NCBI GenBank assembly: GCA_964524955.1
Contig: CAZGEP010000006.1
Location: forward strand, 1-60,890
Direction: 5' to 3'
Origin: an uncultured Planctomycetota bacterium
Lineage (GTDB): Bacteria; Planctomycetota; CAZGEP01
Length of the DNA: 60,890 nt
Shown here: in pieces, positions 1 through 60,890 of the stretch
How positions within the stretch are numbered: position 1 is the first letter of the stretch
Layout: every line of letters begins with the position of its first letter
Made by a program: the position numbers and the translations under genes
The notes under the pieces: model-generated
The model's input: only the letters and a program-made list of their open reading frames with translations
What the model was told of the DNA's origin: nothing
Database searches by the model: none

Positions 1-169
1 TTTGCCTTTTGGGGTCGATATGGAATGAGGGATCTGTGTCGTCATGCTCCGGACAGAGGGTTTTGAAGCCGGAGCCGTTTTTGCGGATTTCCAGATACCG
101 GGAAACGACATCTTCAATCCGGTGGGTCTGTTTAATGCGGTTGATACGGTCCTTGAACGTGAGTTCCAT
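1..169 (-). CDS. CHC2 zinc-finger DNA primase (DnaG-type), 5' part, runs off the window edge
   Basis: Not in the ORF track. Manual translation from ATG at 169 gives MELTFKDRINRIKQTHRIEDVVSRYLEIRKNGSGFKTLCPEHDDTDPSFHIDPQKGK, which has the CPxHxDxxPSF motif of primase zinc-binding domains. Confidence 0.85.
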   Translation of the reverse strand, partial: MELTFKDRINRIKQTHRIEDVVSRYLEIRKNGSGFKTLCPEHDDTDPSFHIDPKRQ

Positions 170-467
170 TATGGATTCTGCCCTTTCTGCCCTTTCGGGC
201 GCTCTGTTCTCGTTTCTCCGCTCTGCGGAGACTGGAAAACATCCGGTCTTTGAGTTTTTCAAGTGTGAATTTCAGCATGGCAGCGTTTACCATGGCGCGG
301 CCTGAGCGAAAGTGCCTGGCGTGGCTCTCTACGCCTTTACCCGTAAAGACAAACTCGCAGTGTCGCTTGTTGCCCTGGTCCCGGACCGTAATCCGGGTAA
401 GCTCATGGCCCATGCTCAGAAGGAATGCTCCTTCGTACAGATCATGGATGTGGATTTGCTGTGTCAC
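132..467 (-). CDS. DUF5659-like small protein of a mobile element
   Basis: ORF 132..554; likely start is GTG at 467 after AGGAGG. DLYEGAFL..GHEL..I......CEFVF pattern. Overlaps the primase start. Confidence 0.6.
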   Translation of the reverse strand: MTQQIHIHDLYEGAFLLSMGHELTRITVRDQGNKRHCEFVFTGKGVESHARHFRSGRAMVNAAMLKFTLEKLKDRMFSSLRRAEKREQSARKGRKGRIHNGTHVQGPYQPH

Positions 468-510
468 CTGTGGATTCACCTCCTTTCTGTGAGTGGATGC
501 GAGCGCCCTA

Positions 511-539
511 TTGATTTGCTTCCCTGTTTGTGGTATAAT
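511..539 (+). promoter_or_regulatory. sigma70-type promoter pointing antisense to the primase operon leader
   Basis: TTGATT (511-516), 17 nt spacer, TATAAT (534-539) with an extended TGn. Confidence 0.6.
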
Positions 540-581
540 GGAAGGTGAAATCAAAAGGGCCTCGGTTCTTTTGGTTATCTG

Positions 582-634
582 GAGCCGTTAAACAGGTCTG
601 GCAGGACTCTGTGGTTTAACGGCTCTTTTTCTTT
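582..634 (+). terminator. intrinsic terminator-like hairpin ending a candidate ~90 nt sRNA
   Basis: Perfect 12-bp stem GAGCCGTTAAAC (582-593) / GTTTAACGGCTC (614-625), followed by TTTTTCTTT. Confidence 0.6.
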
Positions 635-690
635 GATACCCTGTCAAGTGCATTTATTTTATTTCTGCAATTATTTCTGATGTCTCGTAT

Positions 691-707
691 TTTACGATAG
701 TCGTAAA
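691..707. promoter_or_regulatory. palindromic operator candidate for the XRE repressor
   Basis: TTTACGA-TAG-TCGTAAA in the AT-rich divergent intergenic region. Confidence 0.45.
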
Positions 708-792
708 TTTAATCAAGAATAAAATCACTTTTTATTATATAGTGGTATAATGATATCTCCTTTGCATAGCACTTGTTTTACAGGAAACATAA

Positions 793-1149
793 ATGAAAGG
801 CAGAAAATTAAAAGGCTTTGGCGACAGATTAGCAAAACTACGTAAGAGCAAAGGCATGACTCAAGCAGAGCTGGGAAAAAAAGTAGGAGTGTCCTACAGG
901 GTTATCGCATATTACGAACATGAGTCAGGCCAACCACCTGGAGCCATGCTTGTAGACCTTGCAAAAGCCTTGCAAGTATCAGCAGATCAACTACTCGGAA
1001 TTAAGAAAGTTAAGGAAACAGAAGATCCGAAAACTGCTCGTATGGTTAAACGGTTAAAAAGAATCTCCCTTCTCCCCAAACAAGACCAGCAAGCGGTAAT
1101 GAAATTTCTTGATGCTCTTGTCCAAAAACAAACTGCTGAATCGAAATAG
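793..1149 (+). CDS. XRE/Cro-CI family HTH transcriptional regulator
   Basis: FGDRLAKLRKSKGMTQAELGKKVGVS..VIAYYE....P...L..LAKAL.VS.D.LLG. Confidence 0.95.
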   Translation: MKGRKLKGFGDRLAKLRKSKGMTQAELGKKVGVSYRVIAYYEHESGQPPGAMLVDLAKALQVSADQLLGIKKVKETEDPKTARMVKRLKRISLLPKQDQQAVMKFLDALVQKQTAESK

Positions 1150-1278
1150 GCCATCGTTTCCGTACCCCTGAATTCATACGCAACAGATGTTCAGACGAAT
1201 TGATTCCCACCACCCTTTTAGCGGAGTTTTTTATGGCCCGGGAGCCCTTCGCCCGCACCGCTCGCACACGCGCACGCT

Positions 1279-1348
1279 GCCACATAATGAGGTTATCCGA
1301 CGTTGGCCCAACTGCGGCCAACGTCCGATGAACCTCACATTATGTGGC
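1279..1348. repeat. imperfect inverted repeat made of two dif-like (Xer-type) sites
   Basis: GCCACATAATGAGGTTATCCGACGTTGGCC-caactgc-GGCCAACGTCCGATGAACCTCACATTATGTGGC; each arm carries a TTATGT core. Confidence 0.75.
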
Positions 1349-1691
1349 GCTGGAAGATTCCGCTTTTTTTGATTGGTTGTAAAGTGGAGGCGCGCAAACT
1401 CCCAGCACGCGGCCCGAGCGCGAGCGACGCAGGCGAAGGGCTCCTCCGTTACTTTCGTCTTGCTGTGCCATGGCCCGAGCCGGGTGACCGTTTTTGTCGT
1501 ACTGGCGCGACGTGATTCCCCGGTTGGGTGTTCGGGCGCGGTCTGGCCGGTGGAGGAAATGATTCGTCTGCAAGCTGCGCAGCCGATCATATCCTCACCG
1601 GGATAATCGTTTCTGGTGGTCTGCATTGTCCTTTCTTTTCCCTGTCTGGAGCATCACATCCCCGCACAGAGCCGATCCAGTGGCAGGCTTG

Positions 1692-1726
1692 CCGGGCGCG
1701 TCTTTATACTGCAAAGACGCGCCCGG
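1692..1726. repeat. perfect 14-bp inverted repeat with a 7-nt loop
   Basis: CCGGGCGCGTCTTT-atactgc-AAAGACGCGCCCGG. Confidence 0.85.
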
Positions 1727-1835
1727 ACTGCGCCTTCAAGGGGCTGCGATCCAAGATAATCGCATTCCATCAAACATCATAATAATCTGTTTAGCAGAGA
1801 CTTAAAAATTAGTGTCACTTATTTTAACTTATTTT

Positions 1836-2186
1836 TCATTTTATCTGAAGGACAGGCTTCAGCCATTTTATACTTAAATCACGTTCAATTATTAAATACT
1901 GCCCTGCAACCATTTTTTGGGTACAAATTATCGCGCTGCTCTTCTTTAAGCTTGGGTGAATTATTGATGTCCAATTCGATTTCTCGATTGAAACATTCCT
2001 ATCCTCGCACACTTTATCAATAGTAATATTGAGATCTATGTTGTCAATATCAATATACCGTGCAATCCATACAGCTTCATGTTCTAAAATCTTTTTTTGG
2101 GATAATTGATTGTTACAATGATACAGAAATGAAACACACAATGAAATAATACCAATCGTGATAAATATAAGAAATATCTTTTTCAT
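1836..2186 (-). CDS. putative immunity protein for the RHS toxin, with N-terminal hydrophobic anchor
   Basis: AT-rich ORF starting 4 nt after the RHS stop; begins MKKIFLIFITIGIISLCVSFLY. Confidence 0.6.
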   Translation of the reverse strand: MKKIFLIFITIGIISLCVSFLYHCNNQLSQKKILEHEAVWIARYIDIDNIDLNITIDKVCEDRNVSIEKSNWTSIIHPSLKKSSAIICTQKMVAGQYLIIERDLSIKWLKPVLQIK

Positions 2187-2190
2187 ATAG

Positions 2191-3447
2191 TTACTGTCCC
2201 ATTGTAAAACCACTTCCCAATCGAGTAATATCACTCAAATTAACAGACTTACCACATGATTTGCAATCTTCAAAATCTCTCGAAACACCTTCAAATGAGT
2301 CGGTAGAATAAAACTCGCCGAAAGTTATTGTCTCAATAGCTGCATTGTTTACAGCTTGGCACATAGAATCATTTGTCAAACTTGCATTTGGATTACGAAC
2401 CCAATGCCATAATTCATAGCCTATATCATAAGCACCCTGTTGTTCCGTTCCTTCATCATGTTCTGGATCAGCCCAATTAGCCCCCAAGAAAGACGTAGTC
2501 TGTCCGACATCCAATGCTGCAGCGACTATACCATATAGCACATTATTTGGTGCGGTATCTCTTACACATTTGCCGCAAAACCATACAGTATTTGTGCACT
2601 TACGTGTTGCACATCCTTCAACATTTCCTCTATACCAGAAGTCTATATTCATACCTATCTCAGATAATGTCCAAGCGCCATCCCAAGCACCTGTTTGGCT
2701 ATCATCCAAATTATTTAATTGGTTGAATATTCTAATTATGTATTGCCTAAAAGCAGCGGTCACGTCAGGCCCACAATAATCAATACAGGCTTCTGCTTCA
2801 ATTTCCTCAATAAAGTCTTCAGGACTTTGTGGAACAAAAGGATTCTCGGTTAGTCCCAGCGCATCCACCCCACTCATAACAAAATACGCCCTGTACAGAT
2901 TCAATCCATCCACATACCCGATTGGGTCCCGCTGCAGGAAACGTCCCCGACTTGTAGAATACATCCGGTTCCTGTAAAACATAAGATCAGCCTCGGGATC
3001 GTGCCGCCTACCCGTAAACAGATAATAATTCCCAGACAGACTTCCGGTCGTTTCATCACCATCCCACCAGTCACCGTCTCCACCGTCACCCGTATAAACG
3101 GACACAGCGCCATAAGGCTGATAGTTCTTGTACACTTCAATTATACTTCCGGAGGTATCAATTATGGCATGAACAGAATACTGAGTATTATGGAGATAAT
3201 AGAATTGTTCGTCAGTATCAGAGAAATCGTTATCGTCATTCAAGTCAGCCCTGGCAAACACCGGTTCATCGATATACACCCCATACCAGTAATCCCGCTT
3301 CAGGTCTTCATCCGAGTAAACCCGCTCTTCAATCACCCGGTTTCCATCGAGCACATAATACAGCTCAGTTTCCTGCGAACCGGACTGATCTTCATCCGCT
3401 TTTCTGTACACGCGGCGGTTCTGCGCATCGTATGAATACTCACCCAT
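2191..3447 (-). CDS. RHS repeat-associated core protein (orphan, N-terminally truncated) with Ntox44-like C-terminal toxin domain
   Basis: YSYDAQNRR, FTGRRHDPE, YRNRMY, GRFLQRDPIGYVDGLNLY and VDALGL cleavage motif; then NNVLYG..AAALD......GA....D....QGAYDIGY. Confidence 0.9.
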   Translation of the reverse strand: MGEYSYDAQNRRVYRKADEDQSGSQETELYYVLDGNRVIEERVYSDEDLKRDYWYGVYIDEPVFARADLNDDNDFSDTDEQFYYLHNTQYSVHAIIDTSGSIIEVYKNYQPYGAVSVYTGDGGDGDWWDGDETTGSLSGNYYLFTGRRHDPEADLMFYRNRMYSTSRGRFLQRDPIGYVDGLNLYRAYFVMSGVDALGLTENPFVPQSPEDFIEEIEAEACIDYCGPDVTAAFRQYIIRIFNQLNNLDDSQTGAWDGAWTLSEIGMNIDFWYRGNVEGCATRKCTNTVWFCGKCVRDTAPNNVLYGIVAAALDVGQTTSFLGANWADPEHDEGTEQQGAYDIGYELWHWVRNPNASLTNDSMCQAVNNAAIETITFGEFYSTDSFEGVSRDFEDCKSCGKSVNLSDITRLGSGFTMGQ

Positions 3448-3481
3448 GTTTATTTCATGTCCTTTTGTTTCTCATGTTTTC

Positions 3482-4801
3482 TTACTGAGTGGCTTTGGCG
3501 GTTTTCTCCTCTTCCGTGTAGATGACCAGATCATTGTCGTCGATCTTTTTGTCTCCCTTGATCAGGGTGCCGACTGATACTTTTTCCGCAACCTTGGTGA
3601 GCTTGATGGTTCCCTTGTTTACATCGGTTCCACCAACTTCTCCGAGCAGGGCAGCCACGTCATCACCCAGGTCTTCGCCTGTGTCTTCGTTGACGACTTC
3701 GATGCGTTTCATGACATTAAATATCATTCCCGGTTTGAGGCCGATGTTTTTTCCGCCCGCGATCACAATCAGGGTTGTGTCACCTTTTTTGGCGGTCTTG
3801 ACCACATTGGTGCGCAGTTTGGAGTTTTTGATGGTCGGGATGTTGATGATTTCATACACGGCCTTGGCCATGCAGCCCATGATGGCCCGGTCCATCCGCG
3901 CCTTGGTCTTTCTGGAAAATCCCATGCCTCCGGCTCCGGCTTTGCCGCCGCTGGCCTTGGCGCCGCCACCGAACATACCGAACTTGAAGTTGGCCACGCG
4001 ACCGGATCGTTTGACTGAGGCAATCACAACACCGGACTCGGAATCCACGATCTTGAATGTAATGGTTACCCAGGAGTTGGATTTTCCAAAACCGAGCGCA
4101 CCCAGGCCAAAACCTTTTTTGCCGGCTCCGCCGCCTGCGGCTCCAGCGCCCCAGGAGCTGGCATCGGGTACGTATTCATTGACCACAGCATCAATCAGGA
4201 ACTGCGCACCGAGAAGACGTCCGATTTTGGGGGCGCTCTTTTTCCAGACCCGTCCGCTGGCGCCAAAGTCCTGTTCTTTGAGGATGTCGCCCATGGTCTT
4301 CTTGCTTCGTTCCACCAGGGTAAACCGGCTGGTTTTGGCAAATTCAGCCATGAGTGAGGCTTCGAGACCGGCTACCGCAATACCGGCATTGGCGCCGTGC
4401 TTGTTCATCATGCTCTGAACGGAATCCGCCACCTTGAAATCCACAATGCCGAAACGCTGTTTGGGACCGTTGTATGCAGAGTAGTTGATCAGCCACCAGT
4501 AGTCTTCGGCAATGGACTTTCCCTTCAAGTAGTAGGTGTTTTTCTTGTTGTTGTAGTTCATCTTCTTGTCAATGAGCATGACGGACTTGCCTTTGTCAAA
4601 GTAGGGGAGCCACTGGGAGGAAAGAACGGGCTGCGCATCTTCTGTTTTGACCCAGTGAGCCTTGTTGGAGCTGTCGCCCCCTCCGCTTTCGATTTCTGTA
4701 TCGTCTGAACGTCCGCCTCTTCTGTCCGCTTCCAGCGGAGATGTAAATAGAACCGCCACCACTGCCAGCAACCCCATCATCAGATATACATGCTTCTTCA
4801 T
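3482..4801 (-). CDS. CsgG/HfaB-family envelope protein with FlgT-C-like C-terminal domain
   Basis: Signal peptide; RFTLVERS...ILKEQDFG.SGRV....PKIGRLLGAQFLI motif; C-terminal GGKNIGLKPGMIFNV...DTGEDLG. Confidence 0.8.
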   Translation of the reverse strand: MKKHVYLMMGLLAVVAVLFTSPLEADRRGGRSDDTEIESGGGDSSNKAHWVKTEDAQPVLSSQWLPYFDKGKSVMLIDKKMNYNNKKNTYYLKGKSIAEDYWWLINYSAYNGPKQRFGIVDFKVADSVQSMMNKHGANAGIAVAGLEASLMAEFAKTSRFTLVERSKKTMGDILKEQDFGASGRVWKKSAPKIGRLLGAQFLIDAVVNEYVPDASSWGAGAAGGGAGKKGFGLGALGFGKSNSWVTITFKIVDSESGVVIASVKRSGRVANFKFGMFGGGAKASGGKAGAGGMGFSRKTKARMDRAIMGCMAKAVYEIINIPTIKNSKLRTNVVKTAKKGDTTLIVIAGGKNIGLKPGMIFNVMKRIEVVNEDTGEDLGDDVAALLGEVGGTDVNKGTIKLTKVAEKVSVGTLIKGDKKIDDNDLVIYTEEEKTAKATQ

Positions 4802-4999
4802 GAAAACCTCTCCTGCGGCTTGGCCGCAAAAAAATGAATGTACGTGTTGATTGCTTGAAAAAATATACAGATTTATTTTATTTACCGCGCAATTTGAGTC
4901 AAGCTGGAAAAAATTTTTAAAAAGAATTAAAGTTATGGGTTAAGTCTGCCGATTAAATAACAGATACATTTTGTTGCATACTTTTTTTGGATAGCTGAA

Positions 5000-5740
5000 A
5001 TGCAGGAGATAAACGCGGTCCAATCTTTCGCAGGTGGTTATTATAAAACCGGTTATGTTGGAAACAACCCGGAGCGGGATTCGTATGTCTCACAATCCCA
5101 AACCGCGAAAGAGTCACAGGAAAATGAGGCTGAAGCTACCGGAAAACCAGCTGAAGAGTCCAGAAAAAGATCCATCAGCGGCAAGGAACTGACCGAAGAA
5201 GAACAGCAGAAGGTGGAGAGGCTCAAACAACGGGATCGCAAGGTACGCAGTCATGAAAACGCGCATGCAGCTGCCGCAGGTCCGTACAAGCGAGGGGGAG
5301 CGCAGTTCAGCTACAAAACCGGTCCGGACGGAAAGCAGTATGCGGTCAGCGGTAATGTTTCCATTGATATGGGGTCGGAATCCAGCCCTGAGGCTACCAT
5401 TGCCAAGATGAAAACGATTCAGCGTGCAGCGATCGCCCCGCAGGACCCGTCTGCCCAGGACCGGTCTACCTATTCTGCTGCTGTCCGTCGTGAAATGAGC
5501 GCCCGACAGGCATTGCGCGAAGAGGAGCAGCTTGAACAGAAGAAACGGCGGGCAGAGACGTCCGGGGATTCAACAAACGCAACGCATACTTTGGTCATGA
5601 ATCAGTCATCTCCCCTGGCCAGAGCGGATGTTACTGAACCGCAGGAAACAAGGACCTGGGATGCCCAACAATCGTACAACCGCCAGGATATTTCCAGGTC
5701 CGGTCATGGACAGACGGCCCGGCTTGATTTTCAGGGTTGA
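5000..5740 (+). CDS. SprA-related family putative metalloprotease
   Basis: LKQRDRKVRSHENAH, YKTGPDGKQYAVSGNVSID, AAIAPQDPSAQD. Confidence 0.85.
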   Translation: MQEINAVQSFAGGYYKTGYVGNNPERDSYVSQSQTAKESQENEAEATGKPAEESRKRSISGKELTEEEQQKVERLKQRDRKVRSHENAHAAAAGPYKRGGAQFSYKTGPDGKQYAVSGNVSIDMGSESSPEATIAKMKTIQRAAIAPQDPSAQDRSTYSAAVRREMSARQALREEEQLEQKKRRAETSGDSTNATHTLVMNQSSPLARADVTEPQETRTWDAQQSYNRQDISRSGHGQTARLDFQG

Positions 5741-5760
5741 ACACACAAAAGTGATTTTCC

Positions 5761-7017
5761 ATGTGCACTGAGATTTCCCCAACCTATGATGAGATTATGC
5801 AACGTACGGAGCGTTTGGTTTCCACGCACGGTGACGTGGCAACCCGTCTTGATGCGGGGGCAAGCGAAGCCGGCAATCTGCCGCTTCCTTTTGTAGAAAT
5901 TACGGACAGTTCCGTTTCGCTGGACCGCAAACAGATCATGTTGGTAACCGGCGGTGTTCACGGCAGTGAAGAATGCGGACGTGCGGTCGCCATGGCATTC
6001 TGCGAATGGCTGGTTACGCACGGAAGATCTCACCTGAGTACACAATCGTTTATTGTCTGTCCCTGCCTGAATCCGGACGGCGCTTTGAAGAATCAGTCAC
6101 AGACCGGTACCGGTCGAAATATCTACACTTCATGCCGCATCGGCACTTCGGAGACGGATACCGCGGAAGCCGCGGCTGTGCTGAGACTGGTTGATACATA
6201 CCTGCCCGAGTGCTGCGTGGATATTCACGGCCTGGGCGGCGGCGCGGTCGGGGATACAATTTACGTAACACCGGGTCTTTCGGGAAACCTGAGCACTGCC
6301 GTGGGTTTTGACGTAGGGTATGAGATGAGCCGTGAAGCCTCTGCCAGGGGATTTGTACAGCGCGATCCCTATATGCAGCCCGACTATAATAAAACCGAGG
6401 GAGGCATTTCCTGGGTCAAGAAGACTGCGGTAGAACTCAACACGCTGAGCTTTACCGTGGAGTCCAGCGAACACATGCTTCCGATCAACGAATCTGAATC
6501 CAGCGGGCTGTGCCGCATGATCCGGCTGGTACAGATCGGAGAGCGCGCGCAATGGTACCAGCCCTATGCCGGTTATCCAGTGGATATCCTCACGGACAAT
6601 GGGGCGGTAGCCCTGATGCCGCACGGAACCTTTCCAGGAGAACGCAGGCAATCCCGCAGGGAAATTATGACCGCGATTCATGAAGGCGGCATCTGGAATG
6701 TGGAGCGGGATGTCGCCGACCATGCTGCTGGTTTCGATCGCACCGCGACCGCTCGCCTGATCTGTAGAGAGGAGCTCCGATCGTATCCATCCCGCTTTAC
6801 CATCCAGTTGATGCTGGACCGCAGGGCGTGTGTGCAGCAGGTCCGGTTCAACGGATCAGAACTCAATCCAGATCCGATTCACGGATTTAAAGAGCGACTG
6901 GGACCGGAAGGGCGGTTTGTACGGATTCATATCAACCGCAAGCCGAAGTCCGGCGAGAATATCGCAGAGGTCCAGTACAGAATGCCGGTCCAGCCGCACG
7001 ATCCTATGACAGTCTGA
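5761..7017 (+). CDS. M14 family zinc carboxypeptidase-like protein
   Basis: GGVHGSEECG (HxxE), PCLNPDG, DIHG, FTVES. Confidence 0.8.
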   Translation: MCTEISPTYDEIMQRTERLVSTHGDVATRLDAGASEAGNLPLPFVEITDSSVSLDRKQIMLVTGGVHGSEECGRAVAMAFCEWLVTHGRSHLSTQSFIVCPCLNPDGALKNQSQTGTGRNIYTSCRIGTSETDTAEAAAVLRLVDTYLPECCVDIHGLGGGAVGDTIYVTPGLSGNLSTAVGFDVGYEMSREASARGFVQRDPYMQPDYNKTEGGISWVKKTAVELNTLSFTVESSEHMLPINESESSGLCRMIRLVQIGERAQWYQPYAGYPVDILTDNGAVALMPHGTFPGERRQSRREIMTAIHEGGIWNVERDVADHAAGFDRTATARLICREELRSYPSRFTIQLMLDRRACVQQVRFNGSELNPDPIHGFKERLGPEGRFVRIHINRKPKSGENIAEVQYRMPVQPHDPMTV

Positions 7018-7113
7018 AAATAATCAAATATTCCCTTGAAAAAAGGTGTAAAACGGGTACAGTTACCGTTTGACTGTCCTTTATTTTCTGAACTTTTTAT
7101 GGAGGATTTACGA

Positions 7114-7287
7114 ATGGGATGTTGTGACGAACATTCGGAAAAGATGTGCGCGGCGGCCTGCTGTCCCTGTAACCTGGATCTGGAAAAAATCAAGGCTCTT
7201 GTAAAAGACGCCAAGTTCATCTGCAAGGCGTGCGGCCGGGTGGCTGCAGAAGAAAAGAATCTCTGCCAGCCGGTTCCCCTGGACTGA
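7114..7287 (+). CDS. small Cys-rich protein (57 aa)
   Basis: GGAGG RBS at 7101; MGCCDEHSEKMCAAACCPC...FICKACGRVAAEEKNLCQP. Confidence 0.7.
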   Translation: MGCCDEHSEKMCAAACCPCNLDLEKIKALVKDAKFICKACGRVAAEEKNLCQPVPLD

Positions 7288-7317
7288 AGTTTCTGGGGGG
7301 ATGCTCATCCATCATGG

Positions 7318-7854
7318 ATGTGCCGGAAACAAAGAGGGAGGGATTGCAGCTGGACTGGGAGAGCGCTGGCCATGGGCCTGACCCTGCCCCGCCTTCATAT
7401 TGCGGATATCCACCTGGTATACAATCTGCTTGTCGGACTTAAGGAGGTGGATCCCGAGCGTGTGGGTATCAGCGGTCTTTCCGGCGGCGGAACTCTGACG
7501 TACCTGACTGCGGCGTTTGACACCCGGTTCAAGGCTGCAGCCGTGTTCTGTGGAACCGGCAGTTACCAGGATTACGCCATGGACGGCGGATGTGGCATGC
7601 AGGTGGTTCCGGGATGGTTTCCGTACGGCGATACATCGGAAATATTTTCCATGATCGCGCCCCGGCCTCTGCTGGTGGCGCAGGGCAGGCTGGACGCAAC
7701 ATTTAACGTGATCCGGACCGCGGAAATGGTGAACAGGGCTCGGTCGGCCTATAGTGCGGCTGGTGCTCCGCAGCGGATCCAGTTTGAAACGCCTGAACTG
7801 GCGCATGAGTATGACGCGGATCTTGCCGCTGAGTTCTTTCTCCGGTGGATATAG
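7318..7854 (+). pseudogene. alpha/beta hydrolase (acetyl xylan esterase / dienelactone hydrolase-like), N-terminally truncated
   Basis: EVDPERVGISGLSGGG nucleophile elbow, IAPRPLL, C-terminal HEY. No room or RBS for the usual N-terminal half. Confidence 0.6.
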
Positions 7855-7913
7855 CCTGATTGATTCTGAAAAAATTTTGAAGGAAGACCGGTCCAGCCGG
7901 ACAACAAAATAAT

Positions 7914-8347
7914 ATGAAAATGGCTTCAGGAAAAAACATCCTTCACTTGTGTCTGCTGGTTATTCTTTTCTTTTCAGTCACGCTTTCGGCTGCTTCAAAA
8001 ACACACAGACGCATTGCTGCACCTCAACAAACTCGAGTCCCGGAGAACCGACTCAAAACTCACCGCGGACATCTTTCACAAAAAAGCCTGTTCCTGTTTC
8101 TATATCGCATCCTACACGTTGTCTCTTGAAGCCTTTCGGAAATACCTGAAACTGAATTTTTCGGAACCTTGACAAGGAACCCCCACAGTTTATCTGCGAC
8201 GTCAATTACTTTCTCGGGCTCTGCTTTCTGCACAACAAGGAGAAAAAAACAGCCGCGCGGTATTTCAAAAAATGCACCCAGTCTGGAAATGTGAATTCAG
8301 AACAGATTCTCGGTGCAGAATATTTCCTAAAAATAATAAGCAGGTAA
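7914..8347 (+). pseudogene. degraded secreted TPR protein with NlpI-like C-terminus
   Basis: Signal-peptide ORF 7914..8129; a separate downstream segment reads LDKEPPQFICDVNYFLGLCFLHNKEKKTAARYFKKCTQSGNVNSEQILGAEYFLKIISR*. Confidence 0.45.
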
Positions 8348-8430
8348 TTAATTTCCATCTTGACGATTTCAAACAGACAATATAATAACCAGTATAGGTT
8401 GCTGGTTGAAATCATCGCCTCTACGGCGCT

Positions 8431-10419
8431 ATGTTCCCTTTCTTTTTCCGGAGCCGGAAAATGCCTCCTGTGCTGATCGGAGGACATCCCTTTGAAAGAA
8501 ATAAAGACGGTAAACCCATGGTCAACATGGGAGAAGTCTTTCCGGCTCACAATACCGTTGTCTTTGGAAACGGTACGCACCAGATCGTCCGCGAAGACTA
8601 CATCGACTACCTGAACAACGAACGAGCCAAAAAGAACCTCGCCTGTCTTTCCTTTGAAAAAGAAATCATTCTGACCCGTTCCTGTGTGGATCTGGTAGTC
8701 AGAGGAGACATCCTTTACATCCGGCCCAAACCCACGGAAAAGGGCATGAAGATGGCATTTGAAGCCGACCGAATGCTCCAGGAGATCGTACCGGAACAGC
8801 GGATTAAATTCATGGGCCTGGACGATCCCTTCATTCGCCAGGCCATCAAGAAACGCGGTGAACTCTGGCGAATCAGCTCGCTGCCGCGAACCCGGGATGG
8901 AAAAAGGCAGCTGATCCGTAATTCCAAGATTCATATTCAGCACCGCAAGATGTATTATCACAATGCAGTGACTGGAACCAAGTACCTGACCTACTGGGAA
9001 TTTGAAAAACTGGGACGGCTCAAGCCGGCCACTGTTGCCCGCTGTCTCAAAGAGATCGCGGTCTATCTTCAGTCAAAGAATCACATCAACCAGCCCGAAC
9101 TGGTTCTCTTCAAAGCCCGGGAAAAAGTATTTACCAAGAAATACCTGAAGTATGACTACGCTGACCTGCCCCCCAAGGCTGTTATGACAATCTATACGCA
9201 GCTGCGAACGCGATTCCGGGAAGCGGTTGAGTCCCGCGATTTTCTCAAAGACGACGCAAATAACCAGAAGTGGTGTGAGCAGATGCTTAACGCCCTGGTC
9301 AAGCGCAATGACGAGGTCTCCGAGGAACTTTCTCTGGGCCTCTGCCCGGAATTTTTTATGTACATTAAGTGGTTTCCTGGTGCCTACATCATTGAGGGGG
9401 AACTGGTCTTTGATCCGATTTTTGATAAAAAAGAAACCATGCCTCACGACAGTGAACTCGCAAGACTCTGCGATGAAAAGGTCAAAAAGCTGATTTTCAA
9501 CTACATGCGGGAATTCAGCAAAATTGAATATATAAATATTGGCCGGATCATTGAATCTGCTTCCAAGCGTATAAAGATTCCGGGACGGCGGGATGTATAT
9601 ATTGCAGTGATCAAAATTCCTGAAAAGAACGAAGAGGTCATCAAGTTCATCCGCATGCAGAAATTCGGTATCAAAGAGTACCTTGAAGACGGGCATAGTC
9701 TGTTCAGCGCCATGGTCAAGTCTGAAAAATACATCGAATATGTACTCGACCGCCATGCCGGGTGCAAGCAGCTGGGAATGAACCTGCTTCCTTTCCGAAC
9801 CGCCAAGGTCAGTGAAAAGTTTCACGGCGTAACCATCGGAACCAATTACATTGAGCGCAACTATGTACACGGATTTGCAACCGACAAGCTCTCTGTAACC
9901 AAACTCAAAACTGAAAAGTACTGCCACCGTTTCTTCGAGCTGCTCGGGCAGGCCGCAGCCATTAACCTGGTCGTGGGAAGATCCTTTAATAAGCGAGCCC
10001 TCTTTGACGACGGGGATGAAGTCGTCCTCGAAGACATAAAAGGAATGCCCAGGGAGATCCTCGTGTCCAGCATTACCGGCAGCTTTGAAGACTACAGAAC
10101 AGAGATGGACAGGTATGCAGATCAATACGCTGTTCCGATCAACAAACGTCGTAAGTTATTAGGAAAGCGCCTCTTCCGGAAAGCAGCAGATACATACATC
10201 CTGTCGCTGGAAAACAATCTCCTGGAAATAAAAAAGCATTACAGAGAAAGACAACGGGCCTTTGACATGCTTTTTCACGACCGGGAAAATACAGCAGAGA
10301 GTTTTCGCTATAAATGGGAACAGGTACTGAACCGGCTGGACAGGACCAATGCCCATGCCCTTTCGCAAAGTGTTCGCCAGCATATTGACGAGTACACAAC
10401 TGCAAACGGCCGGTCATAG
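8431..10419 (+). CDS. hypothetical protein (662 aa), no family recognised
   Basis: Long uninterrupted ORF with protein-like composition; start could be 8461. Confidence 0.85.
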   Translation: MFPFFFRSRKMPPVLIGGHPFERNKDGKPMVNMGEVFPAHNTVVFGNGTHQIVREDYIDYLNNERAKKNLACLSFEKEIILTRSCVDLVVRGDILYIRPKPTEKGMKMAFEADRMLQEIVPEQRIKFMGLDDPFIRQAIKKRGELWRISSLPRTRDGKRQLIRNSKIHIQHRKMYYHNAVTGTKYLTYWEFEKLGRLKPATVARCLKEIAVYLQSKNHINQPELVLFKAREKVFTKKYLKYDYADLPPKAVMTIYTQLRTRFREAVESRDFLKDDANNQKWCEQMLNALVKRNDEVSEELSLGLCPEFFMYIKWFPGAYIIEGELVFDPIFDKKETMPHDSELARLCDEKVKKLIFNYMREFSKIEYINIGRIIESASKRIKIPGRRDVYIAVIKIPEKNEEVIKFIRMQKFGIKEYLEDGHSLFSAMVKSEKYIEYVLDRHAGCKQLGMNLLPFRTAKVSEKFHGVTIGTNYIERNYVHGFATDKLSVTKLKTEKYCHRFFELLGQAAAINLVVGRSFNKRALFDDGDEVVLEDIKGMPREILVSSITGSFEDYRTEMDRYADQYAVPINKRRKLLGKRLFRKAADTYILSLENNLLEIKKHYRERQRAFDMLFHDRENTAESFRYKWEQVLNRLDRTNAHALSQSVRQHIDEYTTANGRS

Positions 10420-10426
10420 TTTTAGC

Positions 10427-10454
10427 TTGACTTTATGCACACTCCGGATATAGT
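10427..10454 (+). promoter_or_regulatory. sigma70-type promoter of the BMC operon
   Basis: TTGACT-16 nt-TATAGT, about 55 nt upstream of pduL. Confidence 0.5.
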
Positions 10455-10507
10455 AGAACCCTTCAAAGATCTGTTACGAATAAAACCCATTTTGAACGAT
10501 TCTGATT

Positions 10508-11260
10508 ATGGTGAATGAGAAAGGTTTAGCATCGTATTGTCAGGACTGCGGTTTATGTTCAGTGGATAAACCTGCGCCTGACTATTCCAGCGCATCCGAT
10601 AACGGCAGCAATGACCTCGCGGATATCATTTCCAGGGAAATTCTCCGCAGCCTCAAGCAGGAACCCGCAGCAGACCCCGGATCCAAAACAATTCCCATTG
10701 GGGTGTCCAACCGCCATGCACATTTGACGGAAAAGACATTTAAATATCTCTTTGGCGATGATACGGAACTGAGCGTGTATCGCGAGTTGTACCAGGAAGG
10801 TGAATTCGCCTCTGAACAGACCATTACGGTAGCCGGAAACAAGATGCGGGCCATTCAGAACCTGCGGATTCTCGGCCCCTTGCGGAAATACGACCAGGTC
10901 GAACTTTCCCTGACCGATGCCGTTCAGATCGGCATCAATCCGCCGATTAAGAATTCAGGCGATCTGGCCGGCGGCGCGCCGCTGACACTGATTGGCCCCA
11001 AACGCTCGCTGTACATTGAAGAATGTGCGATTATCGCCAACCGCCACATCCATATGACTCACCGGGATGCAGATGCGTTCGGCGTAGCGGACGGCGATTT
11101 CTGCAAAATCCGTGTGGGCGGTGAAAAGGGAATTATCTTTGAGAACGTACTGATTCGTATCAACGACGACTGGAAACTTCAACTGCACCTGGACACAGAT
11201 GACGCGAATGCTGCGAACATCCGCTGTTCCATGTCAGCGGAATTTTACGGAAAGATGTAG
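10508..11260 (+). CDS. pduL: phosphate propanoyltransferase (PTAC) with N-terminal encapsulation peptide
   Basis: IPIGVSNRHAHL, LRILGPLR..DQVELSLTD, IIANRHIHMT, LHLDTDDANA. Confidence 0.95.
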   Translation: MVNEKGLASYCQDCGLCSVDKPAPDYSSASDNGSNDLADIISREILRSLKQEPAADPGSKTIPIGVSNRHAHLTEKTFKYLFGDDTELSVYRELYQEGEFASEQTITVAGNKMRAIQNLRILGPLRKYDQVELSLTDAVQIGINPPIKNSGDLAGGAPLTLIGPKRSLYIEECAIIANRHIHMTHRDADAFGVADGDFCKIRVGGEKGIIFENVLIRINDDWKLQLHLDTDDANAANIRCSMSAEFYGKM

Positions 11261-11267
11261 AAGCGCT

Positions 11268-11555
11268 ATGCAATTCGGCAAAGTCACTGGATCTATTGTA
11301 TCAACCAGAAAATCCGAGAATATTACGGGCAGGCGGCTGCTGGTGGTTGAGCATGTGGACGAAAACCTGAAAACGGCCGGCAAAACCTATGCCTGTGTGG
11401 ACTCGGTGGGTGCCGGGATCGGCGATATTGTTCTCTGCTGCTCATCGTCTTCGGCCCGAAAAACCGTCCAGACCAAAGACACATGTACGGACAACACGGC
11501 CGTGGCAATTGTAGACATGATTTCCTGCAGCGGAAAAGATATTTACAGAAAATAA
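11268..11555 (+). CDS. BMC vertex protein (BMC-P, EutN/CcmL family)
   Basis: MQFGKVTGSIVSTRK...DSVGAGIGDIVL...SSARK...VAIVD. Confidence 0.92.
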   Translation: MQFGKVTGSIVSTRKSENITGRRLLVVEHVDENLKTAGKTYACVDSVGAGIGDIVLCCSSSSARKTVQTKDTCTDNTAVAIVDMISCSGKDIYRK

Positions 11556-11588
11556 TTGTTGCACACAGAAGAGGTATCCGCATTGAAT

Positions 11589-11894
11589 ATGGTTTCACTC
11601 GAAAAAATCATTAAACTGGTTTCCACCGGCGTGGTCCGGGAGCTCCACAAACAGGGTGTTCAGGTGGTTTCCGGAAACGCTGAAATCATACCTGCGGACA
11701 GTTCAGCCAGCGGCATGAGCGTAAAGACAGAAAAAATCGACATGAGCAGTTACAAGACCCCGGTGCTTACGGAGCAGCATCTGTCCCGACTCCACGAGCT
11801 GACCGGTACGGTAGTCGTTCCCCGCGGCACGGTTATTACGCCCAAGGCCAGGGAAGCGATCAAGGCAAAGAAACTATACATACGGTTTGAATAA
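11589..11894 (+). CDS. small BMC-associated protein with N-terminal encapsulation-peptide-like helix
   Basis: LEKIIKLVSTGVVREL, then VLTEQHL...VVVPRGTVITPKAREAIK. Confidence 0.75.
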   Translation: MVSLEKIIKLVSTGVVRELHKQGVQVVSGNAEIIPADSSASGMSVKTEKIDMSSYKTPVLTEQHLSRLHELTGTVVVPRGTVITPKAREAIKAKKLYIRFE

Positions 11895-11919
11895 ATTTTC
11901 TGTTCAATTGGAGGTGAAC

Positions 11920-12198
11920 ATGGACAAAGTAACGCTTGGGTTTGTAGAAACCCGTGGAAACACCGGTTCGGTTATGGCCATTGATGCCATGCTGAAAACA
12001 GCGGATGTCGAACTGGTGAAGAAGGTCGGCATCGGCGGCGGCTATGTAACGGCCGTTGTGCGCGGCGAAGTCGGTGCAGTCAAGTCCTCTGTGGAAGCGG
12101 GCGCAGAATTCGCTGCCAGAGTGGGAGAGCTGGTTTGCGCAAATGTAATCCCATCCGCGCACCAGGATGTATTTAAACTAATCGGAATCAGCAAATAG
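11920..12198 (+). CDS. BMC hexamer shell protein (BMC-H)
   Basis: LGFVETRG...AIDAMLKTADV...IGGGYVTAVVRGEVGAVK; GGAGG RBS. Confidence 0.95.
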   Translation: MDKVTLGFVETRGNTGSVMAIDAMLKTADVELVKKVGIGGGYVTAVVRGEVGAVKSSVEAGAEFAARVGELVCANVIPSAHQDVFKLIGISK

Positions 12199-12209
12199 GA
12201 GGAACCCCC

Positions 12210-12509
12210 ATGCAGGAAGCTCTCGGTGTAATTGAAGCCATCGGGTTTGCCACCGCCATGGAAGCGGCGGACGCCGCGGTCAAAGCGGCAAATATTAAAC
12301 TCGGCGAATGGCTTAGAGTCGGCGGCGGTAAAGTAAACGTGATCGTTCGCGGCGACGTGGCCGCAGTCAAGGCAGCGGTTGAAGCCGGTGTGGCATCGGC
12401 ATCCGGTATCGGAGAAGTCTGCGCTCAGTGCGTGATCCCGAGACCCACAGATAAGCTTGTACCCACGTTTCCCATTGATCCGGCAAAAAAGACCCGGTCC
12501 GGAAAATAA
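12210..12509 (+). CDS. BMC hexamer shell protein (BMC-H)
   Basis: ALGVIE..G...AADAAVKAANI...VRGDVAAVKAAV...VIPRP. Confidence 0.95.
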   Translation: MQEALGVIEAIGFATAMEAADAAVKAANIKLGEWLRVGGGKVNVIVRGDVAAVKAAVEAGVASASGIGEVCAQCVIPRPTDKLVPTFPIDPAKKTRSGK

Positions 12510-12565
12510 GTACCGGAAACACCGGTTTTCAACATTCTGAATCCAGAAAAAACAGGAGAATACCA

Positions 12566-12841
12566 ATGGCTCAGATTAAATCAATAGGCGTTCTGGAGAC
12601 AAGAGGGTTTGTTCCTCTTATCGAGGGAGCGGACGCCGCACTCAAAGCCGCAAATGTCGACCTGGTCGAATGGCGGCAGGTCGGCAGCGGGATTGTTTCC
12701 TTTACCGTGGAAGGTGAAGTCGCTGCCGTTCGTTCGGCAATTGATTCCGCCCGTTCTGCGGCATCCGCTGCCGGTGAGGTGGTTTCAGACATCGTCATCC
12801 CCAGACCCGTGGATGAACTGAAGACAACCTATAATCAGTAA
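12566..12841 (+). CDS. BMC hexamer shell protein (BMC-H)
   Basis: IGVLETRG...ADAALKAANV...VGSG...GEVAAVRSA...VIPRP. Confidence 0.95.
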   Translation: MAQIKSIGVLETRGFVPLIEGADAALKAANVDLVEWRQVGSGIVSFTVEGEVAAVRSAIDSARSAASAAGEVVSDIVIPRPVDELKTTYNQ

Positions 12842-12859
12842 GGCAGGCGGAGGCATGAC

Positions 12860-13129
12860 ATGATTTTTGCCAAAGTAACGGGCAGTGTTGTATCAACCCA
12901 GAAAGACGAAAAGCTTTCCGGGAAAAAGCTTTTGCTCTGCCGGGAAACCGACTGCAGGGGCAAGGCCATGGACACGTACCATGTGGCCGTGGACGCGGTG
13001 CAGGCCGGAGAAGGTGACTTTGTTCTTGTCTCCTACGGATCCGCTGCCCGCATGACCGATGTAACCAAAGATCTTCCCATTGACGCCGTGGTCATGGCCA
13101 TTATCGACGGCATTGAACTCAGCGGATAA
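12860..13129 (+). CDS. BMC vertex protein (BMC-P, EutN/CcmL family)
   Basis: MIFAKVTGSVVSTQK...VAVDAVQAGEGDFVLV..GSAAR...PIDAVVMAIID. Confidence 0.95.
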   Translation: MIFAKVTGSVVSTQKDEKLSGKKLLLCRETDCRGKAMDTYHVAVDAVQAGEGDFVLVSYGSAARMTDVTKDLPIDAVVMAIIDGIELSG

Positions 13130-13141
13130 GGCGGTGATTTC

Positions 13142-13402
13142 ATGAAAATCGGCAGAGTTATCGGAAAAGTCTGGGCCGAACGGAAAGTCAAACAACTGCA
13201 CGCCTGCCGGCTGCACATCCTTCAGCCCCTGACATCTGAAATGAAGAAAGCCGGTCAACCGCTGGTAGCGGCGGATCCGAAAAACATTGCCGGCGACAAG
13301 GACCTGGTGGTCTATGTTACCAGCACGGACGCAGTGCAGGCCTTTGACGGCATTGCCCCGGTAAATGCGAGCGTCGTGGAGCTCATTGACTCAATAGACT
13401 GA
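13142..13402 (+). CDS. BMC vertex protein (BMC-P, divergent)
   Basis: MKIGRVIGKVWAERK...VAAD...AG..DLV...PVNASVVELID. Confidence 0.88.
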   Translation: MKIGRVIGKVWAERKVKQLHACRLHILQPLTSEMKKAGQPLVAADPKNIAGDKDLVVYVTSTDAVQAFDGIAPVNASVVELIDSID

Positions 13403-13433
13403 CGCGCTTTTATTCAATCACAGAGGTTTACAG

Positions 13434-13712
13434 ATGTTTCTGGCCCGAATCAAGAATTCAATCACAGCAACAGAAAAACACCCCGCCTACAATGCCAAAA
13501 GGGTATTCTGTGTACGCACCATCCGGCCCGACGGCAGCGAAACCGGCAAAGAATGGGTGGCCATGGACTACGTGGGCGCCGGCATCGGCGATATCGTGGT
13601 CTGCGGCGGTGCCCCCGGCGCGGCCCAGGAAGTATTTTCCCTGGACAAAGCCCCTATCCGGACCCTGATCATGGCCATCGTGGACCGCATTGACCACCGG
13701 GACGACCTATGA
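13434..13712 (+). CDS. BMC vertex protein (BMC-P, divergent)
   Basis: MFLARI...ITATEKH...VAMDYVGAGIGDIV...PIRTLIMAIVD. Confidence 0.9.
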   Translation: MFLARIKNSITATEKHPAYNAKRVFCVRTIRPDGSETGKEWVAMDYVGAGIGDIVVCGGAPGAAQEVFSLDKAPIRTLIMAIVDRIDHRDDL

Positions 13713-15010
13713 CGCTTGAACGCATTGCTCAAAACGGAATCGTAGGCGCAGGCGGCGCGGGATTTCCTGCAGACGTTAAACTCAACGCTCACCCCGAATT
13801 CCTCATCCTCAACGGGGCGGAATGCGAACCCCTGCTCCACAAAGACGAAGAACTCATTCGAAACCACACCGAGGACGTAATTCGGGGAATGCGAATGGCC
13901 ATGGACCTGACCGGTGCGCAAAAAGGCATTGTGGGCATCAAGGGGAAGCACCGGGAAATCATTGAAAAGCTTCGGGATACCGTTCCCCCGGAAATTGACA
14001 TTACTGAAATCGGCGACTTTTATCCGGCCGGAGATGAAATCACGCTGATCTACGTGACCACCGGACGGATTGTTCAGCCCGGCCAGCTGCCGCTCAGCGC
14101 CGGGTGCGTGGTGCAGAACCCCGAGACCCTGTACAACATTGCCATGGAAAAACCGGTTACGGAGAAATTCCTGACCGTGGCCGGTGCGGTCAAGAACCCC
14201 CGTACCATCAATGTGCCGATTGGTACGCGCTATTCGGACATTCTTTCTCATTTTGAAATTACCACCCGCAATTATGTGATTCGCACCAACGGCCTGATGA
14301 TGGGGCGGCTGGACACATCGCTGGATATCCCGGTCACCAAGACCACAGGCGGGATCATTGTGTTGCCTGCAGACCATCACTGCGTCCGGATGTATGAACG
14401 CTACAATAATCCGCAGAGCACGGTGCGCATTGCCAAGGCCGGGTGTGATCAGTGCAGTTTCTGCACCGAACTTTGCCCCCGGTACCTGCTCGGCCATCCA
14501 GTGCGCCCCGAGACCGCCATGCGAAACCGAATGTTTGCTTCCCAGGGCAGCGATCCGGTGAACGCAGGCAACCTCTTCTGCTGCGAATGCAACCTTTGCA
14601 CGTTTTATGCGTGTCCGGAAAGCCTGGACCCCAAAGGCTCTACCGTGATTGAAAAACGGATTCTCGCCGGTCGAAAGGACAAATGGGAAGGCCGGCCCGT
14701 CAAGGCGCATCCCATGGCCGATTTCCGGAGGGTTCCGACCCAAAAACTCATGCAGCGCCTGGACGTCATGGGCTATGAAGACCACGCGCCCTTTTCTGAC
14801 CTGACAGTGGATGTCCAGCGGGTTACGCTGCCCCTGAAACAGCACGCAGGCAAACCCGCGCTCGCAACAGTCACAGAAAATCAGAATGTAGCTGCCGGGG
14901 AGCGGGTTGCGGAAAGAGACGGTCTGATCTCCGCAAACATTCATTCTCCGGTGCGCGGAATGGTCCGGCGGGTAACTGAAAACGAACTTATTATCGAGAG
15001 GCACGCATGA
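13709..15010 (+). CDS. pduS: PduS/RnfC-like flavin and 4Fe-4S oxidoreductase
   Basis: GIVGAGGAGFP, NGAECEPLL, YPAGDE, CDQCSFCTELCP and CCECNLC...CP, C-terminal LKQHAG...IHSP. Confidence 0.9.
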   Translation: MTLERIAQNGIVGAGGAGFPADVKLNAHPEFLILNGAECEPLLHKDEELIRNHTEDVIRGMRMAMDLTGAQKGIVGIKGKHREIIEKLRDTVPPEIDITEIGDFYPAGDEITLIYVTTGRIVQPGQLPLSAGCVVQNPETLYNIAMEKPVTEKFLTVAGAVKNPRTINVPIGTRYSDILSHFEITTRNYVIRTNGLMMGRLDTSLDIPVTKTTGGIIVLPADHHCVRMYERYNNPQSTVRIAKAGCDQCSFCTELCPRYLLGHPVRPETAMRNRMFASQGSDPVNAGNLFCCECNLCTFYACPESLDPKGSTVIEKRILAGRKDKWEGRPVKAHPMADFRRVPTQKLMQRLDVMGYEDHAPFSDLTVDVQRVTLPLKQHAGKPALATVTENQNVAAGERVAERDGLISANIHSPVRGMVRRVTENELIIERHA

Positions 15011-15567
15011 AACCGGGAAACGCGGTCGGCGTCATCGAACTGGCAAGTTTACACAAGGGCTTTGAAGTCCTGGACAATATTCTGACATCCACGTCCGTTG
15101 AAAAACTTCTTGCCCGCACCATTTGCTCCGGCAAATATGTGATCATTGTTCGCGGGGAAGTGGCGGATGTGGAAACAGCGGTCTCCATTGCCGAAGAAAC
15201 CGGTAGCTTTGCCGTGGTCAGCGCACTTGTGATTCCCAGTGTGGAAGAGAAAATCTTTCCCGCTATTGCCGGCACCACAACATTGGATTCAGGCAGCGTC
15301 GGTGCCATTGCTGTAATCGAAACGTTTTCCGTGGCTGCGGCCATCAAGGCTGCGGATTTTGCGGCCAAGGAAGCAGACATCACGATTCTGCGTATTCACG
15401 TGGCTATGGCCATCGGCGGCAAGGGGCTGATCGTACTGACCGGTGATATTGAAGCCATCCGGTCCGCAGTGCCCCCGGCAGTGGAATTCATCGGCCAGGA
15501 GGGAATGCTGGCCGGATACAGCATTATTACGGATCCGCACGAAGATGTATTGCGGGATCTGCTTTAA
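15007..15567 (+). CDS. pduT: tandem-domain BMC shell protein (BMC-T, PduT-like)
   Basis: Two BMC domains; TICSGKY carries the Fe-S ligand Cys; AIGGKG. Confidence 0.9.
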   Translation: MKPGNAVGVIELASLHKGFEVLDNILTSTSVEKLLARTICSGKYVIIVRGEVADVETAVSIAEETGSFAVVSALVIPSVEEKIFPAIAGTTTLDSGSVGAIAVIETFSVAAAIKAADFAAKEADITILRIHVAMAIGGKGLIVLTGDIEAIRSAVPPAVEFIGQEGMLAGYSIITDPHEDVLRDLL

Positions 15568-15619
15568 TTCAACATAGTCGCCAAAGGCGACGTACGTTTT
15601 TTCTTCAAGGAACATACCA

Positions 15620-16426
15620 ATGAGTGCATATACCAACACAGGCGGTGAATGGGAACTCAGAAAAAATATCATCGAAGTGGGCCGACGAATCTGGACCCGC
15701 GGTTATGTGGCTGCCAATGACGGCAACATCACCGTCAAAATCAGTGACAATGAAATCCTGACCACGCCCACCGGTGTGAGCAAGGGATTCATGACTCAGG
15801 ACATGATCATCAAAATGTCCATGGACGGAAAGATCCTCTCCGGCGGCAATGGAAAGTATCGTCCCTCCAGTGAAGTCAAGATGCATCTGGAGGTCTACGA
15901 ACAGCGGGATGACATCTGTTCCGTAATCCACGCACATCCACCGTACTGCACCAGTTTTGCCGTGGCCGGCATTCTTCTGGACAAATGCGTGCTGCCCGAA
16001 GCGGTTCTGACCCTGGGCGCTGTTCCCATTGCCAAGTATGGAACGCCCTCCACCCGGGAGATTCCGGATTCTATTCAGCCGCTCATCCAGAACTGCGATG
16101 CGGTTCTGCTGGCCAACCACGGTGCTCTTACGCTCGGTACCGATCTATTCAATGCCTATCACAAGATGGAAACCCTGGAGCATACCGCGAACATCACCTT
16201 CTTTGCTATCAACCTGGGCAACGTGAATATGATACCGGGTGACGAAGTCCGAAAACTCATGGAACTCAGAGAGAAAATGAATATCCCCGGCCGGATCAGC
16301 ACCTGTGCATCAGGGATCGCTCCGGCGCAGCCGGCTGCCCAGCCAACGTCTGCCGCGTCTGAGGAGCAGATACAGGAGCTGACCCGCAAGGTTCTGGAAC
16401 GAGTCAAGGATGCCACAGGAAAATAA
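15620..16426 (+). CDS. class II aldolase/adducin family protein (fuculose/rhamnulose-phosphate aldolase-like) with C-terminal encapsulation peptide
   Basis: DGNIT, PSSEVKMHL, HAHPP, LLANHG; linker followed by EEQIQELTRKVLERVK. Confidence 0.92.
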   Translation: MSAYTNTGGEWELRKNIIEVGRRIWTRGYVAANDGNITVKISDNEILTTPTGVSKGFMTQDMIIKMSMDGKILSGGNGKYRPSSEVKMHLEVYEQRDDICSVIHAHPPYCTSFAVAGILLDKCVLPEAVLTLGAVPIAKYGTPSTREIPDSIQPLIQNCDAVLLANHGALTLGTDLFNAYHKMETLEHTANITFFAINLGNVNMIPGDEVRKLMELREKMNIPGRISTCASGIAPAQPAAQPTSAASEEQIQELTRKVLERVKDATGK

Positions 16427-16429
16427 ATC

Positions 16430-17602
16430 ATGAAAATCCTTATCGCCAATCCCGGAAGCACGTCCTTCAAATGCAAACTCCTTGACATGGATCTGGACAA
16501 GACCCTCTTTTCCGCGACCATTGAGCGGATCGGCGATCAAGAGGGGATCTGTACCTTTGAATGGCAAGGGGATGATCCGGTCGTTGAGCATATGGCCATT
16601 GCCGATTATCCGGCTGCACTCCAGCTCACGCTGGACAATCTGAGCAAACGCATGTCCGTGGATGACGTGGCAGCGATTGGATTCAAGACCGTACTGGCCA
16701 AAGACGTAAGCGGATGCGTGGAGCTGACTGACGATGTACTTACGGCCATGGAAGATTACCTTCCCCTGGCACCGGTCCACAACCGGGTCTACCTGGACGT
16801 GATTTATGCGTTTAAACAAGTCACCTCTCTGCCCCTGGTCGCACTCTTTGAAACATCCTTTCATACCGAAATTCCACCGGAAGCCTTTCTCTACGGCATT
16901 CCCTATCGGTATTATGAGAAATACGGAATCCGTAAATACGGATTTCACGGTGCGTCTCACCGATACATCAGCGAATACACCGCTGCGAATCTGGCTGGCG
17001 GACGCACCGACATCACGGTGATCTCCTGCCACCTTGGAGGCAGCTCTTCGGTCAGTGCAATACGAAACGGCGTTTGTGTGGACACCTCCATGGGTATGAG
17101 TCCGCAGAGCGGCCTGCTCAATGCCAAACGCAACGGTGACCTGGACACCTTTGCCCTGCTCTACCTGATGGAGCGCGAACAACTCTCCATTGACCAGGCT
17201 CGCAGCATGCTGATCTCCGAAGGTGGCGTGCTGGGAATCTCAGAGCTGAGTGCGGATTTCAGAGACATCGAGGCGGCCATGGATCAGGGAAACGAGAAGG
17301 CCTGTATTGCGTTCAACACCTTTTGCTATTATGTTCGGCGCTATATCGGTGAATATCTTGCGGTCCTTAACGGTGCGGATTACATTGTCTTTACCGCAGG
17401 CATGGGGGAGAACCAGCCGCGCGTCCGCACGGAGATTATCAAAAACATGGAGAACCTGGGCATCCGCATTGATGAGCAAAAGAACGCACAGAACAGTGAA
17501 ATCATCTCTGCGGCGGATTCCAGAACCACTGTAGCCGTGGTCCCGACCAATGAAGAAAAGATCGTGGCCCGATCAGTCAGAGAATTCATGGAAAACCGGT
17601 AA
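16430..17602 (+). CDS. ackA: acetate/propionate kinase
   Basis: ANPGSTSFK, LAPVHN, FETSFH, YGFHGASH, CHLGGSSS, DTSMG, FTAGMGEN, PTNEE. Confidence 0.95.
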   Translation: MKILIANPGSTSFKCKLLDMDLDKTLFSATIERIGDQEGICTFEWQGDDPVVEHMAIADYPAALQLTLDNLSKRMSVDDVAAIGFKTVLAKDVSGCVELTDDVLTAMEDYLPLAPVHNRVYLDVIYAFKQVTSLPLVALFETSFHTEIPPEAFLYGIPYRYYEKYGIRKYGFHGASHRYISEYTAANLAGGRTDITVISCHLGGSSSVSAIRNGVCVDTSMGMSPQSGLLNAKRNGDLDTFALLYLMEREQLSIDQARSMLISEGGVLGISELSADFRDIEAAMDQGNEKACIAFNTFCYYVRRYIGEYLAVLNGADYIVFTAGMGENQPRVRTEIIKNMENLGIRIDEQKNAQNSEIISAADSRTTVAVVPTNEEKIVARSVREFMENR

Positions 17603-17611
17603 TCCTTCTGA

Positions 17612-18700
17612 ATGAACATTCTTGCACTCGAACCTTATTTCGGCGGCAGCCACCAGTCCTTTCTCAACGGATGGATGGCAGAGAGCAGGCATAACTGGAA
17701 ACGGCTCAGCCTTCCTGCATATAAATGGAAATGGCGCATGCGCCACAGCGCTGTTACCCTGGCCCGGGAAACAGAAGCGCTGCTTGAAGATGGCCGTGCC
17801 TTTGATTTGGTTTTCTGTTCAGACATGCTCAACCTTGCCGAATTCAAGGGACTGGTTCCCCGGGCCGTCCGGGACCTGCCTTCGGTAATCTACTTCCATG
17901 AGAATCAGCTGACCTATCCGGTCCGCAAAGAAGACGAACGGGACTACCACTATGTCCTGTCCAATATGATCGCAGCGCTGGCTGCGTCTGCAGTATGGTT
18001 CAACTCCGGGTTTCACCTGAATTCCTTTCTAAGCGCTCTGCCCGTTTTTTTGCAGAAAATGCCGGATTATAACGGTCCGGAACCGGTCGAACGGATCCGC
18101 AAAAAATCCGCTGTCCAGTACCCGGGCATCCGGATTCAGAAAAACAAGGCATGCGTTTCGAACGGACCGGTACGCATCCTCTGGGCCGCACGATGGGAGC
18201 ACGACAAAAACCCGGAAGACTTCTTTGAAGCTCTCAAAGAGATTAAACGTACGAATACAGAATTTCGACTCAGCGTTATCGGCGAACGTTTCAGAGACTG
18301 TCCGGACGTCTTCACCTGGGCAAGGGAATACTTCAGCGAGCATATTGATCACTGGGGGTTTATCGAGGATCGCAGCCAGTATCATCAGATCCTGAGTCAA
18401 GCTGACATCATAGTCTCTACAGCCCATCACGAGTTCTTCGGCATCAGTGTGATCGAAGCCGCTGCATCGGGCGCAGTGCCGCTGCTGCCCCGGCGGCTTT
18501 CTTATCCTGAACTGTTCGGCGAAAAGGAGGCCTTCTTCTATGACGGCAGTGTCCAGGACCTGGCAGAACAGCTTGCTCAAATCTGCACACAGAAAAGATT
18601 CAGCGAGCGTTCCGAAACGACCGTATCCGCAACCAGGCGTTTTGACTGGCCAGTCCGGGCCCGGGAGATGGATCAGGCCTTGGCGGACTGCCACACCTGA
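17612..18700 (+). CDS. DUF3524/GTDC1-like GT-B glycosyltransferase
   Basis: EPYFGGSH, WKWRMR, YFHENQLTYP, RWEHDKNPE, HEFFGISVIEA. Confidence 0.9.
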   Translation: MNILALEPYFGGSHQSFLNGWMAESRHNWKRLSLPAYKWKWRMRHSAVTLARETEALLEDGRAFDLVFCSDMLNLAEFKGLVPRAVRDLPSVIYFHENQLTYPVRKEDERDYHYVLSNMIAALAASAVWFNSGFHLNSFLSALPVFLQKMPDYNGPEPVERIRKKSAVQYPGIRIQKNKACVSNGPVRILWAARWEHDKNPEDFFEALKEIKRTNTEFRLSVIGERFRDCPDVFTWAREYFSEHIDHWGFIEDRSQYHQILSQADIIVSTAHHEFFGISVIEAAASGAVPLLPRRLSYPELFGEKEAFFYDGSVQDLAEQLAQICTQKRFSERSETTVSATRRFDWPVRAREMDQALADCHT

Positions 18701-18800
18701 TCGTCGACAGTATATGTTCCGTCATTTTTGTCTGGATTAATCAAAAAACACCCGGTATAATCACAGAAATATCAACAACACTTACTCATCTGGAGGTTGA

Positions 18801-20231
18801 ATGATCCGTGAAATAAAACCAGTCACGGTAGACTGCACCCGGAAGACCGGGGAATTCAAGCGGATTCACGGAACCAACGTGGGACCGGTATACCTTCAAG
18901 GTGCCTATGACGCATCCGAGTATTTCAAACAGGCCGGATTTACTACTGTCCGTCTCCACGACTGCCCGTACACCTGTTTTGATGTTGTGGATATTCCCTT
19001 TATCTTTCCGCTCTTCCACCTGGACTGCACGCAGCCGGAAAACTACAACTTCCGCCCCACAGACAGTTATGTGCAGAGTGTACTGGACTGCGGCTGCGGC
19101 ATTGTCTATCGTCTGGGTGTCAGCATTATGAAACGTCCTGAGTTCTCAGGGTACACAGATCCGCCCCCGGATTATGATAAATGGGCGGACATCTGCATTC
19201 AGGTGATTCGGCATTACAACCAGGGTTGGGCAGGCGGCCTCCATCACAACATACGATACTGGGAAATATGGAACGAAGCAGAAAACGGTCCCAAACAATG
19301 GAACGCATCCTACGATGAATTCATCCGCTTCTTTATCACCACAGCCAAACGCATCAAAGCGGCATGTCCGGACATAAAAATCGGTGGGCCGTCCTTTAAC
19401 GGAACGTTTGTACAAAGTCGTGACAAACTGCATACCTTTCTTCCGCTTCTCAAAGAAGCCGACTGTCCACTGGATTTCATCAGCTGGCATGCGTATCCGG
19501 ACCGGGCCGGTCAAATTATTGAGGGAGCCATTGAGGTCAGAGAAATTCTTGATGATTACGGATTCACACAGACCGAGAGTCATCTCAATGAATGGAATCT
19601 TGCCCCCACCGGTGGATTCGCAGAGATGCGCAAAACGCCCGAGAGACAGATGGCGTTTTTTGATTACAAGAATGGACCGGTCGGATGTTCCCTGCCCGCC
19701 TCCTGCCTGATCGCTTTTCAGGATCTGCCGCTGGACATGACCAACTATTACTCATCCAAGAATTTCAACTACGGCATCTTCAAACAGCTGGGAACACCGC
19801 ACAAGCCTTTTTTCACCTTCAAGGCCTTTAACACATTCCTGAATCAATTCCCGGAACGACTGAACGTCTCGGGCAGCGATCCGGACCAGGGTCTCGGTGT
19901 GCTGGCCGGCACAAATCCAGAAAAAGACGCACTGGGCCTGTTTGCAGCCAATCACGGATCAGACAACAAGCAGTGGCACATCCACCTGAATAATCTGTCT
20001 CCGGACATGTCTGCGATTGATTTCAACATCATTGATCAAACCCGCAATCTGGAACCGGCGGAATCCGGAGCCACGCTTACCAAGAACGAATTGATCCTTG
20101 AGCTGCCGCGCCACACCGTCGGACGGGTTACGATCCGGAAACCGGAGATTTCCAAAACAGCACCGGCCCGTGCATCGTCTGAAAAGACAGGCAAGGATAG
20201 TGGTCAGGACAGGAAAGAACAGTGGTATTAG
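18801..20231 (+). CDS. glycoside hydrolase, GH39-like (clan GH-A)
   Basis: VRLHD, YWEIWNE (acid/base), DFISWHAY, LNEWN (nucleophile). Confidence 0.8.
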   Translation: MIREIKPVTVDCTRKTGEFKRIHGTNVGPVYLQGAYDASEYFKQAGFTTVRLHDCPYTCFDVVDIPFIFPLFHLDCTQPENYNFRPTDSYVQSVLDCGCGIVYRLGVSIMKRPEFSGYTDPPPDYDKWADICIQVIRHYNQGWAGGLHHNIRYWEIWNEAENGPKQWNASYDEFIRFFITTAKRIKAACPDIKIGGPSFNGTFVQSRDKLHTFLPLLKEADCPLDFISWHAYPDRAGQIIEGAIEVREILDDYGFTQTESHLNEWNLAPTGGFAEMRKTPERQMAFFDYKNGPVGCSLPASCLIAFQDLPLDMTNYYSSKNFNYGIFKQLGTPHKPFFTFKAFNTFLNQFPERLNVSGSDPDQGLGVLAGTNPEKDALGLFAANHGSDNKQWHIHLNNLSPDMSAIDFNIIDQTRNLEPAESGATLTKNELILELPRHTVGRVTIRKPEISKTAPARASSEKTGKDSGQDRKEQWY

Positions 20232-20312
20232 GCGTTGGCTGAAAAGCTGCTTCTCCGGATGGTTACGCGGAGAAGAAAAAACAAAATGATGTGTTTGTAT
20301 CGGAGATAGACT

Positions 20313-22058
20313 ATTTCTTCACGAATCAGGCTTCTTCTTTTTCTTCTGTCAGTGCTTGCGGGTGTGGTTCTTGTAATCGTCTCCATGGCGGATTACCGTG
20401 CCAGGGCAGGAATTGAGGTCCATTCTTCCGGAAGGCTGGATTTTTCGCCACCCATGAGATCATCCATTTTTCGCAGTTTTCAGGAGTATTCCCGATCCGG
20501 CCGGCTGCGCATCCTGTTTGAAGACAACCGTTCGATATGGATTTACAGCCGCGCAGCTTCACCAAAGCAGGCGCAAAGTATAGCGGACAGGGGGGGCTCG
20601 CGCGCTGCGGACATTATCAGGGAAATCTTTTCTCAACAGAAAGTAGCTCTGCAAAACAAGCTGAATACTGTAAATAAGAAATACAAAGACGCGCAGATGA
20701 AACTTTTCGGTATCAACAGTCAGAGCCTGACCGCTCGGAGTGCTATCGCAAAAAAAGAACAGACGATTTCCGATCTTGAAAAAAAGCTGCAGAATCAGAG
20801 CAAAACGACCACCGTTATTGAAATTGACGAAAATGAATTATGGTCCGCCCGTCTGGAAAAGCTGGAAACCGAGGCCAGAGACCTGAAAAAGGAACTGGAC
20901 GCGGCTGAAAAAAAAGACCCGGCCAAAGCACTGCGTCTTATTCGGATACTCGAAGACCTGATTCCGGACGAGATTGACAGTATCCGGGAAAATATTATAA
21001 AGAACGCAAAATCCAGACAACGTAATCAGACAAAAACAACCAAAACACGCATTGCTGAAGTAAAAGAAGCCCTCGATGCTCTCAAACAAAAAGCAACGCT
21101 GGCCCGGGATTCGGCGCGTAAATTATCCAGAGACATCCGGGACATACTGGAAGAAAAGGACGTCCTGGAGCAGGCATTAATAAAACAGAATTCCATACGC
21201 ATCACATCCCGTCCGGCTGCAGATTTTGATGTCACCCGTCGCTGGCGGCCCGATATGTCCTGGCGGTTCTGGACCGGCGCCGGCTTGATTATGTTCGGCC
21301 TGCTTTTGCTTCTGATTCCTTCGGGACGCTCGGATGTTCTCTGGCGTACAACGGATATTCAATTTACAGATCTTGTCTTCCCGGTTGCTGGATCTGCGGC
21401 CTCTCCCGCGCCAGAAGTACCAAAGACCGGATCAGAGAATCAGTGCATACAAGACCTTATCGAGCGAATGATTACGCAGCTCAGAACGTCGTACTTCTGT
21501 GTGCTGGGTAACGATACGGAGCTGGACAAGAAACGGTGGACCCAGGATCTGGCCTTTGCCATGGCAAAGACAGGAAAACGTACGCTGCTCCTGGATCTGG
21601 ATCTGTTTGGCTCGGGCGTGTACCGTCGCCTGGGCTGCACCAATGATACCGGAGTAACCGCTTATTTGAATGAACAGATCGACATCAGCCTTTCGCCGGG
21701 AAATCCTTTGGATAATCAAACCCTTCTCCGTAAGATTGTGCAGTCCTCAGGAATCGACGGACTGGAGGTCATTGCACGAGGGCCGGATGATCCTGGATGT
21801 GAAGAGCTGTATAAGAGCAGTAACCTCTCCCTGCTGATCCGGGGAGCAGTCGAATACGCGGACATAGTGATCATTGAAGCCCCGTCCCTGGATCACCGGG
21901 AGGATATTGCGCTTCAGCTTGCAAATCTGTGCAGCAGCAGTATCGTGTTCTGCCGTACCGGCAGAACCAATGTGCGCAGGCTGAACAGCTTCCTGGATCG
22001 CCTGCGCAGAAAAAATCCAAAATTCGCAGTGGCAGTGGAAGGGGGAGGAGGGCGGTAA
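20313..22058 (+). CDS. Wzc/BY-kinase-like membrane protein (TM, coiled coil, TM, degenerate P-loop domain)
   Basis: Two hydrophobic segments flank a coiled coil; LAFAMAKTGKRTLLLDLDL and DIVIIEAP. Start is uncertain (ATT 20313 or GTG 20352). Confidence 0.7.
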   Translation: MSSRIRLLLFLLSVLAGVVLVIVSMADYRARAGIEVHSSGRLDFSPPMRSSIFRSFQEYSRSGRLRILFEDNRSIWIYSRAASPKQAQSIADRGGSRAADIIREIFSQQKVALQNKLNTVNKKYKDAQMKLFGINSQSLTARSAIAKKEQTISDLEKKLQNQSKTTTVIEIDENELWSARLEKLETEARDLKKELDAAEKKDPAKALRLIRILEDLIPDEIDSIRENIIKNAKSRQRNQTKTTKTRIAEVKEALDALKQKATLARDSARKLSRDIRDILEEKDVLEQALIKQNSIRITSRPAADFDVTRRWRPDMSWRFWTGAGLIMFGLLLLLIPSGRSDVLWRTTDIQFTDLVFPVAGSAASPAPEVPKTGSENQCIQDLIERMITQLRTSYFCVLGNDTELDKKRWTQDLAFAMAKTGKRTLLLDLDLFGSGVYRRLGCTNDTGVTAYLNEQIDISLSPGNPLDNQTLLRKIVQSSGIDGLEVIARGPDDPGCEELYKSSNLSLLIRGAVEYADIVIIEAPSLDHREDIALQLANLCSSSIVFCRTGRTNVRRLNSFLDRLRRKNPKFAVAVEGGGGR

Positions 22059-22248
22059 AGAGGAACAGTGGCGATTTCAGATAATTCAAGCTGAAAAGAG
22101 GTTATCCTGTTAATCCTGTCTGAGAATTTTTTTGTCTTTTGATTTTGATTAAAGACAATGACTGAAAACTGCGAAGAACGTATTTAGACAGAATCGACCG
22201 AATGAAAAAAATCATTCATCGCCTTTTTTCGGCTTTTGTTTTTGTGCC

Positions 22249-23535
22249 TTACCGCTTTACTTCAGCCAGCATTTTCTCAAAGACATCAAGTGCACGGCTG
22301 CATTCTTCTTCAGTGATGCAGAGTGGGGGTTGGAACCGGATGACATTGGCAAAGACACCGCCTTTTCCAACCAGGATTCCCTGTTCCAGAAGTCCGGCAC
22401 GGATATCGGCTGCCTGCTGGTCTGCGGGTTCTTTGGTTTTGCGGTCTTTGACCAGTTCGATTCCGATCATCAGGCCTTTTCCGCGAACATCGCCGATCAA
22501 TGGATATGTTTCAGCCAGCTCCTGGACACGGTCCATGATCTGTCTGCCGCGCGCCGCCGCGTTTTCAATGAGTTTTTCTTCTGCAAGCACCTGGATGTTG
22601 GCCACAGCGGCTGCGCAGGAGACCGGGTTGCCGCCAAAGGTAGTGAGGTGGTCGCCGGGTTTCATGGCATGGGCGATCTCTTCTTTGGACACAAAGGCGC
22701 TGACCGGAAAGCCGGAAGCAATTCCCTTGGCAAGGGTTATGATATCCACATCTGTATCCGTGTAGTCTTCAATGGCAAACATGCTGCCGCACCGACCGAA
22801 CCCGCTCTGGACTTCATCGGCCACAAAGAGTCCACCGCGGTCCTGTATGATTTTGGATGTAATGGCAAAGAATTCCGGCGGCGGAACCAGGATACCGCCT
22901 TCGCCCATGACGGGCTCGGCAATGAACGCGGCCACGTCATCGGAGGTCTGGCGAAGAATCACTTCTTCAAGTGCCTGGGCGCATGCACAGCCGCACTCAG
23001 GATAGGAGAGTTTGAAGGGACACCGGTAGCAGTAAGGGGCCGGCGAAAAGGACACGCCTGAGAGATAGGGTCCGTTGTTGTGTTTGCGGATGCTGTTTCC
23101 GGTAATGGAAAGGGTGCCGATGGAACGGCCGTGAAAACTCAGGGTCAGGGCTGCGAGTTCCCGCTTGCCGGTGTGCTGTTTGGCCAGGCGCATGGCTCCT
23201 TCCAGTGCCTCGGCGCCGGAGTTGGCCAGAAAGGATCGCTTGAGACTGCCGGGGGTGATTTGTGCAAGTTTTTCCGCCAGTTCACCGACCGGCGGCGCCA
23301 TATATACACAGGAGCAGCAGTGTACAAGTTTTTCCATTTGTTTTTTTGCAGCTTCCAGTATTTTCGGATGACTGTGACCGGCATTGACCACGGCTATACC
23401 GGCAAAGCAATCCAGGTACTTTCTGCCGTTAATGTCGGTGCAGGTGCATCCCTTGGCTTTTTCTATCACTACGGGTTGTGCGATCTTTCCTACCATGGGA
23501 AGGATGTATTCCTTGAATTGTGCTGCGGTATCCAT
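22249..23535 (-). CDS. class III PLP aminotransferase (GabT/AGXT2-like)
   Basis: YLDCFAGIAV, NSGAEA, SFHGRS, DEVQSGFGR, TLAKGIASG, TTFGGNP. Confidence 0.92.
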   Translation of the reverse strand: MDTAAQFKEYILPMVGKIAQPVVIEKAKGCTCTDINGRKYLDCFAGIAVVNAGHSHPKILEAAKKQMEKLVHCCSCVYMAPPVGELAEKLAQITPGSLKRSFLANSGAEALEGAMRLAKQHTGKRELAALTLSFHGRSIGTLSITGNSIRKHNNGPYLSGVSFSPAPYCYRCPFKLSYPECGCACAQALEEVILRQTSDDVAAFIAEPVMGEGGILVPPPEFFAITSKIIQDRGGLFVADEVQSGFGRCGSMFAIEDYTDTDVDIITLAKGIASGFPVSAFVSKEEIAHAMKPGDHLTTFGGNPVSCAAAVANIQVLAEEKLIENAAARGRQIMDRVQELAETYPLIGDVRGKGLMIGIELVKDRKTKEPADQQAADIRAGLLEQGILVGKGGVFANVIRFQPPLCITEEECSRALDVFEKMLAEVKR

Positions 23536-23557
23536 GTGCGTATTCCTGATTAAAATG

Positions 23558-25039
23558 TTATTCGTTTTCCCAGAAACGCTCTACAATGACTTTTTTCTCT
23601 GTAAAGAATTCCACGATAGTCTCTCCCTGGGCCTTGATATGATTGTAGGAGGATTCTTTCATGCCGCCGAAGGGAAAGTAGGCCACCGGCGCCGGAATGC
23701 CTACATTGACGCCGATCATACCGGCCAGGGTTTCGAGCTTGAATTTTCGAGCACTGTACCCGTCCTGGGTGTAGATAGATGCCCCGTTTCCGTACTCGTG
23801 ATCATTAATGATCTTGATGGCTTCGTCCAGGTTTGCGGCCTTGAGAATCACCACAACCGGTCCGAATATTTCGGTGTTGTGAATTTCCATTCCGGGTTTC
23901 ACGTCTGTAAATACGGTCGGCCCCACAAAGAAGCCGTCTTCGCAGCCGTTTACTTTGTATCCGCGGCCGTCCAGGGCCAGGGTTGCGCCTTCGTTGACTC
24001 CGGTTTCGATCAGACCTTCAATCCGCTTTTTGGCTTGCCCGGAGATCACCGGTCCCATGACCATGTCTTCGTCAGCTACGTTCGGATCCAGCGGGTCAGC
24101 AACCATGATATTTTTTGCGGTCTGTACAAACCGTTCGCATACCTTGTTGTAGGTTTCATCGCCCACGGCAACGATTGCAGAAGCGGCCATGCAGCGCTGA
24201 CCAGCACATCCGAAACAGGATGTGACCATGTTGCGAATCATGTTGTCCATATTCGCGTCCGGCATGGCAATCAGATGATTCTTTGCACTGCCCATGGCCT
24301 GGAATCGAATGTTATTTTCACCGCATTTGGAGGCAATGATCTTGCATACCCTGGATGAGCCGACAAAGGAAAGCCCGACAACATCGGGGTGGTCCATAAG
24401 GGCTTCGGAAACCGCCTTGTCGCCGTTGACCATGTTGTAGACGCCTTTGGGGAAGCCCGCTTCTTCAATCAGTTCGGTGAGCAGCGTCATGGTGCAGGGA
24501 ACCTGCTCAGAGGGTTTGACAACGTAGGTATTTCCCGAGGCAAGAGCATAGGGTAGAAACCAGAAAGGAACCATGGCCGGAAAGTTAAAGGGCGCGATCA
24601 TGGTATATACCCCGCGCGGCAGACGGAGGTATTCGGTGTCAATCCCGGAGGCGCAATCGTTTAATTTTCCACCCTGCTGCAGCGTGGGCATACCGCAGCT
24701 GACTTCAATGTTCTCTATCACGCGCTTGAGTTCTGCGGTTGCGTCCGGAAGCGATTTGCCCATTTCCTCTGTGAGTGTCCGAGAGACATCGTCTTCTCTC
24801 TTTTTAACAATATCCGCGAGTGCGAAGAGATATTTGCATCTGCGGGAGACTGGCATGACCGACCATTCCGTAAAGGCATGGTGAGCCGCGTCAACGGCTT
24901 TTTTTACGTCTTCGCTTTCAGAGAGCGGGGATTGGGCAATGACCTTGGCTGTAGTGGGGTTCTCCACGTCAAGATACCTGTCCGAAACCGGTTTTACCCA
25001 TTTCCCATTAATATAATTTTTTAGCTTTTTTACAGACAC
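23558..25039 (-). CDS. mmsA: CoA-acylating (methyl)malonate-semialdehyde dehydrogenase
   Basis: IAPFNFPAMVPFW, KPSEQVP, SFVGSS, AKNH, FGCAGQRCMA, EIFGPV, YGNGASIYT. Confidence 0.9.
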   Translation of the reverse strand: MSVKKLKNYINGKWVKPVSDRYLDVENPTTAKVIAQSPLSESEDVKKAVDAAHHAFTEWSVMPVSRRCKYLFALADIVKKREDDVSRTLTEEMGKSLPDATAELKRVIENIEVSCGMPTLQQGGKLNDCASGIDTEYLRLPRGVYTMIAPFNFPAMVPFWFLPYALASGNTYVVKPSEQVPCTMTLLTELIEEAGFPKGVYNMVNGDKAVSEALMDHPDVVGLSFVGSSRVCKIIASKCGENNIRFQAMGSAKNHLIAMPDANMDNMIRNMVTSCFGCAGQRCMAASAIVAVGDETYNKVCERFVQTAKNIMVADPLDPNVADEDMVMGPVISGQAKKRIEGLIETGVNEGATLALDGRGYKVNGCEDGFFVGPTVFTDVKPGMEIHNTEIFGPVVVILKAANLDEAIKIINDHEYGNGASIYTQDGYSARKFKLETLAGMIGVNVGIPAPVAYFPFGGMKESSYNHIKAQGETIVEFFTEKKVIVERFWENE

Positions 25040-25049
25040 CTCTTTCTCC

Positions 25050-26063
25050 TTAGAAAATCTTGTTCAGTTTCGTGATATTCGCTTTCAGCCACGCTAGCCA
25101 CTTTTTTTCAAAATCTTGCAGACTCACCCCAAAGGATTTTTCAAAGCATTCGTTCTGGTATGTTACGGATTTCATGTATGCAGCCATCAGGTCTTTCTGG
25201 TCTTTTCCTTTTTTTTGAGCCGCCATAGCCAGAACGTTCTCAATATGCGGATCTTTCTTGAGCAACTGAATGAATTTTACCATTTCCCTGGGTTTGTATT
25301 TTGCCATAAAGGCAACCACAACCCAGGCAATGGCATATCCTTCATGATCCGAGGGAGCCATAGTATACTGCTGAGACAATTGCGTGAGCGACCGCAGGGA
25401 ATTGGTGCGAAGCCGCATGGTAATCAGGCTGATGAAATGCCGCTTGGTGTTGATGTGCCTGGCCAGGTGCGGGGCACTGGTCTGCGTGATATGAAAGGCC
25501 ATAAAATTGGCCAGTCCTTCGTTGAGCCAGGGACGGATACGAACCTTGGTTTTGTAAAACTGCAAGAAGGCATGCGTGACTTCATGGCAGAGCACTTCAT
25601 ACATCCAGGCGTCCCTGGCATTGGGATTGGATTGGTTGGACTGGTACGGCATGTTGATATGAACTTCATTTCCGCGAAAGGCGAAGTAGCCACCGGCCGC
25701 ACTTGCATTGAAATTATCAAAATACTGGGCAAATTTGACAAAGTTGGCTCGGTTGTTCCAGAAATATACCAGCAGTTTACCGTCCCATAATTTGTCCGTT
25801 GAGTTCATTCGGAATGTTTTCTTGAATTTGGCATACAGCCCTTCCAATACCTTGGGAAGCTGCTTGGTGAATTTGTTGGCCTGGATATCGTAGTGGACAA
25901 TGAAATGCTTGGTCTCTCCGGTTTTGAGGTGGGTTCCGAGTTTCTCATTTATGGTGTTGGCCATATTCTGCTGTTTCTTGATTACGGCGGCGTCATCGCA
26001 GAAAACAGCAACACTGAATGCAGTCAGGCATGTCAAAACTATAATGGATTTCATACAGGTCAT
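25050..26063 (-). CDS. secreted peptidase MA-like (gluzincin-type) protein
   Basis: Signal peptide; HEVTH followed by PWLNEGLA. Confidence 0.75.
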   Translation of the reverse strand: MTCMKSIIVLTCLTAFSVAVFCDDAAVIKKQQNMANTINEKLGTHLKTGETKHFIVHYDIQANKFTKQLPKVLEGLYAKFKKTFRMNSTDKLWDGKLLVYFWNNRANFVKFAQYFDNFNASAAGGYFAFRGNEVHINMPYQSNQSNPNARDAWMYEVLCHEVTHAFLQFYKTKVRIRPWLNEGLANFMAFHITQTSAPHLARHINTKRHFISLITMRLRTNSLRSLTQLSQQYTMAPSDHEGYAIAWVVVAFMAKYKPREMVKFIQLLKKDPHIENVLAMAAQKKGKDQKDLMAAYMKSVTYQNECFEKSFGVSLQDFEKKWLAWLKANITKLNKIF

Positions 26064-27769
26064 TTGTTAATATCCTCTACTTTATGTTTCATGTCCATGT
26101 ACTGCATTACCTTGACATTCTGCAGTTTGTTTTCAAAATGTTTCTTCCATCCTCCCGGTGCATTGGCAATGATTTTCTTGTACAGGTTTTCGGCCTCGTC
26201 CAGAAACCTCTTTCCTTCACCAAATTTCCGGTCTTTGCATTTTTCTTTTCCTTTTTTTTCCAGTTCCTCGGCCTTGGACACCAGCTTAAGGTTCGCGACC
26301 TGGTCGTCCCACCACTTCTGCCATTTGTCCTGCTGCCACTGCGATAATTGATACTGGCCTGTCATCTTACGTAACGTCTCAACCGCTTCCTTCTGAATGG
26401 AGAGTTCCGGGTCCTTGAGCATTTCAATCAGGCGGCCGTGCGGATATTGATCCATCTCATCAATGTAGGAATAGATATCAATGCGGATATCCCGCAACTG
26501 GACGACTGCGGCTTTACGTACGTCTTTATTCGGATGGGTAAGGAGTTTGGAGAAATAGCGCCAGGTCCGCTGTTCGTTCATTTTTCCCAGCGTTTCGATG
26601 GCCTTGAGTTTTATGGGGATGTCTTTTACATTAACCACGAATTCACCCGCTTGTTTCCAGGCTTTCTTACAGGATTCATCGGCGATCATTTCCAGCGCTT
26701 TGAGGCGAATTTTCGATATCTTGGAAAAAACCGCCACCTTGATGATGTAGGGGGCGCAGACCGAGGATCCGATATGTTCAAAGACCGTGAGCGCTCTGGT
26801 AGCACGGGTTTCATCGTCGCTGCAGGCAATGTTCTTGATTTTCTCCATGCTCACGGGCTTGGTCGCCAGCTTGGCAATGACCCTGGCCGCCTGGTCGGGA
26901 ATGTCGCCTTCGCCGGTTTCCATCAGGTCAATTACATTGGACATGGAGTCCGTAATCCGCCGGTCCCGGACCGCGTTCAGCACTTCCTTGAGAACACGCG
27001 GATCGCTGGAGTTTTCCAGTGCTTCGCTGAAGACATAGTAAAAGTCGCTGATGTCACCGTCAATGGAATTAAAGGTCTTGATAATGCAGGCCTTGACTTC
27101 AGGATCCTCTGCTTTTTTGATTAGATTGCTGAGCTGCATCAGCATGTCGGTTCCGTATCTGCCCAATGCCTGTATGGCAAAGAGCCGGGGCAGCCCCTCT
27201 CCGTTTCGTGCAACTTCCTTGAGCGGTTCAATGGCCTTGGGATCCTTGAGATACCCAAGCACAATCGCTGCCTGAGCGCTGCCGGGTCTGTTTTCAAGAA
27301 TGATATGGGTCAGGCTCTTTCTGGCGTCAAATCCAAAGGATTTGATTTCTGCGTAGGCTTCCTGGTTTACATTTTCCATCAGGGAAAGTTCGGGGTTTAC
27401 CGGAATATCAGGCAGACGGCTCAGGGCTGAAGAAAGCTGTACCGCCGGGACAATGATCAACGCGGCGATCGTCAAAACCACAACTGTTCCGCCGATGATC
27501 AGTCCCATGTTTTCCTTGAAAACGCTTTTCTTTTCCGGCGCTGTCTGCTCGCCTTGTGTTTCTCGGCCCGAACGTCTGGAAACGCCGCCTCTGGTGGATC
27601 GCCGCCCGGTCTTCTGTTGCCTGCCGCTTCCTTTGAGTCTCCGGGTCGAGCGTCTCACGAATTTATTATTCTTCTCCGAACTTTCGGATTCGGAGGTTTT
27701 TTTTCTGCGGGATATTCGTCCAGATTTTTTCGGGCGCCGTTTCTCAGGTTTCTTGGAATTATCGGCCAT
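26060..27769 (-). CDS. membrane-anchored HEAT-repeat protein
   Basis: Basic low-complexity N-terminus, one TM helix, repeated A...LG...D..AI..L helices, LRKMTGQ...WQKWW. Confidence 0.8.
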   Translation of the reverse strand: MADNSKKPEKRRPKKSGRISRRKKTSESESSEKNNKFVRRSTRRLKGSGRQQKTGRRSTRGGVSRRSGRETQGEQTAPEKKSVFKENMGLIIGGTVVVLTIAALIIVPAVQLSSALSRLPDIPVNPELSLMENVNQEAYAEIKSFGFDARKSLTHIILENRPGSAQAAIVLGYLKDPKAIEPLKEVARNGEGLPRLFAIQALGRYGTDMLMQLSNLIKKAEDPEVKACIIKTFNSIDGDISDFYYVFSEALENSSDPRVLKEVLNAVRDRRITDSMSNVIDLMETGEGDIPDQAARVIAKLATKPVSMEKIKNIACSDDETRATRALTVFEHIGSSVCAPYIIKVAVFSKISKIRLKALEMIADESCKKAWKQAGEFVVNVKDIPIKLKAIETLGKMNEQRTWRYFSKLLTHPNKDVRKAAVVQLRDIRIDIYSYIDEMDQYPHGRLIEMLKDPELSIQKEAVETLRKMTGQYQLSQWQQDKWQKWWDDQVANLKLVSKAEELEKKGKEKCKDRKFGEGKRFLDEAENLYKKIIANAPGGWKKHFENKLQNVKVMQYMDMKHKVEDINK

Positions 27770-27770
27770 A

Positions 27771-28889
27771 TCAGTTTTTCCTCAATTGAAAGTTTACATT
27801 CGGATGATAGATGTCGTACCAGGCAAGCTGCTCAACCAGATTGCGTTCTTCTTCCAGCGCACTGATTTTCTTCAGCATGGACCGTTTCAGGCTTTCGGTC
27901 TTTTCCTTCCAGCCATTTTCATCCGCAGGTTTCAGGTCCCAGGGCAGGTTAATCCTGGCGTGAACCGAAATGACCTGGGGCACAGCACGGGAGTCGTTAT
28001 CCAGTTGAAACCCGTCAATAAATCCCAGCGGAAAGAGAAAGATGTCCGGACAGATATCGCGTACGATCCGGACCTGTTCATTATCTTCTGATCCGAATTT
28101 GAAATTATCCAGCAGCAGCAGAGTAAACTCATTTCTGTCGATTGTATCGATGGTTTTCTCCTCAATGTCCAGGCTTTCGGCAATCACTCCGGCGACTGGA
28201 TCCATGCACTTTTTCAGGCTGCATACCGAGGTGAACGACCATCCGAAATGCCGCGCGCAGCTCAGAAAGCGTTTGAGTACGAAGGCTACGGAATGTACAT
28301 CAAAGAAATCAAAGTGGTTGTAATAGTAGAGTTCAATGCCGTTGTCTTCTTCCGTTCCCAGGACCATGGTACCGTTGTTGATGTACAGATCCTCCTTTAC
28401 ACCGGAAAAGACCGGTCGTTCGAATTCTTCATACCGCGGAAGACATTCCAGCATTTTTTGTGCGTAGGCATCTTCCGGGTAATACTCAATAACCAGATTG
28501 AAGAAGTGTCGGGCAAATTTATAATTGCCCTTTTCCATGAAAATGGCACCCATTCGGTTGTAGGCTTCGAAACAGCTTGGTTCTTCGGTTACGGCTTTCC
28601 TGTAGTAGTCAAGGGCCCTGTCGAGTTTGCCCGTATCTTCATAGACCAGACCAATGGCACAGCGTGTTTCCGTGCAGGGTTTGAGTCTGAGCGATCGCTT
28701 CAGGCAGGACAGGGCTTCCCGGACATTGCCCAGCATGTGCTGGAGGTTGCCCAGTGCGAAAAAGGCTTCCGCAAACGACGGCAATGTTTTCACTGCTTTT
28801 TCATAGGCTTCGAGTGCGGCTTCGGTCTCTCCGTTCTGTTCCAGTTCAACACCCGCATCATAGTATTCGTACGCTCTTGATATATCCAT
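27771..28889 (-). CDS. tetratricopeptide repeat protein with C-terminal alpha/beta domain
   Basis: About four TPR motifs (AEAFFALG, EAYNRMG) in the first ~150 aa. Confidence 0.85.
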   Translation of the reverse strand: MDISRAYEYYDAGVELEQNGETEAALEAYEKAVKTLPSFAEAFFALGNLQHMLGNVREALSCLKRSLRLKPCTETRCAIGLVYEDTGKLDRALDYYRKAVTEEPSCFEAYNRMGAIFMEKGNYKFARHFFNLVIEYYPEDAYAQKMLECLPRYEEFERPVFSGVKEDLYINNGTMVLGTEEDNGIELYYYNHFDFFDVHSVAFVLKRFLSCARHFGWSFTSVCSLKKCMDPVAGVIAESLDIEEKTIDTIDRNEFTLLLLDNFKFGSEDNEQVRIVRDICPDIFLFPLGFIDGFQLDNDSRAVPQVISVHARINLPWDLKPADENGWKEKTESLKRSMLKKISALEEERNLVEQLAWYDIYHPNVNFQLRKN

Positions 28890-28992
28890 TATCGGTTCCT
28901 GATATCACTTCCGACGTTTTGAGTCGGCGGCATTTTTATCATCGATGTCTTTTAAACAAAATATCCATGAATCCGGGCAGACATTTATCTTC

Positions 28993-30387
28993 TCAGGCCC
29001 GAACCCACTTCACGCCTTGCGGAGAATCCTGCAGCAGGATCCCCCTGGATTTGAGATTATCTCTGATCCGGTCCGCGGTTTCGAAGTCTTTGTTTTTCCG
29101 GGCTTCTTCCCGCTGCTGAATCTGTTTTTCGATCTCTTCCTCAAGATCAACGGTCTCTTCATGCAAGGCGTCGATGCCGAACCCCAGCACCCGGTCCATC
29201 TCGCGAAGGACAGCCAGGCGGGTCTTGGGCGGATACGCATCGGTCTTGAGTATGGCCCAGGCAAACGAAAGGGCCTCCGGCATGTTCATGTCATTGCCTG
29301 CGGCCTGCATAAAGGCGTCCAGTTCTTCGTGGGGCAGGGAATCCTCCATCGACGCGTCTCCAGCGTCCTTTTTCAGTTCAATCACCCTGCGTTTAAAGTT
29401 CTCAAATCCCCGAGCCGCACTTTCCATGGCGTCCCAGGTAAACTTGAGCTGTGCGCGGTAATGTGCGTTCAGACAGAAATAGCGATAGGCCAGGGGATCA
29501 AAGTTCTTTTTTCTGAGCACATTCAGGGTAATGAAGTTGTCCCCGGACTTGGCCATTTTTTCCGATTCCAGAACCAGGAATTCACCATGCACCCAGTACC
29601 GGACCCATTTCTTTCCGGTTGCGGCTTCGGACTGCGCAATTTCATTGGTATGGTGTACCTGGATGTGGTCCACGCCCCCGCAGTGAATGTCAAAACTCTC
29701 ACCGAGGTAGGCCATGGACATGGCCGAGCACTCAATGTGCCATCCGGGGAATCCCTTGCCCCACGGGCTCTCCCACTCCATCAACCGCTTCTGGTCCGGT
29801 GGAGAGAATTTCCATAACGCAAAGTCTGTCGGATTTTTTTTGCCGGCCACAAGTTCCACCCGTTTGCCTGCCTGCAGTCCGTCTTTATCCAGCCGGGCCA
29901 TGGCCCCGTATTTCGAAAAGCGGGACGTGTCAAAGTAGATGCCGTCGTCAATCCGGTAGGTAAATCCCTTTTTCTCCAGGGTCCGGACGAGTTCAATCTG
30001 CTCTCCGATATGTTCTGTAGCTTTGGGCCAGACATCCGGATCAAGAATGTTCAGGTCTCGAATGTCTTTGCGGAAGGATTCGGTATAATACTCGGCGATC
30101 TCATAGACGCTCCGATTTTCCCGTTCCGCACCCTTTTCCATCTTGTCTTCGCCCGTGTCATCGTCTGAAGTAAGGTGGCCGACATCTGTAATGTTCATCA
30201 CGTGTTTGACAGCGTATCCTTCGGCAAGCAGTACCCGCTTGAGAATGTCTTCAAAGATAAAGGTGCGAAGATTTCCGATGTGCGCGTAGTTGTACACGGT
30301 GGGTCCGCAGGTATACAGTCCAATCTCTTTGGGGTTTACGGGGTTGATTTCTTCGATCGAACGGCTCAGGGTGTTGTATATTTTCAT
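28993..30387 (-). CDS. cysS: cysteine--tRNA ligase
   Basis: YTCGPTVY..AHIGN, DFALWK, PGWHIECSAMS, DIHCGGVDH..HH.NE, KMAKS. Confidence 0.98.
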   Translation of the reverse strand: MKIYNTLSRSIEEINPVNPKEIGLYTCGPTVYNYAHIGNLRTFIFEDILKRVLLAEGYAVKHVMNITDVGHLTSDDDTGEDKMEKGAERENRSVYEIAEYYTESFRKDIRDLNILDPDVWPKATEHIGEQIELVRTLEKKGFTYRIDDGIYFDTSRFSKYGAMARLDKDGLQAGKRVELVAGKKNPTDFALWKFSPPDQKRLMEWESPWGKGFPGWHIECSAMSMAYLGESFDIHCGGVDHIQVHHTNEIAQSEAATGKKWVRYWVHGEFLVLESEKMAKSGDNFITLNVLRKKNFDPLAYRYFCLNAHYRAQLKFTWDAMESAARGFENFKRRVIELKKDAGDASMEDSLPHEELDAFMQAAGNDMNMPEALSFAWAILKTDAYPPKTRLAVLREMDRVLGFGIDALHEETVDLEEEIEKQIQQREEARKNKDFETADRIRDNLKSRGILLQDSPQGVKWVRA

Positions 30388-30396
30388 AATATTCAG

Positions 30397-31665
30397 TTAC
30401 GCGAATTTGATTCCGGGTTTTTTTCCATATGTTATTTTTACCAGCCGCCCGTTGTTTTGAATGGAACGTCGGCTGGCCTCCATAACCAGTTCGTTGATAA
30501 AGCTGTTGGCCGGTGTGGCAATGATACCCCGGTCATCGGTTTCTTTAATCATTTTGCGTCGAGTGGTCAGGGCTTTGGACGGATCCAGGTCCATGACCCG
30601 GTTTTCAATCTCCACCATCGTGTTCATGTTTGCAGCAATGGAATCGTATCCGTATCCCACGGGTTTGAATCCTTTGCCTTCCCACGGAACCAGCTTATAG
30701 AAGTCCGGATTCACGTAGTTGAATTTGGTGCCGCCGGGCCCCAGGGGTTTGGTGTAGCAGTGTCGCACTCCACGGAACTGATCGTTATGCTTGATCAGGG
30801 TGGACTGTCCCTTGGCTTCGCAGAACAGGGTCAGGCACTGTTCGTTGCTGCCCGCTCCGTCGTCCGGATACCCCAGACCGTCGGTCACGCTGAGCAAGGC
30901 ATTGTTTTCAAAACGGAGCCGGCCATTGGCCCACATGTACGCCTTTTTCCCGTTGGGAAATTTATCCACCACACCCTGAACCGAGACTTCCACGGGACGC
31001 AGACCGGTGATAAAGTAGACCAGATCCACGTAATGGCAGCCGACATAGGTGAAGGGGTCGGTGTTTTCGCAGGTAAACCAGTTTTGAAAGTTTGACAGCC
31101 GGTAGAACCAGGGCTCAATCATTTTGGCTTCGCCCATTTTGAATTCACCGAAATTGCCCAGGGAATAATCCTTCCGTGCGATCAGGGAACGTCGATCAAA
31201 GCGTTTGTGGTATTCCACGCCTACAAAAAGGCCCTTTTTGTAGGCAAGCTTTTCAATCTTTACGGCCTGTTTGTATTCGAGCACCAGGGGTTTGACGGTC
31301 AGCACGTGCTGGTTGTTTTTGAGTGCCTCCATGATGACCGGATAGTGAAGCTGGTCGGGCATGGCCACGACCACGGCGTTAAAGGGCTCGAGCGACGCAA
31401 TAACCTTCTTGTACAAGGTTGGAAAATTCTTTTTTGAACTCTCTTTGAGCGACGGAAAGGCATTGAATTTCTGACCCGGAAAGGCCTGCTTGATTTCCCG
31501 GTTTTTTTGAAGCATTTTAAGCGGTGGGTTGTTCAGCGCGCAGATGTTAATGTCTCCGAGTGCTCCCAGACGCTGCAGATGATACAGAGACGGAAGGATC
31601 AGATCGTTGGTAATCATTCCGCCGCCGATCAGGGCAACGTCCAGTTTCTTTCCATTGACTGCCAT
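30397..31665 (-). CDS. Gfo/Idh/MocA family oxidoreductase
   Basis: IGGGMI, MPDQLH, HVLTVKP, EYHKRFD, YVGCHYVD. Confidence 0.88.
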   Translation of the reverse strand: MAVNGKKLDVALIGGGMITNDLILPSLYHLQRLGALGDINICALNNPPLKMLQKNREIKQAFPGQKFNAFPSLKESSKKNFPTLYKKVIASLEPFNAVVVAMPDQLHYPVIMEALKNNQHVLTVKPLVLEYKQAVKIEKLAYKKGLFVGVEYHKRFDRRSLIARKDYSLGNFGEFKMGEAKMIEPWFYRLSNFQNWFTCENTDPFTYVGCHYVDLVYFITGLRPVEVSVQGVVDKFPNGKKAYMWANGRLRFENNALLSVTDGLGYPDDGAGSNEQCLTLFCEAKGQSTLIKHNDQFRGVRHCYTKPLGPGGTKFNYVNPDFYKLVPWEGKGFKPVGYGYDSIAANMNTMVEIENRVMDLDPSKALTTRRKMIKETDDRGIIATPANSFINELVMEASRRSIQNNGRLVKITYGKKPGIKFA

Positions 31666-31705
31666 TGAAGGATTCTCCTTACGGTGTTGAAATGCGTTGA
31701 ATCAT

Positions 31706-32110
31706 TTACTTGAAATGCGTGAGTATATACGTTATCGCTGAATCCAGGTCCGGCAGAATCTTTGTGCAGAACCGGACCATCCAGGGAGAACAGTCCTTGT
31801 AGGAAAAGGGACTGAACGCAATCACAAACTTCTTCTGAATAAACGCGGAATAAAAGACTTCCATGGACGTGCCGATGGACGGTTTGGAGTAATTGACCAG
31901 AATGATGTCCGCGTCCCGGATATCCTGAAGATCAAACTCCACGATTTCATTGGCACTGTCCACTTCATTGTCCTTGAAATTTCTTCGCATCGGATCCAGC
32001 AGTACAAAGCTGTCGCCCAGCCCTTCTTTGACCTGTTTTCGCCAATCCGCAGACTCCGACACTTCACAGCTCATAATCGGTCCGCACAGATATATTTTCG
32101 TACTGCTCAC
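31706..32110 (-). CDS. nucleoside 2-deoxyribosyltransferase-like protein
   Basis: IYLCGPI, D...I..ADIILV, SIGTSMEV. Confidence 0.8.
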   Translation of the reverse strand: MSSTKIYLCGPIMSCEVSESADWRKQVKEGLGDSFVLLDPMRRNFKDNEVDSANEIVEFDLQDIRDADIILVNYSKPSIGTSMEVFYSAFIQKKFVIAFSPFSYKDCSPWMVRFCTKILPDLDSAITYILTHFK

Positions 32111-32113
32111 TGC

Positions 32114-32530
32114 TTATTCTCCAATCATTTTGACAAGAACCCGTTTTTTTCTTCTGCCGTCGAACTCGCCGTAGAAAATCTGTTCCCACGGACCCAGGTC
32201 CAGTTTGTTTTCCGTTATAGCGACCACAACTTCCCGGCCCATGATCTGCCGCTTGAGGTGCGCATCTCCGTTGTCTTCGGCCCCGTTGTGCCGGTAGCGG
32301 GAAATGGGCTCATGCGGGGCCAGCTTTTCCAGCCAGTCGTCGTAATCCTTGAGCAGGCCGGGCTCATCATCATTGATATAAACCGATGCCGTAATGTGCA
32401 TCGCATTTACCAGGCAGAGTCCCTCCCGGATTCCGCTCTTTTTGACCAGGGTCTCCACCTCCGAGGTGATATTCAGATAATCTCTGCGCTCCTTGATATT
32501 AAACCACAAATACTCGGTCAGGGATTTCAT
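32114..32530 (-). CDS. yjbQ: YjbQ/UPF0047 family protein
   Basis: [34 protein letters not shown]. Confidence 0.93.
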
Positions 32531-32541
32531 ACGTGCTGTCC

Positions 32542-32901
32542 TTATGTAATCAGTTCCTGGATTCGGTCTCTAAGCTGTGCCGGGGACAGGGGTTTCTGAA
32601 AAACGTCCACTACATTCAACGCCTTGAGTTCCTCTTTCTTTGCCTGGTCTGTAGTAAAGGCGCTGAAAATAACAATCCTCTGATTGGGATTGGAATAATT
32701 AATGGTGCGCACCGCTTCCAGACCGCTGATGCCCGGCATGCTGATGTCCATGATAACCAGGTCAAACATGCGTGAGCTGGCCAGGGTCATGGCATCATCA
32801 CCATTATCGCATGTATCCACATGAAAGCCGGATTTTTCCAGTACACGGGAAACGATCCGCAGCAGATTCACATCATCGTCCACAATCAAAATATCGGCCA
32901 T
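32542..32901 (-). CDS. single-domain response regulator (CheY-like)
   Basis: [20 protein letters not shown]. Confidence 0.92.
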
Positions 32902-33088
32902 GATTCACACGCCTTTTCATAGGGATTACAAACAAACAGGTCCCTTCTATCAAATTAAATATTGTAATCAAACGCATGGAAAATTCAAGTTCTCTCAATT
33001 ATTTTTTACATTGTCCCGCCAAACGATTTTCTCGCAATTCAGATGAATTGTGGTATAGTTACCTCTGTCACCTGTAAGGAAAACAACC

Positions 33089-35254
33089 ATGAGCTCGTTC
33101 ATTCGTCATAAACGACTGACAGTTGCGGTCTTTTTCTCTGTGGTTACGCTGGGCATTTCATCCATAATCGCACAGATTACGCTGACGCGCGAATTGCTTA
33201 CGGTCTGCGGGGGCAGCGAACTTGTAATCGGGTATGCGCTTTCAGTATGGATGCTCCTGACCGGACTGGGCGCGCTGCTGGCCAGAGCACGCTTGCTGCT
33301 CAATCGCGCCGGCAGCGCAGCCGTGCTTTCGCTGTCGGCGATTGTGCTGCTTCCCTTTGCGCACATCATCCTGCTTCGGATGCTGCCGCATCTCTTTACC
33401 GAACCTGGAGCCGTATCGGATCCGGGCATGGTCTTTGCGCTGATTCCGCTGCTTGTGTTTCCCTACTGCCTGGCGGCGGGCGGTTTCTTTGTCTTTGGCT
33501 GTGCCCTGATTTCCAACGCACACCCCCAGCAAAGCCCGGGAAGGATTTACCTGGCCGATACCATCGGCGATGTCGCGGGTGGTGTATTGTACAGCTTTGT
33601 GCTGGTTTTTGTTCTGAGTACACTTGACTCGCTCTACATTCCTGCGGTTCTGAACCTCTTTTCCGCTTTTTTTCTCTGCGCTGTCCTGGGATTTCGCAAA
33701 ACATCCGCATCCATCGTCTTGATTGGTGCTGCCGTATGCCTGGTTCTGTTCTGTGCGGACACGGACAGGCGAACGATAGCAGCACAGGTTCCGGGACAGA
33801 GCGTTGAACGTGTGAAAGAAACCCGCTACGGCAGAATCGCGGTAACCCGGTACCGGGAGCAGGTTACGATCTTTGAGAACAGGATTCCAATCTGCTCTTC
33901 GGAAAATACCAGACAGGCTGAACAGGACGCGCACCTGCCCCTGTCCCTGATCTCCGCACAAAGGCCGTGCGTTCTGCTGATCTCCGGCGGACTGGGCGGA
34001 AGCATACAGGAAATACTCAAATACAATCCCGAACGCATTGATTACGTGGAGCTGGACCCGTATATCATTGAACTCGGCAGTCAACTCTCTCTGCTGCCCG
34101 CCTCCCCCTGTCTGCACGTATACAAGACCGACGGCAGACGTTTTCTGCAGAACCGCAAACGGGAATACGATGCCATCATCCTCAACCTGCCCCCGCCGGA
34201 AACCATCCAGCTCAACCGGTTTTATACCCGGGAATTCTTTGCGCAGGCACACGCTGCGCTGAAAAAAGACGGCATTCTCTCGTTTTCCCTGCCCGGCTAT
34301 TCAAATTACCTGCTTGCGGAACTCCGCACGCTGTACGCAGCTGTTCACAGCGCAGCCCGTGAATCCTTTTGTCACAGCATTGCGCTGCCGCTGGATGAAA
34401 CCGTTTTCCTGGCTTCAGACACCGATTATTTTTCTCTGGAGTCCGGACTGATTCCTGCAATCACTCGTGGACTGTCGCAGCGTAACATCCATCCGCTCTA
34501 TGTGAATCCGTATTATCTCCGCGGCATACTCACACCGGATCGTATGGCCGAGGTCCGGGACCTGCCGGAGCATCCGGCCAATCAGGATTTGATGCCGTAC
34601 GCCTGCTGGCTCCAGCTTCAATACTGGCTGGATCTATTTCATGCGGATGTGTCCTTGCTTTTTATTCTCTTTGCCGGTGCCGCGGTTCTTTTTCTGGTTC
34701 TGCTCAAGCCGGTGGCGACGGTCATGTGGAGCACGGGATTTGCGGCCGCCAGTGCTGAAATTGTACTGCTCATGCTTTTTCAGATCGCATCCGGATACGT
34801 ATACTTTACGTTCGGCATTACCGTAACCCTGTTTATGGTCGGTCTTGCCTGCGGCAGTTACACAGCCAACCGCCGGGTATCCGAACCCGAAGACAAATCC
34901 CGGATAATCTCAAAGCTGAAAATACTGGAATTCGCGCTGCTCGCCTGCCTGCTTTGTCTGCTTGTTCTGGTTACGGCCACCGGATTCTGGAAACACGATG
35001 CTGTGCTGTACGGGTTCATCTTTACAGCCTCGTTTATTTCCGGTGCTCAGTTTCCCTTTGCTGCACGACTCAGCTCCACCGACTCTGCCGGCACAACGTC
35101 CGGTCTTTACTTCGCGGATCTCTGCGGTTCCGGAATCGGTGCCTTTGTCACCGGCCTGCTTCTGCTGCCGACTCTGGGAGTGCCGGCAACACTGCTTCTT
35201 TTGTGCTTGATTAAGATCCCGGGATTTCTAAAATTAGGCTTCAATTCTGAATGA
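33089..35254 (+). CDS. membrane-embedded spermidine synthase-like SAM-binding protein
   Basis: Multi-TM N- and C-terminal regions flank LLISGGLGG, YVELDP, DGRRF, FYTREFF. Confidence 0.85.
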   Translation: MSSFIRHKRLTVAVFFSVVTLGISSIIAQITLTRELLTVCGGSELVIGYALSVWMLLTGLGALLARARLLLNRAGSAAVLSLSAIVLLPFAHIILLRMLPHLFTEPGAVSDPGMVFALIPLLVFPYCLAAGGFFVFGCALISNAHPQQSPGRIYLADTIGDVAGGVLYSFVLVFVLSTLDSLYIPAVLNLFSAFFLCAVLGFRKTSASIVLIGAAVCLVLFCADTDRRTIAAQVPGQSVERVKETRYGRIAVTRYREQVTIFENRIPICSSENTRQAEQDAHLPLSLISAQRPCVLLISGGLGGSIQEILKYNPERIDYVELDPYIIELGSQLSLLPASPCLHVYKTDGRRFLQNRKREYDAIILNLPPPETIQLNRFYTREFFAQAHAALKKDGILSFSLPGYSNYLLAELRTLYAAVHSAARESFCHSIALPLDETVFLASDTDYFSLESGLIPAITRGLSQRNIHPLYVNPYYLRGILTPDRMAEVRDLPEHPANQDLMPYACWLQLQYWLDLFHADVSLLFILFAGAAVLFLVLLKPVATVMWSTGFAAASAEIVLLMLFQIASGYVYFTFGITVTLFMVGLACGSYTANRRVSEPEDKSRIISKLKILEFALLACLLCLLVLVTATGFWKHDAVLYGFIFTASFISGAQFPFAARLSSTDSAGTTSGLYFADLCGSGIGAFVTGLLLLPTLGVPATLLLLCLIKIPGFLKLGFNSE

Positions 35255-35322
35255 CTTTCGAGCCGCAGTGCTACAATACGGATGCAGGAGACAAACGTAA
35301 CGTACTTCAATTGGAGAAATTG

Positions 35323-36519
35323 ATGGACCGAAGGGAATTTATCCGAACCGCATTCCAGGCTGGAACACTGGCCTCAGCCGGCATGGCCTGTCCGGGTCTG
35401 TTCAGCGCGCGCGACTCCAACTCCCCGGTATCCCTGGAGTCCGCACCCGGGGAACTCTGGAAATGGTCCAAAGAAGCCTATGATTACTCGGTGGTGGGCA
35501 AGGACATGGTTATCTGCCGGCTCTGTCCCAACCGCTGCCGGATTCCGGCTGAAAAACGGAGCCTCTGCGGCGTACGGGTCAACAAAGGCGGCAAGCTCTA
35601 CTCCCTGGTTTATGGAAATCCCGCGTCCGTTCACGTGGACCCGGTTGAGAAAAAACCCCTGTATCACTTTTATCCATCCTCCATGGTCTACTCCATGGGC
35701 ACAGCCGGATGCAACTTCGACTGTCTCAACTGTCAGAACTGGGAACTTTCCCAGAAAAAACCCGAAGAGCTGCGCAACCAGTCCGTCTCTCCCGAGCAGG
35801 CGGTTCTCTACGCAAAAAAGCGGAAATGCCGCTCCATTGCCTACACCTACAACGAACCCACTGTGGCCTATGAATTCATGTTCGACACCGCTGCAGCGGC
35901 GCAAAAAAACGATGTAAAAAACATATACGTCTCCAACGGCTACATCAATCCCAAACCCCTGGAGCGGCTTGCCAGATTCATTGACGGTGCCAACATTGAT
36001 CTCAAATCATTCAACAGGCAGACCTACCGCAAGCTCAATCGGGGACGGCTCAAACCCGTGCTTGAGACCCTGCAGATGCTCAACGAAAAAAACGTGTGGC
36101 TGGAAATCGTGTACCTGATCGTACCGCAGTATACAGACCGGCTCAATGAAATCAAAGAAATGTGCAAATGGATCAAAAAAGAACTCGGACCGGATGTGCC
36201 GCTTCACTTTTCCCGTTTCTTTCCCCAGTACAAACTCAGGAAACTCTCGCCCACACCGCCGTCCCTGCTCTTTGACGCGCGCAAGATCGCCCGCAAACAA
36301 GGCCTTCATTACGTGTACATCGGAAATCTGCGCACCAGAGACGGTTCCGACACCTTGTGTCCGGGCTGCGGCAAAGCCGTAATCAAACGGACCGGGTACT
36401 TTATCACCCAGTACCATATCAAAGAAAACGCCTGCGCATTCTGCAAAACCCCCATTGCAGGCCGGTGGAGCGCGGAAAAAAAGAAACAGAACCCGGGCAC
36501 TGCTGAGAAAAAAAAATAA
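35323..36519 (+). CDS. amrS: AmmeMemoRadiSam system radical SAM enzyme with Tat-like signal
   Basis: CRLCPNRC, DPVEKKPLYHF, GCNFDCLNCQNW, YTYNEP, NIDLK, HFSRFFP, YVYIGN; GGAG RBS before MDRREFI. Confidence 0.92.
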   Translation: MDRREFIRTAFQAGTLASAGMACPGLFSARDSNSPVSLESAPGELWKWSKEAYDYSVVGKDMVICRLCPNRCRIPAEKRSLCGVRVNKGGKLYSLVYGNPASVHVDPVEKKPLYHFYPSSMVYSMGTAGCNFDCLNCQNWELSQKKPEELRNQSVSPEQAVLYAKKRKCRSIAYTYNEPTVAYEFMFDTAAAAQKNDVKNIYVSNGYINPKPLERLARFIDGANIDLKSFNRQTYRKLNRGRLKPVLETLQMLNEKNVWLEIVYLIVPQYTDRLNEIKEMCKWIKKELGPDVPLHFSRFFPQYKLRKLSPTPPSLLFDARKIARKQGLHYVYIGNLRTRDGSDTLCPGCGKAVIKRTGYFITQYHIKENACAFCKTPIAGRWSAEKKKQNPGTAEKKK

Positions 36520-36538
36520 CCGCTGCCGATCCACACCC

Positions 36539-38494
36539 TCACTTTACAGCGCGCACACTCACGCTGCCGCCGCGTTTGAGAAGAATCAGGGGAGATTCGT
36601 AAAGCGGAAACGCATCCAGCTTGCGATTGTTGGTTGAGCGGATCGCGGCGGCGTTTTTCTCTCCGATCCAGCGCAACCGAAGACAGGTTTTATCTTCGTT
36701 CCAGGTGATGTGGCGTGTGCCGTCGGAATGCGTTTCATTGATCGTCCATCCGGCAGCCGCTTGACTGAATTTTCTGAGGCTGCCGACCGTATCCACGGTC
36801 GCAATCCGGATCACAAACCCGCATGAGAGATTGTTTATACCCACCTTTTTCTTCGGTCGGTAGCAGACCAGGCCGTGCAAACAGACACCGACCTTTTTAG
36901 TGGGAAGGAGCGAATAGCCGCGCGGAACAACCGTTGACGGGTCATTCGGGGCAACGCCCAGACAGTCGAGCAGGCGGATGGCAACGCACGTCTTCCCCAC
37001 GCGCCAGGCAATGACCGTACCAGGTTTGGGCTCCATCCGGTTCCGCGTATACGGCCTGCCGTTTACCAGAATCTCATCCAGCATTCCACCCGGTGTTGCC
37101 CCGCCGTCAGAGTCCTGGCCTTCGCGCGGCTCAATGACCAGCCGCATGTATCCGTTCTGCTTTCGTCCCTTGAGATCCGCTTCATACAGGACAATCGCGC
37201 GCGGTCCTTCCTGATGGTGTGCAAACGTAATGGGGCCGCGTATCCGTGAGTCCGGATCAACGGCAGGAACCGGGCGGATAAAGCTGGCCCGTTCCTCTGC
37301 TTTGGAACCCGCATACGTAATCTTAAACGGAATTGCCTGATCATTGGTGGCCCGGTAGCCGGTTTGGGTTCCCAGTGAGAACTCGGGCACCATGTAAAGA
37401 GACCGGTCCACGCGTTCATGTTTATGCTCCCAGCACGGATGGCTTGCCCGCAGCGACAATGGCGTCTGTTCAGTCTTTTGTGCAAAGAGCCGGATTCGTT
37501 CCGGCACCCGGTAGCTGTTTACAGCAAAATTGTATTCAAACGCCCGTTTTTCTCCGCGCAGTTCACTGCCGCACTGCTTGTATACAAGAAACGAAACCAG
37601 CGACTTTCCATTCAGACGGTCTCCTGGATATGCCCGGCTGTGCGTTCCCGCACCAATGCCCGCCTGCCAGTGCCAGTTCTGAAAGATGCCGGCGTACAGG
37701 AAATCAAGCAGCTGTCGAGTTTTACTGCGAAGCGATTTCGCGGATTGGGGTGCGTACGCCCAAATAAACTCCAGTGCATAGACATTCACCGCAGCGTAGC
37801 ACGGACTGTTAAACTCGTTGATCCCGTTCCGTGAAACATACGCAATCCACTCCTCCAGGCGTTTCTCAGCCTCTGTGAGCAGTGCGGGCTGCTCAAGTAC
37901 CCGACCAATCATCACAAGCGAGGCAGCCTTCAAAAACCAGATATTGTCGTAATGGACCGGGCCGCTGTGCCTGCGCACAGCTGTAAGGCAGAGCGGCAGC
38001 GCCTTGTGCAGCCGTTTCGCGGTTTCCTCGGTCAGCTTGTCTGCATGTTCAATCAGGTAATAGGACAGCCAGGGAGACATGAACGCAACCGCGTTCTGGT
38101 CGGTCGGCCGTTTCTGATCATGCCACCAGATGAAATTGCCGTACCATCGCGTGCCCTTGTCTCTGAGCCACTGATGGTCAAGCATGGCATGGATGATTGC
38201 ATTGGCGCGGGGGATGTCATCGCGTCCCTTCCGGTCCGCATCAAGCAGCGCTCCGGCGTACTCAGGGCTATGCTGGGCGATGTTGATCCGGCCGTCAAAC
38301 ATGTCATCAGTCCGACGCACAAGCTGGTGTTTGTTGTCGTAATACTTGTCTCCGTACGCAAGAACACCGTTGCGGATAACGCGGAGTCGTTTTTCAAATT
38401 CACTGTCTTCTGCTGTACATGTCAAGGCTGCCATCATCAATCCTCCAATGACCAGGAATGTTTTTGTTTTCAGTGTGTTCATTGACCAACCCAA
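36539..38494 (-). CDS. secreted protein, heparinase II/III-like polysaccharide lyase fold (putative)
   Basis: Signal peptide; DQNAVAF, NEFNSPCY, GTHSRAY motifs. Confidence 0.55.
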   Translation of the reverse strand: MGWSMNTLKTKTFLVIGGLMMAALTCTAEDSEFEKRLRVIRNGVLAYGDKYYDNKHQLVRRTDDMFDGRINIAQHSPEYAGALLDADRKGRDDIPRANAIIHAMLDHQWLRDKGTRWYGNFIWWHDQKRPTDQNAVAFMSPWLSYYLIEHADKLTEETAKRLHKALPLCLTAVRRHSGPVHYDNIWFLKAASLVMIGRVLEQPALLTEAEKRLEEWIAYVSRNGINEFNSPCYAAVNVYALEFIWAYAPQSAKSLRSKTRQLLDFLYAGIFQNWHWQAGIGAGTHSRAYPGDRLNGKSLVSFLVYKQCGSELRGEKRAFEYNFAVNSYRVPERIRLFAQKTEQTPLSLRASHPCWEHKHERVDRSLYMVPEFSLGTQTGYRATNDQAIPFKITYAGSKAEERASFIRPVPAVDPDSRIRGPITFAHHQEGPRAIVLYEADLKGRKQNGYMRLVIEPREGQDSDGGATPGGMLDEILVNGRPYTRNRMEPKPGTVIAWRVGKTCVAIRLLDCLGVAPNDPSTVVPRGYSLLPTKKVGVCLHGLVCYRPKKKVGINNLSCGFVIRIATVDTVGSLRKFSQAAAGWTINETHSDGTRHITWNEDKTCLRLRWIGEKNAAAIRSTNNRKLDAFPLYESPLILLKRGGSVSVRAVK

Positions 38495-38578
38495 TCCTGC
38501 ATAGTAGTGTTACCCTGCAAATAAATTTGCAGGATACGCCCTGTTTGTAACCGGAGCGTATAATAATGTAGTAATGGC

Positions 38579-39244
38579 CTACGTTTTTTCCTGCACCTTG
38601 CAGGGATATGTATTAAACAGCAAATCATGCCACATTCGCCTGTCTTTTCTAAACCATACCATTGGGCAGCTGACAAAGAAAAGAGCACAGGAAATAAACG
38701 AAAGTATACATCGCAGCAGTGCCTTGAACAACGACACCCTTTCTTTACCGGAAATCACGACGTATCCTGTTATCGCCTGTCCCAACGACTGTCGCTGTCG
38801 ATAGACCGGTAAGGCAAATAAAACAAGTAATCCCATAATACTCATAATCAGGATTGATTCAATAATTATATCGGTTGAAACGCGATGAAACCGGGCAAAT
38901 GACCATGCAAAACGTCCGGTGCGTATTCCTTCAACCAGCAACGACACCAATGCTGAAACCGCAACCACAACAATCAGGTTGAGCAGGAAATCAATCAGAA
39001 ATGCAATAAATCGTTTGAACAAACCAACAGGGACGCCTGCATCTATTTCAGGTCTTGGACGTTTATGTACGCAGATCAGAACGAAAACACTAAAGGCAAG
39101 TGCTATGACCGTATCAACGGAAGCATCGGCAAGAATAACATATTGTGTTTGCGATACGGCAATATTCACTGAAGCACCACCGAATGTAAATATGCAGATA
39201 AGCGCACAGATAAAGAGTAAGAAAAGAATATATTTATTGGTCAT
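38579..39244 (-). CDS. RDD family membrane protein
   Basis: KRFIAFLIDF, QSLGQ..TG..V, KALLR, RRMWHD. Confidence 0.85.
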   Translation of the reverse strand: MTNKYILFLLFICALICIFTFGGASVNIAVSQTQYVILADASVDTVIALAFSVFVLICVHKRPRPEIDAGVPVGLFKRFIAFLIDFLLNLIVVVAVSALVSLLVEGIRTGRFAWSFARFHRVSTDIIIESILIMSIMGLLVLFALPVYRQRQSLGQAITGYVVISGKERVSLFKALLRCILSFISCALFFVSCPMVWFRKDRRMWHDLLFNTYPCKVQEKT

Positions 39245-39395
39245 GGTTTCTCTTTCTTTAACTTCCGAAAATCATCGTAGCATTCACGGACCTTTTCAGC
39301 GCATTTAAGTATAAATGGCGCCCTTCCGCCAACACATCGCGTTCAGGAACCGATCTTTTAATTTCCGGCAAAGCCGGTTTATCTCTCTTTCATTA

Positions 39396-40103
39396 TCACT
39401 GATTATCTTGTTGTAATCCGGTTTGTTCATTCATATTTGCTTTAATCAAGTGATCATTTACCCATGAACGGAGCCCTTTGCTCCTGAAAGTGCCATAGTA
39501 AGAAGTAAAATTTCCGAACTTTACGACGATATCCCCGATAACACTCTCCGGGAAACGGGGATTAAGGTGAAGTTCGAACTGATGACTGGGTCCGGTAATA
39601 ACCACATACCACGAATCACTATAACGGGGATGATTGGGTGAGTGCCCTTGAGCATCTGCTATGCCTTCAGCAAATGCCTTGAGTGTTTGTGGATCCGTAA
39701 TACGTATAATACATTTCCTTTTGTGTTTGTCAAAGACTTCAATTCGTTTCAGGTTTTTGGATTTCAATTGCCGGATTCTTTCAAGGTTTCTCATTTCTCT
39801 TTGCATTTGAGGTAAATCAAATCCAAAGGCTATAATGGTCATTACGAGTGAAAGAAAACCAAGAGCACATGTCAGGCCGATCCAATCTCGATCTGCTGGC
39901 TTTGACCGGATATGCCACACTACACCGAAGACAAAGCCTGGAAACGTTCCTGCAGTTCCGCCAAAAAAAGAGTTTTCGAACCAGCTATAATGAGGTCTAA
40001 GCAAAATGCCAATGACGCTTCCTGCAAGTTGACCAAGAACCATGGCTACAACAATCCGCCAGACAGGTTTGAAATCATTTAATCTACATGGTTTGTTATT
40101 CAT
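39396..40103 (-). CDS. hypothetical membrane protein
   Basis: Three hydrophobic segments followed by a soluble domain. Confidence 0.7.
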   Translation of the reverse strand: MNNKPCRLNDFKPVWRIVVAMVLGQLAGSVIGILLRPHYSWFENSFFGGTAGTFPGFVFGVVWHIRSKPADRDWIGLTCALGFLSLVMTIIAFGFDLPQMQREMRNLERIRQLKSKNLKRIEVFDKHKRKCIIRITDPQTLKAFAEGIADAQGHSPNHPRYSDSWYVVITGPSHQFELHLNPRFPESVIGDIVVKFGNFTSYYGTFRSKGLRSWVNDHLIKANMNEQTGLQQDNQ

Positions 40104-40274
40104 CTTTTTTTCGTGTTTTTCGTTTATTTCGTGGTTCTCAATTATTTAAAGCAGTACTTTGTGCCCTGCGTGGTTTATATTTTATCAAACTTTTTTCCGC
40201 CTGTGGGCGGATCAAAAACATGGCTCTGCCGACCTTTCAATCTTTTCAAAAAAGCGAACTTAAATAATCTGTAC

Positions 40275-41915
40275 TCAGTCCAGTTTGCGGAGGATTTCCA
40301 TGTAGGTCTGAAATGCAGCATTGGGTTCTTCAAACCGGTCCATGTATATCTTCTGCAGCGCCTTGATGGAAATTCGCTTTCCCTTGACTGCTGAATAGAG
40401 CCGTTTGCCCAGCATATACCCCAGCTGCGTGCTTACGGTCCGCGGCAGCATGGAGCGGCTCGAATAGAGCTTGTTGAATGCCTTTCGGAATTCTGAAGGT
40501 GTGTCGTGTTTTTTCTCCAGCGCTTTATGGCGGATGATAAATCGTGCGGTCTTGAGTCTGCGTTTTGCCTCAGCGCTTCGGCATTCACTGCCGTGGGCCC
40601 GGACAAAGTGCTTGAGAGAGGTAAGAGAATTGACCTGGCGCTTGGGAACAATCAGCCGCGAGCCGTAGAACCCCAGACATTCCGTGATCACACGGATATA
40701 AAACCGGTCAAAGGCACCGGCCGGTCTGGATGGGAATCCCCGCAGTGTGGCATGGACAAAGTGAGCGGCCTCTTCCGCGGCCATGGTCAGGCTGGAATTG
40801 GGCAGATAGATGATGTATCCGGGGGCATTGTCGTTCATAAATTCCAGCAGGAATCCTTCGCTGGCAGCGATCTTTTTCCGAACCATGGGAAGCATGTGAC
40901 GGAGCCGTTTATCGCTTTCAATCCTGCGCATGAAGTCGAGGTCTTCGGCATAATAGACGGACAGATTCTCCAGTGCATCCTCAGGGCACGGCACATCAAT
41001 AAAGTCACAGATCGTACAGACCAGGTCGGGTATGGTAACGGAGGTTCCGCTCTGGATCTCTTCCCACGCGCCCCGGATCGGATAATACGCATCTGCGTCA
41101 TACTCCAGCCAGTTGATGTAGGACTGGAGTTTGTTGACCGGCGTGGTGGTCATGATGCAGAAGCTGTCCTCGCTGATCCGCAGGATATCCTTGTCTTCTT
41201 TTTCCTGCTCGGCCAGCTGCCAGTAGAGGTCTTCCACATTTTGATAAATGATGGTGCGTTTCAGAACCACGTCAAACACCTTGAGACGCTTTTCCACACA
41301 GGACGGAAGATGGCAGGGCGCGATATGAAAGTCGCCGTCCATCACGTAAATCAGATGATCCGGATACCGGATCGCGGCCTTACCGATAATGATGGAGGAA
41401 TACTCGTCTCTGGCTTTGAGATAATTCGCTGCACCGGTCTGGTCGGAGTTGATCCCCAGCACCGGAATGTTCTTTTTTTTGCAGAAGTCCAGCAGCGGTT
41501 TCCATTGCGACCATTTGAAGCGCCACTTATTGTTGTAGTCAATTTGCCGGAGAAACGCGGACTGGGTCATCTTCCCGGCCATAAACCGGTCAATCCATTT
41601 CTGGTCGCTGCCGTAAAGCATTTCCAGACAGAGAACCGGTTTGCGGTGTTCACAGATATCCTTGAGCACAACCAGGACCGAATGCTGGGATGCCCGCAGC
41701 GTATGATAATCTCCGTGATATACAATATCACTTTCCTGGATCTGTCGGAAGAATTCCTGACGATTGGAGATGCGGTTAAAGGTCTGGACATATCCGGCGT
41801 AATCCCGCGCGTACCGGTTGAGCTTCCTGTCCGGAACCAGGCTGTCCCGGATGCGCTTGCGATTCTTTCTGTAATTGGCTTGCTGGTATTCCAGCAGCTC
41901 CTCTCGCAGTGGCAT
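40275..41915 (-). CDS. ChaN/Tiki-superfamily domain protein with C-terminal extension
   Basis: YHGDYH, LCLEML...Q..ID, ARD, GDFHI. Confidence 0.7.
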   Translation of the reverse strand: MPLREELLEYQQANYRKNRKRIRDSLVPDRKLNRYARDYAGYVQTFNRISNRQEFFRQIQESDIVYHGDYHTLRASQHSVLVVLKDICEHRKPVLCLEMLYGSDQKWIDRFMAGKMTQSAFLRQIDYNNKWRFKWSQWKPLLDFCKKKNIPVLGINSDQTGAANYLKARDEYSSIIIGKAAIRYPDHLIYVMDGDFHIAPCHLPSCVEKRLKVFDVVLKRTIIYQNVEDLYWQLAEQEKEDKDILRISEDSFCIMTTTPVNKLQSYINWLEYDADAYYPIRGAWEEIQSGTSVTIPDLVCTICDFIDVPCPEDALENLSVYYAEDLDFMRRIESDKRLRHMLPMVRKKIAASEGFLLEFMNDNAPGYIIYLPNSSLTMAAEEAAHFVHATLRGFPSRPAGAFDRFYIRVITECLGFYGSRLIVPKRQVNSLTSLKHFVRAHGSECRSAEAKRRLKTARFIIRHKALEKKHDTPSEFRKAFNKLYSSRSMLPRTVSTQLGYMLGKRLYSAVKGKRISIKALQKIYMDRFEEPNAAFQTYMEILRKLD

Positions 41916-42000
41916 CGAACGACCCTCTTGAATAAAGGAATATATTCCCTGATTTTACTTTCTGCATACAGATACTGCAAGGGTTAAAACAAGATTCCAT

Positions 42001-42105
42001 GTAATTTTGCCGGCGATTCTTCTCCGAATACATTTTGAAGAAAAAGAGCTGATAAAACAATTGGGTGATCGGTATTTGGCTTACAGGAAACAAACATGGT
42101 TCTGA
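42001..42105 (+). pseudogene. 3' remnant of an isoprenylcysteine carboxyl methyltransferase (ICMT/PEMT) family gene
   Basis: Reads VILPAILLRIHFEEKELIKQLGDRYLAYRKQTWF*, matching the RI..EE..L....G..Y..Y motif; no start or N-terminal part. Confidence 0.55.
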
Positions 42106-42120
42106 TCGTTAATTGTATTA

Positions 42121-43865
42121 CCTGAATTTTGCACGTAAACACACTTTTCACGTTTGCCGATTCAAATTTTTGTCATCTCCTGACTTTTTCATTTTTTTTC
42201 TAAACTGATTTCATGTGGGTAATCCTCCTGTTGATTGTTCATTGATTGCGTGCAAAAAATATTTTGCACCATTCTCAACCCGTATTCCTGAGGGCTTCAA
42301 GACGGGTGCGATACTTAAACACAATCTTCTCTTTTCTCCTCTCGTCCATGTAATCCAAGAATTTTCTCAGCCCCGGCGCCCGGTCGTCATGACTCGAATA
42401 ATAGATCTCGTTTTGGTTTGAATGCGATGTGATTTTCATTGGCAGGTAGAGCAGAATCAGCCTGGCATACCTTATCGTCCGAATGCTCATGTCGCAATAA
42501 GTAGACGGGCCTTCCTCATTGGGGCTTGATTCTTTGGCGCTTGTCTGCGCAACGAGCTTGATCCAGCGCCACAGATTATACGCGAGCATGACAATTTGAA
42601 AATACGCGTGATTGCTGTGAAATTTCTTCGAAGGAATAGCACAGATACCTTCCCGCTGCGACTCTCCGATAAGATTTTCACAATCGGCCCTCTTATCGTA
42701 GCACTCGATCGCCTTGTGCGGACGCTTATCAAGGTTGGTCGAAAAGACGCGGTATTTGTATTCAGGACCAAAAAACGTCAATTGACACTCCTCCTTCTTC
42801 GCAGGCGGAACAACAATCCGCATTGCAACAAAGCGTTTGGCCATACTCCAACCCATGGACTGATGCATGCATTCATTATATTCATGTTTGCCCGAACGAT
42901 ACCACCCGTCCTCGGGAAAGTCCGGGGTGCATACTTTGTTGGCAAAAATATACTGATACCCTTTCTCTTCGCAGGCAAGAATGGACTCTTTGCCGATAAA
43001 TTCGCCGTCGCCACTCACAAGTATATTCCGGACACAATTGGGAAGGTATCTGTCGAAACTTCGGATGAGCTTGCCAACTTCATCGTTGGTGATGGTTGTT
43101 CCCCGACGCATGCTGCCGCAGAGGTACTCCCGTGTCTGCGCAATGAAACATAAAACCGGACGTAAGCCCTTTTTCCCGCGATGCTTTGTGTTGTGTCCTT
43201 TTCGGCTGCCGGCAACATCGCCGTAGACCGTGGCAACGGTTGTGTCGATATCGATGCGAACGGACTTCAGAGACAAACCGCAGAGTTGCCATACGCGGCA
43301 GCGTAATGCAGCGCCGAATTCAAGCAGAGACCGGGACTGATTGAGCCCCAGGGAGCGTACGTACCGCCAGAACGTGCTGACTGCTGGAAGTACAGCGACG
43401 CCTAAAATGCCACACAGTGCCGGGTCTCTTCGTACATAGAGAATATGTCCTACCCGGTTGAAGCCGATAAACAGGAGCATCAGCAATCCGTAAATCATCT
43501 TGTAGCATCCCAATTTTGTCTTTCTGGCGGGGCTCTTGTAATGGGACTCAAATATATTCTGGAAATCGAGAATGTCGAGCAATTTTACAAGTGCTGTTAT
43601 GCCTCCGAAGGCACTTAGTTGCTGATTGCAGAGTCCATGCGGCGTATCAGGCCCTATTTTACAGGGCAGAGCGGCCGATTGATTTTCCCCTTGATTTATG
43701 CGTGTTCTGAGGGTATTATGATTTTTGTTTTTAACCATCCGGGTGTCCTCCTTGAAATAAGGTGATTACTGATTGAATACCAGAAAAAACCTTATTATAA
43801 GCGGTACCCGGATGGTTTCTATAATTCTTTTTGTCCAAATCCTGGATCTTGGTGAAAAATTAAGG
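42121..43865 (-). mobile_element. IS1380-family insertion sequence
   Basis: Terminal IRs: CCTGAATTTTGCACG (42121-42135) and reverse complement of 43851-43865, CCTTAATTTTTCACC (12/15 match). Flanks are TATTA and TAATA. Confidence 0.85.
42275..43738 (-). CDS. IS1380-family DDE transposase
   Basis: SAFGG, IDIDTTV..VYG, SGDGEF, Y.KRA.CEN.I.E, N.AYFQ..MLAYNL. Confidence 0.92.
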   Translation of the reverse strand: MVKNKNHNTLRTRINQGENQSAALPCKIGPDTPHGLCNQQLSAFGGITALVKLLDILDFQNIFESHYKSPARKTKLGCYKMIYGLLMLLFIGFNRVGHILYVRRDPALCGILGVAVLPAVSTFWRYVRSLGLNQSRSLLEFGAALRCRVWQLCGLSLKSVRIDIDTTVATVYGDVAGSRKGHNTKHRGKKGLRPVLCFIAQTREYLCGSMRRGTTITNDEVGKLIRSFDRYLPNCVRNILVSGDGEFIGKESILACEEKGYQYIFANKVCTPDFPEDGWYRSGKHEYNECMHQSMGWSMAKRFVAMRIVVPPAKKEECQLTFFGPEYKYRVFSTNLDKRPHKAIECYDKRADCENLIGESQREGICAIPSKKFHSNHAYFQIVMLAYNLWRWIKLVAQTSAKESSPNEEGPSTYCDMSIRTIRYARLILLYLPMKITSHSNQNEIYYSSHDDRAPGLRKFLDYMDERRKEKIVFKYRTRLEALRNTG

Positions 43866-43946
43866 TAATAACAGAAAATAATTGATTATTGATTTGCCAG
43901 AAATATAATGGGCTCGTTTTTTCATCATTGCGGAGGGTGTGAACGA

Positions 43947-45071
43947 GTGAAAAATGTACTGAAGGTGCTGTGCCTGTTTTGCTTTCTTTATCTTTTCTTT
44001 CTGAGTATAGGACTTATCGGATCCGGGTTCAAGGGGCTGGGCAATGAGGCTGCTCAGAAAATCATTGAGGTAACTTCCAGTCCATTTGTTGCCCTCTTTA
44101 TAGGTATACTTGCTACAAGCATGGTCCAGAGCTCTTCGACCGTAACATCCATGATTGTTTCGATTGTGGGGGCTGGCATACTGCCTGTTCATACTGCGAT
44201 TCCAATGGTAATGGGGGCCAATGTCGGTACCAGCGTCACGAATACATTTGTCTCAATTGGTCATATTACTCGAAAGGGAGAGTTCTCCAAAGCCGTACAC
44301 GCCGCCACGGTGCATGATATCTTCAACATTCTCTCTATTGCCGTCCTGTTTCCTCTGGAAATGTTGACTCGGTCTGTGTTTGGTGTCGGTCTTCTGGAGA
44401 AGGCAGCAGTGTCTTTCAGCAACTTTCTTGGAGAAGGAACTGATTTTAAATTCAAGAGTCCTGTTAAATTAATTATCAAACCGGTCATCAGTCAAATCAA
44501 GCATTTTCTGGGGCAGCTGAATCTTTCTTATAATGTCAGCGGAACGATCTTGATTGTTACTGGCTTTATTATTATGTTCCTGGCATTGTTTTTAATTGTA
44601 AAATTAATGAAATCCCTTGTGATTGAGAAAATTGAAGTTCTTTTTGATAAGGTAGTTGGCAAAAAGCCTTTTCAGGGACTTGTGCTGGGAATTATTCTCA
44701 CCGCCATTGTCCAATCCAGCTCCATTACCACAAGCATCATGGTGCCGATGGCTGCCGCTGGAGTGATTAATATCTATCAGGTGCTTTCCATTACACTTGG
44801 GGCTAACATTGGTACGACTGTAACAGCATTGCTGGCTTCATCAGCAAGTGGACCTGCCGGCGTTTCAATTGCCCTGGTTCATTTATTCTTCAATATCTCC
44901 GGATGTTGTATTTTCTGGCCCGGTCATAAAGGTGGGAAGCTTCCTGTTTACCTGTCAGAGAAACTCAGTCTTGCCGCTGCCAAACGCCGGTATATTATAT
45001 TTATTTATGTCCTGGTTTTGTTTTTTCTGCTTCCTCTGATGTTGATTCTGATTGACAAATATCTAATCTGA
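43947..45071 (+). CDS. Na+/phosphate cotransporter (NptA/PNaS family)
   Basis: Duplicated VQSSS and GANVGT/GANIGT motifs; likely GTG start after GGAGG. Confidence 0.92.
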   Translation: MKNVLKVLCLFCFLYLFFLSIGLIGSGFKGLGNEAAQKIIEVTSSPFVALFIGILATSMVQSSSTVTSMIVSIVGAGILPVHTAIPMVMGANVGTSVTNTFVSIGHITRKGEFSKAVHAATVHDIFNILSIAVLFPLEMLTRSVFGVGLLEKAAVSFSNFLGEGTDFKFKSPVKLIIKPVISQIKHFLGQLNLSYNVSGTILIVTGFIIMFLALFLIVKLMKSLVIEKIEVLFDKVVGKKPFQGLVLGIILTAIVQSSSITTSIMVPMAAAGVINIYQVLSITLGANIGTTVTALLASSASGPAGVSIALVHLFFNISGCCIFWPGHKGGKLPVYLSEKLSLAAAKRRYIIFIYVLVLFFLLPLMLILIDKYLI

Positions 45072-45095
45072 GCCTCGAAAGGATGGTGCTGCATC

Positions 45096-45788
45096 ATGCT
45101 TAAGAAAATTATTAAAGCCTGGAAATCCGAAGGGCTGCTGGTTGAAATATTCAGTAAATTTCAGGCAATGCTCGAAGAAACAGAAGAGATGTTCGAGACG
45201 GTTTACGCAATTGTGTTTGAAAAGAAAGAGGTAGACTTGAATAAGAAACTCTTCAAAACGGATATCCATGTGAACAAGGCAGAACGTAAAGTCCGGAAGA
45301 AAGTCATAGAACATCTTGCGATCCGTCCTTCAACGGATATGCCGTCTTGCCTGATTCTGATGAGCATTGTTAAGGATACCGAGCGGATTGGCGATTACTG
45401 TAAGAACCTCTATCAGGCCTATCAGCTTTCCGGAGAATCTGAAATCCTCCCTGAATATCAAGAACCGCTGCGACGTATGCATGAGCAGATCGCCTCTTTA
45501 TTTAAGGAAACAATGAATGCGATCCATGAACACTCCGAAGAATTGGGTAAAGAGGTTATCATCAAACAGTCTGAATTGTCCGACGAATGCGACAGCCTGA
45601 TCAAAACGATTGCAGCTTCCGGTAATCTCGATAATTCAAAGGCCGTAGGCTATGCACTGATGTGCAGACATTACAAGCGGATTGCATCACACCTTGCAAA
45701 TGTCGCTTCATCCGTAGTCGTGCCGGTGCATAAGATTGATTTTTATTATGAAAGAGGAGACGATCAGAAGAAACATTATATAAAATAG
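45096..45788 (+). CDS. PhoU-domain protein
   Basis: D..VN..ER..R, KDTERIGDYCKN, KRIASHLANV. Confidence 0.88.
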   Translation: MLKKIIKAWKSEGLLVEIFSKFQAMLEETEEMFETVYAIVFEKKEVDLNKKLFKTDIHVNKAERKVRKKVIEHLAIRPSTDMPSCLILMSIVKDTERIGDYCKNLYQAYQLSGESEILPEYQEPLRRMHEQIASLFKETMNAIHEHSEELGKEVIIKQSELSDECDSLIKTIAASGNLDNSKAVGYALMCRHYKRIASHLANVASSVVVPVHKIDFYYERGDDQKKHYIK

Positions 45789-45790
45789 GG

Positions 45791-46507
45791 TTAATCATCC
45801 TCAAGCTTGTATCCAACACCGCGTACATTCTTAATCAATTTCCCAACGTTTCCCAGCTTGTCGCGCAGGTTCCGGATGTGAACATCGATGGTCCGGTCTA
45901 CGACAATTTTTTCGTGCCCCCAGAGGCGATCCAGAATCTTATCTCTGGAAAAGACCCAGCCTTTCTTCTCCGCCAGAATTTGCAGTACCCGGAATTCTGT
46001 AGTCGTCAGGTGCACAGGATTGCCGCTGACAAGCACCTCATAACGGGCCAGATCAATAACGAATTCATCACCGATAACCAGTTGCTGCATGTTTCGGTTG
46101 GGTAAATCATGACGTCTGCGTATGACGGCCTTGATTCGTGCCAGCAGTTCTTTGGGTGAGAATGGCTTGGTCACGTAATCATCGGCACCCAGTTCCAGTC
46201 CGATAACCTTGTCGGATTCTTCCCCTTTGGCTGTAAGCATAATAATTGGAATCTGGGCAGTGTGATCATTCTGTTTTATCCTTTTGCAGACATCAAGTCC
46301 ATCCATATCCGGAAGCATCAAGTCAAGGATAATCAGCTCGGGAAGGGTGTCGCCCAGAAAGGTAAAGAAAGACTCCGCATTGGTAAATCCCCTGACCTTA
46401 AAATTGGCTTTTTCCAGATGAAGGGTCAGCAGCTCCAGAATGTCCATTTCATCATCAAGCACTGCGATCAGCTTTGTGTTCTTTTTCGTAGATGGTGTGT
46501 CATTCAT
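45791..46507 (-). CDS. OmpR/PhoB family response regulator (PhoB/PhoP-like)
   Basis: LDLMLPDMDG, MLTAKGEESDKVIGLELGADDYVTKPFSP, DRTIDVHIRNLR, VRGVGY. Confidence 0.95.
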   Translation of the reverse strand: MNDTPSTKKNTKLIAVLDDEMDILELLTLHLEKANFKVRGFTNAESFFTFLGDTLPELIILDLMLPDMDGLDVCKRIKQNDHTAQIPIIMLTAKGEESDKVIGLELGADDYVTKPFSPKELLARIKAVIRRRHDLPNRNMQQLVIGDEFVIDLARYEVLVSGNPVHLTTTEFRVLQILAEKKGWVFSRDKILDRLWGHEKIVVDRTIDVHIRNLRDKLGNVGKLIKNVRGVGYKLEDD

Positions 46508-46539
46508 AAGCATCTCCTGTTGGGCATTAAGCGCTGCTG

Positions 46540-47949
46540 TCAACCGGTTAGAAGTTTCATGCCGGACCGAGTCAGACTGAGAAAATCATTGAGCGATTTA
46601 ATGCGAAGCAGCCCTTTAAAAATAAAACGCGGTCTGAAATAAAAACGTTTATACATTTTGCGGAGCATGTCAATCAGCTCCGGTCTACTGAAGTGTTCTT
46701 CCCAGACTCCGGGCGTGAATCCAGGTTCAGGTTTTTCAGCAAAGGCTTTCCAGCTGTCCTGTGGAATAATGCCTTTTTCGAGTCCGATTCGATACAGCTC
46801 GGTTCCGGGAAAAGGAGTCATGACTGACAGGTGAATATAGTCCGGACGGATTTCCTGCATGAAATCGGTTGTTTCCTTGATTTCTTTTTCTGTTTCACCA
46901 GGACAGCCGATAATGAAATACGCAAAGGAGGTGATGCTGATTTTCCGGCAGGCCTGGAATGCATGTCGGACTTGATCTTTGGTAATTCCTTTGCGAAGAT
47001 TTTCCAGGATCCGGTCACTGCCGGACTCGACTCCCAGGTGGATTCGTTCACATCCTGTCGATTTCATCAGTTTGAGCAAATCATAATCAACTGTGTTTAC
47101 GCGTGCTCGTACATCCCAGATAATATTCAGCCGGCGTCTGCGGATTTCAGTGCAGATATCAACGACTCTCTGACGATTCACTGTAAATGTATCATCCAGG
47201 ATGAAGGCTTCTCTGATTCCCAGGCGGGAAATCGATTCCATTTCATCGACAACAGACTCTGAGCTTCTGCACCGAAAGGATTTACCCAGATGCGGTCTGT
47301 CACAGAAAATGCACTGGTAGGGGCACCCTCGGCTCGTAAACATGGTAGTAATCGGTTTGAATGCAGAGACCGGGGAAAAGTATTGAGTGAAATCCGTCAA
47401 TTCCCGGGCCGGAAACGGCAGTGAATCCAGGTCCTCTATCAGGGGACGGTTCCCCGTATGCACAATCTCTCCGCAACGGTTAAAGACAAAACCGGGAATA
47501 TCATCCGGTTCATGGGATTCCTGAATGGCATTGAGAAGATCCAGCAGAGGGGCTTCACCTTCACCAAGAACAACATAATCAACCCCCTGGAGTCGAGCAG
47601 ACTCATACGGATATATGTTTACGTGTGGGCCACCCAGGAGAACCCGGATGGATTCGTTGTGGCGCTTGATAATTTGAATGCAGTTCACCACATCCAGCAA
47701 ATTAAAGGAGAGTGTATGGAGACCGACTGCATCCGGCTGAAAATGGTTGAGCGTTTTATGCAGGCCCGCGTAACCGCCTTCGACTTCCGCATCAAAAATC
47801 TGAACAATATGTCTGGAATGCTTCTTAATATACGCCGCAAGATACAGCAGTCCCAGCTGAGGGTAGCAGCCGCGCTGTTCTTCGACAAAATCCGGAAGAT
47901 TGGTACTGAGCATGTTATTTGTGGGTGGATTAATCAGCAGTATTTTCAT
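46540..47949 (-). CDS. B12-binding domain radical SAM protein
   Basis: LGLLYLAA, LGGPH, GEGE, TSRGCPYQCIFC, DDTF, GVESGS. Confidence 0.93.
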   Translation of the reverse strand: MKILLINPPTNNMLSTNLPDFVEEQRGCYPQLGLLYLAAYIKKHSRHIVQIFDAEVEGGYAGLHKTLNHFQPDAVGLHTLSFNLLDVVNCIQIIKRHNESIRVLLGGPHVNIYPYESARLQGVDYVVLGEGEAPLLDLLNAIQESHEPDDIPGFVFNRCGEIVHTGNRPLIEDLDSLPFPARELTDFTQYFSPVSAFKPITTMFTSRGCPYQCIFCDRPHLGKSFRCRSSESVVDEMESISRLGIREAFILDDTFTVNRQRVVDICTEIRRRRLNIIWDVRARVNTVDYDLLKLMKSTGCERIHLGVESGSDRILENLRKGITKDQVRHAFQACRKISITSFAYFIIGCPGETEKEIKETTDFMQEIRPDYIHLSVMTPFPGTELYRIGLEKGIIPQDSWKAFAEKPEPGFTPGVWEEHFSRPELIDMLRKMYKRFYFRPRFIFKGLLRIKSLNDFLSLTRSGMKLLTG

Positions 47950-49075
47950 GATTTCGCTCAACAACAGTGTTTGAATGATTTTTGCTGAAAAGTCCGAGAG
48001 TAAGTGGCTCGGCTTCAGGCAGATCAAGTCCTAATGCCAGGATGTAGGTACGTAGAAGCTTCCGGTCCTGCGGTTCCCATCCTCCATTTCCGTCAGAAAC
48101 AAGGTGATGGTGAATCTGATCGGTAAGATTCCAGTCTCTATGGGTGATGTTGTCAAAATAATAATCCGTTGTTCCAGCATAGCCGTACCAGCGTGATGCG
48201 CCGCACCACCGGTTTACAAAATCACGGTCTGACCCGAAATAACCGACCTTTTTACATGCCTTTGCCATATGAGAGATGAGTTTTTGACTGTACGTTTTCC
48301 TGTTTCTCAGCCTTCGCGGACGATCTTCCGGATCCGGTACTGACCGTCCGGCCCGGATGGGACTGCCGGTTAGAATACAGCCCTCCAGAGTGAGATCCGG
48401 TGATACAAAGAGTGCTTCTGCAAGCAGCTGGACGCCGGCGCTGTGAGCAAATACATACATGGGGTCGTTTGGATGCGTTCGGGATAATTCGTTAAGGTAC
48501 GCTGCAAGTTTGTACCGGGTATGCTTGATGTGCCCGGAGAAATTGCACGCATTTGAATGCCATATAAAAACATGATATCCCCATGGTGTCTTGCCTGTCC
48601 TGTTGTTGTATTCCGCATGAAAGCAGGCCTTGAGTATATCTCTTCCTGTGGGTGACAGCCATATCTTAACAACATTTGTGAAATGGAATGACATCCCGTG
48701 GCGCTTATAGGGATCAATCTCAAAAAGATGTCTCATATGGACAAGGGCCTCTTCATAGATCCCGTCGCAAAGTGCATTTTCCAGGAGATTCTTTCGTGGA
48801 TCCTGCAAGTCGGCAGACAATTCGACGGCTTTTCTCCAGAATTCAGCTGCACGAACCTTCATACCAAGAGCCCCGTAACCATTTCCCAGTTCAGCCAATT
48901 GGCGAGCGTTCAATGAAGGGCCGAATGCGATGGCATTCAGAACCTGCAGCGAATTCTCTTTATTTCCTTTGAAGAGTTCCTGTGCCGCTTTTTTTATAGA
49001 AATTGTCTGTGCTGCACTTTTTGATGAAGGCAGGAATACCAGAAAAGAAATACATATTTTCAGTATTAATTTCAT
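47930..49075 (-). CDS. secreted TPR plus alpha/beta hydrolase-like protein
   Basis: Signal peptide, TPR-like helices, AHSAG elbow, LTGSP. Confidence 0.55.
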   Translation of the reverse strand: MKLILKICISFLVFLPSSKSAAQTISIKKAAQELFKGNKENSLQVLNAIAFGPSLNARQLAELGNGYGALGMKVRAAEFWRKAVELSADLQDPRKNLLENALCDGIYEEALVHMRHLFEIDPYKRHGMSFHFTNVVKIWLSPTGRDILKACFHAEYNNRTGKTPWGYHVFIWHSNACNFSGHIKHTRYKLAAYLNELSRTHPNDPMYVFAHSAGVQLLAEALFVSPDLTLEGCILTGSPIRAGRSVPDPEDRPRRLRNRKTYSQKLISHMAKACKKVGYFGSDRDFVNRWCGASRWYGYAGTTDYYFDNITHRDWNLTDQIHHHLVSDGNGGWEPQDRKLLRTYILALGLDLPEAEPLTLGLFSKNHSNTVVERNHENTAD

Positions 49076-49133
49076 AAGCGAGTCTGTGAATGCTTACTGT
49101 CCTTAGAGACAGTGCCCTTTCAAAAGAAATGAA

Positions 49134-50237
49134 TTAGTGCGCGTTCAAAAGAGCCGGCTGAGGCCTCAATCCGGTTGATTCAGGCAAGTGTTTCCTCAGT
49201 GCATCTAAGATGACAGTATTACCGTTTACTTTTTCCGGATAGGTGTTGCTGCGAAATACCTCAGCCTGGTCAAGAAACTGGGTGAGTGTTTTCGGATCCA
49301 GATCGTCCGTCCTGCACCAGTCGCCGGCTCTGCTTTCCTTAAGAAAATGCGCATTGATGAACTGCTCGAAGTTCAGTGGTTCCGGCATGGCCAATACAGG
49401 TTTTTTCAGGTAGATGGCCTCACCGACCAGCTGATTGCCTGCATTGCAGATCAGCGCGTGACAGGAGGCCAGGTCTGCAAGAAAACCATCAATGCTGATA
49501 GGACGGTAATGCAGGTTCCCGTCTGATTTTTTTTCGCCAAGGCCGTATATAAAAACATCTCTGTCGCAGCTTTTTAATGCACGAATTATATTATCTGATG
49601 CAAAGCGGCGAATGTAGCAGAGCAGATGCTCACCAGAAGGGTGATCGGTGGACAGCACTTCCGGGCGCAGCATGATACCGGCCTGAATCACATTAGAGTA
49701 TTCCGGCTTGAGTGGGGGAAAATAGAATGTAGAGACAATCATGTCTGCCTGTCCAGAGTAATACTTCTTTACAATATATGACATGGTCCGGGTTTTGTTG
49801 CGCAGCCACCTTGGAAGGCCTGAAAGATCATTTACAACAAGAAAGTGCTGATGATCAAGGCTTACAAACGGGATCCCATGACGCCTGGCAGCCCTGGGAA
49901 GAGAGGGTTCAAAGTCAGTGATTACAAGGTCAGGAGAATACTCTTCGAAAAACAAGTCCAGCTCTGATGCAATCTTGTGCCAGTTGAGAAGGTACCGTGT
50001 GCCTTCCCTGCACGTCTTGAAGTAACTGAGTTTTCCACGGGAATAGTAAAAATTCAGCCCCCGAAGTTTGATGACGCGAACGTTTGTATCTTTGTACGCT
50101 TTGCTGAGCAGATCGTACGCGTGATGCGGAGAAAAGAGAAAAATATCGTGCTCATTCTTTAGGTTTTCGACAACCGTTCGAACGCGCGTTGCGTGTCCCC
50201 TGCCTTCACCTGACATGCCGTAAAAAATAGTCCCCAT
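49134..50237 (-). CDS. MJ1255/VC2487-type GT-B glycosyltransferase
   Basis: GEGRGHATR, ITDFEP, LDHQH, CNAGNQLVGEA, QFEQ-like NFEQFINA. Confidence 0.88.
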   Translation of the reverse strand: MGTIFYGMSGEGRGHATRVRTVVENLKNEHDIFLFSPHHAYDLLSKAYKDTNVRVIKLRGLNFYYSRGKLSYFKTCREGTRYLLNWHKIASELDLFFEEYSPDLVITDFEPSLPRAARRHGIPFVSLDHQHFLVVNDLSGLPRWLRNKTRTMSYIVKKYYSGQADMIVSTFYFPPLKPEYSNVIQAGIMLRPEVLSTDHPSGEHLLCYIRRFASDNIIRALKSCDRDVFIYGLGEKKSDGNLHYRPISIDGFLADLASCHALICNAGNQLVGEAIYLKKPVLAMPEPLNFEQFINAHFLKESRAGDWCRTDDLDPKTLTQFLDQAEVFRSNTYPEKVNGNTVILDALRKHLPESTGLRPQPALLNAH

Positions 50238-50478
50238 CGTTCAATATACTCCAGCCGGAAAGAAGGTTGGTTACCTGTCATCATTACCTACATTAATGCG
50301 GATATATATGAAAGCGAGAAATGTTAATATTCGATTAATATTGCATTTGTTTTTTATTAATTTTGCCTGTTAATGCGATAGATAATAATTATCTTAAAAT
50401 TAACGGTACCTTTATCTGTTGCTAACGGTTCAGCGGTTTATTATTAAAAAACATGAACCATTATTTTGGATCGAGGAC

Positions 50479-51456
50479 ATGATGAATACTATTCAGGAAG
50501 AACTGTTTGTTGAAGGGCGTGAGTACTTACGTAATGACTGTAAAATGAAATTTGCTGATCTGCACGTCCATACATCGTGTTCGCGAAAAGATGTGTTGCC
50601 CGTGGAATCACTGGAGCCGGAATCGCTGTATCGGAAAGGCCTTGATTTGGGTCTGGATTATATCGTTTTTACAGATCATGATACCATGGACGCCTATGAT
50701 ATCATCGGTTGGGAAAGGGAAAAACTCGTAACCGGTGTAGAATTTTCGCTGAAAGATCTGTATCGTGTCGGACATACCATTCATATTAATGTATACACCC
50801 TGTCCAGAGAACAATTTGAAGATCTGACAGCGCTGCGGAATCAGGCGGATATCATGACATTTACCGAATACTGCCGAACATGCGGACTGCCTTTTATGTA
50901 CAACCATCCTTTCTGGTTTGAATCCGGTGAAACGCCGAACATATCGATCATCCCGGATGTCTGCACACTCTTTCCGGTAGTGGAATACAATATGCATCGC
51001 ATCCAGAGCAAGAATCAATTTGCTCTGGCGCTTGCTGAAAAATATAATAAAGGCATTGTTGCTACAACCGATACCCATATCGGAGAGATCGGAAAAGCAT
51101 TGACTGCAGCTCATGGAGAGACGTTTACTGAGTTCTTTAACAAAATTGCTTCACGAAAATGTCACCTGTTGAAACAGGACTGGACCATGGACAACTTTCT
51201 GGAAGAGGTGGACTCCTGGATTGACCGGCTTTATGAGATGGCCAGTGATGATTCCATGGAAACAAAACTGGCAGACAATCCAATGATTTACAAAGTTCGA
51301 AAACTTTTCACACAGCCGACGTTGAACTGGTTCCCTCGTCTGATTCAGCAGACCAAACGGAAGTCTCTTCGGCCATTTATCGAATTCTATTTCTGGCTTC
51401 AGGGCCGTGAAAGCCGACAGATTAACAATCGCCTGGAATTATTCAGTCTCAATTGA
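50479..51456 (+). CDS. PHP domain phosphoesterase
   Basis: DLHVHT, TDHD, GVE, HINV, NHP, TDTH. Confidence 0.88.
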   Translation: MMNTIQEELFVEGREYLRNDCKMKFADLHVHTSCSRKDVLPVESLEPESLYRKGLDLGLDYIVFTDHDTMDAYDIIGWEREKLVTGVEFSLKDLYRVGHTIHINVYTLSREQFEDLTALRNQADIMTFTEYCRTCGLPFMYNHPFWFESGETPNISIIPDVCTLFPVVEYNMHRIQSKNQFALALAEKYNKGIVATTDTHIGEIGKALTAAHGETFTEFFNKIASRKCHLLKQDWTMDNFLEEVDSWIDRLYEMASDDSMETKLADNPMIYKVRKLFTQPTLNWFPRLIQQTKRKSLRPFIEFYFWLQGRESRQINNRLELFSLN

Positions 51457-51625
51457 TATCCCATTTCCATTTCCATCTCCACGCACAGGGGTTGTGCAGC
51501 GATTACAGGTGCATAGAAAAGACTTTATCCCTGCTCAGAATATGATATACTCATACATGAGTGTGATCGGATGACGATCTGCTCTTTCTCTTTTGTCATG
51601 TACAATCACGATTGGAGATACGATC

Positions 51626-52744
51626 ATGAAATGCATCGAGTATGGTGAACGCTGTGGACATCAGGTGGCTTCAGTCAGTATAGGAAGCATGAGGTTTCCG
51701 GTTGATACGTTGGATTCAGTTGAGCTGATTCGTCACGCCATTGACAGCGGCATGAGGTACATTGATACAAGCCGGGGATACGGTGAGAGTGAATTTGTAC
51801 TTGGAGCAGCACTTCGTGATGGTTACAGAGAAAAAGTAATTCTTTCCACCAAGTGGGCTCCCTGGATAAAGATGGTTCGGCAGGACGATGACACGTCTGA
51901 ACGCCGGGTGCGCAAACGGATTGAAGAGTCATTGACTCGTCTGGGTGTCGAGTATCTGGACTTTTATCAAATCTGGAATATCAACAGTAAGGAAAACTGG
52001 GAAAAGGCGACACGAAAAGGCGGTATGCTGGATGGAATTAAAGGAGCCATGGAGGATGGACTGGTTCGTCACACGGGTATGACCACGCATGACAAACCGG
52101 AAAACCTGTTGACGTACCTGGATCAGGCAGAATGGTGTGAGATTATTCTTCTGACCTACAACCTGCTGAATCAGGAGTATGCGCCGGTACTGGAAAAGGC
52201 AAAACAGCTTGGGATAGGAACCGCTGTGATGAATCCGGTCGCCGGGGGAAAGCTCAGTGAAGCGAGTCCGGTGCTGATGACGTTAGCTGAAGAAGTAGGG
52301 GCCGTATCCGTTCCTGACCTTGCCGTTCGATACGTGCTGTCCAACCCGAATGTGGATACGATCCTGTGCGGTATGACTCGTATGAGCGATGTGGATGACA
52401 CGATTGAGTCTGCAGAGCGGGAACGTTTTACCAGCGAACAGCTGGCAGCAATTCATGAGTTTATGGGCAAATTGACCCGAAAGAACTCCCGCGCCTGTAC
52501 AAAATGCGGTTACTGCGAGCCCTGTCCGGAGGGGGTGCGGATCAGTGATATTCTCACAGCAGTCTACGAAGATAAAATTCTTGGGTTTAAGGAGGGGGCA
52601 AGAAAGATATATCAGCGGGCTACCCGTGACGTCAAACCGGATGCCTGCCGTTTGTGCGGCAGGTGTGAGTTGAAGTGCACGCAGCATATTCCCATTATTC
52701 GTGAATTGAAGAACGCGATGGACGAATACGGCGACAAGGGCTGA
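51626..52744 (+). CDS. aldo/keto reductase with C-terminal 4Fe-4S dicluster domain
   Basis: GSMR, YIDTSRGYGESE, LSTK, CTKCGYCEPCP and CRLCGRCELKC. Confidence 0.92.
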   Translation: MKCIEYGERCGHQVASVSIGSMRFPVDTLDSVELIRHAIDSGMRYIDTSRGYGESEFVLGAALRDGYREKVILSTKWAPWIKMVRQDDDTSERRVRKRIEESLTRLGVEYLDFYQIWNINSKENWEKATRKGGMLDGIKGAMEDGLVRHTGMTTHDKPENLLTYLDQAEWCEIILLTYNLLNQEYAPVLEKAKQLGIGTAVMNPVAGGKLSEASPVLMTLAEEVGAVSVPDLAVRYVLSNPNVDTILCGMTRMSDVDDTIESAERERFTSEQLAAIHEFMGKLTRKNSRACTKCGYCEPCPEGVRISDILTAVYEDKILGFKEGARKIYQRATRDVKPDACRLCGRCELKCTQHIPIIRELKNAMDEYGDKG

Positions 52745-52788
52745 TTCGTTTCCTGACGCATAAACATATTCGAGTACGAGGCTCTTCG

Positions 52789-53556
52789 ATGTTTCTATTT
52801 AAGAAAATTGCCGCTCAGTTTCTGTTTCCATGTACATTTTTATGCCTGATACTTGGCGCTGGTGTTTATTTGATGTGGCGTCGGAAAGAATCCAATGTCG
52901 GGAAAGCGATCATAACCGCAGGTGTTGTCCTGATGATACTTCTTTCCTATTCCCCGATTCCATCTGTGCTGCTTCGATCCGTGGAAAATGATTACAAGCC
53001 CTTTTCCGTACATGATACACGACTGAAATCCGTTCGGTATATTGTGGTGCTCAGCGGCGGTGGCTCTGCCGACAGCAGCCTGCCCGAAGTCAGTCGGCTT
53101 GCAGGCAATACGCTGGTTCGGCTGGTGGAAGGGGTTCGGCTCGTTAAGAAAACATCGGACTGCAAACTGCTGCTTTCCGGGAGCAGCGTCATGGGCGCTA
53201 ATCCTGTTGCTCAAATGATGGCAGATGTGGCAGAAGACCTGGGCGTCGAAAGAAACCGAATGGTTATCGAGAGCGACTCGCGTGACACCAAAGACCAGGC
53301 CCGGTTAATCACAAAAATGATTGGAACCGATGCGTTTATTCTGGTTACGTCTGCATCCCATATGACGCGGGCTGTTTACATGTTTCAGAAGCAGGGAGCC
53401 AATCCCATTCCGGTCCCGATTGGACATCTTGTGCGGAGGGGGAAGGGAATTTCTCCATCCGCTTTCTTCCCGTCGTCATCCAACCTCTTTAAGGCAAAGA
53501 CAGCGATTTATGAATACGGTGGAATGGTCTGGGCATATCTCCGCGGGTACATATAA
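52789..53556 (+). CDS. YdcF/ElyC (DUF218) family envelope protein
   Basis: IVVLSGG, RLVEG, SRDTKDQA, LVTSASHMTRA, AIYEYGG. Confidence 0.9.
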   Translation: MFLFKKIAAQFLFPCTFLCLILGAGVYLMWRRKESNVGKAIITAGVVLMILLSYSPIPSVLLRSVENDYKPFSVHDTRLKSVRYIVVLSGGGSADSSLPEVSRLAGNTLVRLVEGVRLVKKTSDCKLLLSGSSVMGANPVAQMMADVAEDLGVERNRMVIESDSRDTKDQARLITKMIGTDAFILVTSASHMTRAVYMFQKQGANPIPVPIGHLVRRGKGISPSAFFPSSSNLFKAKTAIYEYGGMVWAYLRGYI

Positions 53557-53577
53557 CCGTTGTCACGATTCCGGCTT

Positions 53578-54270
53578 TTACTTGCCCTTTGCCCGTGCCT
53601 TGTGTGACTTCACCCGAATCCTCTTGTTTAAATTCGGATGCTTCTTCATGAATGCGTTGTCTTTTCGTATCTCATCCGCGATTCCAGGATGTTTCTGAAG
53701 AAAGTCTTTGTCGCTGAATACTTTTTCAGCCAGTTTGGGGTGCTTGTTTAGAAACTCTTTGTTTTTCCACAACGCGTTAACAAGGGACTTGTCCTTGTAG
53801 AGCAGCTTGTTATTGTTCAGCAGGTGCTCGGCAACTTCCGGATGCTTTTCCAGCCATCCCTTTCGGCGAAGCAGGGCAGCTGCCAGTTTGGGATGCTTCT
53901 GCAGGTATTCGGCAAGCTCTTCTTTGCTCAATTTCTTTTTGTCAATGAACTCTTTCAGCTTTCTTTCTCCACCACCTGAAACAGACTGATGATACGTCTT
54001 GATTTCTTCAGGAACAATGCTTCCGTCACCATCCTGATCCACATCCTCAAATTCCCATAATCCTTCAGCTGCCTTCTTTGGCTTCATGGCTGACCACTCA
54101 TCCTTTGACAGCTTGCGGTCGTTGTTGGTATCCGCTTTTTTGAATCGATGAAGCCCCTTGTGCCTATGCCTGCCTTTTTCTTTGACCGGTTTTTCGCCAT
54201 GAACGAATGGCACAAACAAACAAAGCAGCAGACCAAATCCAATAAAATACCAGTATTTTTGCTTCATCAT
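53578..54270 (-). CDS. secreted EF-hand protein with 17-residue KHP repeats
   Basis: Signal peptide; DTNNDRKLSKDE and DQDGDGSIVPEE; repeated (F/Y/W)LxKHP. Confidence 0.75.
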   Translation of the reverse strand: MMKQKYWYFIGFGLLLCLFVPFVHGEKPVKEKGRHRHKGLHRFKKADTNNDRKLSKDEWSAMKPKKAAEGLWEFEDVDQDGDGSIVPEEIKTYHQSVSGGGERKLKEFIDKKKLSKEELAEYLQKHPKLAAALLRRKGWLEKHPEVAEHLLNNNKLLYKDKSLVNALWKNKEFLNKHPKLAEKVFSDKDFLQKHPGIADEIRKDNAFMKKHPNLNKRIRVKSHKARAKGK

Positions 54271-54623
54271 TCAGCTCCTTTCCAAAAAAGTGATGTTTGA
54301 AAAATCCTTGCGGTTAATCGCATTTATGCTTATTATATAGTACGATCGGTTCAGGGTCAAGCTCCATTGTATTATTATTGCAAATGATATACCCAAATAT
54401 TGCAAGAAGAATGCGATATCGCAAGTGACATTAATATAGAGGGATAGCAAGGCCGAGATGTTTTCATCAACTTTATCCGACTGTACTGGTGGTGAATATG
54501 TTAAAAACATTTACATGCACTTGTTTGATTATTTGACAGAGCCCGTGAAATAAGTCTTGAAGATAATCCACAATTTAATATGATAAACTCTTATTTACTA
54601 TGATGATTTTCAGGAGAGATTCC

Positions 54624-55793
54624 TTGAGTTCAAAACAAAAAATGTCAACGCGTGCTGTTCATTCCGGGGAACTTCGGATCAAAGGCTCTGTAACGACACC
54701 TGTCTTTCAGACATCCACCTATTACTTTAAAAATACAGATGAAATTCGCGAGTATACTCAGGGAACAAGAGAACACTATGAATACGGCCGGTATGGAAAT
54801 CCAACGCGCCAGGCAGCAGAACGTAAACTTGCAGATCTGGAAGGCACTGAAGACTGTGTTTTGTTCGATTCAGGCATGAGCGCAGTAACGTGTACGCTGC
54901 TGTCAAATGCGGAGAAGGGCAGGCACCTGATTATGACTGACGATGCCTACAAGAAGACGCTGATTTTTGCCGAAAAGGTATTGCCCCGGTTCGGCATTGA
55001 AAGCACCGTGGTGCCCATGGGAGATTACCAGGCCATGGCGGATGCGGTTCGGCCGGAGACCTGTATGATTCTTTCCGAATCACCCACCAACCCCTATCTG
55101 AATGTTGCGGATGTTCAGAAAGTGGCTGAAATCGCCCGTTCAAACAATGTCCTGTCTGCAATTGATGCCACGTTTGGCGGGCCGTTTAATCAACGGCCTT
55201 CTGAGTTTGGTATTGACTTTGTCATTCACAGCACCACCAAGTCCCTGGCCGGTCACAATGATGTGCTGGGTGGAGCGGTGATGGCCAAGAAGGACCTGCT
55301 GGATACCGTCCGCACGTACCAGGAGACCGTTGGCGGAATTCCTGACCCAAATGCCTGTTATCTGCTGATCCGAGGGCTTAAAACCTATGAACTTCGTATG
55401 GAGCGGCTCAATGCCAATGCCATGAAAGTGGCCCGCTTTCTTGAATCACATCCTGCCGTTGAGACAGTCTATTATCCCGGACTTGAGAGCCACCGCCATT
55501 ATGACATTGCCAGAGAGCAAATGAAGGGATTCGGCTGCGTGGTCACCTTTGTCGCCAGGGGAGACCTGGAGCGCGCTGAACAGATATTAAACGGTTTTAA
55601 GCTCTGTCTGATCGGACCCAGTCTTGGGGGAACCGAAAGCCTGATTACGCATCCCGCTCTGGTTTCCTACTACGACTGTACGCCGGAAGAACGCAACCGA
55701 ATCGGGATCGTTGATGGACTTTTCCGGCTGGCTCTTGGTGTTGAAGATTCGGATGATCTGATCGCAGACCTGGATCAGGCGCTTCGTTCATGA
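54624..55793 (+). CDS. cystathionine gamma-synthase / trans-sulfuration PLP enzyme (MetB-like)
   Basis: PVFQTST, YGRYGNPT, SGMSA, ESPTNP, DATF, HSTTKSLAGHND, SLGGTESL; likely TTG start after AGGAG. Confidence 0.9.
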   Translation: MSSKQKMSTRAVHSGELRIKGSVTTPVFQTSTYYFKNTDEIREYTQGTREHYEYGRYGNPTRQAAERKLADLEGTEDCVLFDSGMSAVTCTLLSNAEKGRHLIMTDDAYKKTLIFAEKVLPRFGIESTVVPMGDYQAMADAVRPETCMILSESPTNPYLNVADVQKVAEIARSNNVLSAIDATFGGPFNQRPSEFGIDFVIHSTTKSLAGHNDVLGGAVMAKKDLLDTVRTYQETVGGIPDPNACYLLIRGLKTYELRMERLNANAMKVARFLESHPAVETVYYPGLESHRHYDIAREQMKGFGCVVTFVARGDLERAEQILNGFKLCLIGPSLGGTESLITHPALVSYYDCTPEERNRIGIVDGLFRLALGVEDSDDLIADLDQALRS

Positions 55794-57019
55794 GAAATGC
55801 TAATCGATCTTATTGAGTATTCGTTTTGCAGCTCTGCATCGGTGCGGCGTATTGCATCACCAATATAAGCCGCATCCTCTTTGCTCAGGCATTCATGAAA
55901 AGCGATCATCATGTGTTGCTCCAGGGATGCCTCTGCCGTTGGACAGCATCCCGCGTATTCATACGGAGTCTCTGTCAAAGACCACGGGAGTCGGGATGAA
56001 CCGAAGACCGTCTGGTCTTCAAACCATTTCTGATTGTAAATGATTGTGGTATACGTGGGCGCTGCCTGAACGCCTTTGTCTTTGAGCATGCCAGATACTT
56101 CCTGCTTGGTTTTGCCGCATCCGTTTGTATCAACATGAATCCTCAGAAACCACCAGGACGGGTTGCCGCTATCAAGGATCCGGCCGGGTGAGAGATGGTT
56201 CAGCCCATCCATTGCCTGGCGGATGACAGTCGCACTGGCGCGGCGCTCAGCAATCATCTCCGGCAGTCGCTGAAGCTGAACCCGGCCGATGCAGGCCTCG
56301 ATTTCGGTCATGCGGTAATTAAGACCGGCCATAATATTCGTTGGGGAATCGGTTCCAAAAGGCTTGCCGCGATCAGCAAAGCTCTTGCATTTGTAGTACA
56401 GATCCTCATTATCGGTAATGATCATGCCGCCCTGTCCGCCGGATGTCATCTGCTTGCCGCTCATGACGCTGAATACGCCCATGTCGCCAAAGGTGCCAAT
56501 CGGTTTTCCTTCCCACTCTGCCAGATGAGACTGCGAGCAGTCTTCAATCAGCGGTATATTCTTTTTCGCAGCTGTTTCAGCAATCGAACTTATATCCGCC
56601 GGTTCACCGGCAATGTGGCCAACAACAATGGCTCCGGTCCTTGGGGTGATTGCATCTGCAACGCTGGACGCTGACACATTAAAGGTTCCCGGTTCACAGT
56701 CGGCAAAGACCGGAATCAGGTTGAGCAGGACAACGGGCATGACAGCGCCGGGGTCTGTTATGGGGGAACAGATGACCTCTGCGCCAGGCTCCAGGCGCAG
56801 CGCCGCAAGTGCTGTATGAATGGACGCGGTTCCGGAACTGACCGCCGTACAATACCGTGAACCGTATGCGTCAGCAAATTCTTTTTCAAAGGCATCGACC
56901 TCAACCCCGCCGTAGCGATCAAAGGCAGCCCCTTTATCCATGGTTCGATCCAGTAATTCAATCAGGGCGTTTTGTTCGCGATCCGTAATCAGCTGTCGTT
57001 TGGGGAATTGAAAGCTCAT
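55775..57019 (-). CDS. DegT/DnrJ/EryC1/StrS family aminotransferase
   Basis: SSGTAS, IEDCSQSH, FSVMSGK, GGQGG, GLNYRMTE. Confidence 0.92.
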   Translation of the reverse strand: MSFQFPKRQLITDREQNALIELLDRTMDKGAAFDRYGGVEVDAFEKEFADAYGSRYCTAVSSGTASIHTALAALRLEPGAEVICSPITDPGAVMPVVLLNLIPVFADCEPGTFNVSASSVADAITPRTGAIVVGHIAGEPADISSIAETAAKKNIPLIEDCSQSHLAEWEGKPIGTFGDMGVFSVMSGKQMTSGGQGGMIITDNEDLYYKCKSFADRGKPFGTDSPTNIMAGLNYRMTEIEACIGRVQLQRLPEMIAERRASATVIRQAMDGLNHLSPGRILDSGNPSWWFLRIHVDTNGCGKTKQEVSGMLKDKGVQAAPTYTTIIYNQKWFEDQTVFGSSRLPWSLTETPYEYAGCCPTAEASLEQHMMIAFHECLSKEDAAYIGDAIRRTDAELQNEYSIRSISISHERSA

Positions 57020-57040
57020 GAAGGGTTCCTTATGTAAATA

Positions 57041-58348
57041 TTATCTTAAATCTGAGAGAATTGTGTCAATGCATCCGCGTATCGAATCTTCCAGCACGGG
57101 CGTATACATGCCGCGACCAGGTTCGTATCCTCCCTGCTTGTACATCTCTGCTGTCGGAAGATAGAACCATGAGTAATCTCTATACGCGGCGCAGGCGAGA
57201 AACCGGTCAGCAACGAGCGAATGCGCATAGAGTTGATATTCAACGACCGTTTCAGAGGGGAAAGAGAGCAGGGATACATCCGGACCGATGTCCATCCTCT
57301 GAATGGTTGGATGTTTTTTGCGGCTCAGCCGTCGGAGCGCAAGCAGCTTGCGGGCAGACAGGAAGGCTGCGGCTTCAGTTTCAGCGTTTTTGAGTTCAGC
57401 GAGCAGCTTCTTTTCTGAAATTCCTGAAGCCACTGGCGGACAGAATTTCCTGCTTTTACAACAGATGAGACCAGGTTCCCTGGGTTCAAGGTATGTCAGA
57501 TTCTTCAGGATTTCACTGCCAAGCGTCTGGCTGAGCTGTTTAAGGTTCTTTTCCTTTGAACCGGTTGTGTATTTGCCAAATGTTACATTTGCTCCGCAAC
57601 CCGTAAAATACATTTGAACTGCGTCAGGATCGTCAAAGCGCTTTTCGACATAGCGGAGTGCGTACCCTGGTACATCGCCGCCGATCATATTGCGATGATA
57701 CGCCACCTGAGGATGTGTGGCATAAAAGTGAAGTGCTGCGATTATCTGTCCGTTGCGTCCCCGGAAAGAAATCGTTCGCAGAAAGGGGTCAATAATACCA
57801 ACCGGTTCTTTTCTCAGTTTTCGATCTCCGCACATACTGAACCGCATAGCCTTGACCGTATTGTCCGGGCTCAGTAGCCTGCGGTTTGCACCCAGCTTCT
57901 GTACACGCCTTTCCGCAGTTTCAATCCGCCGGACAGACTTCCATTTGCGGGGACGCAGAGCAGCTGTAACGCCTTCTGAAACCGTACGTTTCAGCTGTGA
58001 CCAGTATTCGTTTGTCACATTGGGTTCGAATCCGGAGGAAATAACCAGATGATCTGTATCCCGTCCAATACACAGGGAATCGTGCTGATGAACCGCATGG
58101 AGATATACATTGGACGGACGGCATTCGGCTGCGGATGCAATCAGACGAGTCAGGTCTTCATGAGATTGATTGCTGATGCCGATCACATCTGCGACAGCCA
58201 GAACAACCGTGGATTTTCCATCATTCAGTCCAATGCCGCGCAGGTAGATGGGGGTATCCACCTTTCTGTTGACCCCATAAGCGATTGGATGACCTGCAGG
58301 AGGGGTGATATCGATCTTAAAGGGCGCAGCTTTCAGCGAGCTTTTCAT
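57041..58348 (-). CDS. neutral-ceramidase-like metal-dependent hydrolase (putative)
   Basis: IDITPP, HAVHQHD, IDP, FYATHP, GDVPG, GCGANV..GKY, YLPT.E...GGYE. Confidence 0.65.
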   Translation of the reverse strand: MKSSLKAAPFKIDITPPAGHPIAYGVNRKVDTPIYLRGIGLNDGKSTVVLAVADVIGISNQSHEDLTRLIASAAECRPSNVYLHAVHQHDSLCIGRDTDHLVISSGFEPNVTNEYWSQLKRTVSEGVTAALRPRKWKSVRRIETAERRVQKLGANRRLLSPDNTVKAMRFSMCGDRKLRKEPVGIIDPFLRTISFRGRNGQIIAALHFYATHPQVAYHRNMIGGDVPGYALRYVEKRFDDPDAVQMYFTGCGANVTFGKYTTGSKEKNLKQLSQTLGSEILKNLTYLEPREPGLICCKSRKFCPPVASGISEKKLLAELKNAETEAAAFLSARKLLALRRLSRKKHPTIQRMDIGPDVSLLSFPSETVVEYQLYAHSLVADRFLACAAYRDYSWFYLPTAEMYKQGGYEPGRGMYTPVLEDSIRGCIDTILSDLR

Positions 58349-59645
58349 GCTCTTTCTCCTTGAGTTGGTCAGCGTTTTCAGCAACTTTACGAAAACCAGC
58401 AGCATGCTGGCGGATGATTTCCGGTTGCATGTGTTTGAACCACGGAATCTGATACACCCGGTCAGAGGTGGATTCAGCTACCGGAAGCGTTCCCGGACCC
58501 TGGCGACAATCAACTTCCGCAAAGCTGGCCACAGTAGGAGTACCGAGATGGTAGATGTCTGCCTGGTGAAATACCGGATGTGTGTGCAAAGGAAAGTTCG
58601 GGGCTGCCCTGCAATGGGTTCCTTCTGCCTGGACAGCCTCAATAAACCTTGGCAGGGGCAGGCCGTCGAGTTCTTCGGATCGATAGAGTCCGACCGGGCA
58701 GTACCATCCGCCCATGGTGCAGTCACCCTTCGGGTCCACCCGGTGAGGCCGCAGTCCGGGGACACCTTCCAGCTGATCCCAGAACAAATTCATGGCATCC
58801 TGGATTTCCTGGATACGGCTGTTGTATGATTTGAGCTGCACACGGCACATGGCTGCGGACATCTGATGCATCCGGTGTTTAAACCCGCCCAGGGGGACTC
58901 CAGCGTATTTCTGCAGTTCAGGATCTGAGATACCGGCATCCGTCTGCCCGTACCGCGCCGATCCCATGCGTTCATAATGGCTGAATGCCACAGCACGCTC
59001 ATAGATGGATCGGTCATTAGTAATCAATGCACCGCCTTCACCACAGGCAAGGCTCTTGCCTGTCATCAGGCTGGTACAACCCACATCACTCATGGTGCCG
59101 GCCAGTTGTTCCTTATACCGTGTTCCCTGGGCATGGCTGAAATCTTCGAGGATCTTCAGTCCGTGAGTTTTGGCAATAGAGCGGATTCGATCCATGTCCG
59201 CAGGGTGACCGTAGAGGTGAACAACGATCAGGGCTTTGGTGCGGGGGGTAATTCGGTGTTCGATATCATCGGGATCCATGCACAATGTGTCTGCATCGAT
59301 ATCACAGAACACCGGAACCGCATTCAGCATCAGCAACTGGGCGGCACTGGCCCAGTAGGTCAGAGAGGGGCAGATGACCTCATCGCCCTGACCAATACCC
59401 AGTGCGAACATGCCGCCGAGAATAGCAGATGTACCGTTGCAGTATCCCAATGCGAACTCTGTGCCATGGTATTCAGCCAGGTCCTGTTCCAGTTTGACGG
59501 TTACATCTGTACCGCTCATGGCTCTTCTTCGAAGAACATCAAGCACGGCTGCTTCATCTTCAGCTGTAATAATCGGCCAGTCAAACATCATTGGCGTTTC
59601 TTCTGTAACGCTCTTTGTGCCGTTCTTCAGTGCCAACGCAGACAT
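58317..59645 (-). CDS. DegT/DnrJ/EryC1/StrS family aminotransferase
   Basis: NGTSA, VHLYGHPADMD, EDFSHAQG, SLMTGKSL..GEGG. Confidence 0.92.
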   Translation of the reverse strand: MSALALKNGTKSVTEETPMMFDWPIITAEDEAAVLDVLRRRAMSGTDVTVKLEQDLAEYHGTEFALGYCNGTSAILGGMFALGIGQGDEVICPSLTYWASAAQLLMLNAVPVFCDIDADTLCMDPDDIEHRITPRTKALIVVHLYGHPADMDRIRSIAKTHGLKILEDFSHAQGTRYKEQLAGTMSDVGCTSLMTGKSLACGEGGALITNDRSIYERAVAFSHYERMGSARYGQTDAGISDPELQKYAGVPLGGFKHRMHQMSAAMCRVQLKSYNSRIQEIQDAMNLFWDQLEGVPGLRPHRVDPKGDCTMGGWYCPVGLYRSEELDGLPLPRFIEAVQAEGTHCRAAPNFPLHTHPVFHQADIYHLGTPTVASFAEVDCRQGPGTLPVAESTSDRVYQIPWFKHMQPEIIRQHAAGFRKVAENADQLKEKEHEKLAESCAL

Positions 59646-59656
59646 AGTTTTATCTC

Positions 59657-60676
59657 CTACGAAATTAAAGTTTTATGACTTTTGCGTTTGACCAGGACCG
59701 GAGTGCTGGAATATGTATGTTTGTCCGGATGTGTATGAATGATCGTAATAACGCGTTTGACCAAACGGGGTACTGGAACCGAAAGCGTTGTGAGCGGGAC
59801 ATTGAATGCTTCACAGACCGTCAGACCGTCAAATCCGGTGACCGTAAGATCTTCAGGGATCCGAACACCCATTTCGATCAGGTCTGCCATGGCATACCCG
59901 GCGACCTCATCGTCATGAAAACAAACCGCCGTAATCTTTCCTGCGCGAAACAGTTTGTGAACCTGTTCAGCAAAGAAAGTACCCTTCTTGCGTAAAGGGA
60001 TGCTGGAGCCTATGCGATCATTCGGCATCTTGACAAGGTGTATACCAGCCTTGATAAAGGGATCTTGTTCTCTGTAATCCGGTAGAACAATGTTCGTATG
60101 CCCGAGTCCTTTGAGAAATCGGGCCAGGACCCTGTCCCCCTTGAGCCTGTCAATACCGACCAGATAACACCCGGCCTCAACCAGCTCTTTCTGCAGTGGA
60201 GAAAGACCGAAGCGGAAGTTGTAAATGATCGTATTGATGTTGGACAGATAGGGGAGTAGATCCGAGAGTTCCTCTTCCCGGATTTCAGCTGAAGAGTAGA
60301 TCCAGACCAGATCGGTGGTGCCGCGGGAAATCAACTCCTTAACACCTTCAACAGCCTTGTCTTTGGGGACCACCATGATTTCCAGACTGGCGGTATCTTC
60401 AGCAAAATGCTCGACCAGGCCGTTAAATGCCTCAATCAGATGGCTGTACAGGTGACCGCAGTGAAGAATGCCAACGCATTTTGATTTGCGATTTCGAAGG
60501 CTCAGTGCTGTTTTGGATCGTACATAACCACGGCGGGCAAGGTGCTGCTCAATCAATTCTGCGGTCCTGGTGGAAATGCCACGTTCCTTTGCCTTGCCGT
60601 TCACAACAGAAGATACGGTCAGGCGACTTAGACCGAGTTCACGGGCAATTGCGGACATGGTTGTTTTCGAACTCAT
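59657..60676 (-). CDS. LacI family transcriptional regulator
   Basis: TMSAIARELGLSRLTVSSVVNG, A.SL hinge, D..A, RIPEDLTVTGFDG, PLTT. Confidence 0.93.
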   Translation of the reverse strand: MSSKTTMSAIARELGLSRLTVSSVVNGKAKERGISTRTAELIEQHLARRGYVRSKTALSLRNRKSKCVGILHCGHLYSHLIEAFNGLVEHFAEDTASLEIMVVPKDKAVEGVKELISRGTTDLVWIYSSAEIREEELSDLLPYLSNINTIIYNFRFGLSPLQKELVEAGCYLVGIDRLKGDRVLARFLKGLGHTNIVLPDYREQDPFIKAGIHLVKMPNDRIGSSIPLRKKGTFFAEQVHKLFRAGKITAVCFHDDEVAGYAMADLIEMGVRIPEDLTVTGFDGLTVCEAFNVPLTTLSVPVPRLVKRVITIIHTHPDKHTYSSTPVLVKRKSHKTLIS

Positions 60677-60702
60677 TACCAGCTCCTGAATTGTAGTAAT
60701 TC

Positions 60703-60741
60703 TTACACGTGTAAAGATAACACGTGTAAAGCTGATGTCAA
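60703..60741 (-). promoter_or_regulatory. lacI-operon promoter overlapped by two palindromic operators
   Basis: Minus-strand TTGACA (60741-60736), 16 nt, TATCTT (60719-60714). TTACACGTGTAA (60703-60714) and TAACACGTGTAA (60718-60729) have the CG centre typical of LacI operators. Confidence 0.7.
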
Positions 60742-60788
60742 GTCAAAAAAATTCTTTTAAAGACGTATCGCGCAGGAATAACAGAGCC

Positions 60789-60817
60789 TTGACAAATCGC
60801 AGTGGTTTAGTTATGAT
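60789..60817 (+). promoter_or_regulatory. sigma70-type promoter for a gene beyond the window
   Basis: TTGACA-17 nt-TATGAT. Confidence 0.6.
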
Positions 60818-60890
60818 AGTGTACGAAAATTGACCGCATTTGATGAGGGAACGTTGAACGGAACATACACAGGAATAACATCACCAACAT

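Follow-up and report, generated by a model that had tools for sequence, protein, structure and literature searches.

The first 3447 positions of a 60,890-nt stretch of Planctomycetota DNA (hereafter the window; contig C6:1-60890 of genome G000) probably form the toxin-proximal section of a unit belonging to a family of modular mobile elements, and we read them as roughly the first 40% of that unit. On the minus strand, a unit would run from an RHS core-end piece through a toxin tip, its immunity gene, a structured block and a divergent RstR-like repressor to a small DUF5659-related protein, a CHC2-Toprim primase with a P-loop and 1-3 Xer-like recombinases. A sequence-only reading had listed a CHC2 primase, a DUF5659-like gene overlapping it, a divergent XRE repressor, a structured non-coding block and an RHS toxin-immunity pair; all five are present (Table 1), and its interpretation of the stretch as part of an element is supported. 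The left flank of this copy is unreadable as the window begins at the contig start, and a search for a left continuation found no contig of the same assembly that overlaps bases 1-486.

Table 1. Features at positions 1-3447 of the window, with strand and the evidence for each.
Feature	Positions	Strand	Evidence and remarks
CHC2 (DnaG-type) primase start, first 56 codons	2..169	-	PF01807, 43.9 bits; ATG 169-167 likely; gene runs off contig start
Small conserved protein, 111 aa, DUF5659-related	132..467	-	Alignments, family Pfam matches, AF2 model
Divergent control region	468..792	.	Promoter-like sites and predicted two-hairpin RNA
XRE/RstR-family repressor gene	793..1149	+	HTH_3, 50.2 bits; NCBIfam NF041951, 81.5 bits (cut-off 80)
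Conserved GC-rich multi-branched structured non-coding block	1199..1835	.	Folding; conservation in C368 and run contigs
Candidate immunity gene, 116 aa	1836..2186	-	ATG 2186, ORF open to 2234; 4 nt past toxin stop; hydrophobic N-terminus
Variable C-terminal toxin tip, Cys-rich	2191..2879	-	Motifs CGP, DIDFWYRG, CVRDTxPNN, EQxGAYDIGY; divergence at 2879
RHS core-end piece, about 189 aa, opening the orphan ORF	2880..3447	-	TIGR03696 at 2890-3123

The match to PF01807 (cut-off 24.9 bits) covers residues 37-87 of ORF 2-262(-), and the primase piece aligns with the N-terminal ends of the primases found in relatives (895-1061 aa). These contain DNAG_N and Toprim_2 domains and a P-loop C-terminal tail, and match solved DnaG primases (e.g. 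2au3, E 7e-26). The Toprim domain, ATPase and XerC/D-like recombinases that had been predicted to lie to the left of position 1 were found in the loci of relatives, the window contig itself starting inside the primase gene. A housekeeping dnaG next to rpoD, which the sequence-only reading had named as the identity that would speak against it, was ruled out, the dnaG of this genome being on contig C100 (121.7 bits, 637-aa frame). The primase profile retrieved 164 relatives from IMG/VR; among the best 80 of these 164, two were full-length, both in phage-like contexts without nearby recombinases or RHS genes, which speaks against our main reading.

The small gene starts at a GTG codon, with GGAGGTG lying 9 nt before it, and its 3' end overlaps the primase ATG by 38 nt. 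Its product carries the motifs IHIHDLYEGAFLL and AMLKFTxEKLKDRMF. The window's protein has no Pfam match even at E<=10; 7 of 15 aligned members of the family match DUF5659 (PF18903, best E 1e-5). The AF2 model (pLDDT 83.4) predicts a beta-alpha-beta-beta-alpha fold and a long helix, for which Foldseek returned nothing at E<=0.001 (KH domains being the best hit, at E 0.075) and VIA-align a best Z of 4.0. The protein had no match in the viral collection IMG/VR.

The best sigma-70-like site of the control region lies at 511-539(+) (TTGATT-17-TATAAT with TG, 10 of 12 matches) and a second promoter-like site at 716-689(-), while a two-hairpin RNA with a U tract is predicted at 545-632(+) (-38.1 kcal/mol, z -6.0), antisense to the leader of the small-gene/primase operon. 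The repressor gene, whose Ralstonia counterpart scores 74.8 bits against NF041951 (cut-off 80), is situated inside an exchangeable slot at about 648-1198. An alternative allele on contig C368, 99% identical to the window at positions 487-650, carries in this slot a different XRE gene, a PIN-like gene and a small gene. Joints from 647/648 to 1197-1200 occur in three contigs of the metagenome run X1, and the three copies in genome G015 follow the same conserved-variable-conserved pattern around the slot.

The non-coding stretch at 1150-1835 has a GC content of about 0.6 against 0.49 for the genome and is predicted to be strongly structured on both strands (folding z -7.98 on the plus and -8.72 on the minus strand; none of 20 shuffles as good), with a 33-nt arm pair at 1241-1273/1412-1444 and hairpins at 1279-1347 and 1692-1726. 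The block is 98% identical in C368. It has the highest summed contig depth in run X1 and is also found, as are other parts of the window stretch, in salt-lake and marine-sediment runs. In the G015 copies its positional analogue displays compensatory changes in 16 of 84 pairs. An Rfam search of 1-5200 gave no family at E<=1, a tRNA search of 1-12000 found none, and BLAST of the block against those of relatives gave no sequence match; a boundary motif, TTCCCNCCRNCCC, is shared with them, noticed by eye only. We rejected a pseudogene or repeat as the identity of the block, the genome holding no look-alike beyond C368 and one hairpin in C358. An integron cassette or attC site was also rejected: the slot boundaries at 647/648 and 1197-1200 lack the GTTRRRY R''/R' motif, the IntI gene of the genome is on another contig (C269), and the block has no look-alike except the allele C368.

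The Rhs_assc_core match (TIGR03696, 44.7 bits, cut-off 32.5) covers residues 109-186 of ORF 2191-3447(-), and the core piece ends in a DPxGL-type motif followed by a variable tip, the arrangement of an RHS orphan. This ORF of 418 aa has no RHS N-terminal body or shell; a stop codon stands 8 codons upstream of its ATG, and a CsgG-like gene has its 3' end 35 nt upstream of the ORF. The lack of fusion to an RHS body in the window copy counts against our main reading. Contigs of other runs diverge from the window at the start of the tip, which has only two relatives among 5.8 billion proteins; in Pfam, NCBIfam and PHROGs the core alone found matches. A language-model score of 0.92 suggests, as a lead, that the tip may be related to Ntox44; its AF2 model is poor (pLDDT 56.9). 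The candidate immunity protein had no family match in Pfam or NCBIfam. At the far end, contigs from X1, X2 and X4 part from the window at 3434/3435, and all three runs continue there with one and the same different sequence, which is absent from the metagenome-assembled genome. An empty site had been anticipated near 3450-3480; the departure of these contigs is close by, and the site itself was not found, as the nearest kin share only the phylum. DNA matches occurred in 2 of 41 genomes, G000 included, none of them from a close relative in which synteny or an empty site could be read.

In relatives the same gene string recurs at a fixed position and orientation in toxin loci, with flanking core-end repeats and tandem units. 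It consists of an RstR-like repressor, the small DUF5659-related protein, a CHC2-Toprim primase of about 900-1060 aa with a P-loop tail and 1-3 Xer-like tyrosine recombinases. The small protein is present in 7 of 401 genomes of the phylum (G000 and six others), often in 3-4 copies per genome, and its gene is followed by the primase gene in all eight metagenome loci and in L014. Tyrosine recombinase genes, 1-3 in number, stand directly after the primase in 10 of 10 modules whose primase is full-length (truncated at the N-terminus on C195, a contig of G000 itself) and whose downstream sequence reaches 1.2 kb or more (L014, L042, L047, L048, L049, C195, L053, two in L054, and L055). In L056 the recombinase follows 3.5 kb after the primase; L050 and L051, with less than 0.8 kb downstream of the primase and another small ORF first, fall outside this count. 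The recombinase beside the primase best matches the NCBIfam XerC subfamily NF002331, with 192-295 bits in four PVC loci and 491 bits in Ralstonia (cut-off 371). We infer recombinases for the window copy too, its own left flank being missing from the assembly.

An RHS gene or piece lies on the primase strand, on the repressor side, in 9 of the 11 evaluable loci of the phylum (the window, L041, L042, L046, L047, L049, L050, L051 and L052). L043 has other genes in this position and L048 toxin-antitoxin genes, while L036, L044, L014 and the eight metagenome loci had too little flank to be counted. It is the toxin tip and immunity gene of the RHS gene (of a CdiA/FHA gene in Paraburkholderia) that are directly upstream of the string. 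On the other side, 8 of the 10 modules that have sufficient downstream sequence carry an orphan core-end piece after the recombinases; in L049 only a 47-nt RHS-like remnant stands there. All three modules of the complete genome G007 adjoin RHS genes, in 9.3 Mb with only 13 Rhs-core matches, and G000 itself has on C195 a second copy, which is decayed and bordered at each end by RHS pieces, as well as another decayed relative on C358. The core end is directly repeated over 367 nt in L047, once in an intact RHS gene of at least 2074 aa and once just after the recombinases, and over at least 118 nt in L042. In G097, two elements that are 91% identical carry unrelated tips, which fits a tip belonging to the host locus equally well as an exchange of cargo.

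The string is also found on Burkholderiales megaplasmids. In all four proteobacterial records inspected, among the 12 top matches listed, it lies just downstream of a toxin tip and immunity gene, that of Janthinobacterium (L055) being one of the four. In Ralstonia (L053) the order is RHS, immunity, RstR-like, primase, XerC, orphan. Paraburkholderia (L054) has two tandem units within a CdiA locus, with a pre-toxin piece after each XerC; these pieces are 88% alike between units and 73% alike to the main gene. Caballeronia (L056) has two tandem units that are 100% identical to each other; the identical span opens within the toxin gene, takes in the tip and the immunity gene and continues into the module. 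Identity between these units and the main toxin gene sets in abruptly at the Rhs core-end codons for LGLYYYKARMY, upstream of which the sequence is unrelated.

The window arrangement might instead be a dead remnant, or an assembly chimera of element DNA and the CsgG-like backbone, with nothing active. The contig does begin inside the primase gene, the genome contains the decayed relatives on C195 and C358, and the element-specific contigs of run X1 have about 2.2-2.6 times the depth of backbone contigs. However, every ORF visible in 1-3447 is intact, and since complete genomes and plasmids also have the parts in this order, the association itself is not an artefact. We regard this explanation as improbable. 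In summed contig depth, the conserved modules reach 46-111 in X1, the window copy's own cassettes 7-11 and the adjoining backbone 2-4; none of the X1 contigs covers 3601-3800. Neither a circular form nor an excision junction nor an empty site was seen in the assembled contigs of the runs, which cannot show starts, ends or circles.

On this comparative anatomy, the mobile unit could operate as follows. The repressor would hold the primase operon off, possibly aided by the antisense RNA, and once the operon is on the element would replicate as a circle. Next, the recombinases would link this circle with a resident rhs (or cdiA) gene at its conserved core-end coding sequence, by which the resident toxin body would acquire the tip and immunity gene of the element as a fusion. 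The old tip would be displaced downstream as an orphan, with the element between both tips, and repeated joins would build tip-element-tip arrays. The claim that the element delivers RHS tips, made from the window alone, is supported by the relatives, short of proof. Core-end repeats of 118-560 nt also permit plain homologous recombination, in which case the recombinases may only resolve multimers.

The module could otherwise be envisaged as an independent integrative element that uses polymorphic-toxin loci as a landing site (e.g. the point where orphan core pieces begin), in which case both tip and immunity gene would be host DNA. The G097 pair speaks for this, as do L043 and L048, where no RHS gene accompanies the module on its repressor side; there are ordinary orphan arrays that lack a module, about 7 of about 10 long RHS genes in G007 have none, and the available text of Ruhe et al. 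2016 (PMC4927057) already notes integrase and transposase genes between orphan modules. In contrast, the perfect identity of the Caballeronia units runs continuously from the toxin gene interior through tip and immunity gene into the module, the Paraburkholderia pieces after XerC resemble each other more than the main gene, and in the window the boundary between foreign and non-RHS DNA falls where the core piece starts and not at the block. We therefore consider a mere landing site rather unlikely. A resident, domesticated tip switch of rhs loci, working by shufflon-like inversion or deletion without movement between genomes, could account for the inverted orphan core pieces near the L047 module (924-1069, 99% identical to 4599-4744) and the head-to-head RHS pieces of L041. 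It seems highly improbable, however, since the repressor, the primase with its P-loop domain and the possible antisense RNA are features of a replicon, the distribution is patchy within the phylum yet extends to Betaproteobacteria, several copies and decayed copies occur per genome, and the stretch has a high multiplicity across habitats.

Extending the mobile-unit reading beyond the window, we give about even chances to a wider proposal, in which C-terminal displacement in Rhs, CdiA and related toxins, from PVC bacteria to Burkholderiales, has as its vehicle a widespread family of episomes that replicate themselves under the control of a repressor and encode Xer-like recombinases. Such episomes would integrate at core-end codons and re-arm the toxin with their own tip and antidote, leaving the old tip orphaned, and the structured block would be the replication origin or a folded recombination/transfer site.

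Orphan Rhs/CdiA-CT modules and the C-terminal displacement model, as set out in the available portions of Jackson et al. 2009 (PMC2935791), Koskiniemi et al. 2014 (PMC3967940), Steele et al. 2017 (PMC5727410) and Ruhe et al. 2016 (PMC4927057), share with the units described here a core fragment, tip and immunity gene without a toxin body, arrays that follow a full-length gene, repeats of the core end and a proposed circular donor. While those portions mention only unspecified integrase/transposase genes, each tip is here accompanied by a defined replication-regulation-recombination module. The circular intermediate with core fragment and tip proposed by Jackson et al. 2009 (PMC2935791) fits the element family; in the available text the circle is postulated to be stable and neither replicon nor recombinase is named, and the family supplies both, located where the model needs them. 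The part of Poole et al. 2011 (PMC3150448) accessible to us contains no occurrence of integrase, transposase or recombinase, and XerC/D beside polyimmunity loci is mentioned for Zhang et al. 2012 in an additional file. In the main texts of the literature searched, no description of a primase and Xer module as a tip carrier was found.

The element family could be the long-sought vehicle for polymorphic-toxin tip exchange. If so, it would explain the 'integrase' genes interleaved in orphan arrays, the assembly breaks at toxin loci and the spread of toxin-immunity pairs between distant bacteria. Because the carriers include culturable soil Burkholderiales, among them the two freshly duplicated, identical Caballeronia units, the question is directly testable.

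Elements that insert into the 3' ends of genes, such as tRNA-targeting islands and P4-like satellites, carry a replacement 3' end. They resemble the present units in having a recombinase beside the attachment region, a copy of the 3' part of the target that gives rise to flanking direct repeats, and a primase-type replication gene with a repressor. Here, in contrast, the replacement end would differ by design, bringing in a new toxin tip together with its antidote; the recombinases, often 2-3 of them, are Xer-like, and no capsid-hijacking or cos functions were seen. P4-like and PICI satellites possess genes for capsid redirection or packaging and a switch that responds to a helper, and they attach at a tRNA gene or another fixed chromosomal site. 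A phage satellite of this kind was rejected, as the complete units in L047, L042 and L054 have no capsid-redirecting or packaging genes and the attachment region is in a toxin gene.

The RS region of CTX-phi comprises rstR, rstA and rstB, with heteroimmune rstR alleles, and integrates by XerCD via a folded site. In common with it, the units have a divergent RstR-family repressor (by the match computed here) that occupies an exchangeable slot with conserved sequence on both sides, a structured non-coding region past this repressor and Xer-type recombination. Unlike CTX-phi, they have no phage structural genes, would replicate by a DnaG-type primase with a P-loop rather than by an HUH protein, and encode recombinases of their own.

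The observation made in the sequence-only reading, of a primase gene, a small gene overlapping it, a divergent XRE repressor, a structured non-coding block and an RHS-core toxin-immunity pair at the left end of the window, was confirmed, and the features are collected in the table together with the backbone genes beside the element. A candidate immunity ORF, small and with a hydrophobic head, lies 4 nt past the toxin ORF. The label 'DUF5659-like' given to the small protein was found to be fair because 7 of its 15 aligned relatives match DUF5659, although a Pfam search with the window's own protein returned no match.

Features at the left end of the window and in the adjoining backbone
Feature	Position	Strand	Remarks
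CHC2 primase gene	2-169	-	zinc-ribbon start; PF01807, 43.9 bits
Small DUF5659-like gene	132-467	-	38-nt overlap with primase start; ribosome site GGAGGTG
Divergent XRE repressor gene	793-1149	+	barely above NCBI RstR-family cut-off (81.5 vs 80)
Structured non-coding block	1150-1835		GC 0.6; far more stable fold than shuffles (z -8.0 and -8.7 on the two strands)
RHS-core toxin gene	2191-3447	-	418-aa ORF; Rhs-associated core domain 44.7 bits (cut-off 32.5), then variable tip
CsgG-like lipoprotein gene	3482-4801	-	backbone beside element
SprA-related protein gene	5000-5740	+	backbone beside element
M14 carboxypeptidase-like protein gene	5761-7017	+	backbone beside element

The alternative that the primase gene is the housekeeping dnaG fails, as the housekeeping dnaG sits on another contig, C100. 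The window is the entire contig C6 of a genome assembled in 379 contigs (91% complete), and the roughly 5 kb to the left, where recombinase genes had been expected, could not be read because position 1 is the contig end. The nearest genomes available for comparison were kin at phylum level only, and a DNA search with window 1-3480 gave matches in two of 41 genomes, namely the own genome (G000) and G015, the latter in the RHS core only. The missing left part was read from relatives. The small protein is rare, forming four clusters (the window's own being one of them) among 5.8 billion proteins, and searching with it led to one locus, L014, to eight metagenome contigs and, out of 401 genomes of the phylum, to six besides the own one.

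In L014 and in all eight metagenome loci the CHC2 primase comes next after the small gene. The full-length primases of these relatives (895-1061 aa) combine a zinc ribbon, a DnaG catalytic core and a Toprim domain, with 2au3 as their PDB match, while their C-terminal half carries Walker-type motifs, as read from the sequences, and has no solved structure related to it by sequence. One to three tyrosine recombinase genes follow directly in 10/10 modules whose downstream sequence reaches at least 1.2 kb, and the first of these has the NCBIfam XerC subfamily NF002331 as its best match, in PVC loci and Ralstonia alike. The own genome holds a decayed second copy on C195, with a frameshifted and N-terminally truncated primase followed by two recombinases and an Rpn-like gene. 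The interpretation of window 1-3447 as part of a mobile element is supported.

The main result is the link of this module to toxin loci. Within 6 kb on the repressor side, the window and loci L041, L042, L046, L047, L049, L050, L051 and L052 carry an RHS gene, or part of one, on the strand of the primase operon; L043 and L048 carry none, the remaining loci being left out of the count because their flanks were too short. In the complete genome G007, with 13 core matches in 9.3 Mb, all three modules lie directly after long RHS genes (three of about ten). In L047 an intact RHS gene with its tip is followed by two genes, repressor, small gene and primase, and then by two recombinases, a terminator hairpin and an orphan core piece that brings a second tip with an immunity gene. 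The core end is present there as a direct repeat of 367 nt with 88% identity; by eye, the first 290 nt match at about 96% and the rest at about 70%. RHS pieces also flank the module at both ends in L042 and C195.

Rpn/YhgA-like (Transposase_31) genes were repeatedly seen immediately 5' of orphan RHS core pieces on own-genome contigs (C195 271-1425, C358 244-1404, C7 56108-56301), and at L049 13333-14388 such genes form direct repeats around the whole tip-plus-module segment. In L043 (G015:C261, 2822-6087) a 3.3-kb insert of other genes separates two conserved non-coding element blocks, which may flank a second cargo slot; the equivalent in L042 has 156 nt.

The same association was met in Proteobacteria. 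A tblastn search with a primase gave 32 plasmid records with a query coverage of 80% or more, and in 4/4 records inspected, among 12 matches listed, the module lay within a polymorphic-toxin locus. Carriers that can be cultured and are non-pathogenic include Caballeronia sp. SBC1/SBC2, Paraburkholderia sp. PREW-6R and Janthinobacterium lividum HAMBI_1919. In Paraburkholderia, a CdiA/FHA locus contains two units in tandem. Behind each come a pre-toxin piece and a toxin, and the toxins differ: an ADP-ribosyltransferase after the first unit and an HNH nuclease after the second. The pieces after XerC are 88% alike mutually but resemble the main gene at only 73%, an indication that the element carries them along. 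In Caballeronia, two tandem units show 100% identity that starts within the toxin gene. The identity of the orphan to the main gene sets in abruptly at TTGGGGCTGTACTATTAC, which encodes the Rhs core-end motif (LGLYYYKARMY), and the preceding DNA is unrelated; this has the look of a unit boundary where crossover occurs, and of a recent event.

The element is modular, as seen in the own genome and in contigs of four public runs placed on window 1-6000. Contig C368 is an alternative allele in which 487-650 and 1199-1471 of the window are 98-99% identical, while its repressor slot (C368, L003, 165-1374) is filled by another XRE together with a PIN-like protein and one of 63 aa; either the sample contains two variants of the element side by side or the genome carries it twice. 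Three G015 copies repeat this conserved-slot-conserved pattern. Summed contig depths in run X1, from the source mat sample, which pool all organisms and are not copy numbers, were 46-111 over the primase start, control region, block and RHS core, 7-11 over the repressor and tip of the window copy and 2-4 over the backbone. Run contigs showed alternative joints from 647/648 to 1197-1200 and diverged from the window at 2879, where core meets tip, and at 3434/3435. Salt-lake and marine-sediment runs contained fragments of the block and primase start.

At 3434/3435 contigs of three runs exit into one common sequence, absent from the own assembly, while in the window YD-repeat-like codons (GEYSYD) persist for 12 more bases. 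The window core piece is not joined to an RHS body: its ATG is preceded by a stop at 8 codons, and only 35 nt separate it from the end of the CsgG-like gene. Secondary-site integration, a later deletion or a chimeric join are all possible explanations. Own-genome RHS bodies stop at the edges of C116, C158 and C247. The tip itself is Cys-rich and has only two relatives, a language-model search offering Ntox44 as a lead. Ownership of the tip by the element is likely, as is the proposed integration mechanism.

Other rearrangements were seen in the own genome. C358 equals C195 1-1393 joined to C195 6009-6167, a 4.6-kb deletion with loss of primase and recombinases, and at its joint (about 1372-1378) a Zn-finger (DUF6431-like) ORF is fused to the last 30 recombinase codons across some 7 shared bases. 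A 54-nt sequence at C358 1-54 is found again, with 97-100% identity, at the termini of 12 or more other contigs; it probably marks the edge of a high-copy repeat at which the assembly breaks off. Identical copies of a 103-nt MITE-like element with terminal inverted repeats lie at C195 7320-7422, C26 28128-28230 and C38 17705-17807, one of them interrupting an RHS core piece. C269 2720-3649(-) encodes an intact integron integrase (TIGR02249, 407 bits, over cut-off).

The structured block is conserved on a par with the replication genes, and the toxin-immunity and repressor transcription units converge on it from its two sides. We tentatively read it, at less than even odds, as a replication origin or another cis site for replication, recombination or transfer. 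A transcriptional insulator and a structured RNA are two less probable alternatives, equally likely between themselves, and some other function is improbable. The conserved block downstream of the repressor in the G015 copies is predicted to fold in a multi-branched form with 16 of 84 predicted pairs kept by two-sided changes (in three sequences only). The window block has no Rfam match. An integron attC site was rejected by the tests made.

Our full-text literature search found no description of the primase-recombinase module. Jackson et al. 2009 (PMC2935791) put forward a circular intermediate with a core fragment and a tip. Other earlier reports describe integrase-like genes associated with Rhs in bee-gut bacteria (Steele et al. 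2017, PMC5727410), orphan CdiA modules with genes for integrases and transposases lying among them (Ruhe et al. 2016, PMC4927057) and XerC/D beside polyimmunity loci (Zhang et al. 2012). Within 511-632(+), a stretch 99% conserved in allele C368, a near-consensus promoter at 511-539 (TTGATT-17-TATAAT with TG) precedes a predicted two-hairpin, U-tailed RNA of 80-90 nt, antisense to the leader of the small-gene/primase operon. This predicted antisense RNA would resemble plasmid copy-control countertranscripts.

Follow-up and report, generated by a model that had tools for sequence, protein, structure and literature searches.

The window analyzed in this study, a stretch of 60,890 nucleotides, forms the start of contig C6 in a 379-contig, 5-Mb metagenome-assembled genome (MAG; G000) of an uncultured member of the Planctomycetota. 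At its left edge, the N-terminus of a DnaG-type primase gene (2..172, minus strand; CHC2 zinc ribbon, PF01807, 2.2e-11) runs off the contig start. One close relative of this primase was found, a protein of 920 aa that is 86% identical and contains DNAG_N and Toprim domains, and a search of the MAG for the rest of the gene recovered only the chromosomal dnaG. Block B (511..650, plus strand) is a small-RNA-like unit, in which an extended -10 promoter (TTGATT-17-TATAAT, preceded by TG) is followed by 80-90 nt that close with a GC hairpin and a T-run; the unit is kept to the left of the cassette, with a 94% copy on contig C368 and further copies in metagenome runs X3 and X4. The variable cassette that comes next contains an XRE-family HTH gene (793..1149, plus strand; Pfam HTH_3, 2.6e-13) and adjoins block C (1198..1752), a conserved and structured stretch of 555 bp that carries the hairpin examined here. 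A 114-140-aa ORF to the left of the hairpin had no family match. On the right, a cassette on the minus strand (1836..3447) comprises a 418-aa YD/RHS-like C-terminal fragment (2191-3447), labeled as RHS by eye and lacking a Pfam match, and a small downstream ORF (1836-2234). This cassette has the appearance of an orphan polymorphic-toxin-like cassette, and the divergence seen at 2879 (see below) is the usual look of swapped toxin tips. The remaining 57 kb of C6 are housekeeping DNA, beside which the hairpin is intact; a DUF1570 match found there points to the Planctomycetota. Because block C and a module at 1685-1751 are repetitive, the assembler could have joined element and chromosomal sequence into a chimeric contig. 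No rolling-circle, conjugation or other single-strand replication gene was seen in the element, which is cut by the contig start.

The hairpin itself is an imperfect palindrome of 70 nt at bases 1279-1348. The original prediction had read these bases as a pair of dif-like sites in inverted orientation whose spacers, of 5 and 8 nt, are non-canonical, and the sequence agrees letter for letter. The left site (1277..1303, minus strand) consists of the XerC-type arm ACGTCGGATAA, the 5-nt center CCTCA and the XerD-type arm TTATGTGGCAG, and the right site (1321..1350, plus strand) reads ACGTCCGATGA-ACCTCACA-TTATGTGGCGC with a spacer of 8. Each half is a dif-like site of the form 11-N-11, neither spacer measures 6, and the halves lie 17 nt apart; because both are arms of one palindrome, they do not count as independent observations. 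When bases 1270-1360 were folded as single-stranded DNA, energies of -28.7 kcal/mol (plus strand) and -30.9 kcal/mol (minus strand) were obtained, compared to an average of approximately -12 kcal/mol for shuffled versions (z of -7.8 and -8.8, respectively, with 0 of 200 shuffles folding as well), and comparison of the two strands revealed no strand preference. The stem spans 1279-1348 with 29 pairs, leaving 1298, 1326, 1330 and 1338-1339 unpaired below a 7-nt loop (1309-1315), so the predicted folded stem of about 30 bp with bulges in and beside the spacer is borne out, with extrahelical bases at 1330 and 1338-1339. From its base, the hairpin is made up of a XerD-arm duplex, a 5-bp center with extrahelical C1338-A1339, a XerC-arm duplex with extrahelical G1330 and a C1298/C1326 mismatch, a paired TTGGCC/GGCCAA extension and the loop. 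Bulging of G1330 and C1338-A1339 in the minimum-energy fold yields an exact host XerC arm and a center of 5 bp/7 nt; the right site then reads ACGTCCGATAA-CCTCACA-TTATGTGGCGC, and, apart from three extrahelical bases and one substitution, the two halves are the same 27-nt site.

Structure in block C extends well beyond the hairpin. An outer nested inverted repeat, I1 (1241..1444; arms 1241-1273 and 1412-1444, 82% complementary), encloses the hairpin and a branch at 1349-1411, a further nested repeat pairs 1192-1207 with 1555-1570, and a perfect 14-bp hairpin, I2 (1692..1726), marks the right end of the block. Folds of larger stretches of block C gave z-scores of -6.9 and -6.0. An intrinsic terminator, the alternative that had been raised at the outset as a possible refutation, is not supported: a terminator scan found none at 1279-1370, and no U-tract immediately follows the stem, as a T7 run begins only at 1364, 12 nt beyond the last pair. 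Contig C368 holds a further copy of 1199-1471 (98% identity, with an identical hairpin) behind a cassette made up of a different XRE gene and two ORFs, one weakly PIN-like and one of 63 aa, such that the hairpin is retained behind two different cassettes (C6 and C368). Rfam gave no match to 1-4000 at E up to 1, BLAST of block C against 61 relatives and 401 phylum genomes found just weak GC-rich matches, plasmid and phage collections contained no match to block C, and IMG/VR contained no exact hairpin and no relatives of the 114-aa ORF or the primase. At the right end of the block, the 1685-1751 module recurs on C358 (81% identity), where it is followed, on the minus strand, by a match to domain V-VI of a group II intron (31.3 bits; gathering score 40), and other block C copies in runs X1 and X4 run on past ~1752 into C358-like DNA. 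An element end at ~1752, considered on the basis of loose ends, was rejected, since on C358 the same module is followed by other DNA and the group II intron fragment.

A regular-expression scan of the MAG identified a host dif-like site, ACGTCCGATAA-TATATC-TTATGTTGCGG, at C111:157-184. At the level of the phylum, the pattern GTCCGATAA-N6-TTATGT was found with no more than one mismatch in 213 of 301 genomes, mostly in one copy per genome, and a reversed control pattern was nearly silent in the same scan. Because of this frequency, the predominance of single copies and the almost silent control, we infer that the motif is the dif of the phylum and the C111 site the probable host copy. The motif provides a usable consensus for a phylum whose dif has received little description; in its available text, the survey of Kono et al. 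(2011; PMC3025954) predicts no dif for the one Planctomycetes genome that it includes. The candidate dif on C111 lies 156 nt from the contig end, beside an infA-map-secY-ribosomal protein operon, with an extra inverted XerC arm 51 nt away (C111:236-244). The GC content of the contig, 41% compared to 49% for the MAG, counts against its being part of the host chromosome, but no other contig of the MAG carries SecY. In addition, contig C3 (72,087 bp, 41% GC) begins and ends with the same 33 bases, suggesting a circular replicon, and contains a near-canonical dif-like site, GTGTCCCATAA-TTATTA-TTATGTTAAAT, at C3:69941-69968. Two further likenesses were dismissed as chance, namely a dif-like match at C111:3982, which lies inside rplO, and a 16-mer identity with C18:29937, which lies within an lpxA-like coding frame.

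When the arms of the C111 site were used to scan the whole assembly on both strands with spacers of 3-12, the C111 site itself (0 mismatches) was followed only by the two hairpin halves (3 mismatches in 22 positions, each in both C6 and C368), then by 5 sites with 4 mismatches and 25 with 5. Aligned with C111:157-184, the XerC arm matches at 10 of 11 positions (11 of 11 with G1330 bulged) and the XerD arm at 9 of 11. Outside the positions fixed by the generic ATAA/TTATGT criterion, the right half equals the host site at 10 of 12 arm positions (P ~4e-5, by hand binomial), and the dif likeness of the hairpin, as judged from these alignments, is beyond chance. The resemblance to dif that had been claimed is upheld in a more specific form, as the arms copy the dif of host and phylum and the halves are the closest matches in the MAG after the C111 site. 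This likeness stops at the arms: the hairpin centers (CCTCA and ACCTCACA) share no bases with the host dif center TATATC, and arm and pattern scans of the assembly found no other site with a CCTCA center.

Both Xer recombinases are encoded in the MAG, with the XerC equivalog (TIGR02224) on C78 scoring 347.7 bits (cut-off 335.15) and the XerD equivalog (TIGR02225) on C153 scoring 340.5 bits (cut-off 329.6). The MAG contains 20 tyrosine-recombinase matches as well as an integron integrase, intI, on C269; within 1.2 kb to the left and 58 kb to the right of the hairpin, ORF and Pfam analysis identified no recombinase gene. Contig C195 carries four genes on one strand: a 574-aa ORF (3184-4908), two genes whose products, of 371 and 292 aa, are Xer-like tyrosine recombinases, and an ORF of 351 aa (268-1323). 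The 574-aa product is 41% identical to the C-terminal part of the 920-aa relative of the window primase, the 351-aa product resembles, by eye, an Rpn-type nuclease ORF on C358, and no dif-like site with fewer than 7 mismatches was found on the contig. Elsewhere in the MAG, GC-rich attC-like elements at C124:13027-13057 and C334:1763-1791 are tipped by a palindrome of two XerC-type arms (CGTCSGATAA-N9-11-TTATCSGACG), which raises the question of Xer-type proteins acting there.

To follow the locus in natural populations, contigs of four public metagenome runs were placed on positions 1-3000, and parts of these positions that lacked cover in runs X3-X5 were given no weight. Run X1 is a microbial mat and probably the source of the MAG, X3 comes from a salt lake and X4 from marine sediment. 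Depth in X1 was ~100 over 501-700, 8.5 over 701-1200, 83-127 over 1201-1800, 7.4 over 1801-2900 and 98 over 2901-3000, so that block C is approximately 13 times deeper than the cassettes on either side. Three X1 contigs join ~647 to ~1198 with other letters in between. Because of this variation and the differences in depth, the locus is read as two conserved blocks flanking fast-changing cassettes. The conserved blocks could serve ordinary homologous exchange. Within block C, an X1 unitig covering 1200-1369 is invariant at a depth of 38.5, and 1379-1600 is polymorphic with frameshifting indels, which speak against a coding function of the block. Runs X3 and X4 contain diverged copies of 1-427, 529-648 and 1200-1725. 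Across the many X1 variants the hairpin shows no change, and it is almost unchanged in X3 and X4. An X4 contig over 1264-1619 has 23 differences from the window, and among the 20 listed, those in the hairpin are at 1309 and 1310 (loop) and 1330 (bulge), all of them unpaired positions ((12/70)^3, ~0.005 by hand). With regard to the compensatory changes that had been proposed as a check, the listed X4 changes in the hairpin avoid its pairs, and changes in the outer stem go both ways, with 1240 and 1254 improving pairing and 1412 and 1422 breaking it.

The positions at which variants part from the window do not coincide with the hairpin. Cassette borders were found at 647/1198, ~1750-1806 and 2879, the last being a point at which many variants diverge in all four runs, and the earlier idea that the hairpin swaps RHS cassettes is not sustained, since none of these borders is at the predicted crossovers (1292/1293 or 1331/1332). 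No dif-like site with 7 or fewer mismatches occurs at 647/648 or 1197-1200, and no joint or loose end at the hairpin was among those listed for the contigs of the four runs. The search for recombinant junctions that had been suggested alongside was likewise negative, as an arm scan and a short-word BLAST for half or hybrid hairpins found no hybrid dif/hairpin junction in the MAG, and none is listed among the contigs of the four runs. By analogy with CTX-type elements, an intact hairpin beside chromosomal genes does not look like the remnant of a single insertion of that type; a tandem array of elements with like sites would rebuild intact hairpins at its internal junctions, but the scans of the 60 kb showed no further site that could delimit the cassette on the right.

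Scans for the hairpin pattern in other collections produced few full matches. The GTDB representative genomes contained two, both judged to be chance (coding or AT-rich), the JGI metagenomes contained two, of which one was real (L022) and the other (L023) chance, and IMG/VR contained one partial match (L024) and one chance match (L025). Among 401 genomes of the phylum, the inverted-XerC-arm pattern was found in three (G000, G266 and G238). L022 has the same architecture as the window hairpin, with flanks unrelated to the window and its own arm variant, ACGTCTGATAA. Its left part, GAACGCACATAA-CGCAGA-TTATCAGACGT, is separated by 30 nt from ACGTCTGATAA-TGTTAAG-TTATGTTCGTTC; the XerC arms pair perfectly, the centers form a bubble of 6/7 nt, and a GC-rich outer stem surrounds the whole (z of -8.5). 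A third dif-like site of the form 11-6-11, ACGTCTGATAA-AAGATC-TTATGTTTGAG, lies at 730 in L022, 3.3 kb from the hairpin, DnaA-box-like 9-mers cluster at 640-760 and 3230-3400, and an iteron-like array lies 600 nt from the hairpin. The proteins of L022 resemble hypothetical proteins of tailed phages. In L024, a dif-like site is accompanied by a single additional XerC arm in inverted orientation, and in G266, G238 and C111 a stray inverted XerC arm lies beside the chromosomal dif without a second XerD arm. A further viral scan yielded 17 loci. In some of them (L045/46, L047, L050 and L054), a dif-like core, ACGTCCGATAA-N6-TTATGT, is embedded in arrays of at least five XerC-arm copies in both orientations, and in viral loci L039 and L040 a XerC-arm hairpin with a TTATGG core adjoins an integrase gene. 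Nine stretches with relatives of the primase, taken from six other genomes, contained no full dif-like site. Because the viral and genome scans gave such varied arrangements, it is concluded that mobile elements of the phylum use dif-derived sites in several forms and that a full double site is seldom encountered in the searched collections. With regard to the contigs themselves, L045/L046, L047, L050 and L054 are large viral contigs with no integrase nearby (neighbors include HD, radical SAM, DUF7178 and dCMP deaminase), and the viral contig L024 has a match to the type II hammerhead ribozyme at 2469-2530 on the minus strand (34.4 bits; gathering score 37; E 0.00076).

Among known systems, the closest parallel is the attP(+) of CTXphi (CTX-type IMEX; also RS1, Ypfphi and CUS-1phi). 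According to the available text on this phage (PMC4246890), attP(+) consists of two inverted dif-like sites with centers of 12 bp and 5-7 bp, located 90 bp apart beside a repressor gene, and it works only when the plus strand folds, upon which XerC exchanges one strand pair and replication completes the process; homology beside the XerC arm decides integration in this model (PMC4246890). Like attP(+), the hairpin consists of two inverted dif-like sites with unsuitable centers, its arms follow the dif of the host, pairing within the strand restores a single XerC-XerD site whose center has unpaired bases, and the site adjoins an XRE-type repressor gene. The differences are also clear: the halves are 17 rather than 90 nt apart, the centers are 5/8 rather than 12/5-7 and, contrary to the CTX requirement beside the XerC arm, lack homology with the dif of the host, which is a PVC-type bacterium; in addition, the primase is DnaG-type, and no filamentous-phage or rolling-circle genes and no hybrid junction were seen. 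What was originally predicted as a CTX-phage-style attP holds for the architecture. No single-strand replication gene was seen in the element as far as the contig start, and a DnaG-type primase is typical of double-stranded replicons; together with the tailed-phage-like proteins of L022, this is a point against the folded reading.

Two other kinds of site share part of this architecture. Integron attC sites, too, are imperfect hairpins; they imitate a core of two boxes, carry extrahelical bases on one of the strands and have a loop that varies, and the hairpin similarly lies between variable cassettes in a MAG that has an integron integrase on C269. However, it has no RYYYAAC/GTTRRRY boxes (the stem base is GCCACATAA / TTATGTGGC and the boxes are dif arms), no adjacent integrase and no cassette borders at the hairpin. 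The cer and psi sites of plasmids and the pdif sites of Acinetobacter are XerC-XerD sites of the form 11-N-11 on mobile DNA, as is the case here. Sites of the cer/psi type are single, have a center of 6-8 bp and are located on plasmids together with accessory sequences, and the right half has a center of 8 nt; pdif sites flank variable modules that include toxin-antitoxin genes and alternate in orientation. Those are single duplex sites exactly at module borders, whereas the hairpin is a palindromic pair within a conserved block, and no dif-like site is present at the cassette borders (647/648 and 1197-1200).

There are several readings of a hairpin with these properties. From its sequence, it is most likely a recombination site read by the Xer enzymes of the host, possibly as a folded single strand. 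The folded-strand mechanism is favored because its features match the published description of CTXphi attP(+), and we regard it as plausible at somewhat below even chances. When the strand is single, upon entry, during replication or through cruciform extrusion, 1279-1348 would fold, and the stem would rebuild one site composed of a XerD-arm duplex, a short center with extrahelical bases and a XerC-arm duplex. Host XerC and XerD could then bind, and XerC would exchange one strand pair with a double-stranded partner of the dif type, as for CTXphi attP(+). Both halves would presumably be inactive as duplexes. The mimicry of dif, the fold, the presence of XerC and XerD in the host, the conservation of the hairpin and the second, independent example in L022 were observed directly, and from these we infer that the proteins bind, that the strand is single, that strands are exchanged and which partner site is used. 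The claim of a folded single-stranded Xer-type site stands with regard to the dif arms, the fold and the enzymes, but centers unlike the host dif and the absence of a hybrid junction from the MAG and from the contigs listed for the four runs weigh against it.

Compared to this reading, it is rather unlikely that the right half with its 8-bp center, or both halves, constitutes an ordinary duplex XerCD site in which the palindrome is incidental or accessory and which would serve to resolve multimers of a plasmid-like or phage-plasmid replicon, or to integrate double-stranded DNA in the VGJ manner. The dif mimicry of the arms would be expected of such a site, a primase and an adjoining small-RNA-like unit would suit such a replicon, and the iteron/DnaA-box-like array 600 nt from the L022 hairpin and its third 11-6-11 site at 730 point in the same direction. 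Plasmid XerCD sites with centers longer than 6 bp are known; on the other hand, we know of no function for a 5-bp center as a duplex. Double-stranded phages of the dif type also exist (as described in the available text of PMC12715192), and protein binding to each duplex half would conserve the arms equally well, but a duplex site leaves unexplained why an inverted copy follows at a distance of 17 nt, why the TTGGCC/GGCCAA extension is paired and why outer stems are nested around it, and the listed X4 changes avoid all paired positions. It is improbable that an Xer-like recombinase encoded in the missing left part of the element reads the site, with dif mimicry reflecting the shared ancestry of enzyme and site. 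The abundance of tyrosine-recombinase matches in the MAG, the pairing on C195 of two Xer-like genes with an ORF resembling the primase relative (41%), and the integrase next to a XerC-arm hairpin in L039 and L040 are consistent with such an enzyme; none, however, was found on either side of the hairpin (1.2 kb leftward and 58 kb rightward), C195 has no dif-like site better than 7 mismatches, and the arms are closer to the host dif than shared ancestry alone requires.

Equally doubtful is a structural hairpin with another job, such as a single-strand origin or primase-loading site, a transfer origin or part of a large regulatory RNA, in which the dif letters would be a relic or a coincidence. 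Strong structure over 555 nt and a position beside a primase gene and downstream of XRE cassettes would suit these roles, but the dif match is specific (~4e-5 at unselected positions) and recurs in the unrelated L022 with its own arm variant, no Rfam family matches, and the nine primase-related stretches of six other genomes are without a full dif-like site. Finally, a functionless remnant left by earlier Xer-mediated insertions and now decaying is very unlikely. Stray inverted XerC arms do occur at dif in C111, G266 and G238 (3 of 401 genomes), yet the hairpin is invariant in X1 variants and nearly so in X3 and X4, both of its halves keep full arms, and the abundance of the block is about 13 times that of the flanking cassettes.

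With the preferred reading of a site for host Xer enzymes, the hairpin can tentatively be regarded as the Xer-type site of a family of integrase-poor mobile elements that is abundant in saline mats, its halves imitating the dif of the host. To our knowledge, folded single-stranded Xer substrates have been documented essentially for CTXphi-type filamentous phages of Proteobacteria, and the literature searched contained no report of a CTX-type site in PVC bacteria, although such an absence is not proof. The present case is unusual in that the host is an uncultured PVC-type bacterium, the element bears a primase and is not filamentous, and the hairpin lies in a block separating fast-changing cassettes. 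A far-reaching and improbable extension would be that PVC-type bacteria harbor an integrase-less, integron-like form of gene stacking that works through host XerC and XerD with hairpin dif mimics as sites, in which cassettes (repressor/toxin-antitoxin genes, and polymorphic-toxin tips with their immunity genes) would be captured and shuffled between copies of a folding module. If true, the folded-site reading would make the hijacking of Xer through folded DNA a broader strategy than is now known, and would link the exploitation of Xer to integron-like cassette dynamics.

Follow-up and report, generated by a model that had tools for sequence, protein, structure and literature searches.

The 13-gene operon at positions 10508-17602 of the window (the whole stretch of 60,890 nucleotides analysed here, from an uncultured Planctomycetota bacterium) probably represents a MIC4-type metabolosome locus (Sutter et al., 2021) whose core aldehyde dehydrogenase (AldDH) is encoded elsewhere in the genome. 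Because this enzyme is the single missing core component and is encoded elsewhere, the operon would specify a complete aldehyde-processing organelle.

Gene content and type of the operon

All 13 genes are located on the forward strand (coordinates as given by the first-pass annotation) and are separated, in gene order, by 7, 0, -8, 11, 56, 18, 12, 31, -4, -4, 52 and 3 bp. Spacing this tight (-8 to 56 bp) leaves no room for a further enzyme gene, as the first-pass annotation had noted. Its gene identities (PduL, four BMC-P, three BMC-H, a small protein with a helix like an encapsulation peptide (EP), PduS, PduT, aldolase and AckA) were confirmed, and neither an AldDH nor an alcohol dehydrogenase (AlcDH) is present among the 13 genes. 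The following features were assigned:

10427-10454, + strand: sigma-70-like promoter (TTGACT, 16 nt, TATAGT; 10/12 consensus positions) in the 88-bp gap upstream of PduL
10508-11260, + strand: PduL-type phosphotransacylase (Pfam PTAC 226 bits; NF011652 230 bits, cut-off 209)
11268-11555, + strand: BMC-P 1, extra pentamer outside the triplet (EutN_CcmL 92 bits, matching from residue 24 of an open reading frame listed as 11199-11555; 11268 is the start by family match)
11556-11894, + strand: small conserved protein, 112 aa, EP-like helix at the N-terminus (the related genome G001 has a homologue of 43% identity in the corresponding place)
11887-12198, + strand: BMC-H 1 (Pfam BMC 79 bits, single domain; 82% identity with G001)
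12210-12509, + strand: BMC-H 2 (Pfam BMC 88 bits, single domain; 72% identity with G001)
12510-12565, no strand: 56-bp gap at the position of the in-operon AldDH of G001
12566-12841, + strand: BMC-H 3 (Pfam BMC 89 bits, single domain; 81% identity with G001)
12860-13129, + strand: BMC-P 2, first of the triplet (EutN_CcmL 98 bits)
13142-13402, + strand: BMC-P 3, second of the triplet (EutN_CcmL 61 bits)
13434-13712, + strand: BMC-P 4, third of the triplet (EutN_CcmL 71 bits)
13709-15010, + strand: PduS homologue (MNdh, metabolosome NADH dehydrogenase; Complex1_51K 139 bits, Fer4_17, SLBB, RnfC_N)
15007-15567, + strand: PduT-type tandem BMC-T (BMC-T^SE; BMC 104 bits, two stretches)
15620-16426, + strand: class II (FucA/RhaD-like) aldolase, signature enzyme (Aldolase_II 161 bits)
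16430-17602, + strand: acetate/propionate-family kinase AckA (Acetate_kinase 369 bits; TIGR00016 361 bits, cut-off 293)
17612-18700, + strand: glycosyltransferase, next gene past the operon
18801-20231, + strand: GH39, following the glycosyltransferase
23558-25039, - strand: Aldedh gene of the methylmalonate-semialdehyde dehydrogenase type (TIGR01722 505 bits, cut-off 448)

The N-terminal extension of PduL, 60 residues long, contains a CxxCxxC motif as well as an EP-like amphipathic helix (DLADIISREILRSLK), whose hydrophobic moment of 0.68 exceeds the 99th percentile of the background. The EP-like helix of the 112-residue protein has a hydrophobic moment of 0.57; no Pfam match was obtained for this protein at E <= 0.001, and its C-terminal part shows a weak likeness, below cut-off, to TIGR02536 (Eut-associated hypothetical; E 2.6e-5, 24 bits). 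The aldolase ends in an A/P/S-rich linker followed by an EP-like helix (IQELTRKVLERVKDA; hydrophobic moment 0.66). Its best NCBIfam matches all scored under their cut-offs and, as no equivalog was passed, sequence does not fix its substrate. It is the sole FucA/RhaD-like PF00596 gene of the assembly, the other PF00596 gene being AraD-like. The PduS homologue has a nucleotide loop of sequence GAGGAGFP as well as two clusters of Cys residues (CDQCSFCTELCP; CCECNLCTFYACP), and scored below cut-off against the rnfC subfamily (221 vs 246 bits). The BMC-T aligned over its full length to the solved PduT entries 3pac (E 3e-38) and 3n79 (E 1e-35) and retains the pore cysteine (query 'ticsgk', PduT 'ticpgk'), which is presumably an Fe-S ligand. 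The MNdh function of the PduS homologue was taken from Sutter et al. (2024, PNAS 121:e2414220121).

The assignment to MIC4 was made by gene content and order, rather than by the catalog's own shell-protein HMM classifier (BMC Caller), against Supplementary Data 2 of Sutter et al. (2021, Nat Commun 12:3809; e.g. Melioribacter roseus MROS_0096-0104). Like MIC4 loci, the operon encodes a PTAC, a pfam00596 aldolase and a pfam00871 acetate kinase, together with three BMC-H, a BMC-P triplet, one additional BMC-P and a PduS adjoining a PduT-type BMC-T with pore Cys. The closest aldolase homologues among the matches listed come from phyla catalogued for MIC4. Planctomycetes are absent from the MIC4 phyla of Sutter et al. 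(2021), and MIC4 loci carry their AldDH in the main locus, whereas here the slot measures 56 bp and an AldDH of the PVM lineage lies on another contig. In the closest relative, G001, the AldDH gene is located between the second and third BMC-H (contig C31: PduL, BMC-P, small protein, BMC-H, BMC-H, AldDH, BMC-H); compared with G001, the operon is without an AldDH and without an FAD-linked oxidase. In two MIC4 loci of the catalog, the numbering of the locus tags leaves a one-gene slot between two same-class BMC-H, and the MIC4-like G001 has its AldDH at that position. Since the gene set fits published MIC4 apart from the AldDH, the earlier proposal of an atypical or new BMC subtype was not upheld.

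A PVM microcompartment was reportedly characterised in Planctopirus limnophila by Erbilgin and colleagues in 2014. PVM loci of Planctomycetes and Verrucomicrobia (Axen, 2014; Sutter et al., 2021) resemble the present system in their predicted chemistry (class II aldolase, AldDH, PTAC and acetate kinase; lactaldehyde from fucose or rhamnose), and the distal AldDH is of the PvmJ lineage. However, the shell genes of PVM loci are two for BMC-H and three for BMC-P, without any for BMC-T, and these loci further encode a DeoR regulator, the flavoprotein PvmL and the Ldh-type dehydrogenase PvmO. The operon, in contrast, has three BMC-H, four BMC-P, one BMC-T and a PduS; it has no DeoR gene nearby, and no Ldh-type homologue was found. 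The ACI type shares the class II aldolase with C-terminal EP, the BMC-P triplet and an AldDH off the main locus, but is confined to Acidobacteria, contains a hydroxyacid dehydrogenase, has the AldDH EP near the C-terminus and, as described, is without a PTAC or acetate kinase core; with its AldDH on a satellite locus (Sutter et al., 2021), ACI is also not the AldDH-less exception for which it had been taken. MUF3 (Sutter et al., 2021) combines AldDH, PTAC, acetate kinase, a pfam00596 aldolase and a PduS adjoining a PduT-type BMC-T, but is restricted to Clostridia and has a single BMC-P, unlike the four including a triplet found here.

An aldehyde dehydrogenase outside the operon

A PF00171 search of the assembly returned four genes: the methylmalonate-semialdehyde dehydrogenase-type gene in the window, two ProA genes and a 481-residue AldDH on contig C135. 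The first of these (23558-25039), the nearest Aldedh gene, is of the TIGR01722 type, lies beside a class-III aminotransferase and was rejected as BMC AldDH. The C135 gene encodes the genome's one PduP/EutE-type AldDH (NF011927, 605 bits, cut-off 403). The first-pass annotation had regarded an EP-bearing AldDH encoded elsewhere and co-regulated, or a gene-for-gene match with a described type, as refuting its own reading; of its overall interpretation, the option of a distally encoded AldDH was retained, whereas its main proposal, a subtype that is atypical or new and lacks AldDH, was not supported. The satellite BMC loci for which it proposed to search were not found, every BMC and EutN domain of the 5.0 Mb assembly lying in a single cluster, the operon.

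In an alignment of eight sequences including the C135 enzyme, the N-terminal encapsulation peptide was conserved, the linker variable and the catalytic Cys (Cys283) invariant, and the enzyme shares the peptide-plus-linker architecture conserved in PVM in-locus AldDHs. The hydrophobic moment of its peptide is only 0.38 (background mean 0.25, 95th percentile 0.50). Its gene, preceded by promoter hexamers with 12/12 consensus positions, is located 9 bp from one for a class-I-aldolase-fold protein, the gene that ends PVM operons and has no Pvm name in the catalog table (Sutter et al., 2021). Elsewhere these two genes are at least 1314 bp apart (39 measurable metagenome loci) or 3.2-4.1 kb apart (the eight sampled genomes with both linked), and the 9-bp layout occurred in 0/39 and 0/8 of them, respectively. 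The junction is spanned exactly, at ~4x depth, by contigs from the independent assembly of run X1; as X1 is possibly the source sample, these contigs confirm the junction and not the binning. Contig C135 ends 200 bp upstream of the AldDH inside a multi-copy repeat, and this break hides its real upstream neighbours.

A PduP-type AldDH was present in all five related genomes searched, within the locus in G001 and G005 and on a contig apart from the main locus in G002-G004, where a lone BMC-P directly precedes it. In an unbiased genome-wide search, neither the operon promoter nor the C135 promoter was among the other's eight best matches, and a composite promoter motif common to both loci was defined post hoc. 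An organelle working without a CoA-acylating AldDH, from which the aldehyde exits, or in which it is oxidised through PduS/PduT or the direction of PduL and AckA is that of acyl-CoA formation, the C135 enzyme being cytosolic or a relict, would agree with this undetected shared regulation, with the modest hydrophobic moment and with an operon that neither contains an AldDH nor has a gap able to fit one. Such an organelle is nevertheless very unlikely, since PduL requires acyl-CoA, the C135 enzyme retains its PVM-type peptide and linker, and such an AldDH is kept in 5/5 relatives. In addition, MNdh/BMC-T^SE was confined, in the published analysis, to BMC types containing an AldDh, and the homologues of PduS/PduT, earlier suggested as aldehyde oxidiser, were published as an NAD+ recycling module serving AldDH (Sutter et al., 2024). 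Besides those of the operon, the genome encodes AckA and PduL that are cytosolic, among them a cNMP-binding AckA-PduL fusion on C177, so that the operon copies are unneeded for general acetate metabolism. Under the MIC4 reading with a distal AldDH, we infer that the C135 enzyme is packaged in this operon's shell and co-expressed with the operon.

Ancestry of the operon and of the distal enzyme

The operon and the C135 AldDH have different relatives. Identity to G001 is 58% for PduL, 67% for the aldolase, 56% for AckA and 56% for PduS, but 39% for AldDH, whereas identity to G008 is 36% for PduL, 38% for its PVM aldolase and 42% for AckA, but 57% for AldDH; for RpoB, the identities are 54% (G008) and 48% (G001). 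In the AldDH tree, the C135 enzyme falls together with Planctomycetota/Phycisphaerae sequences and the G008 enzyme from its PVM locus (support 100/100), and the G001 enzyme groups with Bacteroidota in-locus enzymes (support 100/99). The best aldolase homologues are named KSB1 (3), Bacteroidetes/Bacteroidota (2), Ignavibacteria (1) and 'bacterium' (6), and none among the 120 matches listed is named Planctomycetota. Judged from these sequences, the operon appears to be of foreign ancestry in this PVC-group, most likely Planctomycetota, genome, with closest relatives labelled KSB1, Bacteroidota and Ignavibacteria, and the C135 AldDH and its neighbour are likely remains of the lineage's own PVM locus.

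The differing affinities could also arise if C135 or the operon contig C6 derived from another organism of the sample, so that operon and AldDH were never in one cell. The MAG consists of 379 contigs (91% complete, 4.8% contaminated) with two ProA genes, and the housekeeping marker CysS on C6 is uninformative as to phylum, with 40-44% identity to each of the genomes tested. Such a binning or assembly artefact is unlikely, as tetranucleotide composition correlates with the whole assembly at r = 0.988 (C6) and 0.964 (C135), ranks 164 and 103 of 168 contigs >= 10 kb counted from the least typical. Moreover, C6 and C135 each have a multi-copy repeat that recurs at 10 or 11 further contig ends in the bin, the 9-bp layout is sensible only with shell genes supplied elsewhere, and the X1 contigs bridge its junction. 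A further BMC gene may lie in the unassembled part of the MAG.

Loss of both the AldDH and the FAD-linked oxidase relative to G001, together with a PVM locus down to two genes beside a repeat, could indicate an imported operon that is decaying or silent and is itself being lost, the PVM remnant being a separate relic. This is decidedly improbable: none of the 13 tightly coupled reading frames is interrupted, the Cys clusters, pore Cys and EP-like tags are intact, promoter hexamers match at 10/12 (operon) and 12/12 (AldDH) positions, and the operon holds the sole FucA/RhaD-like aldolase of a genome retaining rhaA, rhaB and fucI.

Predicted pathway and make-up of the organelle

For the MIC4-type organelle with its distal AldDH, a lactaldehyde-yielding substrate of the aldolase seems likely; contig C39 carries a rhaB-rhaA-larA cluster, and fucI is encoded on C107. 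Inside the shell, the EP-tagged aldolase would cleave L-rhamnulose-1-phosphate or L-fuculose-1-phosphate to DHAP and lactaldehyde, which the EP-tagged C135 AldDH would convert with CoA and NAD+ to lactyl-CoA and NADH. EP-tagged PduL would recycle CoA and form lactyl-phosphate, from which AckA would produce lactate and ATP. The PduS homologue is predicted to re-oxidise NADH, the electrons exiting via the Fe-S cluster of the PduT-type BMC-T, which would make an AlcDH dispensable. No EP-like extension was found on the genome's two Fe-ADH genes. With its adjacent PduS-like/PduT-like pair, Fe-S cysteines, pore Cys and no AlcDH, the operon belongs to the class of 361 loci with MNdh/BMC-T^SE but without AlcDh (Sutter et al., 2024). 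In PVM-type genomes, however, this pair is mostly satellite (18/20 in Sutter et al., 2024; 5/5 checked here), whereas here it is part of the main operon.

Taken together, a remnant PVM AldDH combined with a foreign operon would make the organelle a natural chimera, in which what looks like a collapsed PVM locus serves a foreign shell. Its novelty lies in this make-up, a KSB1/Bacteroidota/Ignavibacteria-like operon with an AldDH of the PVM lineage.

Gene content and type of the operon

Within the window, the ORF listing gave 13 open frames between 10508 and 17602, all on the forward strand and spaced by -8 to 56 bp. Pfam and NCBIfam profiles assigned them as follows.

Genes of the operon and their profile matches
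From 10508, +: PduL-type phosphotransacylase (PTAC 226 bits in Pfam; NF011652 230 bits, cut-off 209)
11268-11555, +: BMC-P, lying apart from the triplet (EutN_CcmL 61-98 bits over the four BMC-P genes)
11556-11894, +: 112-aa frame without a Pfam match; weak match to the C-terminal part of TIGR02536 (E 2.6e-5)
Three genes, +: BMC-H, each with a single BMC domain (79-89 bits)
12860-13712, +: BMC-P triplet, consecutive EutN_CcmL genes
13709-15010, +: PduS homologue (Complex1_51K 139 bits, Fer4_17, SLBB, RnfC_N)
15007-15567, +: tandem-domain BMC-T (104 bits, two stretches)
One gene, +: class II aldolase (Aldolase_II 161 bits)
Last gene, +: acetate/propionate-family kinase, AckA (Acetate_kinase 369 bits; TIGR00016 361 bits, cut-off 293)

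The genes for the PduS homologue and the BMC-T overlap by 4 bp, and a promoter-like site (TTGACT, 16 nt, TATAGT) was found within the 88-bp gap 5' of PduL. The BMC-T gave full-length alignments to solved structures of PduT (3pac, E 3e-38; 3n79, E 1e-35) and keeps a cysteine at the position aligned with that of solved PduT; this conserved pore cysteine is presumably an Fe-S cluster ligand. Neither an aldehyde nor an alcohol dehydrogenase was detected between 10508 and 17602 with the Pfam and NCBIfam profiles. The first-pass annotation had described 13 packed genes lacking both enzymes, and the profile calls and gap sizes confirm this observation as written, since the operon has no dehydrogenase and every BMC and EutN domain of the assembly lies in this one cluster. 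The sole Aldedh gene of the window (23558-25039, reverse strand) adjoins a class-III aminotransferase and belongs to the methylmalonate-semialdehyde dehydrogenase type.

The operon is followed by a glycosyltransferase gene and then a GH39 gene. The former (17612-18700, forward strand), whose product has a QTMAN_N (tRNA-queuosine mannosyltransferase N-terminal) domain, begins 9 bp past AckA and could share a transcript with the operon. In PduL, the N-terminal extension (residues 1-60; 10508-10690) carries a CxxCxxC motif (YCQDCGLCS) before an EP-like helix (EP, encapsulation peptide); the motif could be a metal or Fe-S site. The window further contains a DDE transposase (DDE_Tnp_1_4; 42275-43738, reverse strand), pieces of whose element were found in the end regions of 11 further contigs of the assembly.

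In the BMC locus catalog, Supplementary Data 2 lists 15 loci of the MIC4 type (Sutter 2021, PMC8217296). Their enzymes are given as an AldDh with an N-terminal EP, a PTAC, an aldolase of pfam00596 and an acetate kinase of pfam00871, their shell includes a BMC-P triplet of green, grey and orange clades and at times one more BMC-P, and a PduS homologue stands beside a PduT-type BMC-T with a conserved pore cysteine (PMC8217296). The phyla named for MIC4 are Actinobacteria, Bacteroidetes, Calditrichaeota, KSB1, Firmicutes and Ignavibacteria, and the nearest kin of its AldDh are the AldDhs of the MUF2 and MUF3 types (PMC8217296). The window operon likewise combines genes for PTAC, aldolase (pfam00596) and kinase (pfam00871), a BMC-P triplet plus a fourth BMC-P, and a PduS homologue adjoining a PduT-type BMC-T with the pore cysteine; unlike MIC4, its main locus contains no N-terminally tagged AldDh. 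As judged from gene content and order, the operon matches the MIC4 type apart from the AldDH. The proposal of a new subtype was thus not sustained, as the content of the locus is that of a published type with this one exception.

A scan of genome contigs with the aldolase returned seven loci, one of which (L018, aldolase only) was set aside. The closest relative, genome G001, has an aldolase 67% identical to that of the window, and its operon is split over two contigs. The first (C31) carries PduL, BMC-P, a small protein, two BMC-H, AldDH and a further BMC-H up to the contig end; the second (L012) starts inside the next BMC-P and continues with two BMC-P, PduS, BMC-T, an FAD-linked oxidase, aldolase and AckA. 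Gene order in the window is the same, with the AldDH position occupied by 56 bp (12510-12565) and the oxidase position by 52 bp. For Melioribacter roseus and KSB1 4484_87, the MIC4 locus tags in the catalog leave a one-gene slot between the same-class BMC-H pair (PMC8217296); this slot in the tags is consistent with the G001 layout. Two G001 genes absent from the window operon are the oxidase itself (GlcD-like, 471 aa; L012 2732-4147), between BMC-T and aldolase, and an RpiR-family regulator 5' of PduL (L031 3835-4710).

A PduP-type AldDH is held by all five related genomes searched (G001-G005). It lies within the locus in G001 and G005 and off the main-locus contig, directly after a lone BMC-P, in G002, G003 and G004; its position is therefore variable and a distal AldDH common in the group. 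The idea that PduS/T and an in-locus AldDH exclude each other, suggested by an initial four loci with PduS/T and no AldDH and two of the reverse kind, was dropped because G001 has both.

An aldehyde dehydrogenase with a putative tag on another contig

Four genes of the assembly match PF00171: the methylmalonate-semialdehyde dehydrogenase type in the window, one each on contigs C168 and C57, and one on contig C135. The C168 and C57 matches were rejected as BMC AldDHs, both being ProA (L003 1099-2349 and L004 1054-2112, one of them cut by a contig end); the two ProA genes reflect either a duplication or contamination of the MAG. The relevant features of C135 are the following.

Features of contig C135
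1-52: repeat terminus
201-1646: AldDH, 481 aa
1656-2882, +: gene for a 408-aa protein, 9 bp 3' of the AldDH

The C135 AldDH scored 605 bits on NF011927, the PduP/EutE family (cut-off 403), and its catalytic Cys283 is invariant in all eight sequences of an alignment of the enzyme with seven relatives. Each of the eight opens with a conserved peptide of about 20 residues, which in the C135 version includes SETMVRDVVSQVLGEL and is followed by an Ala/Pro/Ser-rich linker of variable length and the catalytic domain. It is the only N-terminally tagged AldDH of the assembly, the operon having none. EPs have been described as terminal amphipathic helices of about 15-18 residues, joined by poorly conserved linkers of small and hydrophilic residues (Aussignargues 2015, PMC4594438), and the layout of peptide, variable linker and domain fits this description in the AldDH, in PduL and in the aldolase. 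By a simple helical measure, the hydrophobic moment of the C135 AldDH peptide is only 0.38 (background mean 0.25, 95th percentile 0.50), and those of the putative tags of PduL and the aldolase are 0.68 and 0.66. From its tag we infer that the C135 AldDH may be packaged in the MIC4-like shell.

These findings speak against an atypical, AldDH-less subtype, as an enzyme of the PduP/EutE type with an EP-type tag, for which a genome-wide search had been suggested, is encoded on C135; of the options raised by the first-pass annotation, a distally encoded oxidising enzyme is the one that held. Its citation of the ACI type as AldDH-less was contradicted by the catalog, where ACI is described as confined to Acidobacteria, with a hydroxyacid dehydrogenase in the main locus and an AldDH whose EP lies near the C-terminus (Sutter 2021, PMC8217296). 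In contrast to ACI, the window contains no pfam00389/02826 gene, the peptide of the C135 AldDH is N-terminal, and another genome of the same phylum as this one bears PVM.

The promoter 5' of the C135 AldDH is a perfect consensus (TTGACA, 16 nt, TATAAT). Together with the operon promoter it shares the pattern TTTAGC, an optional base, TTGAC, 10-20 bases and CCGG.TATA.T, which was derived post hoc from both sites and occurs at just these two in 5 Mb. Local alignment of the two promoters scored 27 (shuffles 17.2 +/- 2.9; 21 of 2000 shuffles reached the score), and in an unbiased blastn-short search neither was among the eight best genome-wide matches of the other. Because the pattern was defined post hoc and the unbiased search did not pair the promoters, co-regulation of the distal AldDH with the operon, part of a refuting condition set by the first-pass annotation, is not claimed and the idea was dropped. 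A third, partial match of the pattern lies 5' of an AraC regulator and a GH106 rhamnosidase and is only a lead.

Probable PVM ancestry of the distal gene pair

A canonical PVM locus was found in G008, a genome of the same phylum, in the order DeoR, PTAC, two BMC-H, AckA, BMC-P, an unknown gene, AldDH, BMC-P, an unknown gene, BMC-P, class II aldolase and Ldh-type dehydrogenase. The shell of the window operon, with three BMC-H, four BMC-P and one tandem BMC-T, differs from that of PVM (Axen 2014, PMC4207490; Sutter 2021, PMC8217296), and the window has neither the DeoR regulator nor the Ldh/Mdh-type dehydrogenase (PvmO) that characterize PVM. Outside the window, the C135 AldDH is of the PvmJ lineage: in a maximum-likelihood tree of 15 AldDHs it grouped with the G008 in-locus enzyme and eight Planctomycetota/Phycisphaerae-labelled sequences (support 100/100), and the G001 AldDH sat on a long branch with two Bacteroidota in-locus enzymes (100/99).

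Identity of the operon proteins and the C135 AldDH to G001 and G008
PduL: 58% to G001; 36% to G008
Aldolase: 67% to G001; 38% to G008
AckA: 56% to G001; 42% to G008
PduS: 56% to G001; none found in G008
BMC-H: 72-82% to G001; 52-56% to G008
C135 AldDH: 39% to G001; 57% to G008

The operon proteins most resemble those of G001, which is not a close relative, since its RpoB is 48% identical, compared with 54% for G008. Among the best 120 aldolase homologues listed, the names were 'bacterium' (6), KSB1 (3), Bacteroidetes/Bacteroidota (2) and Ignavibacteria (1), with no Planctomycetota name. Named homologues of the C135 AldDH were from Planctomycetota, Planctomycetes, Phycisphaerales and Phycisphaerae, apart from one Devosiaceae. 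A PduS homologue was present in 8 of 400 sampled genomes of the phylum, and each of the five inspected had a lone PduS/BMC-T pair with other BMC genes absent within about 9 kb.

The second gene of C135 gave no Pfam match. Its protein has at least 8000 homologues, the best 120 at 64-78% identity, and all 13 organism-named homologues among the matches listed are from Planctomycetota, Phycisphaerae or Phycisphaerales. An AlphaFold model of low confidence (pLDDT 58.6, pTM 0.61, shallow alignment) shows a beta/alpha barrel, for which Foldseek returned class I (DhnA-type) aldolases, including the M. jannaschii ADH synthase (E 2.7e-8), LsrF, tagatose-1,6-bisphosphate aldolase, sulfohexulose-1-phosphate aldolase and an archaeal FBP aldolase. 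Protein-atlas neighbours were Planctomycetota clusters, one of them auto-named as a fructose-bisphosphate aldolase family. The 408-aa protein is thus predicted to have a class-I-aldolase fold; its candidate Schiff-base residue, Lys233, falls within the strand predicted for residues 231-235 and does not vary among the 14 sequences aligned. In members of the family, a core of about 340 residues is joined by a low-complexity linker, variable in length, to a conserved C-terminal peptide (PDFxKMTxEERLAYHRxRL). Despite the linker-plus-helix layout and its conservation, this peptide was rejected as a canonical EP, since its hydrophobic moment of 0.24 equals the background mean and is not that of a typical amphipathic EP; it could instead be a motif of a different type. 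Against solved structures, a profile search matched only the ubiquitin-interacting motif region of the proteasome subunit S5a (E 0.12, not significant).

A metagenome scan for the family yielded 77 loci, 41 of which had at least 3 kb of upstream sequence and were judged. In all 41 the gene is the final member of a PVM-type operon with shell genes, directly preceded by an Ldh-type gene (21), a class II aldolase (19) or a BMC-P (1); an upstream AldDH was present in 38, and the distance from AldDH to the 408-family gene was 1314-6607 bp (median 2978; 39 measurable metagenome loci). Among the 400 other genomes of the phylum the family occurs in 19, of which 18 also have a PVM-type AldDH; put differently, it is found in 18 of 33 genomes with this AldDH and in 1 of 367 without, a contrast that overstates the association because related genomes are not independent. 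In eight genomes of the phylum sample, 3.2-4.1 kb separate the two genes. The name table of the catalog gives PvmB, D, E, G, H, J, K, L, M, N and O, and has no Pvm name for the 408-aa protein (Sutter 2021, PMC8217296).

On C135 two BMC-P, a PvmL-like gene, the aldolase and the Ldh-type gene are gone from between AldDH and the 408-aa gene, and the pair looks like a collapsed PVM locus. The junction of the two genes is bridged exactly by a 1027-bp contig of the public sequencing run X1, possibly the source sample. From runs X2-X4 came only short or diverged pieces of C135, and none of the public runs listed was of RNA. The repeat terminus at the contig edge, 200 bp before the AldDH, recurs at 10 other contig ends and has a depth of about 72x, compared with about 4x, in X1 (about 18-fold). 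It is multi-copy, and a mobile or repeated element therefore lies about 150 bp 5' of the AldDH start codon.

Several related arrangements were observed. In L091, a 12322-bp metagenome contig, a PVM-type locus (172-8101) has no class II aldolase in the stretch from the last BMC-P to the 408-family gene, and PduS and BMC-T directly follow the latter; the only aldolase here may be the class-I-aldolase-fold protein. The family is also present (58-59% identity) in G003 and G004 (L044, L045), genomes outside the phylum sample whose records are titled 'bacterium' and 'uncultured Cytophagia bacterium'; both have MIC4-like loci with a satellite BMC-P and AldDH, and their 408-family gene lies apart from the BMC genes. 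A second PTAC and AckA on C177, which begins with the same repeat as C135, were considered as a PVM remnant and rejected, as they form one 772-aa protein in which a cyclic-nucleotide-binding domain is fused to acetate kinase and a PduL-type phosphotransacylase (L153 5810-8128, forward strand), encoded beside four Rnf-type membrane-subunit genes (two Rnf-Nqr, FMN_bind, NQR2_RnfD_RnfE) and pyruvate kinase.

The MAG (5.0 Mb, 379 contigs) is 91% complete with an estimated contamination of 4.8%, and this estimate and the two ProA genes count against placing operon and AldDH in one genome. CysS on C6, the contig of the window, did not help as a phylum marker, being 40-44% identical to all four matching genomes. 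Composition argues against a binning artefact: tetranucleotide correlation with the whole assembly was 0.988 for C6 and 0.964 for C135, which rank 164th and 103rd, from least to most typical, among the 168 contigs that reach 10 kb. The operon segment (r = 0.83, GC 0.54) and the two C135 genes (r = 0.72, GC 0.55) deviated from random pieces of the same length by no more than about one standard deviation. The collapsed layout of C135, moreover, would be functional only if the shell genes of the cell come from elsewhere. We therefore regard a binning artefact as quite improbable.

For operon and AldDH in one genome, we tentatively propose that a planctomycete-like host swapped most of an ancestral PVM organelle for an acquired, AldDH-lacking MIC4-type operon, a scenario that we consider possible rather than established. 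The MIC4-type operon would have been gained horizontally with its own AldDH already lost, and would have replaced the PVM shell, PTAC, aldolase, kinase and NAD+-recycling dehydrogenase, so that only the AldDH and the terminal PVM gene would have been kept.

Cofactor recycling, substrate and implications

PduS homologues have been renamed MNdh, metabolosome NADH dehydrogenase, in a study that counts 361 loci with a PduS/PduT pair and without an alcohol dehydrogenase and describes MNdh as confined to BMC types that contain AldDh (Sutter 2024, PMC11626177). The EUT2B and EUT2D types are likewise listed with the PduS/T pair and without alcohol dehydrogenase (Sutter 2021, PMC8217296). The pair therefore argues for an AldDH partner and not for an AldDH substitute, and the occurrence of MNdh in AldDh-containing types counts against the earlier suggestion that the aldehyde is oxidised through a PduS/PduT conduit. 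Of the two Fe-ADH genes in the genome (C55, C5) neither has a terminal extension, and a search of the 91% complete assembly for the Ldh-type dehydrogenase of PVM, with the G008 protein as query, gave no homologue.

The operon aldolase scored below the cut-off of every NCBIfam equivalog. It is the only FucA/RhaD-like enzyme of the assembly, because the single other PF00596 gene encodes a 238-aa AraD-like protein, which adjoins a second FGGY kinase. A gene row on C39 (L069 8198-12262, reverse strand) comprises an FGGY kinase, L-rhamnose isomerase (680 bits) and lactate racemase (LarA) and has no aldolase; an L-fucose isomerase is encoded on C107. The lactate racemase beside the rhamnose genes fits lactate as end product. 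The best-supported substrate would be lactaldehyde, released from rhamnulose-1-P or fuculose-1-P and converted to lactate, as proposed for PVM.

Taken together, the operon is real and, by gene content and order, of a known type with its AldDH displaced. The reading as an AldDH-less organelle fails, and the metabolosome paradigm is therefore not challenged here. New are a MIC4-type operon in a phylum without a catalogued MIC4, the apparent replacement of its AldDH by a PVM-lineage enzyme in an enzyme-only distal locus, and the association of that AldDH with a widely conserved, nameless class-I-aldolase-fold protein of PVM operons. For those who study or engineer bacterial microcompartments, such a replacement would be a natural test of the interchangeability of encapsulation tags and shells: if the replacement reading is true, cargo tagged for one compartment type works naturally in the shell of another. 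Enzyme-only distal loci such as C135 fall outside the satellite-locus definition of the catalog because they contain no shell gene, and such loci may explain further 'incomplete' BMC loci. The PVM type has been studied experimentally, and the 408-aa protein may be a missing part of it; if the replacement reading is true, it would be an overlooked core component of the PVM type, perhaps a second aldehyde-releasing enzyme.
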